Of a DNA stretch of 64,000 nucleotides, positions 1 through 64,000 are shown piece after piece (within the stretch, counting starts at the first letter, position 1; every line of letters begins with the position of its first letter). The stretch is from positions 310,001-374,000 of the forward strand of contig NW_003314315.1 of the NCBI RefSeq assembly GCF_000143415.4, in the 5' to 3' direction. The stretch comes from Selaginella moellendorffii. Taxonomy: Eukaryota > Plantae > Lycopodiophyta. The position numbers were made by a program, and so were the translations under genes. A model generated the notes under the pieces. That model saw nothing but the letters and a program-made list of their open reading frames with translations, did not search any database and was not told the DNA's origin.

Positions 1-515
1 GCATGGCCAAGAACAAGCTCCTCCCCTCGCAAAGATCCCCCCTCTGGGCATATGCCTGGAACATCAAGTTCCACGTTACTAGGCTCTTACAGCACCAGAG
101 ATTCCGGAATACGTCCAGCTTGGCAGTACGCCCCAAATGATCCTTGTCCACGTGTTGGCATCTCGCTGTGCATTTAGAGCACATTCCAAATTCCCTGCCT
201 GGGGATATGCGTGGAGGACGGTGTTCCAGGCGCAAGGCATCTTCTCAAAAACTTCCATGGCATCCCCAAGATTCCCAAGAGATACAATCTTGGCGGGGCA
301 TATTCTCCAGGATTCTGGCATATGCCCGTTGTGGGCATATGCCGCGACAGTGATATTCCGTGATATTCGATAGTGTAGGGCAGGGAGACGTTCCTACAGT
401 CTCCCGAGCTTACCGTACATTTCAACGAGCGCGTTGGAGAGGAATGTATTGTCTCTGAGCTCTGGAGTGGAGAAAATCTCCTCATGAATCGCCGATGGAG
501 AGGAGAAATCTCTAG
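1..515 (-). pseudogene. Degraded copy of the 5' part of the PPR gene at 7949-9937 (continues off the left edge)
   Basis: Near-identical blocks to 9241-9965 (e.g. caagaacaagctc...gggcatatgcctgga; aggagaaatctctag) but with many internal deletions and frameshifts. Confidence 0.9.
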
Positions 516-660
516 ATATATATTTTTTATTTTAAACATTTACCTTGTTTACGTGCACGCAGTAATATTCCAACAATATTCCGACAGCCATACTTTTACT
601 TGAATGTCCACTTAGGGTTCTAGAATATTTTCAAACAAGAAGTAGAGAGAGAGAGGGACG

Positions 661-1997
661 ATGGAGCGCAAGATTTCGATCGCCGACACAATTCTCAAGG
701 ACGATCCCTCGAATGCAAAGGCGATCCTCTCAAAGGCACGCTCGCTGAGCTTGGAGAGTACCGGCTCGCCCTGGCCACTCTTGATGAGGCGCCATCGATG
801 GACCAGATCCAAGAACTCCAGGCGGCCGCTCGAGAATGGGACAGGCAGAGCACAGTCGGACGCTTCGATCTATCGGCCTATATTCTCAGCGGATGCCAGG
901 ACGATGTCAAGCTTGGGAATTTCGTTGGTCCAGGGACGATCGTGAGCGTGCCGGGCAAGGGTCGCGGATTCATTGCCACCGAGGACGTGGAGGCCGGCCA
1001 GATTCTCCTCTGCGAGAACCCCATCGTCTTCAGGTATGTAGTTTCGATCGATTTTGCGCCCGATCCGGCCAAAGACTGATTCTTTCTTTCTCCCGCCGAT
1101 CCGCGCGGCAGCTATGGATCGTTCGACATGAACCAGCTCAAGGCGTCGCTCCACGAGGCGGCAAAATCTCCCAAATTGATGACGAAGCTCATGGCTATGG
1201 AGGGCACCACGATCCCAGCGATGGCTATCTTCACGCCCAACTCAGGTGTGGTGGATCTTGGCAGCGCCAAGCCGATCGCACTCCAGCGGCTTATGAAGAT
1301 CGTAGTCGACAAGATCACCTGGGGACATCTCTACTGCGCGCGCAACGGGATGCTTCGTCCACAGGCATTCTATGGCCTCTGGCCGCTGCTCGCCTTCGTC
1401 AACCATTCGTGCTCCTACAATGCCTCGATCGCCTTGGTTGGCCAGGCAATGTTCCTCGTCGCCAGCACCAGGATCCGGCGTGGGGAGGAGATCGTCTTCT
1501 CGTACGTTGATCCGTGCCAGCCATACTTCAATCGCCACAATGTGCTCGGCTTCCAGTGTAGCTGCCGCCGCTGCTTGCTAGAGCTCCAGCGCCCCGCCAT
1601 CACCAAGCTCAAGGCTAAGTTCACACAAGCCTGCCAACACTACGAGTCTGGAGAACGCAGCAGTCTTGCGGCCATGGCCAACGACGCCAAGAAGTTGGCG
1701 AGAAAGGAGGGAGATAAGCTCGCCAAGGCATGGATTCGCACCATCTTCTGGGTGTGCTACCGCGTCAACCTCGGCCAGGAAAAGGCTGCCATCTCCTTCG
1801 ATGATGCCTGGGAGCTCCACCGGGAATGCACTCCCGGCCAACTCGGCCAGCTCTCTTTCATCGTCAAGCGTCAACGCCGCGCCTGTGAGCCGATCAACAA
1901 GTTTGATGTTCTGAGAGCCTTCTCTCTAGGATTCCCGGTCGTAGCTGTCGAGGACGAGGCTGTGGCTGCAGCCATCCTTGACTTAGTTCTCGCATAA
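661..1997 (+). CDS. TPR + SET (SMYD-like) lysine methyltransferase-domain protein; frameshift near 741-746, possibly a pseudogene
   Basis: GKGRGFIATEDVEAGQILLCENP, GLWPLLAFVNHSCSYN, GEEIVFSY and post-SET FQCSCRRC; GT-AG intron 1034-1111 joins ORFs 798 and 1128 in frame. Confidence 0.8.
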
Positions 1998-2022
1998 CGG
2001 TATGATTTCATCTGTTTTACAG

Positions 2023-2086
2023 TTGTTTCATACAGCTCTTGACAATTCTCCCATTTGTTTCATACAGCTCTTGACAACTCTCCCAT
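2023..2086. repeat. 32-bp direct tandem duplication
   Basis: ttgtttcatacagctcttgacaa(t/c)tctcccat x2. Confidence 0.95.
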
Positions 2087-2168
2087 CTTTAGAACACTAC
2101 CGCTAATGGGATGGTATGAGTTTTTCTTTTTGGTCTTGTTTCGTTCAGCTCTAACAGTTATCGCATTT

Positions 2169-6102
<3,934 letters not shown>

Positions 6103-7948
6103 GTTTGATTTAGGGTTTAAGAAAAACCCGTTTTAAATGGCAAAACTTTAGGGCAGGCAATTGTGATTGATAGTTGGTGCACTGGTCAAGGTTTATTATG
6201 AAGGTTGGTGTGGACAATGTTGTCCAAGTTGCCACCAATAATGCATTAAATTGCATAACTATGGGAAATGAGATATTACTTTTAAAGGATATTAAAAAGC
6301 TTCAGTTTTCATGATAATCCAGCTTATTCTACCTTGTTCATTTTATAATACTTCAGTCTTTCTTTCTATTCCAGGAGCATCAAATCTTGATAGAGTGTTG
6401 CAGCCTCTCACATATGTAAGATCATCTTTGTATTCTCTTTTCAGGTTCTAACCGATAGCATGGTAGGCCCTCCAAATGACCAAAGACAGTTGGGGATATA
6501 AACCCCCACCGGTGCCAAGTACTAGTTGTGTACCAGACTCTTGACCGAACTTGATTTCCTTGTGTTTATGTTCCAGCCTACAGAGCAGTTAAAGCTGCAG
6601 AAGCTCGTGCTAAGGCTACGGATCCAGCTCCTGTTCATGGGGCTACAGGGACATGAGATTCTCCAATCCTTCTTGGATGTTCTCTGCCTAATGCTAGTCT
6701 TGTTGAAGCTCTTTGTCCGCTGCTGCTGAATGAAGCTCCAGCTTCAACTACTTACTTCAGCCAATCTCAGAATGTTTACTCGCCTCCAGGCTTCACGGAC
6801 AGCCTCGCCAGCAGCAACACCCGAGGCCAAGCGGCAGAGAATGCAGTTTGAACTCCCACAAGTTCTCTTCAAGGTATAGAATTTTTTTTAGCGAGAGACT
6901 TTTACACCAGACTTTATAAGTTCTTGTAAGTATGAGTGAGTTTCAATTATGCTGTAAAATGAAAGAAGTTCAAATCTAAGGTGAAACTGGATATAAGAAA
7001 AGCTATGACACAGCTGTAGAGGACTTTCCATCAGATAAGAAAACTGAACTAAGTAACATACTTTCAAAACTCGAAAATATTACTAGCAATCCAAATAAAA
7101 AGAAAGAAGTTTGTCACTTCATTGTGTTAGCTATGGCGACCTTGAATCGCTACTGTCACTGCTCACAGTAGCCATCACCAGTGTCTCAATATGTTGAGCT
7201 TGATCAAGTCTACAGAGCAACCATCCATCGTGATCGGTTTCCATGGTTTGGATAAGGAACCCGAACCAAAGATGCATAAAGCATCTTCATCCATGATAAG
7301 CACAAAATTATTATCCATGAATGGAATCCTCTCAAAGTAAAAAGCTTGGATGACCATTGATCCCAGCAACTGGTGTCCGTCGAATATTTCTTCATCTAGC
7401 TCACGCATTGGCTCAATGGTTTTCAAAAGCCACTAGCTATCCAGTTCCTCGCTACCTGGGGGAATGGCGAACACAATCTCGAACACCATTTGAATCACAG
7501 CACTCTTTGGTCATTGCTACCTTGAATGCACTGCTTGAGATTGGCCAAAGCTTGTTCAGCCAGATCATTTGGAAGAAGAATGCTTCTAAAGGACGGATCC
7601 ATGTTCTTATGGTGTCTATTGACTAATCAACATTGTGCGCTAATTGTGACTATTCTGCCAACTAGTCAGCATGGACTGTTGACCAAGGAAGCGATCTCCA
7701 GTTCTTGCATAGCCTACCAAACTCCTCAATAAGCGCTTTAGCTACAACCTGGCGCCAGATCAACTTTACCATAGCGACCTCGCGGATCCATCGCAGGGAC
7801 TCCGAGTCTCTTGGGCGTGAAGATGCACAGCTTCCTCACCTTCACGAATCCATCGCCATAGTCAGAAGAGTTCTCACAGTGGCATTTCTTTTGTAATTAG
7901 GTGTGGAATGGTATTTTTTTAATTTTAAAGGCTTGGCGGGAAGATATT

Positions 7949-9937
7949 TTAGGGCAGCTTCAATGCGTTGGAGAGGAGAATGTAAGGTGATCCATTCTCC
8001 GGCTCTAGATCAAGAACGCGGCACGCCGCTCGCGTCCCTCGATTCTCTTCGCCGTGGATCTCACAGGCAGCGAGCAGCGTCCTCCATGCGACGGCGTCTT
8101 CTTTTCTTGCAATCCGAGCGAGCTCCTCCGCTTCGTCGAGCCGCTTCACCCGGCCCAGGGCATCGATCAGGCAGTGGAGATGCTCTGGCAGCCGCTCCAG
8201 GTGGAAATCCGTGGCCATGGACCTGAAGAGATCGATCGCGTCTTGGATTTTCCCGGCATGGCCACATCCGGTGAGCATCGCGAGGATCGTCACAGCGTCG
8301 GGATCACTGCCGCGCAGCAGCATCTCGCGAAATATTTCGATATTTCGCTCGCAGTCCCCGCTCTGCGCGATCGCGGTGATCAAGACGTTCCATGACACGG
8401 AGTCCAGCTCCTGCGCCGAATCGATGATGTTCCTGGCGCTGTCGAGCAGGCCATTGTGTGCGTAAGCGCTCGCCATCGCATTCCAGGTGAGAATATTTCG
8501 CTCTGGAATCTGTGTGAAGCTCACGATCGCTTCCTCTATCAGGCCGTTCTGCCCGCACGCGACGATCATCAAGTTCCACGACAATAGGTCTCTCCCAGGA
8601 ATTCTCTGGATCACGGCTCTGGCCTCGTCGATCGACTGTCCCCGCTGGGCATACGCCGAGAGCAGCCAGCTCCAAGATGCCAGATCTCTGTGACTCATCG
8701 CATCAAACTGGAGCTTGACGTCCTCGACCGATCCAGCTCGCGCGAAGGCTCTCAACATCAGATTCTCGGAAACTAGGCTCCTCTGAGGCATCGCTGCAAA
8801 GATCTCGTGGGCGGCATTGGCATCGCATCTCGAGTAGGCGGCAATCATCGCGTTCCAGGACACCGCATTCCTGTGTGGCATCTGGCGAAAGAAGATTTGC
8901 TGGGTGTTCTTCACATCGCCGCTCTCGGCATAGGCCTGGATCATCGCGGTGAGCACGACGAGATCGTGGTGCGGCATCCTCTCCACAACCTCTCGCGCCA
9001 GCGGCAGATCCCAGCGCGAGCAGGAACTCACCAGCGCGGTCCAGGACACGGCATCTCGCTGAGGAGCAGCGTCGAAGGTCTGTTTCGATCGATCATCCTG
9101 GCTGCTACCCGAGATCATCGTGTTCCAGGACACTCGATCCCACATTGGCATCGCCACGAAGATCGCTCGCGCCTCGTCGCCATCGCACTCTCTCGCCGCC
9201 AGTAGCAACAGCGCGTTCCAAGAGAAACCATCTCTTTCAGGCATCGCCAAGAACAAGCTCCTCGCCTCGCAAAGATCCCCGCTCTGGGCATATGCCTGGA
9301 GCATCAAGTTCCACGTTACTAGGCACCTCTGGGGCATCTTGTCCAACAGCACCAGAGATTCCCGAATACTTCCAGCTTGGCAGTACGCCCCAATGGTCCT
9401 CGTCCACGTGTTGGCATCTCGCTGTGGCATCGACTCCAGCACATTTAGAGCACATTCCAGATTCCCTGCCAGGGAATATGCGTGGAGGACGGTGTTCCAG
9501 GCACGCAGGTCCCTGTATGGCATCTTCTCAAAAACTTCCATGGCATCCCCAAGATTCCCAAGAGATACAAAGCCAGCGATGACGCTCGTCCACGCTACAA
9601 CGTCTCGGTGGGGCATATTCTCAAAGAGTCTACAGGATTCCGACATATGCCCATTCTGGGCATATGCCGCGACCGCAATATTCCACGAGTGTAGATTGGG
9701 GCAGGGGATGGAATCGAAGACGTTCCTGGCGTCGTAAAGTCTTCCGAGCTTGCCGTACATTTCAACCAGTGCGTTGGAGAGGAATGTGTTGTGTCTGAGC
9801 TCTGGAGTGGAGAGAATCTCTTGGTGAATCGCCGCTGCCTTGCGGTGGTCTTTGAGAGCGCCACACAGCTTTGCCGAGCTTACCAAAGAGAGTATCTTGC
9901 GGAGCTCTTCCCGCATGGAATTGAGATGGAGAGGCAA
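7949..9937 (-). CDS. PLS-class pentatricopeptide repeat protein with E domain, no DYW
   Basis: Intronless 662-aa ORF of ~31-aa MPxRDVVxWxxxIxxY repeats; ends HCLIDALGR...WRTLLAACEIHG...PENGSPYILLSN; first ATG at 9916. Confidence 0.93.
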   Translation of the reverse strand: MPLHLNSMREELRKILSLVSSAKLCGALKDHRKAAAIHQEILSTPELRHNTFLSNALVEMYGKLGRLYDARNVFDSIPCPNLHSWNIAVAAYAQNGHMSESCRLFENMPHRDVVAWTSVIAGFVSLGNLGDAMEVFEKMPYRDLRAWNTVLHAYSLAGNLECALNVLESMPQRDANTWTRTIGAYCQAGSIRESLVLLDKMPQRCLVTWNLMLQAYAQSGDLCEARSLFLAMPERDGFSWNALLLLAARECDGDEARAIFVAMPMWDRVSWNTMISGSSQDDRSKQTFDAAPQRDAVSWTALVSSCSRWDLPLAREVVERMPHHDLVVLTAMIQAYAESGDVKNTQQIFFRQMPHRNAVSWNAMIAAYSRCDANAAHEIFAAMPQRSLVSENLMLRAFARAGSVEDVKLQFDAMSHRDLASWSWLLSAYAQRGQSIDEARAVIQRIPGRDLLSWNLMIVACGQNGLIEEAIVSFTQIPERNILTWNAMASAYAHNGLLDSARNIIDSAQELDSVSWNVLITAIAQSGDCERNIEIFREMLLRGSDPDAVTILAMLTGCGHAGKIQDAIDLFRSMATDFHLERLPEHLHCLIDALGRVKRLDEAEELARIARKEDAVAWRTLLAACEIHGEENRGTRAACRVLDLEPENGSPYILLSNALKLP

Positions 9938-10013
9938 ACTTGCCTCATTGCAGGAGAAATCTCTAGCTCAAGTGTCTTTCTTTTTGCCTACGAATGGCTT
10001 TTGCCGTTCTTTT

Positions 10014-11742
10014 CTACGTTGATAGCGCTCTCGTCTGTAATTCCACTGTCAAGTCCCTCACGCCAATGTCATTGTAGACGCTGTGGGCGTGTTTTAGAAT
10101 GGCTTGCTCGTCGCTGCCTTCTTTCACCTGTGGATTCGACTTGAGACATTCAAAGCTAGAAAAAAGGATTTTTAGAAATTCTTGCCTCGAGAAGAAGCGT
10201 CCCCACGACAAAGCCAGGGACGAGTTCCCAGAAACGAGCACGATAACACTCTAGCACGCCTTCAAGTGATCCCACCTGGGAAAAAAGTTAAGCTTAAGCT
10301 TAGTAGCTGGACGAGTGACTATACTATCACGTACTTGTCTCAGGCATTTGCTAAAAGCCGATGGAGATATCCCTGGAGGAGACATTTGCAAGAGTAATCC
10401 TCCAGAAGCGTTGAACAGAGGTAGAGCCAGGAAAAACACCGCTACCGAGACAATGCCCAAGCAAAGAGTTTCTGCGTTTTTCACCCTGGAAAAGAGAAAA
10501 ACAGAAGACTATGTACAACCGTTTTCTTATAGATTCCACTTACCCAAGAGCCAAGAGCCAGGATGCAAGGATCACACCAGCGCTTCAAACATAAGAAAGA
10601 CAAAGCTTAGACAACTTTCGAGTTACGAGCGATTTATGCTTTCTTACCTCCGAATAGAATCAGAGAGTACGTGGAGACAGATGGAGTGATTGTTCATGTC
10701 TTCCGCTTTCCTGTAAACTGATCATGCGCAAAAGTGTAAAACCGAAGCGCTCACTCGATAGAGAGGTACGTTACCAAAACTTATCCGCGCGTAGTTTCGG
10801 AAGAACCATACTCCCATGGCATTCACGCACAGATTTGCTACGGCTGACACGATCAAGTAGTGCCTGAGAAAAGAAAAACGTGGACCTTGATAGGACGGAC
10901 AAACGAGAGAACAAAGCCTTACTTGTGCTCGGACTCGTCTTGAACGAAAGCATGCAACGCTTCCACGGCAAGAGAGAACGCGAGAAAAAGCAAAAAAAGC
11001 TGCAAAACATACGCGAAACAAGAGATGAGCCGTGGAGAGAAAAACAAAGATAAACTGGAATGCTTTTCTACAGTGTTTGTAAAGGCCGCTAGAACTTCCA
11101 ATCTCTTATGCCTGCGTCGAGAAGGAAGAACACTAAAATCCCAAACAAGAGAAAAGAAAAAGCCGCGAAGCACTGACCCGTAAGTATAATCGTCGTCAGC
11201 TTTCCGCTTGGCCATGACCATCGCAAACAAGGAGAAAGTGAGCATCCCACAGCCGAAAGTGAGATGGAAAGCATCCGACACAAGACCTGAAAGAGGAAAA
11301 CAAAGAAAGATTCATCATCTCAAACTTCTTTTCTCTCTTTTCTATGCTTACCAATGCGACCAGTGAGCAATCCAATGAAGAGCTCCAGCGAGGAGTAGGC
11401 GACATTGAGGAGGATGAGAAGGAGCAGCCGCTTGGTCTGCCGATTGCCATAGCTGGTGATCTTCTGCATGAGCGTGAGAGCCTTGACAGCGCCCCTCACA
11501 TTCTTCCACTTGCTGCTGCTCCTGGTGGTCCCCTGGAGATCGCTCTTCCATGACGACACATTTCTAGAGAGGGCGGGACTAAACCTGGAGAGCGAGGGGG
11601 GATTCTTCCAGCTCTCCCGGCCGGACGCTGGCGATGGTAGATGATCCAAAGGCGCGGCAGCAGCAGGAGGATGGCGCTTGTTGCCCGGCGGCTGTGGGCT
11701 GAGAGGAACTGGATCGAAGCGCACAGCGTCCGGCTCCTCCAT
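10014..11742 (-). CDS. MTP5: Cation diffusion facilitator, metal tolerance protein MTP5/MTPc2-like, multi-exon
   Basis: Spliced exons give LVSDAFHLTFGCGMLTFSLF, RLEVLAAFTN, EALHAFVQDESEHKHYLIVSAV, EDMNNHSICLHVLSDSIRS, RFWELVPG, DLTVELQ. Confidence 0.9.
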
Positions 11743-11819
11743 GCTAGTTTTAGGGCACGAAAAATATTGATTTAGCTCGCATTAGGATTTGCTGCTGGTG
11801 GTCCGGTTTGTTTTTTCAT

Positions 11820-12425
11820 GGGAAACGATCTTTTTCTCTTCATACCTGAGACCATGAGCCTGCGATCGGCTCGGTTTCGTTCTTTGGATTCCAGCCGATT
11901 CCAGCCGATGAGAAAACTCGTGAGTTTTCTCATGTTAAACAGCGGCGACAGTTTTATCCACTCTAATGAGAAAGTATCCAAATTATGCTTTCGATATTTC
12001 TTTTCACTGTGTTTTTCGCTTTTCAAATTCCTGTATCCAATCTATCCCGGCAAAACATACGAGAAACATCTTAGAACAGTGTTTGTAAGCTAGACACAAC
12101 ACTAAAATTTCAAACAAGAAAGCACTGAAACGTAAGTATAATCGTCGTCAGCTTTTCTCTTCGCAATCACCACCGAAAACAAGGAGAAAGCGAGCATCCC
12201 ATAGCCATAAGCTAGATGGAAAGCATCCGACACACGCCGTGGAAGAGAAAACAAACATAAAACCATTTCTCTTGTTTCTATGCTTACCAATACCTTGAAG
12301 AGCTCTAGTGAGGAGTACGGGAGCCGCTTCGTCATAGCTCGTCTGGGACTAAACCTGGGGGGATTCCCGACCCGTTGTCCGGCGGCTGTGGGCTGAGAGG
12401 AACTGGATCGAAGCTGCTAGTTTTA
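11820..12425 (-). pseudogene. MSI1 remnant (11820-11960) followed by MTP5 remnant (12075-12425)
   Basis: Matches to 16953-17190 and to 11070-11750, with deletions. Confidence 0.85.
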
Positions 12426-12749
12426 CGACAGGAAGAACTATGTTACTACATTACGCCACTGCTTAAATAGATGCAAAAGACTTGCACCGCAAAACCAAGA
12501 ACAAGAAGAGAAAAAGCAGAGAAAGAGATAACTATGAGAGAAAAAACAGAGGGGGAGAACTCCTGGAATGACAACGCTCAGTAAGCAACGAGAAAAGAGA
12601 AAAACAAATAGGCTTAGTGCTTCTCTCGAGATCCAGCTCGGGAAACGCAGGATAAAAGCGATGCTGCTGCTGGAGACACGGTCGGAATTGCCTGCTGCTA
12701 CATTCTCGAATTGCGATTTGACTCTGATCAGTCGTCTTCGTAAATCAAT

Positions 12750-13876
12750 CGTCAACCTGACTTAACTTTTTGTTCCATTGCCTCGAGAATTCGTGCTCGG
12801 TTGCTCCTGCTCGGCCTCCTGCAAGTTGAATTCAAAGAACTTACTTATAGCACTTGTGCTGAACGGGCTTTCACCTTTCCTTCTTCTCTGGACTTCCAAA
12901 GAAGAAGCGAAGGCGAAAACGAGTTCATCGCATGTTGAGGTCTATTGAGCGAAAAATCTCCCTTCGAAAGCTCTCAGGGATGAAAGTTCGCTGCCCAGCT
13001 TACATAGTTATCTAATAGGCAGCGAATGTCCATGCTTGAGATCTTCAGAGAAACTCCAAAAAAAGCCTCAAGCAAAAGAATGCGGCAGAGGCTGGATTTC
13101 CTGATGAAAGAGGATGAATAATAAGCAATGAAACAAACTTGCCTGAAATATTTGCTTGGCTTCGAGCACTCGCCGTGCCTTGGTAACATCCAGAGACATA
13201 TCTGGGAGTCATCCAAACCGCTTAGCAAATGACCTTCTTTGAATAGACTCCACGAAAGTCCATAGCCTTCGGTCTTGTGTCCCCGGACCTTATATCCGAG
13301 CTGCACACGCCCTCTTGAGGCGGCTCCCACATTCACACACAGATTTGCTACGGCTGATACGATCAAGTAGTGCCTACGAAAATGGATCTTGACAGAGACA
13401 CAAAGCCTTACTTGTGCTCGGGGGAACTAAGGCACCGGATCCACGGCAAGAGAGGCAAGAGAGAACAAGAAACAGCAGAGAATTGATCCGTAAATAATCG
13501 TCATTGGCTTTGTCTTCGCGATGATCGGAAACAAGGAGAAAGTCCGCATCCCACAGCCGAAAGCTAGATGAAAGCATCTGGGAAGAGAAAACAAAGAAAC
13601 TCTCGTCTTAAAGTCTTTTTTCTCCTTGCTATGCTTACCAACGCAACCAGTGAGGAATCCAATGAAGAGCCCCAGCGAGGAGTAAGGAGGAGGAGGACGA
13701 GAAGCAGCCGCTTTGAAATCGTGATATTGCATGAGCATGAGAGGCTTCACATCCTTCCACTTACTACTATGACGACACATAGGTGGAGAGCGAGGGGAAT
13801 TTTAGCTCTCCCGACCGGACGCTGGCAGTGATGCTCGTTGACAGGCGGCTGTGGGCTGAGAGGAACTGGATCGAAG
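12750..13876 (-). pseudogene. Remnants of the hypothetical gene (12750-13100), MSI1 (13134-13325) and MTP5 (13325-13876)
   Basis: Matches to 15560-15850, 17512-17702 and 10811-11720; MSI1/MTP5 junction cttgaggcggCTcccac. Confidence 0.88.
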
Positions 13877-14106
13877 TATTTTGTCTGAGATGATATTCCT
13901 TTTACAAGAACGTAGGTTGCGTCATTTTGCAAACGAACTATATCTTCAACTATGTTTATGTAGGAACACAAATGAATCTATATCATTGAGCTCTACTATT
14001 GAATGTTGTTAGGAATTGCTACTTTCAAAGGGGTGGTCTCGTTGGCTGTTAATTCTTCAAAACTTCGCAACCAAAAATAAAAAACCAGGAGCGCTCGTAG
14101 GGCATA

Positions 14107-14742
14107 ATGGGAGGTAACCAGCCGCGCTGTAGTGGTTTTATGCTGCCTCCGCCGCCCCGTGTCCGTGGCAGCAAATGGCTTCAGGAGGGGGAGGTCGAGT
14201 CCCTGGCCAGTAGCAAGTGCGAGGTGAGCTTACTCCCTTTTGGTACCTTAGACGACTGTCCTCGCAAGAGAGTGGATTGGAGTAGACTTGTGCAAGGCTG
14301 TGTACAAGAAGGCGGGAATGCTAGCTGGGTCGATTGCTTGGCGATTTGTGCAAGAGCCATGGCTAAGATCAAGGCACCCAAGCTTGAAACTCGGCCTGGA
14401 GGAGAGATGGTGATGCTATCTCTCAAAGGAAGCACGTCAGTGTTGAAAGCGAAGAAGATTCCCGATCACTTGTTGGAGGCGCTGGTAGCTCGGCATCCAG
14501 TGGTGACCAGCCTGCGCTGCAACCAGGGACGCGTGATCGATCCTGGCTTTACTACTGGTCATCTCAATCCGTATCCATTCTACAATGGAGACTACAATCT
14601 GGACTGTATCCCACGCTGCTCGGTTTTGGTAGGCTACGACTGCACCATCTTCGACACAGCATTCAACATAGTTTATAATGTTCGTAAAACCGGGGTTGAC
14701 TTACTCACTGGAGTGGGAGAGATCGTACTCGTGCCTATGTAA
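14107..14742 (+). CDS. Intronless 211-aa hypothetical protein, weak papain (C1A)-like motif spacing without the catalytic residues
   Basis: Clean ATG-TAA ORF; PRKRVDWSRLVQGCVQEGGNASW and CSVLVGYD resemble papain VDWR..Q..CGSCW and HAVLLVGYG. Confidence 0.45.
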   Translation: MGGNQPRCSGFMLPPPPRVRGSKWLQEGEVESLASSKCEVSLLPFGTLDDCPRKRVDWSRLVQGCVQEGGNASWVDCLAICARAMAKIKAPKLETRPGGEMVMLSLKGSTSVLKAKKIPDHLLEALVARHPVVTSLRCNQGRVIDPGFTTGHLNPYPFYNGDYNLDCIPRCSVLVGYDCTIFDTAFNIVYNVRKTGVDLLTGVGEIVLVPM

Positions 14743-14936
14743 GATTTCTGTCTGATTCCGTCTGAATAAACTACCCCCTGTGTATTTGCTTTGTGTTTTA
14801 TGGTGTTTGCGAATGGAGGGACTACATGAAAATGCCTCCAGAGGTGGACCATGGTGGAGTCATTCGAAAGCTCCCCTTCTGATGTAGACACAGTCTTGGC
14901 TCGACTTAGATTTTCCTAAAACAGGTGCCCTTTCAG

Positions 14937-15455
14937 CATCCCAGAGACATATCTGGGAGTCATTCGAGCAGTTGGCAAATGACCAGAAAGTCCATAGCCT
15001 CCCCTCTTGAGGCGGCTCCCATATTCACACACAGATTTGCTGTGACTGATAGGATCAAGTAGTGCCTGAGAAAATGTATCTTTACAGGAAATACAAGAGA
15101 GAGCAACCTTACTTGTGCTCGGACTTGAACGAACGCGAGAAACAGAAGCGAAAAGAAAAAACTACAGACCCATAAGTATAATTGTTGTCTTCGCGATGAT
15201 CGGAAACAAGGAGAAAGTCCGTATCCCACAGCCGAAAGTTTGGTGGAAGAAAACAAAGAAACTCTCGTTTTTTCTATGCTTACCAATGCGACCAATGAGC
15301 ACTCCAATGAAGAGCTCCAGCGAGGAGTAAGGAGGACAACCAGCCACTTCGTCATCGTGATCTTCTGCATGAGCGTGAGACGCTTCACATTCTCCCACTT
15401 ACTACTGTGCTCTTCCAAAACGACTGTGAAGAGTGAGGGAATTTTTAGCTCTCTC
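14937..15455 (-). pseudogene. MSI1 remnant fused to MTP5 remnant (same junction as at 13325)
   Basis: cctcttgaggcggCTcccatattcacac at 15003-15030; matches to 17561-17702 and 10811-11620. Confidence 0.88.
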
Positions 15456-15502
15456 GACTGGAAAAATATCTTACTTTGCTTAGCAATGCGTTGACATCCA
15501 AT

Positions 15503-16408
15503 TTAATTACAGATGAAAATTTTGAAAGGCTTTGTTGGCTTGATCAGCCCAATCGTCAACATGGCCTCGAGAATTCTTGTCTCTGGCTCCTGCTTGGCCT
15601 CCTGCAACTTGAAATCGTGCTTAATTTCTTTTCGAAGGAGGTGAAAGAACGAACTTACGAATCGCATTGCATCGGCTGCGATGAGCGGGCTTTGACCTCT
15701 TCTTCTCTGGAAAATGATTGATCTCCCTTCGAAAGTTCTTAAGCATAAATGCTTGCTGCCACTGCACGAACAGAGCTATGGAAAAAAAAACTCCAAAAGA
15801 AACTTTTAAAAAACCTCAGTAAAAGTCTGCGACAGAGGCTGGATTCCCTCCTGCATTTTTTGCGCCTCATGGAGAGCGCACGCATACCTCTGCAATCAAC
15901 GAGCATTCTTCCAGCCAGTAAATTAAAAGGTGACCACTTACAGCCCTCAAGGAAGATATGGTCTGGACTGCAGGAACTTTGTCTTCCTTCTCGCCACTGC
16001 AATCACCGTGTTGCTCAAAGTTGCCTTTGAACAACTCGGTGATTGCAATAGCAAGATGTGGAGCGACGCTTGGCTCCGCCGCAATAGCTCGCAGTTCGTC
16101 GTTCAGAAGACGCATCGACTCCAACTCCGTCGTCTGCCCCTGGAAAGAAAGCATCAGACAAATGTCATGAACGTCAATCTTCTTACCGGGCCTCCATGGC
16201 TGGAGCTTTCTTTGTGCTTCTTGTTGCACGGAAGAACTTCCAGGGATGCGGAGTCTCTCTGCCTTTTCTGACTCTCCTGATCCTGTCGTCGCGGCGCCCC
16301 CGAGCTCTGAAGTGTAGACACATGGAAATCCAGCATCTGGTTTATAAGGAAGTCGTGGGAAGAGACGTCGTGGCTATCATGGGGATGATCGATCGGAAGG
16401 ACCTCCAT
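15503..16408 (-). CDS. Hypothetical multi-exon protein of unknown function
   Basis: ATG (MEVLPIDH), short GT-AG introns allowing in-frame joins (..SLRA/RYACALHEAQKMQEG..); a degraded copy lies at 12750-13100. Confidence 0.45.
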
Positions 16409-16679
16409 TGCAATGAACAAGATTCTCACGAAGAAAACGAAGCTAAAACAAAAAATCAGCACTCAGGAAAGAAAACGAAGCAACTAGAACAAAAAATCGG
16501 GGAAGAGCTACCCGAGGAAGCTGAAAGGCCAACGGCCACTGGCACCTCAAGAATCAGAGACTACAAACATGAGATCTGAAAATTTCTCAATCCATCCATG
16601 TCTTGGAAATGTTGACGAGTATACCGGATATTCCAGGTATATTCTTCAAGCTTCACCAACTAAAGAAAATCTTCTTTTA

Positions 16680-18521
<1,842 letters not shown>

Positions 18522-18633
18522 TTACGCCTCGGTGGCATTCTCTTTTGGGGGGAAGTTAAGATTAGGGTTCCTGGGGGCGCGGCAATATTTCGAGAGCGCT
18601 ATGGCGACTGCGCGACCCGATCGGCTGTGAGAG

Positions 18634-19335
18634 ATGGGGCGGCCGTCTGTGTTTGTGGTGATATTCATCATTGTAGCTCACATTATCTCTTTCGCGATGT
18701 CTCTTGGGGCGGAGACTCGACGAACAAAGGTAAACCTCTCGCGCTCTCTCCGAGAGATTTTTCATTGCGAGTCTTCCAGGTAGTTTGGGAGTATGATCCC
18801 AATAACCAGTACTACTATTGCAAATACAAGCTAGACATCGCTAGTGGTCTCGCTGGAGCGGCCTTTGTATTTAATCTCCTCTCGTTTCTGTTGATCATGG
18901 GAATGACCAAGTGCTACTGCTGTGCCGGTCCTCACAAGCCCAGTGGAAATCGATTCTGTGCACTCCTCTCCTTTTTTCTCCTCATGTAAGTAGCTTTGGA
19001 GCTTTTCATTCCAGCTTTGATTTTCTCTTCGTTGTTCTTGCAGAATCGTGTTTATAATTGCCGAGGCTTGCCTTCTCGCCGGTGTCAACCGCAACCAAAT
19101 GAGAACAAAGACGATATACTTCCAGGGGCAAAACGTTCCCGACTGTGAGACTATAAGCAAAGGCATCTTCTCGGCGGCGGCGGCGTTTACGTTCTTCTGC
19201 CTGATACTGAGCTTATCCTACTACGTTTCAGCCGCAAAGTCGGAAGATAGCTATCCGCTGCCTCCGCGGCCACCGTCGGTCGGGATGACAATGTTTCCCC
19301 AGCAGCCATCCGGCCCGAGTCCCTATGCCTTGTAA
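18634..19335 (+). CDS. DUF1218 / fiber protein Fb34-like four-TM membrane protein, 3 exons
   Basis: LGAETRRTK / YYYCKYKLDIASGLAGAAF / FIIAEACLLAG / CETISKGIFSAAAAF. Confidence 0.88.
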
Positions 19336-19438
19336 GCTCCCGCTTTTCACGACGACGACGAACTCCGGGACTTCTTCTTTCAACTTTCCTGGAAGCGATC
19401 GGTCACACGAAGTAAGTTTTTTTTTTTTTTTTCCTCTC

Positions 19439-19972
19439 TTATGGACAAAACGTGATAATGTAATCGCCACCGCTTGGACAGGGAACCAATTTCGGATGGC
19501 AATAGTGGTTGCGACACTGGATAGACTTACACCCGGCAGCGGTCGGGGAGATGGCGAGGGGGACGCTCCCGCGAGAGAACCTGATACCATAAAAGTCGGT
19601 GTCTCCGGAGTGGCCGGAATTGAGCTGGAACTCGGCTATACTGGATGGAAGAAGGTTGGTAATGTAGAAACTTCCCGAGAGAGCTGCGGTGGATTCAACA
19701 GGGACCTGTCCGGTGCCTCCAGCCTCGAGCGTGAAGACGTTCCTCAGCGCCGTGTGGTCTCCTTCCATATGCATCTGGACGTTGAGAGTGAAGTCGCAGT
19801 TATTCCTCGTCTGGAATGTGGTCTGGAAAGTCACAGCTGATCAGAGCAGGACAACGATCGTTAGAACCATAGATCTGCAGGTGGAAGGGGAAAAAGCAAG
19901 GCCCGCAAACAAACCGTGAACTGGGATCGTCGAAAAGAGCAGTAGCAGCAGCGAAGCTATGATCTTCTTCAT
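19439..19972 (-). CDS. Small secreted thaumatin-like (PR-5) protein, 2 exons
   Basis: Signal peptide MKKIIASLLLLLFS; TRNNCDFT, IAEFQLN, TDFYGI, C-terminal CPSGGDYIITFCP. Confidence 0.82.
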
Positions 19973-21969
19973 CTTGGTCGGGGGCAAAATCACGCACGCA
20001 GCAAAGCTCCGGCTTATGAATCGCGGCCCGGGGAGAAATCACACAAAGTAATCGGATGTAAACATGGTTTTCCAGGAGAGCTTGAGTGGATATCCAGGAG
20101 TCCAGATAGCTTTCACGAGGAACAACAGAGCTCCCACTATGGCGACACTTGGAAGAGTGTCAGAGGTGGTATATTGCGATCCAAAACTCCACTATCGTCA
20201 CTAAATCAAATAGAATCGGCATATTCCATATTCTATTTCCCGCATAAACCCTAGAAAGAAAATTTTGTGGACTGGAGGCGGACAAGGTGCTGCACTTGGT
20301 GAAGCACTGCTGCTACTGGATTTGCCGCCATCGTTCTCCATGAGAATCGCGAGCGCGCGAGGTTTTCACTTTGGGCCGATGTTCCGCGGCATAATCCGTG
20401 ATGAAGAGCATTTTGGAGGAAAAAATTTGTTTGATTGATACGAGTGAAGATGCTGCTCCCCAGTGACTGGTTTCTTCATTACGAAGGTTTTTTCTTTTCT
20501 TCTTTCCTTCTTGATTTTCATTTTAACTTCTTACAGGTTATAGTAATGCGATGAGATTCCCAACACTCTTTGATGATTTACTCGACCATCTTCCTCTCTG
20601 CTGCAGACACTGCTTTTGCTACGACAGATATGACTCCGTCGCTAGGCTCTAATATGAACGAACGCGGGAAAGATTAGAAAGCTTTTAGGCTAAGAGACTT
20701 ACCATGCCGTTTAATCACGGCCTTCTTCCCATCTTCGAAAGTGGTGAAGATCGTGTAAGGAGCTAGATTCTTATCAAACTCAGTTTCTAACTGCATAAGC
20801 ATATGATCAGAAAACATTGAATACCAGAAATATACCTCTGCCGGATCTGTATGCTTCACAAAGATTTCCAGAGAGACTTACGCTTTAGAAACATAAAAAG
20901 CGGTGAAGGGTCCACTCAAGAAAGGGCTACACTCGTTTACCCAGACTTCTAAAGCGTTCTGGTGCAGAGGCAAAGATTTGACTTCGTTAAACCTGGACGA
21001 GGTGATCATCCGCGTATGTTTACTGTGCTTTGTGCAGTCTATAGCTCTTGAGAAGGCTCTGAAAGAGTCTTACGATGGACTTCTACTAGGAGAGCTTATA
21101 TAGCCTTTTTAGTAAATCTTCTCCTCCACCAATCTGTTAATAACACTCGTCCTGATGGGACAGGATTTAGTCAGTGGAAATTCATCGTGAGTCTTATGTT
21201 CGGCTGTCAGGAGTCACAAGATTTCCTAGATTATTACTTCGTAGACTTACAGGACGTTGATTTGCAGCCACTAAGGACTCGGACACGGCTTTTTGTCAAG
21301 GTAAATTCACTCTAGCAGCTCTGACTAAACTAGACATGGCTATGCCAGTCTAGTTTCTGGAAGTCATCAAAGCAGGGACTCAAGAACAACGAGTCAGATG
21401 TTGCTCTTGATGATTCCTCGTGGTTCTCAGCCGACAATTTCTTTTGGTTGCTCTTGAAGGTAACTACATTTTTACATGTGTCACGTTTTTCTCATCTATA
21501 CCTGGCAGGACTCATAGCTACAAAAACGGCTGGGATCCTGGCTGTGTTCATTGTGTTTCATGAACACGGCCATGGGTCGTGTTCCCATGGCTGTGTTCAT
21601 GAACAATATATACTATTACAAACACAGGCCATGATCCCGGGCCGTAAACACCAACTTAGGGCACATGCAACAATCTAGAGTGCACCACACATGGTGCAGC
21701 AATCTAGCATACTGTAGGGATAAAGCATCCTTTTTCATGGTGGTGGAATGAGGTAAGTGTGCTTGAGAGCAAGGTTTGGTCATGCAAATATTGCACAATG
21801 GTGAACAAGCTCAATGACATTGATCATGTGTGAGGTAATATGTTTGGAGAAGGCTTAAGCAGCAAGGATATTGTGCATTGCCCCTTTATCCTAAGGTAAC
21901 AAGAAGATAAAACTGGTTAATGTGAAAAAGGTTATTGACTCTGAAAAAGGTAGAAGGGGGAAGAAATAG

Positions 21970-24900
21970 TTGAATATAGAACTTTTATGGACACGTGGCA
22001 CGGTTTAGGTTCTGCTTATACATGAACTATGGACACGTGGCATATGACACGTGGCACATAATTGTGTTATCCTATGGTAAATTACCATAGGATAAAGGGT
22101 AAAAACCACATGCGCTACATTTGGTATCAAAGAGTGAGTCTTGGCGAGTACTATCTAATGTGATTGGGCAACTAATTTCATTGCATACGCAGAGATAAAA
22201 ACGATGATCCGAATGGGTACATATTTAGGTGCAAAGACTTCGCATTCGTTCCTTGGGTATGGATTTGCTTACCTTTTTGTACTGTAATAATGTGAGCTTG
22301 CTCTTGGGCTCATAAGTTAGATATAAATTGTTTTGTTTGCACAAGTTGCTTGGGCTCGTTAGTGAGGCACATTAGCAACTTGAGGTTACACTTTGAGTTG
22401 GTAGGATTAATGTTAGCCTATTGTTAGTTCCATGAGTTGTTCCATATACCGTGAGTTGAAAATAAACCTTCTTTGGGTTTGTTATGAGTGGCAAATAAGC
22501 TGGTTCGTAGCTGTTTAGCATGGCACTAATGGATACTTCTTAAGTATGATTATAAGTGGATCAATTAAGACTGTAGGGATTAGTTTATTGGTTCAAGTAA
22601 TCATTGCCATGCTCTCTCATAAACTTTTCTTGGATTGAATTGAAGGCAGTGCGAAACCAAGCATGAGGTTTAGTCAAAGATGAGATAAAAAAGAGAGTCA
22701 TCAGGGATGAAGGATCAAACACGTAAATCATTTTCTCTTCTTGAAGAAATGATTTACAACGAAGTGTGACTCATTGCTCATGTTCATAATATGCAATCAA
22801 GAGTCCCTATCTTGATGCATGTTGGTTATGATGGTTTTGTAAATGGTGAGTCGTGGGATGGATAGCGGTAAAGCACTAAACCATTTTGTCTAGGCTTGCT
22901 ATTGAAGACTTGGGTTGCAATGCTCAATTCTTTTTCGGGGAACCTTGCTATTGCTCCTTGAGTAGCTTGGTGTTGGATTAATTTGAGATTAATCGGAAAA
23001 AGAGTGGGATGAGTTTGTCCGTGTTGTGAACAAAATTTAGTGGTGTTAAGTGTTGTAAGTCTTTATCGATGGAGTGTGGCATTTATGTTGCATTTTGTCG
23101 AGTCTAGTTCACATTTGATACTCACATAAACCTTTGTAATAGTGATAGGTGCATTGCTCATTGTGCTCAAGTGATAATCAAGTCATTGTGATTTTATATC
23201 ATATCCATGTGATAGTGAGCAATGTGTTTATGAAGTTGTTTGGTTAAATAATGATCAACCCCAAAGTGGTTGATGGTAAAGTTAGTTTACTTACACATAG
23301 TAATATTGTAGTAGCTTTGATTAGATTCTTGATGGTGGTCTATTATGCTAAGCTTAAGTTGGTTCTTTGGTTCCTTGAGGGTTTGCCCATTGAGGTGTTA
23401 GAAGGGGTTGTAGCATCTATTTGTTATAACTTGTCAAATGATCCATTAACACTTGGAGTAAATTGTTGAATGGAGAAGATGTATATGTACACAACCAAAG
23501 AGAACGACTTGAGAGATGATCCATAGGGTTCAAATATAAAGGGAAAGGGCCTATATGGGGTTAAATGTTTTTGGGTTTGAATAGTACTGGGTTGGGTGAC
23601 TTTCGGGAAGTCCAAACTCAATTGAGGCATTAACATCACTAGCACTTATGTTAGTGGAAGTGGCATTGTTATTTCAAGTGATGAGGAATTTTCCTTAGAG
23701 CTTGATTTTCCATGTCATTTTTTTTATTAGTGTTTTGGCTTCACATTGGATCTTGAAGGTAGTTGAAGAAGAGTGTTAGTACAATGTGGATATCCGAAGA
23801 TGTGGTCTTTGTGATCAAGTCTTGGATGTTCACTTTGTATTTTGTGGATGTTAGTGTTGGATATCGAAAAAATGGGTAAAGATGTTCGATGCTTAAGCAT
23901 ACTATTGGTTATGAAAATTTGTGTCGAGGTGAATCTATGTGAAGTTGTTGGTAGGAGGAAGTTTGTTGAGTCTTGAAAGTTTGCATTCCTGGACTGAGAA
24001 TTATTCTTTCTTTAGGATGGAAATTTTTTTGCAAATTTTCTTAAACTTTTCCAATAGCTGATTTATTGATCATTTTGTCCGAAAACCATTCCGTTTTCGA
24101 AAGCCAATACAAACTAATGAAGGGGTTGGAATTGACTTCGGTTGACTTAAACCTTAGTATGTAGTTTGTATGATGCGGCCCAAAAGGGATGTTGACTTTT
24201 GAGGCTAAAGTAATTGAGTTGGATAGAGTTTAGAGTTGGTGTAAAAAAGTGACTGTTGCGCTTTTCTAAAAAGGGTGACTTTTGTGCTTTTCTTCTATAG
24301 CATTGTGCTTTGTGATAGGTTGCATTTTGCATTTCATTAAACTCTATGAGAGTAGTGAGCTCTGACTGATCTTGACTTGGTCTTAGTAGCCTTGCTCCTT
24401 GGCTAAGGATGGTGATATCCAACTTAGTTGTTTAAAGTTGAGATGTTAGTACCTATATTATAGCTTTGTCTATGAGGAGGTTGTGTATTGATATGAGTCC
24501 ATCTCATAGTCTTCACTTTAGTTTAGACTAAGTGTTCATCATGCATAGCTAGCCTTTTCAAAGCATGCTTAGAGATATTGGCTAAATGCATTAGTGAACT
24601 TATTTTGGTTAAGTTAGATTCGAGTGGTCATTTAGTTTATACTTGTCAATGAACCTATATCTTGTACATGAGGTATTACATTACTATTAGACAAATATAT
24701 GACATGATGGCATGAGTTTCATGTTTGGGTTTTATGAAGGAAATTTGAAAGAGTGATTGTCGATTGCTTGGCAACTAGTGATTGCTTATAGACTTCATCA
24801 AGGATTGTTTAACACTTGCTTCACTCGATGATGATTTAGTAGTGATGGGCTTGCTTTACCAAATGGTGTTGCAGAGGATCGTGTTGTTAGACTTACATGG

Positions 24901-27714
24901 TTTTTCCATGTTCCACCTCTGTCGATATCATTTTTGGTTGTGTTTACTCTATAGTATTGGATTTCATTGAATCTTGGATATGGTGATTCACTCCTTGCGA
25001 AAGTGTTATCTGTAACTAAATATTGTTGAAGAATTAGTCTCAGATACTGACTAAAGTATCTTTGACTTTGGTTAGCTTGGTTGCTAGAGAGTTTTGGGTA
25101 GTGATTCACTCTTACTTTCTTTTAGCTTTATTTTAGTGTTGATGACATTGAAGTGATGCTTGTCATTGAAAATATTAATGTTAAGACTCGAATGAAATGA
25201 AATGTATCTCCATAAGATTGATATTGAGTTTCATTAGTCTCGATAAAGATAATGTTGATAATTTGGCTTTAGTTTTGTGTTGTTGGTATTCGTGCATTTG
25301 CTAATTAACAATTATATTGACGTTCAAATGAACTGAGTAGCAAGTTTGAGTTAGTTGTGTTCTAGACGAGATTGTTTAGTTGAGGTTAAGTTTTGACCTT
25401 TTCCTTGAAAGGTGATTTAGTTGTAAACTATGCTAGCCTTACAAGTGAAAGAATTAGTGATTGATATTGAAGTGATTGAATCCTTATTAGATTTGAGTTT
25501 GATATATTAATCATTAATAATTCTTTTTAAATTTGTTATGAAGTGAGTTACGTTTTGCTATAGATGGATTCATGGAGGATCATTTAATGATCACTTGTTG
25601 AATATAACTTTGTTGTGCTTAACTTTTGGATTGATGCAGAAATGCTCTTCATTATCTTTGGCATTATGAAGTTTGGCTTATGGATGTGTTGAGGAAGATA
25701 TTATGGGTTACACTATGATTTCTTTTTTAGTATTGAAATTAGTTCATGCAAGACTTGTGATCATTATTAGGCAAGACTTGGTTATAGGTTTCTTCAAGGT
25801 TTTGGTTCCTTGAGTTTTGTGCTCATTGTTTCATTTGTTAAAAGTTGTTGGGGAAGGCATTTTGGCTCCTAGCTTTAATGTCGAAGTTAGTATTTGCATC
25901 AAGTAATCATTGGTGATGATTGATTATCATTTAGGATAATTGATTATCCTTGTTAGAGGTTTTGCTTGATTATTATTAGTACAGAATGGTTTGCCATTCT
26001 TCAAGATGGTGGATTCTTTCTTTGACAATGATTCTGCATATCTCTTTTTGATGGGATGATTGATGATCTTTTATGATGGTTAGTTGTTCTCTTTGATGGC
26101 TTATGGCTTTTTGCAATACCACATGTTCTTTGTGGTTTACTCTGGATTGGTTTCTTAGGTTTGAGATATTGATAGAATGTTGCTAACACTTACTTAAGCA
26201 ACTTGAGTACCTTTGTATTGTTGACTGAGATTTATTCAGATTGGTTTCTATGATAATTGACATGAATAGGTGTTTGTTGGTCTTACCACATTCATTCTGT
26301 TCTGTTGATTGTTGCTCGAGTTAGTTCTAATAGATTATGATGTTATTTCCTTTGGGTGATACATTCGCGAGCATTGTGCTTGTCGATTAAAGATACTTTG
26401 TGTTCTTTGAGTTATCTTTGGTAAGTTGTTTAGCATACTGTCTACAATCATCGGTAGTTAAGTTTTCTCATTGAGTTTACTTGATGATATACTTACTATT
26501 GAATTTTGTTGGATGATGAATCCTATGTTTTCTAACTATAGTGATCTTGGTGGTTCCTATACTGTAATACTGTTTTATTGGATAATAACTTACTTGGAAT
26601 ACTTTTGTGTTCTAATCTAAGTTTTATTCACTGATAATTAAGTCTCTAAGATATCATTGTCTATAACTTTGATATTGTCCATCTATTGATCTTTGAGTTT
26701 GGGCCAGTATAGGCAGATTGGCTTCGGCACTTTGTGTGCATGGTGAAATCTCTAGTCATGAAGTAGCTACTGTTCATTGGTCACATCACTCACCTCTCTG
26801 TCGATGTTCCTTATTCCGTTAAAAGGGCATGACCGTGTAAACAACTCTAACTGCCTATTTACAGTAGTTTATCTAAACTTTACCGACGAGTTTGGTTTCT
26901 TTGCTCAAGAGGGTTAGAGCCTTTAGCTTCTCTCTCTATATCCCTATGGGTAGGGGCGTATCACACTTTTGTAACCTAGGTGACACCCAGAGCAGCAAGG
27001 GTGGCTAACTCCGTTGGTTATTTCCTTGTCGGTGACGGCTGGAAGGTGTCTAAGTTGGTAGCGCATCCGCGTTAGACAAAGAAATTGCCTCCTAACTCAT
27101 TTAAGTTGGTGCATTTCTCACATAGTATGAATACCATGAACTTTTTCTGGAGTTATTTCCTTAGCAGTATTTTAGACTAGAGTATGCATCAATGAGGATG
27201 TCAATCTTCCCTAGGGGGGGAAAGTGTTGCGAATGTAACTTCGGGTATCAAAAGTTACTTGTCAGCCAGTCCTTACAGACACTCTTTCCTTACTGCCACG
27301 ATACCAGGAGGCCTGTATTGTTAGACCCTTTATTCATCCCTCTGGTTCAAGTATTAGTAAACTGGACTTTGCATCTATACTTGGCCGGATGAGCATAAGG
27401 ACAGAATTCCTAAGTGTTTATTGAGCCAAACATATTTGGCCCGGCTTTTTAGTTCTCTTTTGCTCTGTCTTACACTGGTTTGACAAGAACCCTCGCTTAT
27501 TGAAACTAATCCCTTAATATTGTTGGATGATAGCTTACCATCTTTGCCAAACACCCTCGCTATTATACCTTTTATGTTAGTCTCATTTCGGTCCCAAATG
27601 TTATTTATGGAAAGTGTCTAAATTTGCTCATTTGGCATATCTATAGAATGTAGAGATTGTTCTGAACACAGTGGTGTTCATCTCATGTCCAAATTCGTGT
27701 TCTAGCGCCATTCC
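21970..27714 (+). mobile_element. Highly degenerate LTR retrotransposon nested in the hAT
   Basis: ...ctaca followed by tRNA-Met-type PBS tggtatcaaag at about 22122; polypurine tract agggggggaaag then TG at 27225; TG/T-rich decayed internal region without long ORFs; matching LTR pair not visible (gap). Confidence 0.6.
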
Positions 27715-27814
27715 NNNNNNNNNNNNNNNNNNNNNNNNNNNNNNNNNNNNNNNNNNNNNNNNNNNNNNNNNNNNNNNNNNNNNNNNNNNNNNNNNNNNNN
27801 NNNNNNNNNNNNNN
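27715..27814. other. Assembly gap (100 N)
   Basis: Run of n. Confidence 1.
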
Positions 27815-29052
27815 AGAAAAAAAAAGAAAGGAGAGAAAAAAGAGAAAAAAAGAAGGGAGAGAAAAAAAAAGAGGAAGAAGAAAAAGAAGAAAAGAGGCAT
27901 ACAGGGTCTTTTGCAACTGAGCCTGGTCCGTGCTGTATGGAATTATCATAAGCGAATGTTGTGTTATAGTGATACAAGGTTTGGCTACAACCTCATTATG
28001 ATAAAGAGGCTAGTGGAGCTTCGAGAAGCTCTACAATAGATGTTCGTATGCTCTGTGTATAGAGCAAGACCTAAGTTGAAAGCAAGAGTTGGCAGAGACA
28101 ATTATATAACTATATTTGATAACCATTTTTGGGAACAAGTTAAGGACATATTAGAGGTACCTGAGGATGCTATGCTGCTACTTCATCTTGTGGATGGTGA
28201 TATACTTGCAATTGGAAAAATATATAAGTGTATGAATAGGTTAGATGCAAATTTAGAGGAAGGACAATCAGATTATAGCAAATATAAAGAACTTCATTAG
28301 ATCATGTTTAATTGGTGGCATGAGTATCACTCGCTCATGCACTTGGTGGGATATATATTGGACCCCAAGTTTAAGACCATGAAAAGCATGCTCACAAAGA
28401 AGTCATGAAGGATTGAAATGCTTATCTGTTACCCATGTTTACATCTAGTGAGAAGGATGTGATATAGGATAAACTTTTAACTTACAAAAGGATAGGAAGC
28501 ATTTTCAACTTGACTGATGCTAAGGTTTATCACACTAAGAAGGGAGATGTATGTTAGTGGGAGGACTATGGTTATGAAATTCTAGCGCTTCAAAAGTTGA
28601 CCATTCAAGTTCTAAGTCAAGCATGTTCATCATCCTCAATGGAGAGATTTGTGGAGCTACAAAGTATTAGAGACAATTCCTTATTTGGAAGACAAACTTG
28701 AATCAAGAGAGGAAGAGGAAGATTGAGATGATGTTGAAGATAATGATTATTTATAGGATGTTTGAGTAGTTTATATATAATAAAAAGTAGCATTCCTAGA
28801 ATTAAAAATAAATATTCTTAGAATATTCACTAGAATATTTGTAAGCCGTGATCATGTTCTATAGTTAGGTTCTTGAAAATCTAAAACTCATGTTCATTAG
28901 TGTTTGTAACTATGCACAGGATTTTTTATGCATGCTACAGCCTGTTGAAGAGATCCTTAAGCACCCCCTCCCCCTCCCCCTGGGAGCAGGGCAAATCAAC
29001 AAAAAAAGGTGTATTTTATTATTTTTAAAAAATTACTCCAAACATTAGAAAG

Positions 29053-29462
29053 CTAAAAGAAACTGCCATAGTTTGCCAACTTTGTTTTAAAGCCAACTTG
29101 TTCCCATGCACGTATTTGGAGCTCTTCTAACCACCACGAAAGTCTTCGTTCTAGCATGTATGGGTAGAGCTTTGAAAAGCTACTACTCACCATTATACTG
29201 TGGTTGGTTGGGAGCATGGGATCGCTAGTTTTGTGGACTGGAACTATGCTCGAGATCATTTAGCAAATTCTAATTCCTGGTTCTTTGCTTGCACCATGGG
29301 CCAGAGATGAAAGCAGAGCTGCATGAATACTTTGTGCCAAACATTCCCATACTCATGCCACTCTTGTGCAAACACCACAACATCTAGACATAGTCGATAT
29401 AAGTCACAACTCAGTTGAAGAGCTGTTAATGGTTTACTGGTATTCATAAATCTCAACATCAT
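29053..29462 (-). mobile_element. Non-LTR retrotransposon (LINE) reverse transcriptase fragment
   Basis: IVPVHKTSDP..IMVSSSFSKLY..MLERRLSWWLE..EQVGFK matches the LINE RT IVPIxKxGD..YRPI..KL..QxGFR pattern. Confidence 0.7.
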
Positions 29463-30419
29463 CTATCTTCTTTCCAAACTTCTTGTTTCTGGTGCTGCCG
29501 TAATTTCCTGGTTTATGATAGGTCCTTAGTCCTGCCTTCCTCCTCTAATGGCTCTGGGTACCTTAAACTAAGCTCCCACCTTGTAAAACTTAACTTGTTT
29601 TGCCAGGAATTCCCGTATATGCATCAGGAGGGATTGCTCTTCCAGTGTACTCCGTCTTCCATGTGAAGCCATTGTGAGTGCATGAAGTACTGTCTTAAGT
29701 GGAACACAGTAACTTGTGTGACATTAGACGCTTTAGAAGCCTTTGTCCCTAACCGGTAGTTCACCTCTAGAACTAAATCCTGCTTGTCCTCTTTGAGGTT
29801 GGTCTGTTATTTTCTAAGGAATTTGTACAGGGTTGGTCTCGTTTTTTGAAGATAATTTACCAGGTAACTAGTGGTCTTGGTCTCCAGAATTTTCAGTTGG
29901 AGCCTAGTTGCAAAGGCAGCCGGAGTAGCAAATCCTACGGATTCCAAGAAACTATGAAAGGCCTGCAAGATAGTAACAGAATTGTGGGATTACTTTCTTA
30001 CCTGTGGTACATCATCATTCTCATTGTCACTGCTGGAAGTAGTGTCCAAATCGACGGCCGTGAGGGACAACGTACTACGTCCCTCATCTTCATTCAAATT
30101 GACCTGTTCACGATATAACAATTTCAGAGAGGTTACAAAATGAAACCTTCAAATATTACATAGTAATGACTTCGGATGAATTCCAGGGAAGGCAATTAGC
30201 AACTCCAAAAGAACCGGTGGACCAAACGTGATAGATTCAGTCAAAGCGGTACTTAGAATGAACATGAGAGTAGGTATGTACTCTCAAGTACGTAGGTACG
30301 TACCAGCGCAGGTACGTATTTGCGCGTAAGTACAAAAGTTCTAATAGATTGATGGTGGTGTCCAAATCTGGCCAGATCTGAGAGATGGTAGAATAGTCAA
30401 GAGCCATAGATCAACCTCT

Positions 30420-31960
30420 TTCATGTTTTTCTTCTTTACATGTTCGCCAAAACCTTTTCATCCCCGGGCAGATGCAAGCAAGTTGAGAAATGGAATACGA
30501 TGCGACTGAGATGGTGATGGATCGAGAATTTGGAGGCTTCTGGCAGCCGAGGTAGAGCTCCATTCCTGAGAGTTATGACACTTCCCAACTTAAGTGCGAA
30601 CGTGGATTTCCACACAAGGGTCACCAAGCTGTTGCTGCCGCCGTCGCCGCAAGATGTTCATCGCTCGAGCCATTATGTAACAAGGCAGAAGAAATCCTGC
30701 GGCGCCGAAAAAGAAGAGCTGGACAAAATCAAAGTCTCAACAAACCAGGAGACATCTATCCGAGTTTAAACGCTACCGTAAAGAAAGTGGAGGCGTCGCC
30801 GTCGCTCCCGGCGGCACCAAGAGCCAGCGTGAGACGAAGTAGCAGCAGTGCCATCAACTGAGACCCGAGGTAAAAGCTCTTGTCATTCGGAAAAAAACAC
30901 AAGAACTAATGCGAGTGTACTTACGATGACTGCAGTAGAACGGCAACAGGCAGCTCCGGAAGCATTTGCAGCCGCGTAGTCATCGATTTCCTGGATGAAG
31001 TTACGCTCGGCAGCCATTGCCATGATTCGAGGATCAAGCTGATAGTGGCTTCTCCATTCGACGTTCCTGCCAAGAAACAAAACGATGGAAGGTACTTTAG
31101 CACCTTCGCTTCACAGAAGATGGCTGACTGACGCTACATACCTGGAGTGGTCATCGGGGAGAGCAACAGGAGCGGCAGGACGGACTGGCTCTGTGTAGCC
31201 TTTAAAAGGCTGCAAAACAGGACACCGAGAAAAAGAAAAGAAAACGTGATCGGAATCAGCGAACACGAGCAAGGTAAATCATAAGTTCAGTGCGGATGAT
31301 GCTACCTGCTGACAAATCTCGCAGATGGTGTCCCCTTTTTCGTTGCACCAGCACTGCACACACTTTCGATGAGCATACTGCCAAAACCAGAAACTTGCTT
31401 AGAACTCTCAGCCGGCACGAAGAACATACTTTCAAGCTGCCGCAGCAAGAGCACGGGATTTCGAGATTCCCAGCCTCGTCTTCCTCTAGGCAGATTCTAC
31501 ATTCGTCCTGCTGGGATTTTAGCAATGGTGGCGATGGTGAGTGATCCTGGTGATGGTGCTGCTGCTGCCGCTGATCAATTGGGAAGATGGAAAAACTGGT
31601 TTTTGATGAGCAGCGACAAGCTGGTTCCATTCTTCTGGAAATGGGATTAGCGCAAACAAGCGCCGAGCCTCTCGACGTCTAGAGCGTGATCTTCCATATA
31701 AGCCGTGTGTGAGCGAAGATCACGAAAAGGAAGAGGAGGAAAAAAATGGAGGAAGAAGATGTTTTCCAAAACGGTAAAACTCGTTTTAGTGTCAACATTT
31801 TCTAGCCGAGAACTGGGAGTGAACGAGTGAAGCATGCACGAGACATTCCGCTGCTGCAGCGAACAAAGAGAAGGAAAAAGGAGAGAAGAAGAATCACCAG
31901 CACAAGAAGAATTCCTTCTTCAAAGGATCATCAGGTCATGGAATCTTTTATAGGTCAGAA
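30420..31960 (-). pseudogene. RING-CH E3 ligase pseudogene (copy of 42526-44340)
   Basis: Colinear match with deletions; premature TAA at 31647-31649 (RLGACLR*). Confidence 0.9.
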
Positions 31961-32719
31961 AAGAAAAGAGTTAAGTCCCAAAATCCTCAAATATATAGCA
32001 AAACAAACGCACTTGCGAGAAGGTGGTGGTTTGACGTTCCGAGAAGTATAGGCGTAGACGGCATCAGAAAATGGCATATGCCACATCCTCAACTCACCTC
32101 CAATCGTTCTACCAAGCGTCTATTTCCTTGAGTACGTACTCGCAGACTTTCTCTGGAGGAAGTATGCGAGGCTTGACCCCGACAGGCGTGCGAAGGTTTG
32201 GAGGGCGCTATTAATTTTCCGCCAGCGGTAGTGGTGAATTGAAGTTCCGGGAAACTCCGGGCATCAGAAAATTGCATATGATATCCCACATCCAGTTGGC
32301 AGATCGAATCGTCCCCGCCTCCTCGCTATACCGTGCAAGCGTGCGATTCCTCGAGTACATATGTGGAAAGTTTTTTCTCACTCCCAGACTTTCACACTCT
32401 GAAATGATAGATTTGACCCAATGTATGGCCCAGCAGCATGTGGTCTTATTTTAGGAGCTATAGAAATGTCAGACATGGTTAGTTAATTAAATAAGTTTAA
32501 CTAATATAATGCTTCCTTAGGTTTGGACGTAGTCTGTTGCGCTGGGAGTTCCATTAGAGCTAGAGTTTCTTGAATAGCTTACTATGTGTGTTTCCTTCTC
32601 AGCCAAGCCTGGCACTGAGAAAGCAGGATTTCAGCGACGTGGAGAGATCGATAGTGCGGCTGCGGGTGGGGAGAGATCGATCGTTGTTTCCTCTCGATTC
32701 TAGCAGCAGCAATCTCCTC

Positions 32720-32799
32720 GTGGAGCTCCTGCTCTCCACAGCAGGAGCAGCAGCAATCTCCTTGTGGAGCTCCTGCTCTCCACAGCAGGAGCAGCAGCA
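32720..32799. repeat. Short tandem duplication (45-bp period)
   Basis: gtggagctcctgctctccacagcaggagcagcagca x2. Confidence 0.85.
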
Positions 32800-35279
32800 T
32801 TCGGGGCTGGGACTGGGGTACATTATGCCACAAGTGACTGCTATCCCTCGCCCAAGTGCCAGCAATAGCATTTTCATTCTGGCAAAAGCAAAGCTCGTAT
32901 TGTGGCTCGCGGCAATGGGGGTCCAAGGTCCTACTGGACGAATCAAAACGAGAACCAGCAAGCAATCACAAGGTTTTGCCATGGATGCCACAGGAAGAAA
33001 TCCCTTCTTCTCAGCCATGGTGGTAAACATGATCTATTCTTTCTGTGACTTTCCTTACCATCTTTTTTCTTTTCTTCTCGGCTAGATCTTGGAGAAGGGT
33101 GGCTATCCCATGATGCAATGGAACCTAGGAAGGTCAGGTTAGTATTTTTTAATTTTTTTTGTAAACCTTTCTTGATCAATCTCAAGACAGAGTCATCTTT
33201 TGCAGCCATCAAGTTTAAGACGGAGTCATCCTGGCAATCAAGTTCAAGGCGTAGTTGAGACCACTCTGGTTCATCAACTATTTCCAGACAACTTCACTTC
33301 TTTAATATATGATTTCAAGCACAGTCTTCATCTACAGCCAATGTGGAGTTCTCCATGGCCACGGCCATCAAGAGTTCTTGATGGGCAAGTGCCATCAAAC
33401 ACAAGGCTGCTGAGTCTGAGTGTTACAAGCACAATAAGGTTGAGAGGTATTTCATATGTCTCAAGGAACGCTCAAAAGAAATACAATAAAATAAAATTAA
33501 GATACTATAAATAGTGTTATTTAGTATTAATTATTAATCAAAATTTATAATTATAAACATGTTTATAGTTTATAAACAAAAGATTAATATTATTGCATAT
33601 CAACCCTCTAAGCCCAATCCTAAATGATTTCCCTCCAAACCCAATTCTCTATAGTCTTCCAGGAAATCTCCATCATTGAAAGGCAATCTTACTTCTTCCA
33701 GCCAGCTTATCAAAATAACAATCAAGAAGTGTTTAACACTTCTTCTAAATAAGCATTTAGAGGGTAGTATAAACAATGGAGGTTTGAAGAGAGAAGGAAA
33801 TTAGTTTCTTCAAGTTAAAACTACTTTAAGACTCAGCTAGTGTAGTTCTTCATAACAGTATAATAGGGAAATATTTTAGTATTTTATATAGTTTGTCGTG
33901 TAACTTTTAGTGTGCACAACCTATAAATTATTTTATCACAGCAACACTAAATCCTTTTGATCTACCAATTCACTAAGACCAACTTCACATGATCACCCAT
34001 GGATCTTGAGTTGCTCAAATTGGAGAAGAGATACAAACCGGTTTCTTATATATAAAAAGATCATTCTTGTTTACTAAGGGCTTGTACATTGTCTATGCTA
34101 GTCAACACACGAAACCAATCCAAATAATTATGGCTGCCATCATCAACAGGTAAAGCTAGATTTAATTATGTTTGTTTATGCATAATTTTTATTCTTACTC
34201 TTTGCACTAGTCCTTATGAAGATGCTACATGAATTAGTTTTGTTAGTGTGGTCAGATGTCAGGAAGAAAGTATCACATTCTTATATTTATTGATATTTAA
34301 ATTATTTGATGAAAGAATAAGGATGAGGGGAAGCAATCCAAAAGTAGAGATTAAAAATTTTGAGTATTTTTTTCCAAGGTATTTGAATTTAAGACTATCT
34401 TAACCATGTTCTATAAGAAAGAATATTTTTTAGAATGAATTAATTAGAATTGATTTCTTAGTATCACTAATCTTGTAGAACAATCACCCAAAATAATAGA
34501 TGGCCTCAAAATAATTTTAAAAACACTTAAAATCAATTATATGCTATCATTAATGGTCTTTTTGTAAGTTATAAATTTTTACTTTTCAATTTGTTAGCTT
34601 ACCTTGTTTATCTGACCACCACTACTTTAACCTTGGTTAAGTTCCCTTGTTAAGATTCTCGTTTATCATACCAACTTTTACCTAGTCCTACTTGGTTTTT
34701 ACTACTCATTATATGAATAATGGACTGGTAGCCATCCATCCAGAAATTCTTAAATTCTCTCATAATCCCCCTCTCCAAGTTAAATTAAATTTAAAGTTTA
34801 ACTATACTCCATGTAGGCGCAAGTAGCTAAACACACCAAACCTCTAAGTTTTTAACCTCTTTTAGTATAATAAAACTTGATCATAGGACCTTCTAAATCC
34901 CAAGCTTTGGATGCATCTTTTGCTTTGGGACCACAGGGTGAAACACCATGGGTTAACAGCCTGATATATGTACTTTTACTCCCTTGCCATTGGCTTACCA
35001 TTATTGCTATTGCCACATTTTGCACAGGATTTCAAGTGAAATGACTTTCCCATACTGCCACTAGTTTTGTCTTGTATACTTGCCTTTCTTATTATGTGGA
35101 CATGTCTTGCTCTCATCCACTAAATTTTAAGCTTTCAATCCCAGAAGGGAAACTAACTGTAATGTTTCAATTCAAGTGAAATGGTGTCCCACTTAAGTAT
35201 TATATAGCTCATTAGTCTTTGCTCCTTCCTAGAGGTTTGAACTTTCCTTTTAGGAGAAAAGTGGGGGACACGAAGAAAA

Positions 35280-35892
35280 TGAATAATTATTGCAACAAGT
35301 GTGGTGAGGAGGGCACTGGAAAGTGGATTATCCTCTACTAAAGAATAAAAATGACCATTTTAACATGGGTGTTGGAACTTTGAGTAGGAAGAAAGTTCAA
35401 CATTAGGACAATCCATGCAAAAAGTATGTATACATGATTGTCTCTACACTTAATTAGATTTAAAGTGATGATCCTATAGACTTGGCTTCGGAACTCTACG
35501 TGATTTAAGTAGAGGGATTATAAGGAGATTATCTAGTGTGTATTTTGGTAGTTTTGACAACTTTGTCTCAAGGAAGTTGGTTAAGGGATTGATTCTATAT
35601 GGAATTTCTAAAGCTACCACCAAGAACCAATGGGATAGTGTAGTGCAGAATTTATTGGTGAAAGTTGGATTATCATGGTTGAGGATTTCTTTCTGTGGAC
35701 TTGTGTCATGTTAACATGATCCTTGGCATGTCATGGCACATGTGTGTTGATCCTGAGATCAATTAAAGCCTAAATTCAATGCATAAAGCTCAAGTATGGT
35801 GGTATATGTGATATTTAGTTTGGAAGCAATGTTCTAAGCTTGACTAAAAGATGTCTTTGAAAAGTGTTCTGCACAATAAAGAGAATGAGTTT

Positions 35893-35968
<76 letters not shown>

Positions 35969-38160
35969 TAGTATTTGTGTGGAGAATCAATGGTGGAGGA
36001 AAAACATAAGGAATTAATATATATGTTCCCAACTGATTTACCACATAAGTTACCACCTTTTTATAGAGTTGAGTTGGGCTAGAGCTAGGTCAAAAGTGAA
36101 TCTATTAACAACTATTTCAGTTAAGTCATGCTGAGGAAGCAGATTAAACATTATGTTATTGAGTTGCTTAAATATAACTTTATCCACCCAAGTAAATCTC
36201 TATTTAGAGCACTAAGACAATTTAATATGAATCTACCATTTGAGCTATCCAAGATTTCTATGCACTTGAGATTAATTGCTAAGGGCTCTAAACCTGGAGA
36301 GGTGTCACTGCATATAACATGTAGCATATAGTAACAACATTTGTTAGTGTTAGCCATTCTTCCATATTAACAATATTTCATGGATTAATTTTGACTCTTT
36401 CAGTAGAGATAATATAATTTAAATACTCATATTTAGATTGCACAAACTCCTCTTAGCATAAAGCTTATGCTTGTGGAGCAACTCCAACACTTTGCATAAA
36501 TGTCATCTATATTACATCATATTTTTACTAAAGATAAGAATATCATCAAAAAGGATTTCCACAAAATCACTCAAACGTGTAAATAATGAGCCTTGTAAAT
36601 TTCACTAATGCATTCATAAGTTCAAATGGCATCATTGTAAATTCAAAATGCTTAAAACTCATAAAGAAAGTTCACTTTGTGATATTTATATAATTCAGAA
36701 TAATTTAATGATAATCACTTTGCAAATCAATCTTGGTAAAGACTTTAACTTCACCAAGTTTATCCAAGATGTTGTCTACATGTAACATGAGAATTTTATC
36801 CTTGACTTTCTTGTTGTTTAAAATATTGCTTTGTTAGAACACTCATTTTGAGTGGAACATATTGCAAGAACAAAGCTTTCAAGTTTCGAAGGCCGTATTC
36901 CAGTTTAATATATAAATTTAGAGATTTAAATTTAATTAGCAAAAAACCCTACTTTTTAGCACCAGGATGAAATTTAAATTGAGGATTCAATCTAGCTCTA
37001 GTTTGTTCTTCATTTTTTTCCCTTTGAAAATGTTAGAACTTAGACCATACTAACACAAATCACCACCCAACCACCCCCTCTACACCACTATTCATAGTTG
37101 TGACCAAGTTCACTCCAATATTGAATTAACCATGGATTTAAAATAAACTGACTAAACTTAACTTAGTTATCATTTAAGCTACATAGATTAATTCCTCCCC
37201 TTAACAAAAATGTTCTTACCTACATGGTGATCAATTACACTTTTTGGGGCTTTGGCTCTATCCCTTCTTCCATAGTTTAAACATCCATGAGGAATTTACT
37301 TTATATACAAGTGGTGTTGTTATACATAACAATCATCCTATTACATAATATTAAACTCAATTGAGTAGCAATGCTCTATATATGAATAAAAGCTTTTAGT
37401 TATTGTTAATATGGTACAAGTGTGGCAATATTATTTATTTGGTGTTGCATTTATAAAAGTCATTAGTGTTTTTATTCACCTTTAAGGAGTTCAACTCTTG
37501 CCATGCACAATAAATGATCAAACTTATAGAGTTTGGTGAATTTCCAATTGAGCACAAGGCTGAATGTATAAATATCGTAGTTGATGTTTTGTCTCACATA
37601 TGCTCTACTATTGAGAAGACTTCTAAGAAAGGATTTGTCATGTTTTAACAAAGGCTGTGATTAAATTTATTAGCATTGTTAGGCAAATTTAGCAATAGGA
37701 TGTTAAGCTACAAAAGCTTAGTGTGCAGATGGAGCTACCCTTCTCATGCCATAATAACTTGCTTTTGTATAATAATTAAGTATATCTTTTTAAAGTTGAC
37801 AAGCTGATAAACCATATCCTCTATTATTATCATGACTACCAAAAGGTTGGTCATTTTGGGGGGAGGAAGACTTACAAGTTGATTAGGCACAAATTTTTTT
37901 AGAAGAAGATGAAAATGACATTCTTAAATATTGCAAGATATGCAAAAATTATCAACAAGTGAAAGTGCAAAAGGAAAAGTTAATGGGGCTTTTAGTGCCA
38001 TTGCTTATCCTGATGAGTATATCTATAAAATTTATTATGCATTTGATAAAAACTCATAAAATAATTATAGATCATTTAACCAAATTTGTAAAGTTGATTC
38101 CTCTTTTCTGTGAAAAAGGTGGAAGAGAGTGTGAATTTAGCTATAGTATATCTTGAGTGT
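35280..38160 (+). mobile_element. Degenerate Ty3/Gypsy retrotransposon relic with inverted RT core
   Basis: Gag knuckle CNKCGEEGH (35291), RT start ELLKYNFIHPSKS (about 36160), RNase H VWQYYLFG and IVVDVLSH, integrase HD..GHFG/GLLVPL/DHLTKF on +; KIDLQSDYH, HFEFTMMPF and IDDI on - at about 36500-36740. Confidence 0.75.
35898..35966. repeat. (TA)n microsatellite
   Basis: About 34 TA units. Confidence 0.98.
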
Positions 38161-39414
38161 GTCTTTCCCTAATTTGGTTTGCCAGAGAAGCTTTGATCAA
38201 GTTAAGTAATAGGGATATTCCTAACATGAAAAATTGGGTGTACTTTCACCCCCCACTTGACAACTTCACTTAATAAGCCACTTCATTGATTTTTCCAAGA
38301 TTTTATAGGGATCAGAGTATTTAGGAGATAACTTATCACTTCTCTCATCTCTTAAGAATATGATGGTTACAATTTTAAGCCACTTTCAAGTTCCTCTTTC
38401 ATTTTTCATCCAATTTTATGGATAAATTCTTTGCCATGCCATCCATCTAAAATTTTCATAAACTATACTCAAAAGCTATTTTTCAATGACAGCATTGCAA
38501 AGTAAAGTGTCATTTTGATGCCACTATGCTAGCTATTATTATAAAAAAACTTTAACTTATCCTATTATCCTTCTTGCCTATAAACAATGCATCTTAGCAT
38601 GTCTTCAATCACGTAGTGAACTCATACAATTTATCTATTTGTGTGAGTTGTGTTTTGATAAGGAATGAATCTTGAGCTTTGCATGTTGATTGGCTGTTGA
38701 TTTATTATTACACTAAGAATATTAAAAAGCATTAAGACTATTATGCATTATCCTCCTTTATAATCTTTGTTGTTGACAAAGAGTATTACTGATAAGCTCT
38801 CTGATCTCAACAACTTTCTCAATTAGATGTTTCAACTGAGAATATTAACCCACAATAGTAATTCTACCTTTTAATTTCTATCTACACTACCAAGACTGAA
38901 AATTAAAAAGACAAGAGTGTAAAAAAGTTTCCATTGGCATCCATTGCATTATGTGCCTCTAGCTGGCCTAAAACCATGTATTATTACCATGACAATAAAC
39001 TTTAATTATAAAGAAAACAATACAAGAATAAAGCATGACTCAAATATAACAAAATAGTGGAAAATACTTAAGAGCTGCTATAAAAAATCTCTTTTTGCAA
39101 GATTGTTGCTACTTTAGTAAGATAGAAGTGGGGCAGCCTAAAGAGCTATCCCAGAAGATGATCCTGTAAATATTACTTGAAAAGTTGAGAAGGTTATTTG
39201 TCTCTCACAAGTGGGAGTGACAACTTGATAATAGATTAAAAATATTAACAATTATGTGTGATAATAAGATTTTATTTTTTGGATAAGATTTTTTTTATTC
39301 CATTAAAATAAATTATAATAAAATCTAGACCATTATAAAAGCACAAAACAAATAATATTCTTAAAGCCCAAAAAAAAAACTGCGGGGTTTCAAAGGCTCC
39401 AAGAATCTGCCGCC

Positions 39415-39695
39415 GGAATGACCAAGTGCTGGTCCTCACAAGCCCAGTGGAAATCGATTCTGTGCATTCCTCTCCTTTTTGAGGCTTGCCTTCTCGCCAG
39501 TGTAAAACGCAACTAAATGAGAACCAAGACGATCTACTTCCAGGGGCAAAACGTTCCCGAGACTATAAGTCTGGCGTTTACATTCTTCTGAGCTTGTCTT
39601 ACTATGTTTCAGCTGCAAAGTCGGAAGATAGCTAGCCGCTGCCTCCGCGGCCACAGTCGGTCTCCTCAGCAGCCATCCGGCCTGATGCCTTGTAA
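39415..39695 (+). pseudogene. 5'-truncated, deleted copy of the DUF1218/Fb34 gene
   Basis: Matches 18900-19335 with many deletions. Confidence 0.9.
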
Positions 39696-39786
39696 GCTCT
39701 CGCTTTTCACGACGACGATGAACTCCGGGACTTCTTCTTTCAACTTCCTGGAAGCGGTCGGCCACACAAAGTAAATTTTTTTTTTC

Positions 39787-40275
39787 TTATGGACTAGACA
39801 TGATAATGTAATCGCCACCGCTTGGACAGGGAGCAGTGATAGACTTACACCCGGCCGCGGTCGGGGAGATGGCGAGGGGGACGCTCCCGCGAGAGAACCT
39901 GATACCATAAAAGTCGGTGTCTCCGGAGTGGCCGGAATTGAGCTGGAACTCGGCTATACTGGATGGAAGAACGTTGGTAATGTAGAAACTTCCCGAGAGC
40001 GCTGCTGTGGATTCAACAGGGACCTGTCCGGTGCCTCCAGCCTCGAGCGTGAAGACGTTCCTCAGCTCCGTGTGGTCTCCTTCCATATGAAGTCGCAGTT
40101 ATTCCTCGTCTGGAATGTGGTCCGGGAAGTCACAGCTGATATCAGAGCAAGACAACGATCGTTAGAACCATCTACAAGTGGAAGGAGAAAAGGCAAAGCC
40201 GGAGAGAGCTATGCAAATAAACCGTGAACTGGGAGCAGTACTAGCAGGAGCGACGCTATGATCTTGTTTATCTTG
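39787..40275 (-). pseudogene. Thaumatin-like pseudogene (copy of 19439-19972)
   Basis: ATG changed to ATA, 19-bp deletion near 40089, loss of the C-terminal Cys segment. Confidence 0.88.
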
Positions 40276-40507
40276 GTTGGGGGCAAAATCACGCAGCAAA
40301 GCTCTGGCCTATGAATCACGGCCCTGGAGAAATCACACAAGAGATCCTGGGAAGTGGAAGTAATTGGATGGAAACGTGGTTTTCCAGGATCTCCTTCGTC
40401 GCCATCCAGAAGTCCTGATAGCTTTCCCGAGGAACAACAGAATTAGCATATTCCAGATTCTATTTCCCGCATAAACCTTCGCATAAACCCTAGAAAGAAT
40501 TTTGGGG

Positions 40508-42349
40508 ATGGAGGAAAGCGCGCCATACAGCGTCCGACTGGAGGCGGACAAGGCGCTGCACTTGGTGAAGCAGGGATCGTCGCTGCTGCTACTGGATTTG
40601 CCGCCATCGCTCTCCTTCGGGATCGATTTGCAGGTGAGAATCGCGAGCGCGCGAGGTCTAGGGTTTATGGGAATGCCTCTCTTTGTTGCAGATGTTTGTG
40701 GTCGGGACGATGTTCCGCGGCGTGAAAATGGTGCCTCCGGGGCCGCATTTCATCTACTACTCCGTGATGAGCAGGTGTGTAAGAGATTTTTGGAAGGAAA
40801 AATTTGTTTGATTGATAGGACTGAGAACAGGAGTGGAGATGCCGCTCCAGTGACTGGTTTCTTCATTACGGGAACGCAATCGAAGGTTTTTTCTTCTTCT
40901 TGGTTTTCATTCTAACTTCTTACAGGTTATAGTAATGCGTTGGGATTCCCAACAGGAAATCTTTGTGAAGCTTACAGATCCGGCAGAGGTATCTTGTTAT
41001 AAAGGATAATTATTCAAAGTTTTCTGATGATGATGCAGGAGGAGAGATATGCGTATGCAGTTCGAAACCTCGAGTTTGATAAGAATCTAGCTCCTTACGA
41101 TCTTCACCACTTTCGACGCTGGGAAGAACTTAGCAACTACGTCACTCCGGCCGTGATTAAACGGCATGGTAAGTCTATTGCCTTTTGGTTTTTAATCTCT
41201 CGCGCGCATTTGTTCATATTAGAGCCTGGCGACGGAGTCATATCTGTCGTAGCAGAAGCAGAACTTGTCGAGCAACATCCTCAGACCGCAGCAGAGAGGA
41301 TGATGGTCGAGCAAATCATCAAAGCAAAAGAGACTTACGGCTTTAGAAACAAAGAAAGCGGTGAAGGGTCCACTCAAGACAGGAGTCGCTGTCGCTACAC
41401 TCGTTTACCTAGACTTCTAAAGCGTTCTGGTGCAGAGGCCAAAGATTTGACTTCGTTAAACCTGGACAAGGTGAGCGTGCGTCATGTCTTTGCCGTATGT
41501 TTACTGTGCTTTCTACAGTCCATAGCTCTTGAGAAGGCTCTGAAAGAGTCTTACGATGGAAGCGAGGAGCTTCTACTAGGAGAGCTTCAGTTCGCTTATA
41601 TAGCCTTTTTGGTAAATCTTCTCCTCCACCAATCTGTTATAACACTCGTCCTGATCGTCTTTGCCAGATGGGACAATCTCTTGAAGGATTTAGTCAGTGG
41701 AAATCCATCGTGAGTCTTATGTTCGGCTGTCAGGAGGCAGTAAGTTTTTAGAGTATTCAGAAGATTTTTTTAGATTATCACTTCGTAGACTTACCGGACG
41801 TTGATTTTGCAGCCACTAAGGACTCGGACACGGCTTTTTGTCAAGGTAAATGCACTCTAGCACCTCTGACTAAGTCACGGCTATGCCGGTCTAGTTTCTG
41901 GAAGTGCTGTATCATCAAATGAGGCAGGGACTCAAGAACAACAAGTCAGACGTTGCTCTCGACGATTCCTCGTGGTTCTCAGCCGACAATTTCTTCCGGT
42001 TGCTCTCGAAGGTAACTACGTCTTTACATGTGTCACGTTTTCTCACCTATATCTCGTAGGACTTTTTACTCATGCTGAAGACCACTCAGCCTGTTGACGG
42101 AGAGCTCCTTATGCAGGTACGCTCGTACCATTTCGTGAAGATTTGTCGTTGAAGATTTAGATCCACTTGTAGGCAAGGAGGCTCAAACACTTGCTCGAGA
42201 GCCGTCTGGGGTGGGACCTTGACAACGAAATTAGCGATGCAAATGTAGATGATGACGAGGTGTGTGTGATGTTTTGCTTTGTTTATCACAATCCTTATAC
42301 TTCTCTGTGAATGCCACAGTACGCTCCCGTAGTCGTAATGGACGTCTAG
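40508..42349 (+). CDS. AAR2: U5 snRNP assembly factor AAR2, multi-exon
   Basis: LLLDLPPSLSFGIDLQ/MFVVGTMFRGVKMVPPGPHFIYYS, EFDKNLAPYDL, LLGELQFAYIAFL, C-terminal DDDE/YAPVVV. Confidence 0.92.
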
Positions 42350-42525
42350 AAAAAGCTTCTATTGCTTTCGAGTGCTTGTTAATTGAATGCGTTGGCAAAA
42401 CCATTTCAAGCTTACTTGTGGGAAGGTTTGCAATTGGGAATTTACAATTTGTTTGCTTTGCGTTGATGACAACCAGTTTCGTCTCTTTTATTTGTTTCTT
42501 CTTCACGTATTCGCCAAAAAACTCT

Positions 42526-43934
42526 TCATCCCCGTGCAGACGCAAGCAAGTTGAGAAATGGAATGCGCTGGGACTGAGATGGCGACGGATCGAGGATTTG
42601 GAGACTTCTCGCAGCCGAGGTAGTGCTCCATTCCTGAGAGTCATGACACACCACTTAAGAACTTAACTGCGAACGTAGATTTCCACACAAGGGTCACCAA
42701 CCTGTCGCTGCCGCCGTCGCTGCAAGATGTTCATCGCTCGAGCCATAATGTAACAAGGCAGAAGAAATCCTGCGGCCCTGAGGAAGAAAAGCTGGACAAA
42801 ACCAAAGTCTCAACAAACAAGGAAACATCTATCCGACTTTCAACGCTACCGTAAAGAAAGTGGAGGCGTCGTCGTCGCTCCCGGCGGCACCAAGAGCCAG
42901 CGTATGACGAAGTAGCAGCAGTGCCATCAACTGAGACCCGAGGTAAAAGCTCTTGTCATTCGGAAAAAAAAAAAAAAAAACAGACCGCAAGAACTTGAAC
43001 TTACGATGAGTGCAGCAGAACGGCAACACGCAGCTCCAGAAGCATTGGCAGCCGCGTAGTCATCGATCTCCTGGATGAAGTGACGCTCGGCAGCCATTGC
43101 CATGATTCGAGGATCAAGCTGGTGGTGGCTTCTCCACTCGACGTTCCTGCCAAGAAAAACGATGGAAGGTACTTTAGCACCTTTCGCCTCACAGAAGATC
43201 GCTCAATCAAAAAGAAGCACTACCGAAAAGCTCTATAAACTAAACGACGAGGAATCGAGCGAGCACGACAAGGAAAAGAAGAGTACACATACCTCGAGTG
43301 GTCATCGGGGAGAGCAACAGGAGCGGCAGGAGACCGGACTGGCGCTGTGTAGCCTTTAAAAGGCTGCAAAACAGAGGCGAGGCATCAGACAACCGAGGGG
43401 AAAGAAAAAAAAGAAAGAAAACAAAACAAAAGGAATGATCGAAATCAGCGAACACGAGGAAGGTAAGCAAATCGTAAGTTCAGTGCGGATGATGTAACCT
43501 GCTGACAAATCTCGCAGATGGTGTCCCCTTTTTCGTTGCACCAGCGCTGCACGCACTTTCGATGAGCATACTGCCAAAACACAAGGAAAGAGAAAAAAAA
43601 AAAAAACGAGGAAGAGCCAGCAACTTGCTTAGAACTCTCAGCCGGCACGAAGAACAAAGTTCCTTACCTTCAAGCTGCCGCAACAAGAGCACGGGATTTC
43701 GAGATTCCCAGCCTCGTCCTCCTCTTGGCAGATTCGACACTCGTCCTGCTGGGATTTTAGCGATGGTGGCGATGGTGGCTTTGCGGAGTGATCCTGGTGA
43801 TGGTGGTGATGCTGCTGAAGATGAAAAAACTGGTTTTGCATCAGCAGCGACGAGCTGGTTCCATTCTTCTGGAAATGGGAGTCGCCCAAGCAAGCGCCGA
43901 GCCTCTCGATGTCTAGAGCGACATGATCTTCCAT
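42526..43934 (-). CDS. RING-CH (MARCH-type) E3 ubiquitin ligase with DUF3675 TM region
   Basis: ECRICQEEDEAGNLEIPCSCCGSLK/YAHRKCVQRWCNEKGDTICEICQQ; LRAAGFLLPCYIMARA. Confidence 0.93.
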
Positions 43935-44175
43935 ATAAGCCGTGTGTGGAGAGCGAAGAACACAAAAAGGAAGAGAGAAAAAAAAAATGGAGGAAGAAGA
44001 AGTCTACAAGAACTCCTGTTTTCCAAAACCCCTATTCTTCGTTTCTGTGTCAATCAATCAATCAAATCACTCAAAAGGGTCACATTTTCTAGCCCAGAAC
44101 TGCGAGTGAATGAGTAAAGCATGCACGAGATCATGCTCAAAGGAGAGAGGAAAAAGAAAGGGGATTCATTCCAAA

Positions 44176-44376
44176 GCTGCTGCTGCTGCTGCTGCTGCTG
44201 CCAGCGGACAAAGAGAAGAAGAAAAAAGAGCGAGAGAGGAAAAAAAAAACCAAAGCAGCAGCAGCACAAGAAGCATCCCTTCTTCTCAAGGGATCATCGT
44301 CTTCTTATTCGTCCTCCTCCTCTTTCGGTCATGGCAGCCTTTTTAGGTCGCGAAGAAGAAGAAGAAGAAGAAGAAG
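44176..44376. repeat. (GCT)n and (GAA)n microsatellites upstream of the RING-CH gene
   Basis: About 8 GCT units at 44176-44200 and about 8 GAA units at 44352-44376. Confidence 0.9.
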
Positions 44377-44472
44377 AGAAGAAAAACACCTTTAAACGTT
44401 AAGTCAAGAGCTTGACGGCCGGGGGTACGGAAATGAAAATCCAAATTATAGCAAAAAAAAAGTTTAAAACTG

Positions 44473-44509
44473 AAACCCTAATTCTTCCTCTAAGTTAGGG
44501 CTAGGGTTT
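44473..44509. promoter_or_regulatory. Telo-boxes upstream of RPS5
   Basis: aaaccctaa and tagggttt within about 50 nt of the ATG, typical of plant ribosomal protein promoters. Confidence 0.6.
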
Positions 44510-44523
44510 GTGTTAGGTTTTCC

Positions 44524-45367
<844 letters not shown>

Positions 45368-46541
45368 GAAACACATTCTAATGTATTGAGCCTTTTTTGG
45401 CATATCTTTTGAAATCAAAGATTCTACTACACATTTGATCCAAACTTTCGAAAGTATCAAGTTCTTGTTTCAGAGTTCTCTTTTTTGTTGATGTTTAGAC
45501 TATTCGATGAAAGAAAAGAATTCAAATCTACGATTGCAAAAGCATTTTGTTCCATGGCATTCGAATTCGAGGCTTCAGACCGTCCTAACCATGTTCCACA
45601 GGAAAAAAAGATTTTTCGGAACAATGAATCGATCAGATTTGGCTTCTTGGCATCACTAGCCTCGCAAAGCAATCGCCCAAAACAGTGGATGGCCTCAGAA
45701 CGATGTTAACAGCACTAGAAATCAGACATATGCTTGTCAATGTTTTCGATCATCACAGGCCTTTCCAGAGAGAAAGAAACGAGGAAGAACAAGTCAGAGT
45801 CAGACTTTCAAAGCGAATCCTCAATCCAAATTCAGACAGGGATAACTGTGTCATTGAGAATCATCATCCTCGCTCCGCTAGCTAAGAAAAATCAACCTCG
45901 CCGCAGAGAGACTCACAACTTTAGGGTTCTTCGGCAGCCCTAAACGTTGCTTTACATGGAAATGGACGGCTACGATCGCATGAGCTAAATTTAAATTTCA
46001 GCGCCCGGTCCGCAAAATTTTGAATTTTAAAAAGCAGAAAACATTGCGACGTTTAGCCGGATTGGAATGTGAGCCCGCGTCCGGGTTTGAAATTTTTCAA
46101 AGGCTCCAAGGATCTGCCGCCACGTGGAGAATTACCGCCGGTGGTGTAAAAGAGGCCTTTGGTGGGAATCACCTGTTTGTAATTGGACGGTGGCGATCTG
46201 CGGACAGGGCGATTCCCGCCGTCGATCCTAGGGCTTGGCCAGATTAGGGCTCCCAAATTTCAAATCGATTTAAAAGAGGAGGAGTAGTACTGTAAGATCG
46301 GTAGGGTTTGCGGTCGCAGCGGGAGAAGCTGCTGCGCTCTAGTCGTCTAAGGCGCCGTGGATCCGCTGGGGAAGCGCAGCGCTGCCAATAGGCGATTCGA
46401 TTGGCGCTGATGAAGCAGTGGATTCTTCCCGTGGCGAGGTGAGCTGCTGGTTTTGCTGTGGAATTTGGCGACCAAATTCGTGGGATTTCTAGGAACACCT
46501 ATCTCTCCCTGAGTCTCCGGCTGGGTTAATTGGCTTGATTG

Positions 46542-49500
46542 ATGAAGGTGAGTTCCCATTCCAAGGGCGCATTAAATTTTCTTTTGACATGGCTTGTGCT
46601 TTTGGTAGACCCGTCGAAACAAATCTGTCTCGGCCCGGCAGGCGAGCACTGCGAATGGCGGGAAGGCAGCTTTGGGCGGCCCCTCTCCTGCAAAGAAACC
46701 AAGGAGTATGTTCATGTTTTTGTTTCCCCATAGAGATGTTTAAATTGTTTTTGCAGCCAATCGCCCACGAGTGGCAGGAAACAAGATTCCACATTTTTTG
46801 CTGGAAGAGGCAAAAACAAAGAATGGCAAGAGCGTCGACGATGATAATTCCGATGACTACGACTTCAACAATGTCGTGAAGGCAGTGGCCTTGACCCTGG
46901 CAGAGGCATCTCAAAATGGATCGGAGTCTGAGTCACCAACACCGCCCAAGGCAAAAGAGAACGGAAAGGTGATTTTTTGAAAGTGTTGCAAGTGTTTGGA
47001 GCTTTATGCTGACTAGTGCCCTCTTTCCTTGATCAGGCAACCAGGGCACGTCCTTCGGAACCGGACACTACTAGCACAGGTGATAAAAACAATGGAAGAC
47101 GGCCGCCCTCTAAAAGAATAAGAAATCGACGAGAGAGTCGAGAGAATCTGGAAGAAGAACGTGAGGGCTCGGACATGGGAGTTGTTGAAGACTCGAAACC
47201 TCAAAAGACAAGGTTTTTACCGCAGCGCTCAAAGAAACGAAGCAGACAGCTATTCTCTTCGGGAGGTACTGTCTTCTGACTTTTGCTGAACACTTTCTGA
47301 TACTACTCGTGTGCAGATGAAATTAGTGGTCTTGATGCACTCGCAACGTTGGCGGACTTGTCTCTAAGCGGATTACTTCCTTCTCCAACAAATGAAGCAG
47401 GTATTGTGTTGAAAATCCTTTTCCGGATATGACTGAAATCTGTTTCGTTGTTAAGGAGGGGATGGAACAGCTCCTGAGCAGCAGAAGCTACAAGATCTTG
47501 TTACACAAGTTTTGAGATCAGAGAGAGGATCCGTGAAGAAAGAGCAACGCGAGGAAGGCAGAGCGAAAGAGCAGAGCAACAAGAAGCAGCCATCGGCTTC
47601 GCCAGATGCGAAAAGGAAGAAGAAGCGCACTGAGAAGGTAAAGCGGTTTTTCTGCACTTTCATTCTCAAGTCTTGTTGTCTATGCAGAGCGAGGCTGGTA
47701 CAAGCACGAAACCCGACGATAAGGTATGTTTCTTTACTATAGCTTGCGGTTATTCATGCATGATATGCAGGCCCTGCCGTTTGTTTACAAGCCACATGGG
47801 AGAACCAAGCGCATATCTACATCTAAATTGCACAGGCACTCGCGGCACGACGGCTTTGATGAATCCGCACAAGATGGTGACTTTGAGCCCAGAAGTAAAA
47901 GAAAACATACTAGTGAGAAGGAGACACGTACATATTGTCCACACACAACTGCTGAGTTTGGACCTTCGAGTGCAAAGGTATTATTTGTGCTATGTTTCTA
48001 GTTTAAATGCTCACAATGTTCTGCAGGCCCGATTACTACACTGTCTGTCAATCCCAAGGGTTAGGCAATGGTGTGTCTACGAGTGGTTTTACAGCGCCAT
48101 TGATCTTCCGTGGTTTGCGCGTAACGAATTTGTTGAGTATCTTAATCATGCCGGCTTAGGACATGTGTCCAAGCTTACACGAACAGAATGGACTGTTATA
48201 AGAAGGTAAATGATTGCTACGTCGATCACGAAGCTCATGTCTTTTTGTGCAGCTCACTGGGAAAGCCGCGTCGGTTGTCACAAAAGTTTTTGCAAGTAGA
48301 AAGGGAGAAGCTAGAAGCGTACAGAGACACAGTCCGCGCGCATTACCACGATATTCGGAATGATAAATCAGGATGCTGCTTACCACCAGATTTAGCTCGA
48401 CCTTTGACTGTCGGACAGCGAGTGATTGCTCGGCATCCAAAGAATGGGGAGATACACGATGGCAGAATACTTACGGTGGATCGAAATCGATGTCGCGTTC
48501 AGTTTGAGCGCACTGAACTTGGAGTCGAGTTTGTCCTGGTTAGTCTTGCAAGCATTGAATTTTTTAATCTCATTTCTTCTACGCAGGACATCAACGCAAT
48601 GCCCGTCAACCCGCTCGAGAACATGTCAGACATCATGAGAAAGAGAAGGATAATCGATTTAAGCAGTTCCGGACACAGAATTGGTGCGGGAAACACTCGT
48701 AATGCATTGAACGACAGATTGGACCGACCTTATGCGACTCCATCACAATACTTCCTGAGTACTCTAAGCCACCGAGCTCAGGTACTTGTCGCAATGTCCT
48801 GAGACACCTACTGACTACCCTTTGTTAACAGATGGACAATGTTGACTCCGTGCTACTTGCAAAAGCAGCAGCTAATGAGGCTGTCGCAGCTGTACAACAA
48901 GGGCAGCCTTCATCGTCTATTCAGGCGCAAGCACGCGAGGCAGATATATGTGCACTGGCTGAGCTCTCTCGCCAGCTGGATAAAAAAGTATGTTTTTTGT
49001 TTTCTAATCTTTTTCTCATTTTATAAACGTGTCATCAATAGGAAGCGTTGTTGGTGGAGCTGCGTCGTATGAATGATGAAGCTGACAGGAGCGCTGGGGA
49101 AGCAGAATCTCTAAGAAACTCGGAAGCATTCAAGATACAGTATGCCACCGTTGTTCTTCAGCTAAAGAACGTCAATAAGCAGGTACTGTCTCTCTTTAGG
49201 AAACAATGTGTTTGCTAATCTTTTTCCCCTCTGTAGGTCTCTGCTGCTGTCGTTCAGCTGAGAGAACGCAATCGATACCAAGAAAACTTAGTAGCTCCAT
49301 GGCACTCGCCTCCTTGTGCCGCTGTGGACGGAGCCGTAGCAGGCCTCGGTGCAGGCTCGCCGGCCGAAGAGATATCCCTGACGACGAGGAAGGACGCTAG
49401 ATCCATGGTTTCGGCTTTCGTTCAGGTATGCATAAGCTAAAAGACCGTTCTAAGAGACTGTAAACTCATACATTCTGTCTTTCAGGCCGTGTGCTGCCTC

Positions 49501-50046
49501 AAAGAAGGTGAGGATGCCTTGTCAAGGTTGGGAAAACAACATAACTATGTGGATGGTCAACCTGCAAAAGAGGGGGGGGCGGGGACGGGGACGGGGTTGG
49601 GTTTTGGTTCTTCGCCTCCTGCTAATCACCACCAATCACAGGGCTCTGATAAGTCACAAACGCTACCGCAAGACACACAAGCGACGAGTCAAGTTCCCAC
49701 AGCACCTTATCCTCCAGACATAGACGCCTACATACCAGCAGAGTTCATCGCTTCCTGCCTGACAACCCTGCTAATGATCAAGGTATGTTGGTTTTGTTCT
49801 TCTTCGTTGTGAAGCTCCAGCGATTTGCTTGGTTGTTTACAGACGTGCACGGAGAGGCAATTGCCACCCTCGGATGTGGCAGTCATGTTTGAAAACGTGC
49901 TGGAGAACTTGCGGCCGCATAACGCGACGAACCACCAGATATACAAGGAGGTGGAGCAGTGCTTCGATGTGCTCAAGAACCAAGTCACGGCCCAAGTCTC
50001 GATCCGGTCCAACATCTCACTCCCCGTGGATTGTCACTTGCAATGA
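46542..50046 (+). CDS. ALY: ALWAYS EARLY / LIN9 homolog (DIRP domain, DREAM complex), multi-exon
   Basis: [83 protein letters not shown]; start codon inferred. Confidence 0.9.
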
Positions 50047-50232
50047 CGCGCGCCCTGCCGGAGTTAAGTTTTTCTTATTTCTCCTCTTCCTATTAACACC
50101 ACAAACAGAGATGAGAAACATCCAAAATAAGAGAACGCGAAGCCAAAGCATTCTTTCCGTGGAAAGTGGTGAATTTGCCAGGTTCCATCTCCTGTACAAT
50201 GAGAAACAAAGAAATCGACAGCACCAACGTGC

Positions 50233-52677
50233 TCAACGCTTTGATTCGTAAAGGCTGGCCAAGAGCACGTAGGCTGCTCCCTGGTCGTCACCATCGCCGG
50301 CTTTCATCCACGACTCAAACGCGAGCTTGCCAACCTCGGCGTCTCGGAAGATCCGGCTCGCGCTCAGCACGGTGCTCCAGGTCACGGCATTGGGCTTGTA
50401 AGGCATCGCTTCGACGAGCTTCACGACCTCGTCCAGTCGGTTGGCACGTCCCAGCGAATCGACGATGCAGTGGTAGTGCTTGATCCCTGGAAGCGTCCCA
50501 AACTTTGAGAGCATGGAATGGAAAAAGTACCTGGCAGTCTCGACGAGGCCACCGCGGCTGCAAGCGATGAGCAGGCACACGAAAGTCACGGCGTTTGGGC
50601 GGAGTCCCTCGTCGAGCAGCGCGTGGAAGAGCTCCAGCACCTCTCTCGTGTTGGCCTGGCGGCTATGCCCGGCTACCAGCGTGTTCCAAGTCACTAAGTT
50701 CCTGGTGGTGGATGAAGAAGTGGCAGCGAAGACACACCCAGCGTCCTCCATGCTTCCACACTTAGCGTAGGCGTCGAGCAAGCTATTCGTGAGAAGCACC
50801 ACCTCCTTCTCCTCGGACGACGACAAGAGCCCACGCCGGTTGATCTCTCCATGGACGAGCTTTGTCCTCTCCAGCGCAACCAAGCTTCCGCAAGCTTTGA
50901 GTGCCGCGGCAAAGCTAAGAACGTCTGGAGCGCAGTCCATCCGAGCGAAGAGCTCCAGAGCCACTTCTCCCTCCTCGCTCTCCGCGTAGCCGAGTATCAG
51001 AGCGTTCCAGAACACCACGTCCCGGCAGTGGATCATCGCCTCGAAGACTCGGCGAGCATGGGACAGGCTTCCACACTTGGAGTACAAGTCGACGAGCGTG
51101 CCGGCCACGAATCTGTCCGAGTAGAAGCCACTTTGCTCAGCCTGTTCGTGCAAAGCTATGCCTCTTCCCAAGCACCTGGCCTTGACAAGCTTCCCGGATA
51201 CTTGCTTCGCGTTCTCCATCGCTGCCAGGCCAGTCCAGGCCTTGAGTGCCGCCACAAAGCTTCGTGAGTCCGGTGGCAAGCCTTGTTGGAGCATTCTCGC
51301 AAAAACTTCCAGAGCGGCACCTGGTTCTTCGTTTTGCGCGTAGCCGAGCATAAGTCCGTCCCACGAAACAACCGTGTGCACTGGCATCCTTGCGAAGGCC
51401 CTGGAAGCGTCAGCCATGCTTCCACACTCTCCATACAAGTCCACCAGCGAGCTTCCCACGCAGACGTCGAGATCACACCCAAACTTTCGAGCCTGCGCGT
51501 GAACAGCCATGCCTTTCTCCAAGCTTTCCAGCTTCACGGGCCTGCCGCAAACTTCCACCCCGGCCTCCTTCGTCGCCATGCAAAGGCAAGCTTTCAAAGC
51601 AGCGACGAACGTCCCAGCAGTGAGCTCTTCCCAGCCTCGTCGCAGCGTCGCCATTCTCTTCTCGAACAGCTCCAGAGTAACTTCCGGTCTCCCGTTTCTC
51701 GAGTAGCCCAGCATGAGAGCGTTCCACGACACGGAAGTGTGTCGAGGCATCCTGTCAAACACCCGCTGGGCGCTCACCACGCTTCCACACTTCGCGTACA
51801 TGTCCACCAGCGTGTTTGCGATGTAGATATCGTCCTCGAATCCGAGCTCCACGGCTTGGCAGTGAAGGACCCTTCCTCTCTCCAAGATCTCGGCCTTGGT
51901 AACTTTCTTCTTCTCTGCCAAGCTCGCGCAAGCCTTTACTGCCGCCACCAGAGTTCGAGCATTCGGCTCGCATCCTTCCACTCCCATGCACGACACCAGC
52001 TCGAGCGCCACCTCTTCCTCACCATTGTCTACATATCCCAGCACCAGAGCCGTCCAGGAAACCACGCTCCTACAAACCATCCGGTCGAAAACCATCCGGG
52101 CATCGACCAAGCTCCCACACTTCACGTAAGCATCGAGGATGGAATTCGCCACAAAGATGTCCGAGTCACAGCTCTTCTCCACTGCCTGGAAGTGGACTCC
52201 CATTGCTCGCACCAGCGCTCCAAGTTTCACAAGCCTTCCATCGATGATCTCGCCTTCCTCGGCAGCGGCCAAGTTTGAGCAGGCCTTGGCGGCTGCCACA
52301 AACGTCCACGAGTTTGGAGCACAGCCTTCTTCTCGTTCCATCCTTTCCAGCGCCTCGAGAGCTTTGATCTCTTCCCTGTTCTCCGCGTAGCCGAGCATCA
52401 AGGCCGTCCAGGACACCACATTGCGACTGGCCATCCCATCGAAGACCCTCCGCGCATCCGTCAAGCTCCCACACTTGGCGAACATCGAGATCAGTGAATT
52501 TGCCACGGAAATCCGCGAGATCTCCCCTCCTTCCACCGCATTGCTGTGGAGCTTCCATCCTCTCTGCAAATCCCTACTTCTAGCGCACTCCTGGATCGCT
52601 GCGATGACGCTGTGCGATCGAGTTCCCGATTCCTCATCGCAGTTTCGCAAAGATTTCCTCGCGGAGCAGCGCCGCAA
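50233..52677 (-). CDS. PLS-class PPR protein with E domain and elongated L motifs
   Basis: Repeated DMYAKCGS..A.RVFD.M..VVSW.ALMLGY; ends HYHCIVDSLGR..PNAVTWSTVL..AAYVLLASLY; no in-frame ATG at the ORF start. Confidence 0.9.
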   Translation of the reverse strand: MRRCSARKSLRNCDEESGTRSHSVIAAIQECARSRDLQRGWKLHSNAVEGGEISRISVANSLISMFAKCGSLTDARRVFDGMASRNVVSWTALMLGYAENREEIKALEALERMEREEGCAPNSWTFVAAAKACSNLAAAEEGEIIDGRLVKLGALVRAMGVHFQAVEKSCDSDIFVANSILDAYVKCGSLVDARMVFDRMVCRSVVSWTALVLGYVDNGEEEVALELVSCMGVEGCEPNARTLVAAVKACASLAEKKKVTKAEILERGRVLHCQAVELGFEDDIYIANTLVDMYAKCGSVVSAQRVFDRMPRHTSVSWNALMLGYSRNGRPEVTLELFEKRMATLRRGWEELTAGTFVAALKACLCMATKEAGVEVCGRPVKLESLEKGMAVHAQARKFGCDLDVCVGSSLVDLYGECGSMADASRAFARMPVHTVVSWDGLMLGYAQNEEPGAALEVFARMLQQGLPPDSRSFVAALKAWTGLAAMENAKQVSGKLVKARCLGRGIALHEQAEQSGFYSDRFVAGTLVDLYSKCGSLSHARRVFEAMIHCRDVVFWNALILGYAESEEGEVALELFARMDCAPDVLSFAAALKACGSLVALERTKLVHGEINRRGLLSSSEEKEVVLLTNSLLDAYAKCGSMEDAGCVFAATSSSTTRNLVTWNTLVAGHSRQANTREVLELFHALLDEGLRPNAVTFVCLLIACSRGGLVETARYFFHSMLSKFGTLPGIKHYHCIVDSLGRANRLDEVVKLVEAMPYKPNAVTWSTVLSASRIFRDAEVGKLAFESWMKAGDGDDQGAAYVLLASLYESKR

Positions 52678-52946
52678 GTGATTTCTCGTGATTCTCCCCT
52701 ACCTGTGGATCTACATTTCTCTTCTTGGCGCCATGGATTCTCTACCTGTTATGGATTCTATAAACCCTAAAACCTGGAAGGCTCGAGAATATGCGCGAGC
52801 CCTAATAGAGGTCTCTAGAAGCTTTTCTTATTCTAGGGTTTTCGTTCGTGCGAGGGAGCTGCGCAGGGCGCATCGATCGATCGATCGAGGTAGGCTAGAG
52901 TCACTCCGTTAGCACCTCTCACTCTACCCGATTCTCTCCCAGGAGC

Positions 52947-55116
52947 ATGGCGGATGAGGCAAAAGCGCGCGGCAATGCCGCTTTCTCGGCAGGGAATTTC
53001 GAAGAGGCGATCAAGCATTTCTCGGACGCGGTTGCTCTAGCTGGGACGAACCATGTTTTCTACTCCAATCGCTCCGCATGCTACGCATCGCTCCACAAGT
53101 ACCAGGAGGCTCTCGAGGATGCAAAGAAGACTGTGGAGCTCAAGCCGGATTGGCCGAAAGGTTACAGCAGGCTTGGCGCTGCCTATGTCGGCCTCAAGAA
53201 ATTCCCCGACGCGGTCTCGGCCTACAAGAAGGGACTCGAGTATGATCCTAGCAACGAGGCTCTCAAGTCGGGCTTGGCGGACGCACAGGAATCCATGTCA
53301 GGGGCAGGGCAGCCATCGCCTTTCGGGAATTTGTTCCAGGGTCCAGATGTGTGGGCGAAGCTGCAGCAGGATCCCAGGACCAAAGCGTTTCTCACGCAGC
53401 CGGATTTCTTGAAGATGATGCAAGACCTCCAGAGAAATCCCAACGCGCTCAACCTTTACATGAACGATCCTAGGATGATGCAAGTTCTAGGAGTTCTACT
53501 TGGTGTGAACATCCACACGCCTTCCAAGGAGGAAATGGAGAAGGGTGTTTTTGAGGAGGAACAGGAAGCATCGTCTCAGCCATCCGAGACTAGTAGGCGT
53601 GAGACAAGCAAGCCTGCTACTCCTGCTCCAGAGCCGGTCCCGGAACCGATGGAGATACCGGATGAAGATAGAGAGAAAAAGGAAAAGAAAGCGGCGGCTA
53701 TAAAAGCGAAGGAGGCCGGGAATGAGGCGTATAAGAAGAAGGATTTTGAGTCGGCATTGGCGAATTACTCCAAGGCAATCGAGCTCGACGACGAGGATAT
53801 CTCCTACCTCACAAACAGAGCGGCGGTCTACCTTGAAATTGGAAAGGTACTGTTTCTTATTTGTTATGACCACCTTCTGTGGTTGTTTCTCACTTTCGAT
53901 GGTTTCTTACGGCAAACAGTACGAAGAATGTATCAAAGATTGCGATCAGGCAGTCGAGCGTGGAAGGGAATTGCATTCAGACTACAAGATGGTAGCAAAG
54001 GCGCTGACGCGGAAGGGATCGGCTTATGTCAAGCTGGCTAAGTGTGCCAAGGACTACGAGCCTGCTATCGAGATCTTCAACAAGGCTTTGACAGAACACC
54101 GTAATCCGGACACTTTGAAAAAACTCAATGATGCAGAGAAAGTCAAAAAGGAACTTGAGCAAAAGGAGTACTTTGATCCCAAGATTGCCGACGAGGAGAG
54201 AGAAAAAGGTACCTTAAGTCATGAATTGTGCTTGACTTCGTTCTTTTCTTCCTTTTAACTGTTAGGCAACGATTATTTCAAGGAGCAAAAGTACCCCGAG
54301 GCAGTGAAGCATTACTCGGAGGCTCTTAGGAGGAATCCGAATGATGTGAAGGTATCACGCGTGATTTTGTGTGTGATAGCCACTGAGCTTGCCCTCTCTT
54401 TGCATGCAGGCTTACAGCAACAGAGCAGCAAGCTACACGAAACTCGGTGCCTTCCCCGAAGGGTTGAAGGATGCTAACAAGTGCTTGGAGATCGATCCTT
54501 CTTTTATCAAGGGATACTCGCGCAAGGGGGCAATCCAATTCTTCATGAAGGAGTATGACAAAGCATTGGAAACTTACCAGGTAAAACTTGAAGGTAGAAT
54601 GAAAAGACCTCACTTTTAACGTGTGTTCTCGTTTGCTCGATAGACCGGGTTGAAGTACGATGAACACAACCAGGAAATGATGGATGGGATCCAAAGGTAA
54701 TTCACCGAAACTTTTCTTTTAATGACAAGACTCTCCCTTTTTTCCCAGATGCGTCGAGCAGATCAACAAGACGAACAGGGGAGACATTAGCGCCGAAGAG
54801 CTCAAAGAGCGCCAGGTTAGCTTTTCTTGTAGTGAGTGCTTCGAGTGTGTTCTTATTTCTCTTTCCATCGTTCAGGCCAAGGCTATGCAAGACCCCGAGA
54901 TCCAGGGCATTCTCTCGGATCCAGTAATGCGACAGGTATGAGATCGATTTTTCTCGATTCTTCGTCTCAACATGGAATGGATTTTCTGGTTTGGTGTTGT
55001 AGGTATTGATCGATTTCCAGGAGAGTCCAAAGTCAGCTCAAGACCACATGAAGAACCCCATGATCATGGCAAAGATCCAGAAGCTTGTGGCCGCTGGCAT
55101 TGTCCAAGTGAGATAG
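52947..55116 (+). CDS. HOP: Hsp70-Hsp90 organising protein (STI1/HOP)
   Basis: MADEAKARGNAAFSAG, TPR1-DP1-TPR2A-TPR2B-DP2 layout, ends KIQKLVAAGIVQVR*. Confidence 0.97.
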
Positions 55117-55918
55117 TTGACTGGGCGTCTAGTGGTAGGAATTTTGCTGATGCCGCTTCCTATTATGTCATTGATAATGGTCATGTGATGATGCATCCGC
55201 CACCTCTTATAGTTAGGTATGCTCTCTTCTACCAACAACATGTCCAAATACATGGGAGGTGAAGTCATAAGATCTGTACGGAGTGTGTTTAATTCTCGGG
55301 CGGGCGGAAGATTTCGCTGGCGCCGTACGCTTTGTCACTATTGAGTCTCAAGTTCGAATCTTCTTAGCGTCTAGAATGTCCAATAATTGATACATTGGCG
55401 ATTATTCTGACTTGGACATGGATAAGTTTTGATCAAATATCTTTACAATGCGTTGTGGTTGTAGGGTTTGCCGGCGGCTGTTTGAAATGTCCGGCCAGCC
55501 AATTTTTTTATGTGTGGCCCCAAGCTGACCAATCTTTCTGCCGGTAGATGTATGTAGACAATGTCGATGATGGGCCATGCTAAGTACGGCACGATTGTAA
55601 ACTGGCCGAGGGTGACGTCAGCCCTAGTACGGGTGTGCTCGGTACGACCGCCAAGGAGAAGATTATCTTTTCTCCCTTATCCCTTGCCTCGTTCCATTGC
55701 GGGCGCATTTAGGGTTGCCATCTTTCCGGCTTCTTTTACTCGCCTTTCTTTATCTTTTATGGTTGCCCTTCCTCTGGAGATAATGCGCGAGGAACAGGGA
55801 CGAAGAACACTGCTACCACTGGCGCGGAGGATTTCGCCTAGAATCTGGTGATGGATTGTTGAAATTATGGATTCCTGACGCTCGCTAGGGCCGGGAAGAA
55901 GCCAGCAGCGATCCGTCG

Positions 55919-57916
55919 ATGGCAACGAGCGTCAAGAACGAGCTCCTGGCGGCGTCCCCCCCTCCATTCCACTGGCCGGCGTCGATCTTCTCACCTCCTC
56001 CTCCTCAATCGCAGCATTCTCTGGCGATGCGCGAAGATTGTGGCAGCGGCGTGTGGGATCACTGCTCCGCGGCGGCTGGATCGGGCGCTCTCTCGCCGCT
56101 GAGCGAGTATCTCATGCAGCCGGACGAGGAAATCTTGTCCATGTCCTCGCTCGATGCCGCTAGCAGCAGCTTCCAGTCGGGATTGACGACGGACGAGGAG
56201 GAGGAGCAAGGGTTCTTTGCCGGATTATCGGCGAATTCTTGCTCCTCGGCCTCCTCCTCGGCCTCCAACACGTCCCCCTCCTCGGCCTCTCACCACTACC
56301 AGCAATTCGACCCCAACAGCCCGCCCGGCAACGTCCTCCTCCACTCGGTGGTGCGCTCCAAAATCCACGAGATCAACAGCAGGCTCTTCGACGACGAGGA
56401 CGACGGCATCGATCAGCTCATCACGACCGACGGCGTCGTCATCGATTCCTCGCCCTCGCTGGAGCAGCAGCACGGCTACCAGCCCGTGGCGATGCCGCCG
56501 CCAGCGCCGATTCTCCCATTCCGCTCACACCAGGACTCGTTTGGGACGATACGATCGTTCGATTTCCAGCAGCCCATCCAGCCGGCCTTCGCGAGCTGGA
56601 CGCACGGTACGTGGCACGTCCACCCCACGGTGCCGCCGCCGCTGCCGCCGGCGGTACGCGGGCCGGCGTGGCAGCACCGCGGAGGTATACCGCACGGTAC
56701 GGTGCCTGTGCCGCCGGCGCCGGCAAGCACCGTGGCGGTACAGGGCGGTATACCGCACGACGGCTCCCAGGACCCACAGGTGCTACTCGTCCAGCTGCTA
56801 GTGATGTGCGCCCACGCGGTGGCGGAGAAAAACGCGAGCATCGCCCAGATGATATTGGCGCGTCTCAGGCAGCACACTGGGCCGGAGGGGACGCCCATGG
56901 AGAGGCTGGCGTCCTACTTCACCGAGGCGCTTGCCGCGCGGATCGATCAGTCCACGGGCTCTGCGCTCTTCAAGGGCCTGCTCAGCGACAAGCTGCTCGA
57001 GTCGGATGGATCCACGCAGGCCAGCATGCTCGAGGCGTTCAGCACCTTCTACGACTACCTCCCCATCGGCAAATTCGACCACCTCACCATGAACCAGGTA
57101 ATCCTCGACGCCGTGGAGCGCGAGCGCGCCATCCACATCCTCGACCTCCAGCTCTGGTTTGGCACCCAATGGCCGGCGCTGCTGCAAGCTCTCGCAACTC
57201 GCCCCGGAGGACCACCTAGAGTGAGGATCACGGCAGTGGGCTCTTCCGCGGACGATCTAGCAGCCACTGGCGACAAGCTCCACGAGTGTGCCAAGACGCT
57301 GCGCGTCCATCTCGAGTACAAGGCCTTGCTACTGCCCAAGGCGGACAAGTTCCATGCCGGGCTCGTCAACCTCCATCCCGGCGAGGCCTTCATCGTCAAC
57401 AGCCTCAGCCAGTTCCACTACCTCCTGCAGCCCTCCACTTCCGACTCGGACACCTCCTTCGGCGGATTCATGGCTCACATCCGAGCTCTCCGGCCCAAGG
57501 TGCTCGTCATGGCGGAGAACGACGCCAGCCACAACAGCTCCGACTTTCTCAAGCGATTCGGGGAGTGTCTCAAGTACTACTCGGCGGTGTTCGACGCCAT
57601 GGCGACGTGCGCGAGCTCGCCCAGCGGGAGGTTGAAGATGGAGAGGCTCTTTGCGGCGCCAAAGATCCGGAACATCATCGCGTGCGAGGGGCCTAACCGG
57701 GTGGAGCGTCACGAGAGCATGGCGGACTGGAGCAAGCGGCTGGAGGTGGCGGGGTTTCGGCCATCGCCGCTCAGCCAGAGGGCCGTCAACCAGGCCAAGC
57801 TGCTACTCCGCCTCTACTACACGAATGGCTACACGCTCCACAGCGAGAGAGGCTCGCTGGTTCTCGGGTGGAGGAATTTGCCGCTCAACACGGTATCGGC
57901 CTGGAGAGTCGCGTGA
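55919..57916 (+). CDS. GRAS family transcription factor, intronless
   Basis: LHRI LVQLLVMCAHAV, MERLASYFTEAL, VHIID variant IHILD, QWPALLQALATRPGGPP, ERHE, C-terminal VSAW. Confidence 0.96.
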   Translation: MATSVKNELLAASPPPFHWPASIFSPPPPQSQHSLAMREDCGSGVWDHCSAAAGSGALSPLSEYLMQPDEEILSMSSLDAASSSFQSGLTTDEEEEQGFFAGLSANSCSSASSSASNTSPSSASHHYQQFDPNSPPGNVLLHSVVRSKIHEINSRLFDDEDDGIDQLITTDGVVIDSSPSLEQQHGYQPVAMPPPAPILPFRSHQDSFGTIRSFDFQQPIQPAFASWTHGTWHVHPTVPPPLPPAVRGPAWQHRGGIPHGTVPVPPAPASTVAVQGGIPHDGSQDPQVLLVQLLVMCAHAVAEKNASIAQMILARLRQHTGPEGTPMERLASYFTEALAARIDQSTGSALFKGLLSDKLLESDGSTQASMLEAFSTFYDYLPIGKFDHLTMNQVILDAVERERAIHILDLQLWFGTQWPALLQALATRPGGPPRVRITAVGSSADDLAATGDKLHECAKTLRVHLEYKALLLPKADKFHAGLVNLHPGEAFIVNSLSQFHYLLQPSTSDSDTSFGGFMAHIRALRPKVLVMAENDASHNSSDFLKRFGECLKYYSAVFDAMATCASSPSGRLKMERLFAAPKIRNIIACEGPNRVERHESMADWSKRLEVAGFRPSPLSQRAVNQAKLLLRLYYTNGYTLHSERGSLVLGWRNLPLNTVSAWRVA

Positions 57917-58970
57917 TCTCTTGAAAGTTGGATCGATCGATCGATGGGACAATGGAAAGTTTTCTCTCTTTTTACTTTCGTTTTTTTATCATATCACTTC
58001 GGTCTTCGATTCAACAAAGCGAGTTGGCTCTCTGCAAGCTTGGAACGATCGATCCATCGATCGGATTTTTATTCGAGTAGAGACTGAAAGAAATTGTGGT
58101 TTGTAGCTTTTTCCCAATTGAGCTCCCCTGTGCATAGGATTTGGCAAGGAATCCAATAAGATTCGCTCTAGATACCCCTCAAGTCAATCAATCAATCACT
58201 TAAGGGTGGAAAGCCAAGAAAAAATGGCATCTTCTGGGAATCTCCGGTCCCTCTAGTGTCGACACGAAATGGATAAGGCTGGGTTTCTTTTTTTTTTTCT
58301 TCTTGTGCTGCGCTGTAGCGATTTTTTGGATGGAAGCACACAACGCGACCCTTCGCGGAGAAAAAATTAGTTATTTTTATCGCAAAGCCTTTGTTGGATT
58401 GCTACGTGCACCACTTTGAGGGCAAGAAATTCTCGTGTGTTTGGGAAAGGTGGTGGCGCACAAAGGATCTTCGCAAGAGCATATCGCATTACATTCTCTA
58501 CCAGTGGGTTGAGTCGAGAGGGAGAGCTGGATTGGAATAATCTCGCAATGAAAGTGGCTGGATCCAACTCGATCCATCCATAGATCGATCCAACAAAAAA
58601 TCGAAAGAGCACAGACAGGAGAGAGGATTGTTTACGTGAAGTTTGTTCGATAGCTACCTCTCGCTCTGTCCTTGCAGTATTTTTTTCCTCCTTCTCCAAG
58701 CTCCAAAACAATCTTTCTCTCTGCATTTGGTGGCACAGCTGGTCCACACAGATATATGTTCACAAAACTCATTTCCATTCACTCTGGTCAGCCACAGCGT
58801 CGCTTTCGATCGATCGCATTCACGCCATAGCCAAGAACACAAGACACCTTACCAGCTCGAGCCAATTTGAAGCTCCCAGACAAGCGCCATGGAATAAAGA
58901 AGATAACGATAGGCCAAGAACCCTAACTGAATACCATCCGTTGGATGGTCCTATATCCAACGGCTAACAT

Positions 58971-61376
58971 TTGATTAAGCCGAATATTCTCGCTCTGGCA
59001 AGACATGGCCTTGGCCTCGTTGCCGATTTCGCCAACGCGATCAAGAGCTGCAAGGATCTCCACAAATGCCAGCTTCTCCACAGCAAGATCCTCTCCGGCC
59101 CCTGCAATCACGACCGATACCTCTCCAATCTCCTCATCGACACGTATGGGAAGCTGGGCAGCATCGAGAGCGCTCGCGCCGTCTTCCACGCGATGGGCGA
59201 TCCCAATCACTTCTCCTGGAACATCTTACTGGGCGCATTCGCCCAGAATGCCCACATCGACGACGCGAAGACCACTTTCGATCGCATGCCGCAGTGGGAT
59301 CTCGTCTCGTGGAACGCGCTAATCTCCGCATTTGCCCATCACGGGCATTCGGAGGAGGCCAAGGCGATGTTCCTGGCGATGGAGAATCGCGACGTCGTAT
59401 CGTGGAGCTCCGTGATCAAAGCCTACGCGCAGTCGGGACTCGTCGATCAGGCCTCGCAAGTCATGGATCGCATTCCCAAGTGGGACGTCCAATCCATCAC
59501 CGGCATGGTCGCAGCATTTGCCCAGAACGGGCACCTTGACGCTGCGAGCGCGATGTTCGATCGAATGGAAGAACGCAACGTCGTCGTGTGGACAGCGCTC
59601 ATCACCGGCCTCTCGCTGAGTTACCAGATCGAAGAGGCGGAGACAATCTTTAGATTGATCCCCGGGAGGGACGTGATCGCGTGGAACGCGATGATCACGG
59701 CGTATAGCCAAAATGGCGACCCCCACACGGCCAAGCTCCTCTTCGACGTAATGCCAGAGCGCAACGTGGTGACGTGGACGACCCTGATTGTCGTGCTGGC
59801 AGACCACGGTGACCTGTGCGACGGACGCGGTACCTACCTGCGGATGCCGCACGTCAACGTAGTAGCGTCCAATGCGATGATCCAGGCCAACGCCCACCAC
59901 GGTGAGCACGACGCGGCAAAAGGAATCTTTGACGGGATGCGAGAGTGGGACTTTGTCTCCTGGAACTGTCTCCTCACGCTCTACACGGAGGCAGGGAACC
60001 TCGCTGACGTGGAGGGCGTCTTCCACGCCATGCCCGACCGGGATGACGTGTCGCGCAACGCAATGCTTGCGGCGTATGTCCGCTGGGGCCACCTGGACAG
60101 CGCCACGTGCCTGTTTGACGCGATGCCACGTCGCGGGATCGTGTGCTGGAACACCATGGTCACCGCGCACGCCAATGCGGGCGTCACCGCGCGGGCGAAG
60201 TGGCTTTACGACACCATGCCGCAGTGGAATATCCTTTCGGTCACCGCGATGCTCACCGCGTACTCTAACCGGGCGTTTGTAGAAGATGCCGAGGATCTCT
60301 TCATGCGGCTGCCGCAGCGCACCGCGGTAGCGTGCAACATTATGATCATGATGTACAGCGAACAGGAGGATCTAGAATCAGCTGTCGGCATATTTTCTAA
60401 GATGCCACAGCACGATCTTATCTCGTGGAACGCGCTTGTTTCAGCATATGCCGCAAATGGGCATCCGCTGCAAGCGAGAGTTTCTCTCGATTCCATGCCC
60501 AAGAGAGACGTGGTATCGTGGACGACAGTCGTGGCTGGATACACCCAAACTGGTGATATCGACAAGGCCATCTCCACCATGAATCGGATGCCAATGTGGG
60601 ATCTCGTGACCTGGAACGTGATGATCTCGGCGTACGCAGGGATTGGAAACTGTGTCATAGCAAAGAAAATGTTTGATGACAAGCAGCAGCGGAATCTCAT
60701 CTCCTGGAATGGACTGATCGCGGCCTACGCCCAAACCGGAAACTTGGCACTCGCGGTAGCCAGCTTCCACAAGATGCCCGAATGGGACTCCATCTCGTGG
60801 ATCGGGCTCATCGTGGCCTACGCCCAATGCGGCCACGTATCCGACGCCTGTGCGATGTTCGAGGATATCCCTTCCCGCGGGACGCTGGCGTTCTCCGCGA
60901 TCCTGGGGGCATATGCCCACACTGGGCACCACAGCGAGGCCGGGGAGGTCTTCCGGGCAATGCAGCTCGAGGGCGTACGTCCAACCAAGGTTTCGTACAT
61001 GGCGCTTCTCACAGGTTTCAGCTATGGCGGGATGCTGGACGAGTGCCGAGAGGCCTTCGTAGGGATGCTGTCGGCAGGGATCTCTCCGGCGATCCAGCAC
61101 TTTCGCAGCGTTGTCGACGTTATCGGGCGAGCAAGGGACCCGGGGGATGCGGAAGAACTGATCAGAACGATGCCGTACGTGGCGGACTCGGTGGTGTGGA
61201 CGTCGCTGCTCGGGGCGTGTCGCATGCACGGGGATCTGGAGAGAGCGGCGCTGGCGGCAAGAAAGGTGACGGAGCTTGAGCCCGACATCTCGGTTCCGTA
61301 TGTGCTGCTGGCCGAGATGATCAAGAGCGAGGGTGGCAGCGACAGTGACGAGCTCGCGAAAGGTATAGATTCATGA
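58971..61376 (+). CDS. PLS-class PPR protein (S-motif rich) with E domain
   Basis: About 20 tandem ~31-aa motifs; VVWTSLLGACRMHGD..EPDISVPYVLL; true start unresolved. Confidence 0.9.
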   Translation: MIKPNILALARHGLGLVADFANAIKSCKDLHKCQLLHSKILSGPCNHDRYLSNLLIDTYGKLGSIESARAVFHAMGDPNHFSWNILLGAFAQNAHIDDAKTTFDRMPQWDLVSWNALISAFAHHGHSEEAKAMFLAMENRDVVSWSSVIKAYAQSGLVDQASQVMDRIPKWDVQSITGMVAAFAQNGHLDAASAMFDRMEERNVVVWTALITGLSLSYQIEEAETIFRLIPGRDVIAWNAMITAYSQNGDPHTAKLLFDVMPERNVVTWTTLIVVLADHGDLCDGRGTYLRMPHVNVVASNAMIQANAHHGEHDAAKGIFDGMREWDFVSWNCLLTLYTEAGNLADVEGVFHAMPDRDDVSRNAMLAAYVRWGHLDSATCLFDAMPRRGIVCWNTMVTAHANAGVTARAKWLYDTMPQWNILSVTAMLTAYSNRAFVEDAEDLFMRLPQRTAVACNIMIMMYSEQEDLESAVGIFSKMPQHDLISWNALVSAYAANGHPLQARVSLDSMPKRDVVSWTTVVAGYTQTGDIDKAISTMNRMPMWDLVTWNVMISAYAGIGNCVIAKKMFDDKQQRNLISWNGLIAAYAQTGNLALAVASFHKMPEWDSISWIGLIVAYAQCGHVSDACAMFEDIPSRGTLAFSAILGAYAHTGHHSEAGEVFRAMQLEGVRPTKVSYMALLTGFSYGGMLDECREAFVGMLSAGISPAIQHFRSVVDVIGRARDPGDAEELIRTMPYVADSVVWTSLLGACRMHGDLERAALAARKVTELEPDISVPYVLLAEMIKSEGGSDSDELAKGIDS

Positions 61377-61581
61377 ACTCGCTTTCGTGCTTTCTTGCTT
61401 CCTTGTGTCCAAATGGTGGACTCCCAAGCTTGGAGCTTCGGTAAAGACAAAAGAGATCCCGAGACAAACCACGTCAAGTCAAGGGTGGGCGATTTTAGGA
61501 AATCGAGACGGACAGTGATCGCAATCTAGCTTGGCCAGCAATGGCAATAGCAAACGACAGTGATATCTAGCTGGGCCAGAA

Positions 61582-63366
61582 ATGGCAATAGCACGAAGAT
61601 CTCCACTGCTGCTAGCTTTGCTCTTGGCGATTTCCAGCTCCTCGCTTCTTCACGGCCATCACATCTCTAGCTGCCGTTGCCTCCACGGCGATCCAAATTG
61701 CTGGCCCCAGGATCGCGACTGGAAGATCTTCAATGCCTCAATCCAAGGCCGGCTCATCGCGGTCAAGCCCCCGGCATGGCCTTGCCACGATCCCCACTAC
61801 GACCATCATCTCTGCGAGCTCGCCACCGAGAATTGGAGCGATCCCGCCTGGAGATCCGACCAGCCGGGAGCGATGATGGCCGATAACTGGGAGATGGACG
61901 ACGCCCGCAACGAGAGCTGCTCCGTCCGCGACCCGAGGAGCTCGCGTTGCGAGCAAGGGTCAGTGCCGGTCTATGCGGTCAATGTTAGTCAAGTCTTCCA
62001 GGTGGAGCTTGCGGTGGCTTTCGCTAGCAAGCACAACCTTCTCCTTGTGGTAAAGAACACTGGTCACGACTACCTTGGAAGAAGCACTGCGAGGGGATCG
62101 CTCAGCATTTGGATGCATCACTTGCGGGAGCTGCGCTTTCACGGTGATCTTGGCTGTGATCAAGCAGAGCATTGCGACGATCGAGGGCTGGATCCAGCGG
62201 CGTATGTGACGATTGGAGCTGGAGTGACTTGGAACCAGCTCTACGAGGCCGCGCTGGAGCACAGGCACGATATTGTGGGAGCTTCGTGCCCGTGGGTTGG
62301 AGCTGCCGGTGGATTCGCACAAGGTGGCGGGCACAGCTTGCTCTCTCCAGTCTTTGGCCTCGCGGCGGACAATGTTGTGGAGCTCCAAGTTGTGACGGCT
62401 GATGGGAAGCGAAAGGTGGCGAGCGAGTGGCAAAACGAGGATCTCTTCTGGGCGCTCAGAGGTGGCGGCGGAGGTACGTTTGGAGTCGTGGTTTCACTCA
62501 CTTACAGAACGTATCCGGCTCTCGAGAACGCAATCTTTGCGAGCGTGAATGTGACTGCCAAAGATCGCCCCAGTTTTGAGACGCTTCTCGAGGAGTTTGC
62601 ACGGATGAATCCGGAGCTTTGGTCTGATGGCTGGTCTGGTTTCTTCAATGTCGGCAACTTTTCACTCTCCTTGAGATACGTGCTTCCAAACAAGACCCTG
62701 GCATTCGCTTGCTCCAGCTTGAATTTTCTCCTCGGCCTCCAGCACAACCGGATTCAAACCCACTATTCTCTCAAATCCTACGCATCCTTCTATGAGCTCA
62801 TTCAGCAAGCACTGTGCGGAAGCGATCCAAGCTGTCCCAACGTTGGCGGGCCGGCAGGGAATCCAGTTCTTCCAGCTTCACGTCTTATCCCAACTCAAGC
62901 TCTAAACTCTTTCCCAACCAAAGTCTCTAGAGCACTCGCGAAGATAGCTCTCGACTTCCAAGTTCCAATCGTGGGTGCCCTCGTCGCTGGTGGCCAAGTC
63001 TCTGTGCCTCGCGACAGCGCCGTGAATCCCGCCTGGAGAGATTCGCTGTGGCTCGTCATTGTTTCGGTGAGCGCCCCAAGATCACAGAGAAAAGAGGCAG
63101 CGACGCTGGTCTCGAGGGCCAACAAGGTGTTGATCGATATCACACCCGGATCTGGGAGCTACATGAACGAGGCCGACTACAACGAGCCACACTTCCAGAG
63201 ATCGTTCTTTGGAAGTCACTACAAGCGGCTCTACGAGATCAAGCAGCGCGTGGATCCGGGAGGGCTCTTTGTGTGCCATCACTGCGTAGGGAGCGAGGAC
63301 TGGACCCAGGATCTTAGATGCAAAACTCAGTCAAACAAGTCAATCAATGTCAACAAGATTGACTAA
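61582..63366 (+). CDS. Secreted FAD-linked oxidase, berberine-bridge-enzyme-like (fungal-type architecture)
   Basis: Signal peptide; VKNTGHDYLGRS, GGGHSLLSPVFGLAADN, DLFWALRGGGGGTFGVV, YMNEAD..YKRLYEIKQRVDPGGLF. Confidence 0.93.
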   Translation: MAIARRSPLLLALLLAISSSSLLHGHHISSCRCLHGDPNCWPQDRDWKIFNASIQGRLIAVKPPAWPCHDPHYDHHLCELATENWSDPAWRSDQPGAMMADNWEMDDARNESCSVRDPRSSRCEQGSVPVYAVNVSQVFQVELAVAFASKHNLLLVVKNTGHDYLGRSTARGSLSIWMHHLRELRFHGDLGCDQAEHCDDRGLDPAAYVTIGAGVTWNQLYEAALEHRHDIVGASCPWVGAAGGFAQGGGHSLLSPVFGLAADNVVELQVVTADGKRKVASEWQNEDLFWALRGGGGGTFGVVVSLTYRTYPALENAIFASVNVTAKDRPSFETLLEEFARMNPELWSDGWSGFFNVGNFSLSLRYVLPNKTLAFACSSLNFLLGLQHNRIQTHYSLKSYASFYELIQQALCGSDPSCPNVGGPAGNPVLPASRLIPTQALNSFPTKVSRALAKIALDFQVPIVGALVAGGQVSVPRDSAVNPAWRDSLWLVIVSVSAPRSQRKEAATLVSRANKVLIDITPGSGSYMNEADYNEPHFQRSFFGSHYKRLYEIKQRVDPGGLFVCHHCVGSEDWTQDLRCKTQSNKSINVNKID

Positions 63367-63389
63367 AAGTGACGTAATGCAACCATGAT

Positions 63390-63460
63390 GCGCAGCTGGT
63401 GTAGTGGTATCATAGTACCCTCCCACGGTACTGACCGGGGTTCGATTCCCCGGCTGCGCA
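63390..63460 (+). tRNA. tRNA-Gly(CCC)
   Basis: Acceptor GCGCAGC/GCTGCGC, anticodon arm GTACC-CTCCCAC-GGTAC, T loop GGTTCGATTCC, followed by a T-run. Confidence 0.96.
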
Positions 63461-63558
63461 ATTTTAATAAACACGTGGCTTTTGCCACGTGGATAAGTTT
63501 TTTTTTTTTGGACATGTCGCCACGTGTTTTACTTCCAAAGAATGTAGGGTTCTTGAGG

Positions 63559-64000
63559 ATGAGGGCGCTGCTTTCCCTGGTGCGCCCAGCCTGTGGTTTC
63601 GTTTCTCGAGCGATCTCTCCCTCTCGATCACGCTATGCCACTCATCAGATCTTCACTGCATCGGCCAGAAACCAGCCATGGGGATTCCGTGGATTCACAT
63701 CGTCGAGGGTTCTGGGCACGGTGTACGAGGACGTGAGGAGGGAGCTACGGTGGAAGAAGCGCAAGAAGCTCATCAGATTGGGGCTCAAGAAGAGGAAGAG
63801 GAAGAAGAAGCGCAGGGGGAAGGGGATCTGGGCGGAGCCTTGCAAGGCGGAGCAAGAGCGGCAGAAGGATCACTCGCGCTGCATCATCGCGCCCTACGCC
63901 GACGCGCAGATGTGGCCCAGGATGAGCTGCGAGCGCGACCGCCGGCACGTCCTCAAGGCCTTGAACACTACGCTTGTCCACTTCGGCCAGCTCAATAGCA
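63559..64000 (+). CDS. 5' part of an organelle-targeted protein, probably another PPR (runs off the window)
   Basis: Open frame MRALLSLVRPACGFVSRAISPSRSR... (Arg/Ser-rich presequence), then a Lys/Arg-rich tract and LNTTLVHFGQLNS resembling a first PPR motif. Confidence 0.6.
   Translation, partial: MRALLSLVRPACGFVSRAISPSRSRYATHQIFTASARNQPWGFRGFTSSRVLGTVYEDVRRELRWKKRKKLIRLGLKKRKRKKKRRGKGIWAEPCKAEQERQKDHSRCIIAPYADAQMWPRMSCERDRRHVLKALNTTLVHFGQLNS

What the first reader, a model, noticed from the sequence alone, without database searches (positions are those of the whole stretch)
61582..63366. Fungal-type BBE-like oxidase in a plant genome: horizontal-transfer candidate
Seen: intronless secreted 594-aa protein with an N-terminal CRC..GD..CWP...W..FN.SI.GRLI module, C.QGSVPVYAVNV, KNTGHDYLGRS and a C-terminal LF.C..CVGSE.W. 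Established: angiosperm BBE-like enzymes have RSGGHDYEG and end FRNEQSIP, whereas these motifs typify fungal secondary-metabolism FAD oxidases (ZEB1 / isoamyl-alcohol-oxidase type). His (GHDY) and Cys (ASCPWVG) suggest bicovalent FAD. It is flanked by plant genes, so contamination is unlikely. The substrate is unknown.
Basis: partly seen in the sequence, partly recalled or inferred. Interest (0 to 1): 0.7.

Follow-up and report, generated by a model that had tools for sequence, protein, structure and literature searches.

The report
Fungal-type flavin oxidase gene in Selaginella
An intact, intron-free gene in the spikemoss Selaginella moellendorffii encodes a secreted flavin oxidase of a type typical of fungi. 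It belongs to a many-copy family that among plants was found only in Selaginella and ferns, so it most likely entered early vascular plants from a fungus, although the trees do not prove this.

Summary
It carries Pfam FAD_binding_4 and BBE domains.

- **Closest structures:** the protein matches the fungal oxidase MtVAO615 (PDB 6F72) over its full length at E 1.4e-84, with a model TM-score of 0.83/0.90. Canonical plant BBE-like enzymes match only the flavin domain, at about 1e-15 to 1e-19.
- **Cofactor residues:** His162, Cys236, Val239 and Glu530 align with MtVAO615's flavin-linking, oxygen-gate and catalytic residues. I predict a secreted oxidase with doubly linked FAD that releases H2O2. The substrate is unknown.
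- **Host:** the genome is Selaginella moellendorffii. PPR, GRAS and HOP genes flank the gene, and the second haplotype carries it in the same order, so contamination is excluded.
- **Distribution:** word-index and exhaustive searches place only Selaginella (about 17 copies), Adiantum, Ceratopteris and three unnamed fern-like transcripts in one plant clade (support 96-98).
- **Tree:** the plant clade sits with fungi and bdelloid rotifers, apart from bacteria (support 100). The backbone is unresolved, and an AU test does not reject plants as sister to all fungi (p 0.30).

Ancient fungus-to-plant transfer is therefore the most economical reading, not a proven one. This scan had already reported four paralogues on other pieces of this genome. 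Expression could not be tested.

The parts
61582..63366 (+). Complete intronless coding sequence (594 codons plus stop) of a VAO/BBE-like flavoprotein oxidase of the fungal MtVAO615 type
   Evidence: ORF. Pfam FAD_binding_4 and BBE. Full-length match to PDB 6F72 at E 1.4e-84. AlphaFold model with pLDDT 92 and pTM 0.90, whose best fold match is 6f72_A at TM 0.83/0.90.
61582..61656 (+). Probable secretion signal (aa 1-25)
   Evidence: Basic residues, then a Leu/Ala-rich core, then a Ser-rich stretch. This region has low pLDDT in the model. It aligns with the region that is a cleaved 26-residue signal in MtVAO615 (PMC6017366). Judged by inspection; no predictor was run.
61672..61974 (+). Cys-rich N-terminal extension (aa 31-131; Cys31, 33, 40, 68, 78, 113, 123) that marks this subfamily and is absent from canonical BBE-like enzymes
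   Evidence: Conserved Cys columns C33, C40, C68, C78, C113 and C123 in the 16- and 91-sequence alignments. Canonical BBE-like chains align only from about aa 113-140 onward.
61975..62412 (+). FAD_binding_4 domain (aa 132-277)
   Evidence: Pfam PF01565, E 6.9e-16.
62065..62067 (+). His162 codon, predicted 8-alpha-N1-histidyl link to FAD
   Evidence: Aligns with His157 of MtVAO615. Invariant in all 110 aligned family members that have a residue there. The codon was checked.
62287..62289 (+). Cys236 codon, predicted 6-S-cysteinyl link to FAD (the second covalent bond)
   Evidence: Aligns with Cys222 of MtVAO615. Kept in only 5 of the Selaginella copies, in no fern or rotifer copy, and in all 17 bacterial relatives. 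The codon was checked.
62296..62298 (+). Val239 codon, a small 'oxygen gate' residue
   Evidence: Aligns with Val225 of MtVAO615, which the authors link to oxygen reactivity (PMC6017366). Nearly invariant in the family.
63157..63282 (+). BBE domain (aa 526-567), including Glu530 (63169-63171) in the YxNE motif
   Evidence: Pfam PF08031, E 1.4e-09. Glu530 aligns with Glu519 of MtVAO615, which replaces the usual catalytic Tyr (PMC6017366). PMC8752850 reports a Glu (Glu538) as the general acid in the relative AspoA; I did not align AspoA, so its equivalence to Glu530 is assumed.

Best explanation
This is a working gene of Selaginella moellendorffii for a secreted, glycosylated flavoprotein oxidase of the fungal MtVAO615 type.

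Proposed mechanism:
- FAD is tied to the protein twice, through His162 (8-alpha) and Cys236 (C6). In characterised relatives this double link gives a very high redox potential.
- A hydride is taken from a hydroxylated, probably bulky and hydrophobic, small molecule. The likely reaction is a secondary alcohol oxidised to a ketone, with Glu530 as the acid/base in place of the usual Tyr.
- The reduced flavin is re-oxidised by O2 past the small gate residue Val239, releasing H2O2 outside the cell.

Proposed history:
- The gene belongs to a family of about 17 copies in Selaginella, shared among plants only with ferns.
- The family most likely descends from one fungal gene captured by an early vascular plant. 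It was then duplicated, lost the second flavin link in most copies, and disappeared from seed plants.

What is shown: gene integrity, family membership, conserved cofactor residues, plant genomic context, and the lycophyte-plus-fern clade.
What is inferred: secretion, covalent flavinylation, oxidase chemistry, substrate class, and the direction and date of the transfer.
For: Protein and fold:
- Intact ORF with FAD_binding_4 and BBE domains.
- Best solved relatives are 6F72 (E 1.4e-84, full length) and 6F74 (E 9.5e-66). Canonical plant BBE-likes reach only 1e-15 to 1e-19 over the FAD domain.
- The model has pLDDT 92. TM is 0.83/0.90 to 6f72 and 0.82/0.85 to 6f74, and about 0.63 to AtBBE15, EcBBE and PpBBE1.
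- His162, Cys236, Val239, His251 and Glu530 equal MtVAO615 His157, Cys222, Val225, His237 and Glu519.
- MtVAO615 has been shown to carry bicovalent FAD, to have a redox potential of about +120 to +160 mV, and to react fast with O2 (PMC6017366).
- Eight N-glycosylation sequons and 16 Cys.

Genomic context:
- Plant neighbours.
- The second haplotype (GL377612.1) has the same gene order and a 98.8% identical intact copy.

Family and phylogeny:
- Plant members occur only in Selaginella, Adiantum, Ceratopteris and three fern-like transcripts, by the word search and by the exhaustive profile search followed by a tree.
- The plant clade has support 96-98. Eukaryotes are separated from bacteria at 100.
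- A Selaginella paralogue and an Adiantum copy are also intronless.
Against: - Tree topology does not establish a fungal donor. The backbone support is 88-89, and AU tests do not reject plants as sister to all fungi plus rotifers (p 0.30) or monophyletic fungi (p 0.27) (fast searches, LG+F+G4 only).
- The two haplotypes differ by 13 non-synonymous and 8 synonymous changes. pN/pS is about 0.5 and not significantly below 1 (Fisher p 0.12), so constraint on this particular copy is not demonstrated.
- No substrate is known even for MtVAO615.
- Pocket residues Tyr449, Cys450 and Asp451 of MtVAO615 are Val, Gly and Ala here.
- Many lycophyte, fern, bryophyte and gymnosperm genomes may not be in the searched collections with names.
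Confidence: 0.65

Rival explanations
1. Vertical descent. The family is an old eukaryotic gene that plants and fungi both inherited, and that was lost in all algae, bryophytes, seed plants and nearly all other eukaryotes.
For: The AU test does not reject plants as sister to all fungal and rotifer sequences (p 0.30). Within plants the pattern looks vertical, because clade B holds Selaginella and ferns as neighbours.
Against: No green-lineage member outside lycophytes and ferns turned up. This holds for a plant-profile word search and for the best 150 of 2434 clusters in the exhaustive search, placed on a tree. The other non-fungal eukaryotes found are bdelloid rotifers, which by general knowledge are known recipients of foreign genes. 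Many independent losses would be required.
Confidence: 0.12
2. Direct acquisition from bacteria, independent of the fungal genes.
For: Full-length bacterial relatives exist in many phyla at 28-34% identity. All of them keep the Cys that this copy also keeps. The gene has no introns.
Against: The 17 sampled bacterial sequences form one clade separated from all eukaryotic ones with support 100 in both trees. Fungal proteins are closer, at 36-45% identity.
Confidence: 0.05
3. This particular copy is drifting towards a pseudogene (intact frame, but no longer needed), as has happened to the copy next to it.
For: pN/pS between haplotypes is about 0.5 and not significantly below 1, with radical changes such as W283C, W347S and C377R. 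The window copy has the longest terminal branch within clade A (0.7). A decayed inverted copy lies next to it in the other haplotype. Expression is unverified.
Against: Both haplotypes keep the full 590+ codon frame and every cofactor residue. The coding sequence is less diverged (1.2%) than the surrounding 6.4 kb (2.3%). The allele has a RefSeq model.
Confidence: 0.12
4. Contaminating fungal DNA in the assembly.
For: None beyond the fungal-type sequence.
Against: The gene lies inside a 1.39-Mb scaffold between PPR, GRAS and HOP genes. The same arrangement is found on the second haplotype scaffold. Its composition is host-like.
Confidence: 0.01

Closest known systems
MtVAO615 of Myceliophthora thermophila (PDB 6F72; Ferrari et al. 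2018, PMC6017366)
   Same: Full-length homology (E 1.4e-84, residues 10-578 against 6-567). Same fold (TM 0.83/0.90). Both have an N-terminal secretion signal and a Cys-rich extension. The His and Cys for bicovalent FAD, the small Val oxygen gate, and the Glu in place of the catalytic Tyr are all conserved.
   Different: Only about 32% identity in the structural alignment. Pocket residues Tyr449, Cys450 and Asp451 are Val, Gly and Ala here. The host is a plant. MtVAO615 itself has no known substrate.
MtVAO713 (PDB 6F74) and its relatives: the Hypomyces alcohol oxidase of hypothemycin synthesis and ecdysteroid-22-oxidase (as described in PMC6017366)
   Same: Same subfamily ('clade II' of that paper); E 9.5e-66 and TM 0.82/0.85. 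The strand motif around aa 462-472 (LVAGGQV) resembles MtVAO713 more than MtVAO615. These relatives oxidise secondary alcohols on bulky lipophilic molecules, which is the basis of my substrate-class guess.
   Different: MtVAO713 has Ser where this protein has Cys236, so it binds FAD once, not twice. Most other plant copies resemble MtVAO713 in this respect.
Canonical plant BBE-like enzymes (EcBBE, AtBBE15, PpBBE1, THCA synthase, Phl p 4)
   Same: Same VAO/PCMH superfamily and the same two Pfam domains. Many are also secreted and bicovalently flavinylated.
   Different: They match only the flavin domain, at E 1e-15 to 1e-19, with TM about 0.56-0.64 by query. They lack the Cys-rich N-terminal extension and have a different catalytic residue set (PMC6017366).
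AspoA of cytochalasin synthesis (PMC8752850)
   Same: 35% identical to MtVAO615 according to that paper. It uses a conserved Glu (Glu538) as general acid, which shows that a Glu of this kind can be catalytic in the subfamily.
   Different: AspoA is reported to isomerise a double bond without needing flavin redox chemistry. It was not compared directly here because no sequence reference was available.

Membership tests
VAO/PCMH flavoproteins, BBE-like group (Pfam FAD_binding_4 + BBE) | Both Pfam domains score above their curated cut-offs, in the usual order | tested here: met
   PF01565 scored 58.7 bits (cut-off 26.4) and PF08031 scored 38.3 bits (cut-off 20.6).
VAO/PCMH flavoproteins, BBE-like group (Pfam FAD_binding_4 + BBE) | Two-domain VAO fold | tested here: met
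   Model pLDDT 92. At least 321 PDB chains matched at E <= 0.001, and all 50 shown are VAO/BBE-type.
Fungal MtVAO615/MtVAO713 subfamily ('clade II', isoamyl-alcohol-oxidase-like) | Full-length homology including the extra N-terminal, Cys-rich ~100 residues | tested here: met
   One alignment covers aa 10-578 against 6F72. Conserved Cys33, 40, 68, 78, 113 and 123.
Fungal MtVAO615/MtVAO713 subfamily ('clade II', isoamyl-alcohol-oxidase-like) | Glu instead of the catalytic Tyr of other BBE-like oxidases | tested here: met
   Glu530 aligns with Glu519. It is present in every aligned member that has a residue at that position.
Fungal MtVAO615/MtVAO713 subfamily ('clade II', isoamyl-alcohol-oxidase-like) | His for the 8-alpha link, and (MtVAO615 type only) Cys for the 6-S link | tested here: met
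   His162 equals His157 and Cys236 equals Cys222.
Fungal MtVAO615/MtVAO713 subfamily ('clade II', isoamyl-alcohol-oxidase-like) | Covalently bound FAD and fast re-oxidation by O2, measured on the protein | not testable with these tools
   This needs purified protein. Only the residues can be read from the sequence.
Canonical plant BBE-like enzymes | Closest relatives are plant BBE-like proteins, with homology over the full length | tested here: not met
   Plant BBE-likes match only about aa 113-323, at E 1e-15 to 1e-19, against 1e-84 for the fungal enzyme.
Horizontally acquired gene (fungus to plant) | Physically integrated in the host genome | tested here: met
   Flanked by PPR, GRAS and HOP genes, and syntenic on both haplotypes.
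Horizontally acquired gene (fungus to plant) | Absent from the recipient's other relatives | tested here: met
   Only Selaginella, Adiantum, Ceratopteris and three fern-like transcripts fall in the plant clade. This holds within the limits of the collections and of the top 150 of 2434 clusters.
Horizontally acquired gene (fungus to plant) | Recipient sequences nested within donor diversity, with statistical support | tested here: inconclusive
   With a bacterial root, the plants sit inside fungi in the best trees, but support is 88-89. The alternative is not rejected (AU p 0.30).
Horizontally acquired gene (fungus to plant) | Transcribed in the recipient | not tested

The most novel reading that the evidence does not exclude
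One gene from an early-diverging fungus that still bound FAD twice entered the common ancestor of lycophytes and ferns more than 400 million years ago. It was lost in seed plants and diversified in Selaginella and ferns into an extracellular oxidase toolkit for a lineage-specific chemistry. An example would be oxidation of hydroxylated sterol- or polyketide-like defence compounds, as the fungal relative ecdysteroid-22-oxidase does. The Cys-bearing copies, such as this one, would keep the ancestral high-potential form.
Probability: 0.15. Interest if true: 0.65.

Novelty: new member of a known kind. Interest (0 to 1): 0.4.

Why it matters
Transfers from fungi to early land plants are known but few, and most documented ones are transporters or single enzymes. 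Here a whole family of secreted, high-potential flavin oxidases (about 17 copies in Selaginella) is shared only with ferns and has no characterised member in any plant. Its best-studied fungal relative still has no known substrate. If the history holds, it marks a gain at the base of vascular plants followed by a loss in seed plants. It would also point to an unexplored extracellular oxidative chemistry in lycophytes and ferns. For this particular copy, the added value is that it is one of the few that keep the second flavin-binding Cys. That makes it a good candidate for biochemical work.

Tried and rejected
- **Mixture-model trees:** the 110-row mixture-model tree and treekit's AU test under the mixture model did not finish within the time limits. 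A full IQ-TREE search also timed out. I fell back on a 58-row PMSF 'quick' tree, a FastTree of 110 and 250 rows, and an AU test on fast-search trees under LG+F+G4. The AU result is therefore weaker than it could be.
- **Literature:** ten full-text searches found no paper that describes this family in plants. The key survey of plant horizontal transfers (Ma et al. 2022, cited from my own knowledge) is not in the library, so prior publication cannot be excluded.
- **Unnamed transcripts:** searching for the run accessions of the three unnamed fern-like transcripts gave nothing, so their species remain unknown.
- **Contamination:** rejected.
- **Recent Selaginella-specific transfer:** rejected, because ferns share the family.
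- **Membership of the canonical plant BBE-like family:** rejected.
- **Gene cluster:** no sign of a biosynthetic gene cluster around the gene.

Full report
**The observation**

One search lists a single uninterrupted ORF at 61582..63366 on the + strand, 594 codons from an ATG.

- Pfam finds FAD_binding_4 (aa 132-277) and BBE (aa 526-567), both well above their curated cut-offs.
- The first 25 residues have the look of a secretion signal. They align with the part of the fungal enzyme MtVAO615 that its authors report as a cleaved 26-residue signal (PMC6017366). This was judged by eye, not by a predictor.
- The protein has eight N-glycosylation sequons and 16 cysteines, which fits a secreted glycoprotein.

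**What kind of enzyme it is**

- Against all solved structures, the best sequence matches are two oxidases of the fungus Myceliophthora thermophila. MtVAO615 (6F72) matches at E 1.4e-84 in one alignment over aa 10-578. MtVAO713 (6F74) matches at E 9.5e-66.
- Canonical plant BBE-like enzymes (Phl p 4, THCA synthase, EcBBE, AtBBE15, PpBBE1) match only the flavin domain, at about 1e-15 to 1e-19.
- An AlphaFold model built on a 91-sequence alignment is confident (pLDDT 92, pTM 0.90). Foldseek ranks 6f72 first (TM 0.83/0.90) and 6f74 next (0.82/0.85). There is then a clear gap to the canonical BBE-like folds, at about 0.56-0.65 by query.

In the alignment to MtVAO615:

- His162 corresponds to His157 and Cys236 to Cys222. 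These are the two residues shown crystallographically to bind FAD covalently.
- Val239 corresponds to Val225, the small 'oxygen gate'.
- His251 corresponds to His237.
- Glu530 corresponds to Glu519, which replaces the catalytic Tyr of other BBE-like oxidases (PMC6017366).
- In the relative AspoA, a conserved Glu was shown to be the general acid (PMC8752850).
- Pocket residues Tyr449, Cys450 and Asp451 of MtVAO615 are Val, Gly and Ala here. That strand resembles MtVAO713 more.

MtVAO615 has no known substrate. MtVAO713 and its relatives oxidise secondary alcohols on bulky lipophilic molecules (PMC6017366). That is the basis of my guess at the substrate class, and it is inference only.

**Whose genome, and is the gene really in it**

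- The protein's 90% cluster holds entries named Selaginella moellendorffii (EFJ17712.1, XP_002981011.2) from a second scaffold. The window is therefore S. moellendorffii.
- Within 12 kb upstream lie two PPR genes, a HOP/STI1 gene and a GRAS gene.
- The second haplotype scaffold (GL377612.1, locus L083) has the same order, GRAS then PPR then oxidase. It is 97.7% identical over 6.4 kb and 98.8% identical in the coding sequence.
- GC and GC3 of the oxidase lie within the range of its neighbours.

Contamination is excluded.

**Constraint on this copy**

- The two haplotype copies are both intact. They differ by 8 synonymous and 13 non-synonymous changes plus a 6-base indel near the C-terminus.
- pN/pS is about 0.5 and is not significantly below 1 (Fisher p 0.12).
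- Constraint on this copy is therefore suggested, not shown.
- Expression could not be tested.

**Relatives**

- The word-index search with the protein found about 15 further S. moellendorffii proteins at 38-53% identity. After them came early-diverging fungi (Calcarisporiella, Basidiobolus, Mortierellaceae, Umbelopsis, chytrids), then Ascomycota and Basidiomycota, bdelloid rotifers, and the ferns Adiantum and Ceratopteris.
- A profile of the plant members alone brought up no other plant.
- Because the transfer claim rests on the absence of relatives, I also ran the exhaustive profile search. It found 2434 clusters at E <= 1e-30.
- I placed the best 150 representatives on a 250-row tree. Only one more fell in the plant clade, and it is another S. 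moellendorffii paralogue.
- Three unnamed Logan transcripts (runs SRR2103735 and SRR7121612) sit inside the fern subclades. Their species could not be identified.
- Bacterial genomes hold full-length relatives at 28-34% identity in many phyla.

**Trees**

- In a FastTree of 110 rows and an IQ-TREE PMSF tree of 58 rows, the bacteria form one clade (support 100). The plant sequences form one clade (98 and 96), and so do the rotifers (99-100).
- The plant clade splits into clade A and clade B. Clade A is Selaginella only, holds the window copy, and has support 98-99. Clade B contains Selaginella genes beside the fern genes.
- With the bacteria as root, a chytrid sequence and then the rotifers branch first. 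The plants fall into a polytomy with Calcarisporiella, Basidiobolus, Mortierellaceae and a Dikarya/chytrid/Umbelopsis group. These backbone branches have only 88-89 support.
- An AU test rejects none of the alternatives. Plants as sister to all fungi plus rotifers gives p 0.30, fungi as one clade gives p 0.27, and all Selaginella copies as one clade gives p 0.15. The test used LG+F+G4 on fast-search trees because the mixture-model test did not finish.

The topology is thus compatible with a fungal donor but does not prove one.

**History**

The most economical reading is this. The family is old and widespread in bacteria and throughout fungi. One fungal-type copy entered an early vascular plant, or a lycophyte or fern lineage with later plant-to-plant spread. 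It then duplicated repeatedly and is missing from seed plants.

- Vertical descent from a common ancestor of plants and fungi would need losses in every alga, bryophyte, seed plant and nearly every other eukaryote sampled.
- Direct bacterial origin is disfavoured by the split between bacteria and eukaryotes, which has support 100.
- A Selaginella paralogue (GL377565.1) and an Adiantum copy are also intronless.

**A feature specific to this copy**

The second flavin-binding Cys (Cys236) is kept in only five Selaginella copies: P0001, P0004, P0006, P0007 and P0009, all early-branching members of clade A. No fern or rotifer copy keeps it, and only 1 of the 40 named fungal sequences first sampled does. 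All 17 bacterial relatives keep it, as do two early-diverging fungi (a chytrid, Geranomyces, and Sorochytrium) and about 20 of the 50% representatives.

The doubly linked state therefore looks ancestral and repeatedly lost. The plant ancestor probably still had it, and this gene is one of the few plant copies predicted to keep the high-potential cofactor.

**Prior knowledge**

- The gene is annotated in NCBI: the allele carries the automatic name 'uncharacterized FAD-linked oxidoreductase ARB_02478'.
- Ten full-text searches found no paper that describes this family in plants. The main survey of plant horizontal transfers is not in the library, so prior publication cannot be excluded.
- This scan has already reported the same family four times on other pieces of this genome. 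My independent searches and trees agree with those notes.

**Verdict**

The enzyme type is correctly identified. Ancient fungus-to-plant transfer is likely but unproven. This is a new member of a known kind of event and of a known enzyme subfamily, and it is of moderate interest.

Noticed in passing
window 63389-63461 (+): A tRNA-Gly (anticodon CCC) gene lies 22 bases after the oxidase stop codon. A run of 12 T follows at about 63500-63511, which looks like a polymerase III terminator.
   Followed up: partly
L083 6517-7707 (- strand), other haplotype scaffold GL377612.1; by offset this would start about 180 bases past the window's end: A decayed, inverted, tail-to-tail copy of this same oxidase gene. 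It is 80-94% identical in DNA patches, has stops and frameshifts, and has lost the stretch holding the NTGH flavin-binding motif. The oxidase therefore underwent a local inverted duplication, and one arm died.
   Followed up: partly
window 61524-61593 (+): A roughly 29-base direct repeat (period 41) duplicates the start region. The upstream copy carries its own ATG (61541), which opens a 9-codon upstream ORF (MAIANDSDI, then stop) just before the real start at 61582.
   Followed up: no
L083 4001-7069: The RefSeq model of the allele (XP_002981011.2, 641 aa) spans 3069 bases and overlaps the upstream PPR gene model (617-4211). Its extra 47 residues probably come from a doubtful 5' exon; the continuous 594-codon ORF is the simpler model.
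   Followed up: no
window 50233-52677 (-) and 58971-61376 (+): Two long intronless PPR genes (about 813 and 801 aa) flank a HOP/STI1 gene (52947-54041) and a GRAS gene (55919-57916). These are ordinary plant genes, useful as provenance markers.
   Followed up: yes
window 22000-28000 and 34000-40000: Two stretches of markedly lower G+C (0.31-0.38, against 0.45-0.63 elsewhere). The first has strong positive GC skew. They were not examined and may be repeats or transposons.
   Followed up: no
I did not examine it.
   Followed up: no
P0064 (S. moellendorffii), P0063/P0072 (Adiantum), P0121-P0124 (fungi): Some family members are annotated as fusions. One Selaginella model also carries a SWEET/MtN3 domain (PF03083). 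The Adiantum models are 771-872 aa. Several fungal proteins of about 1140-1185 aa seem to hold two oxidase units in tandem. These could be gene-model errors or real fusions.
   Followed up: no
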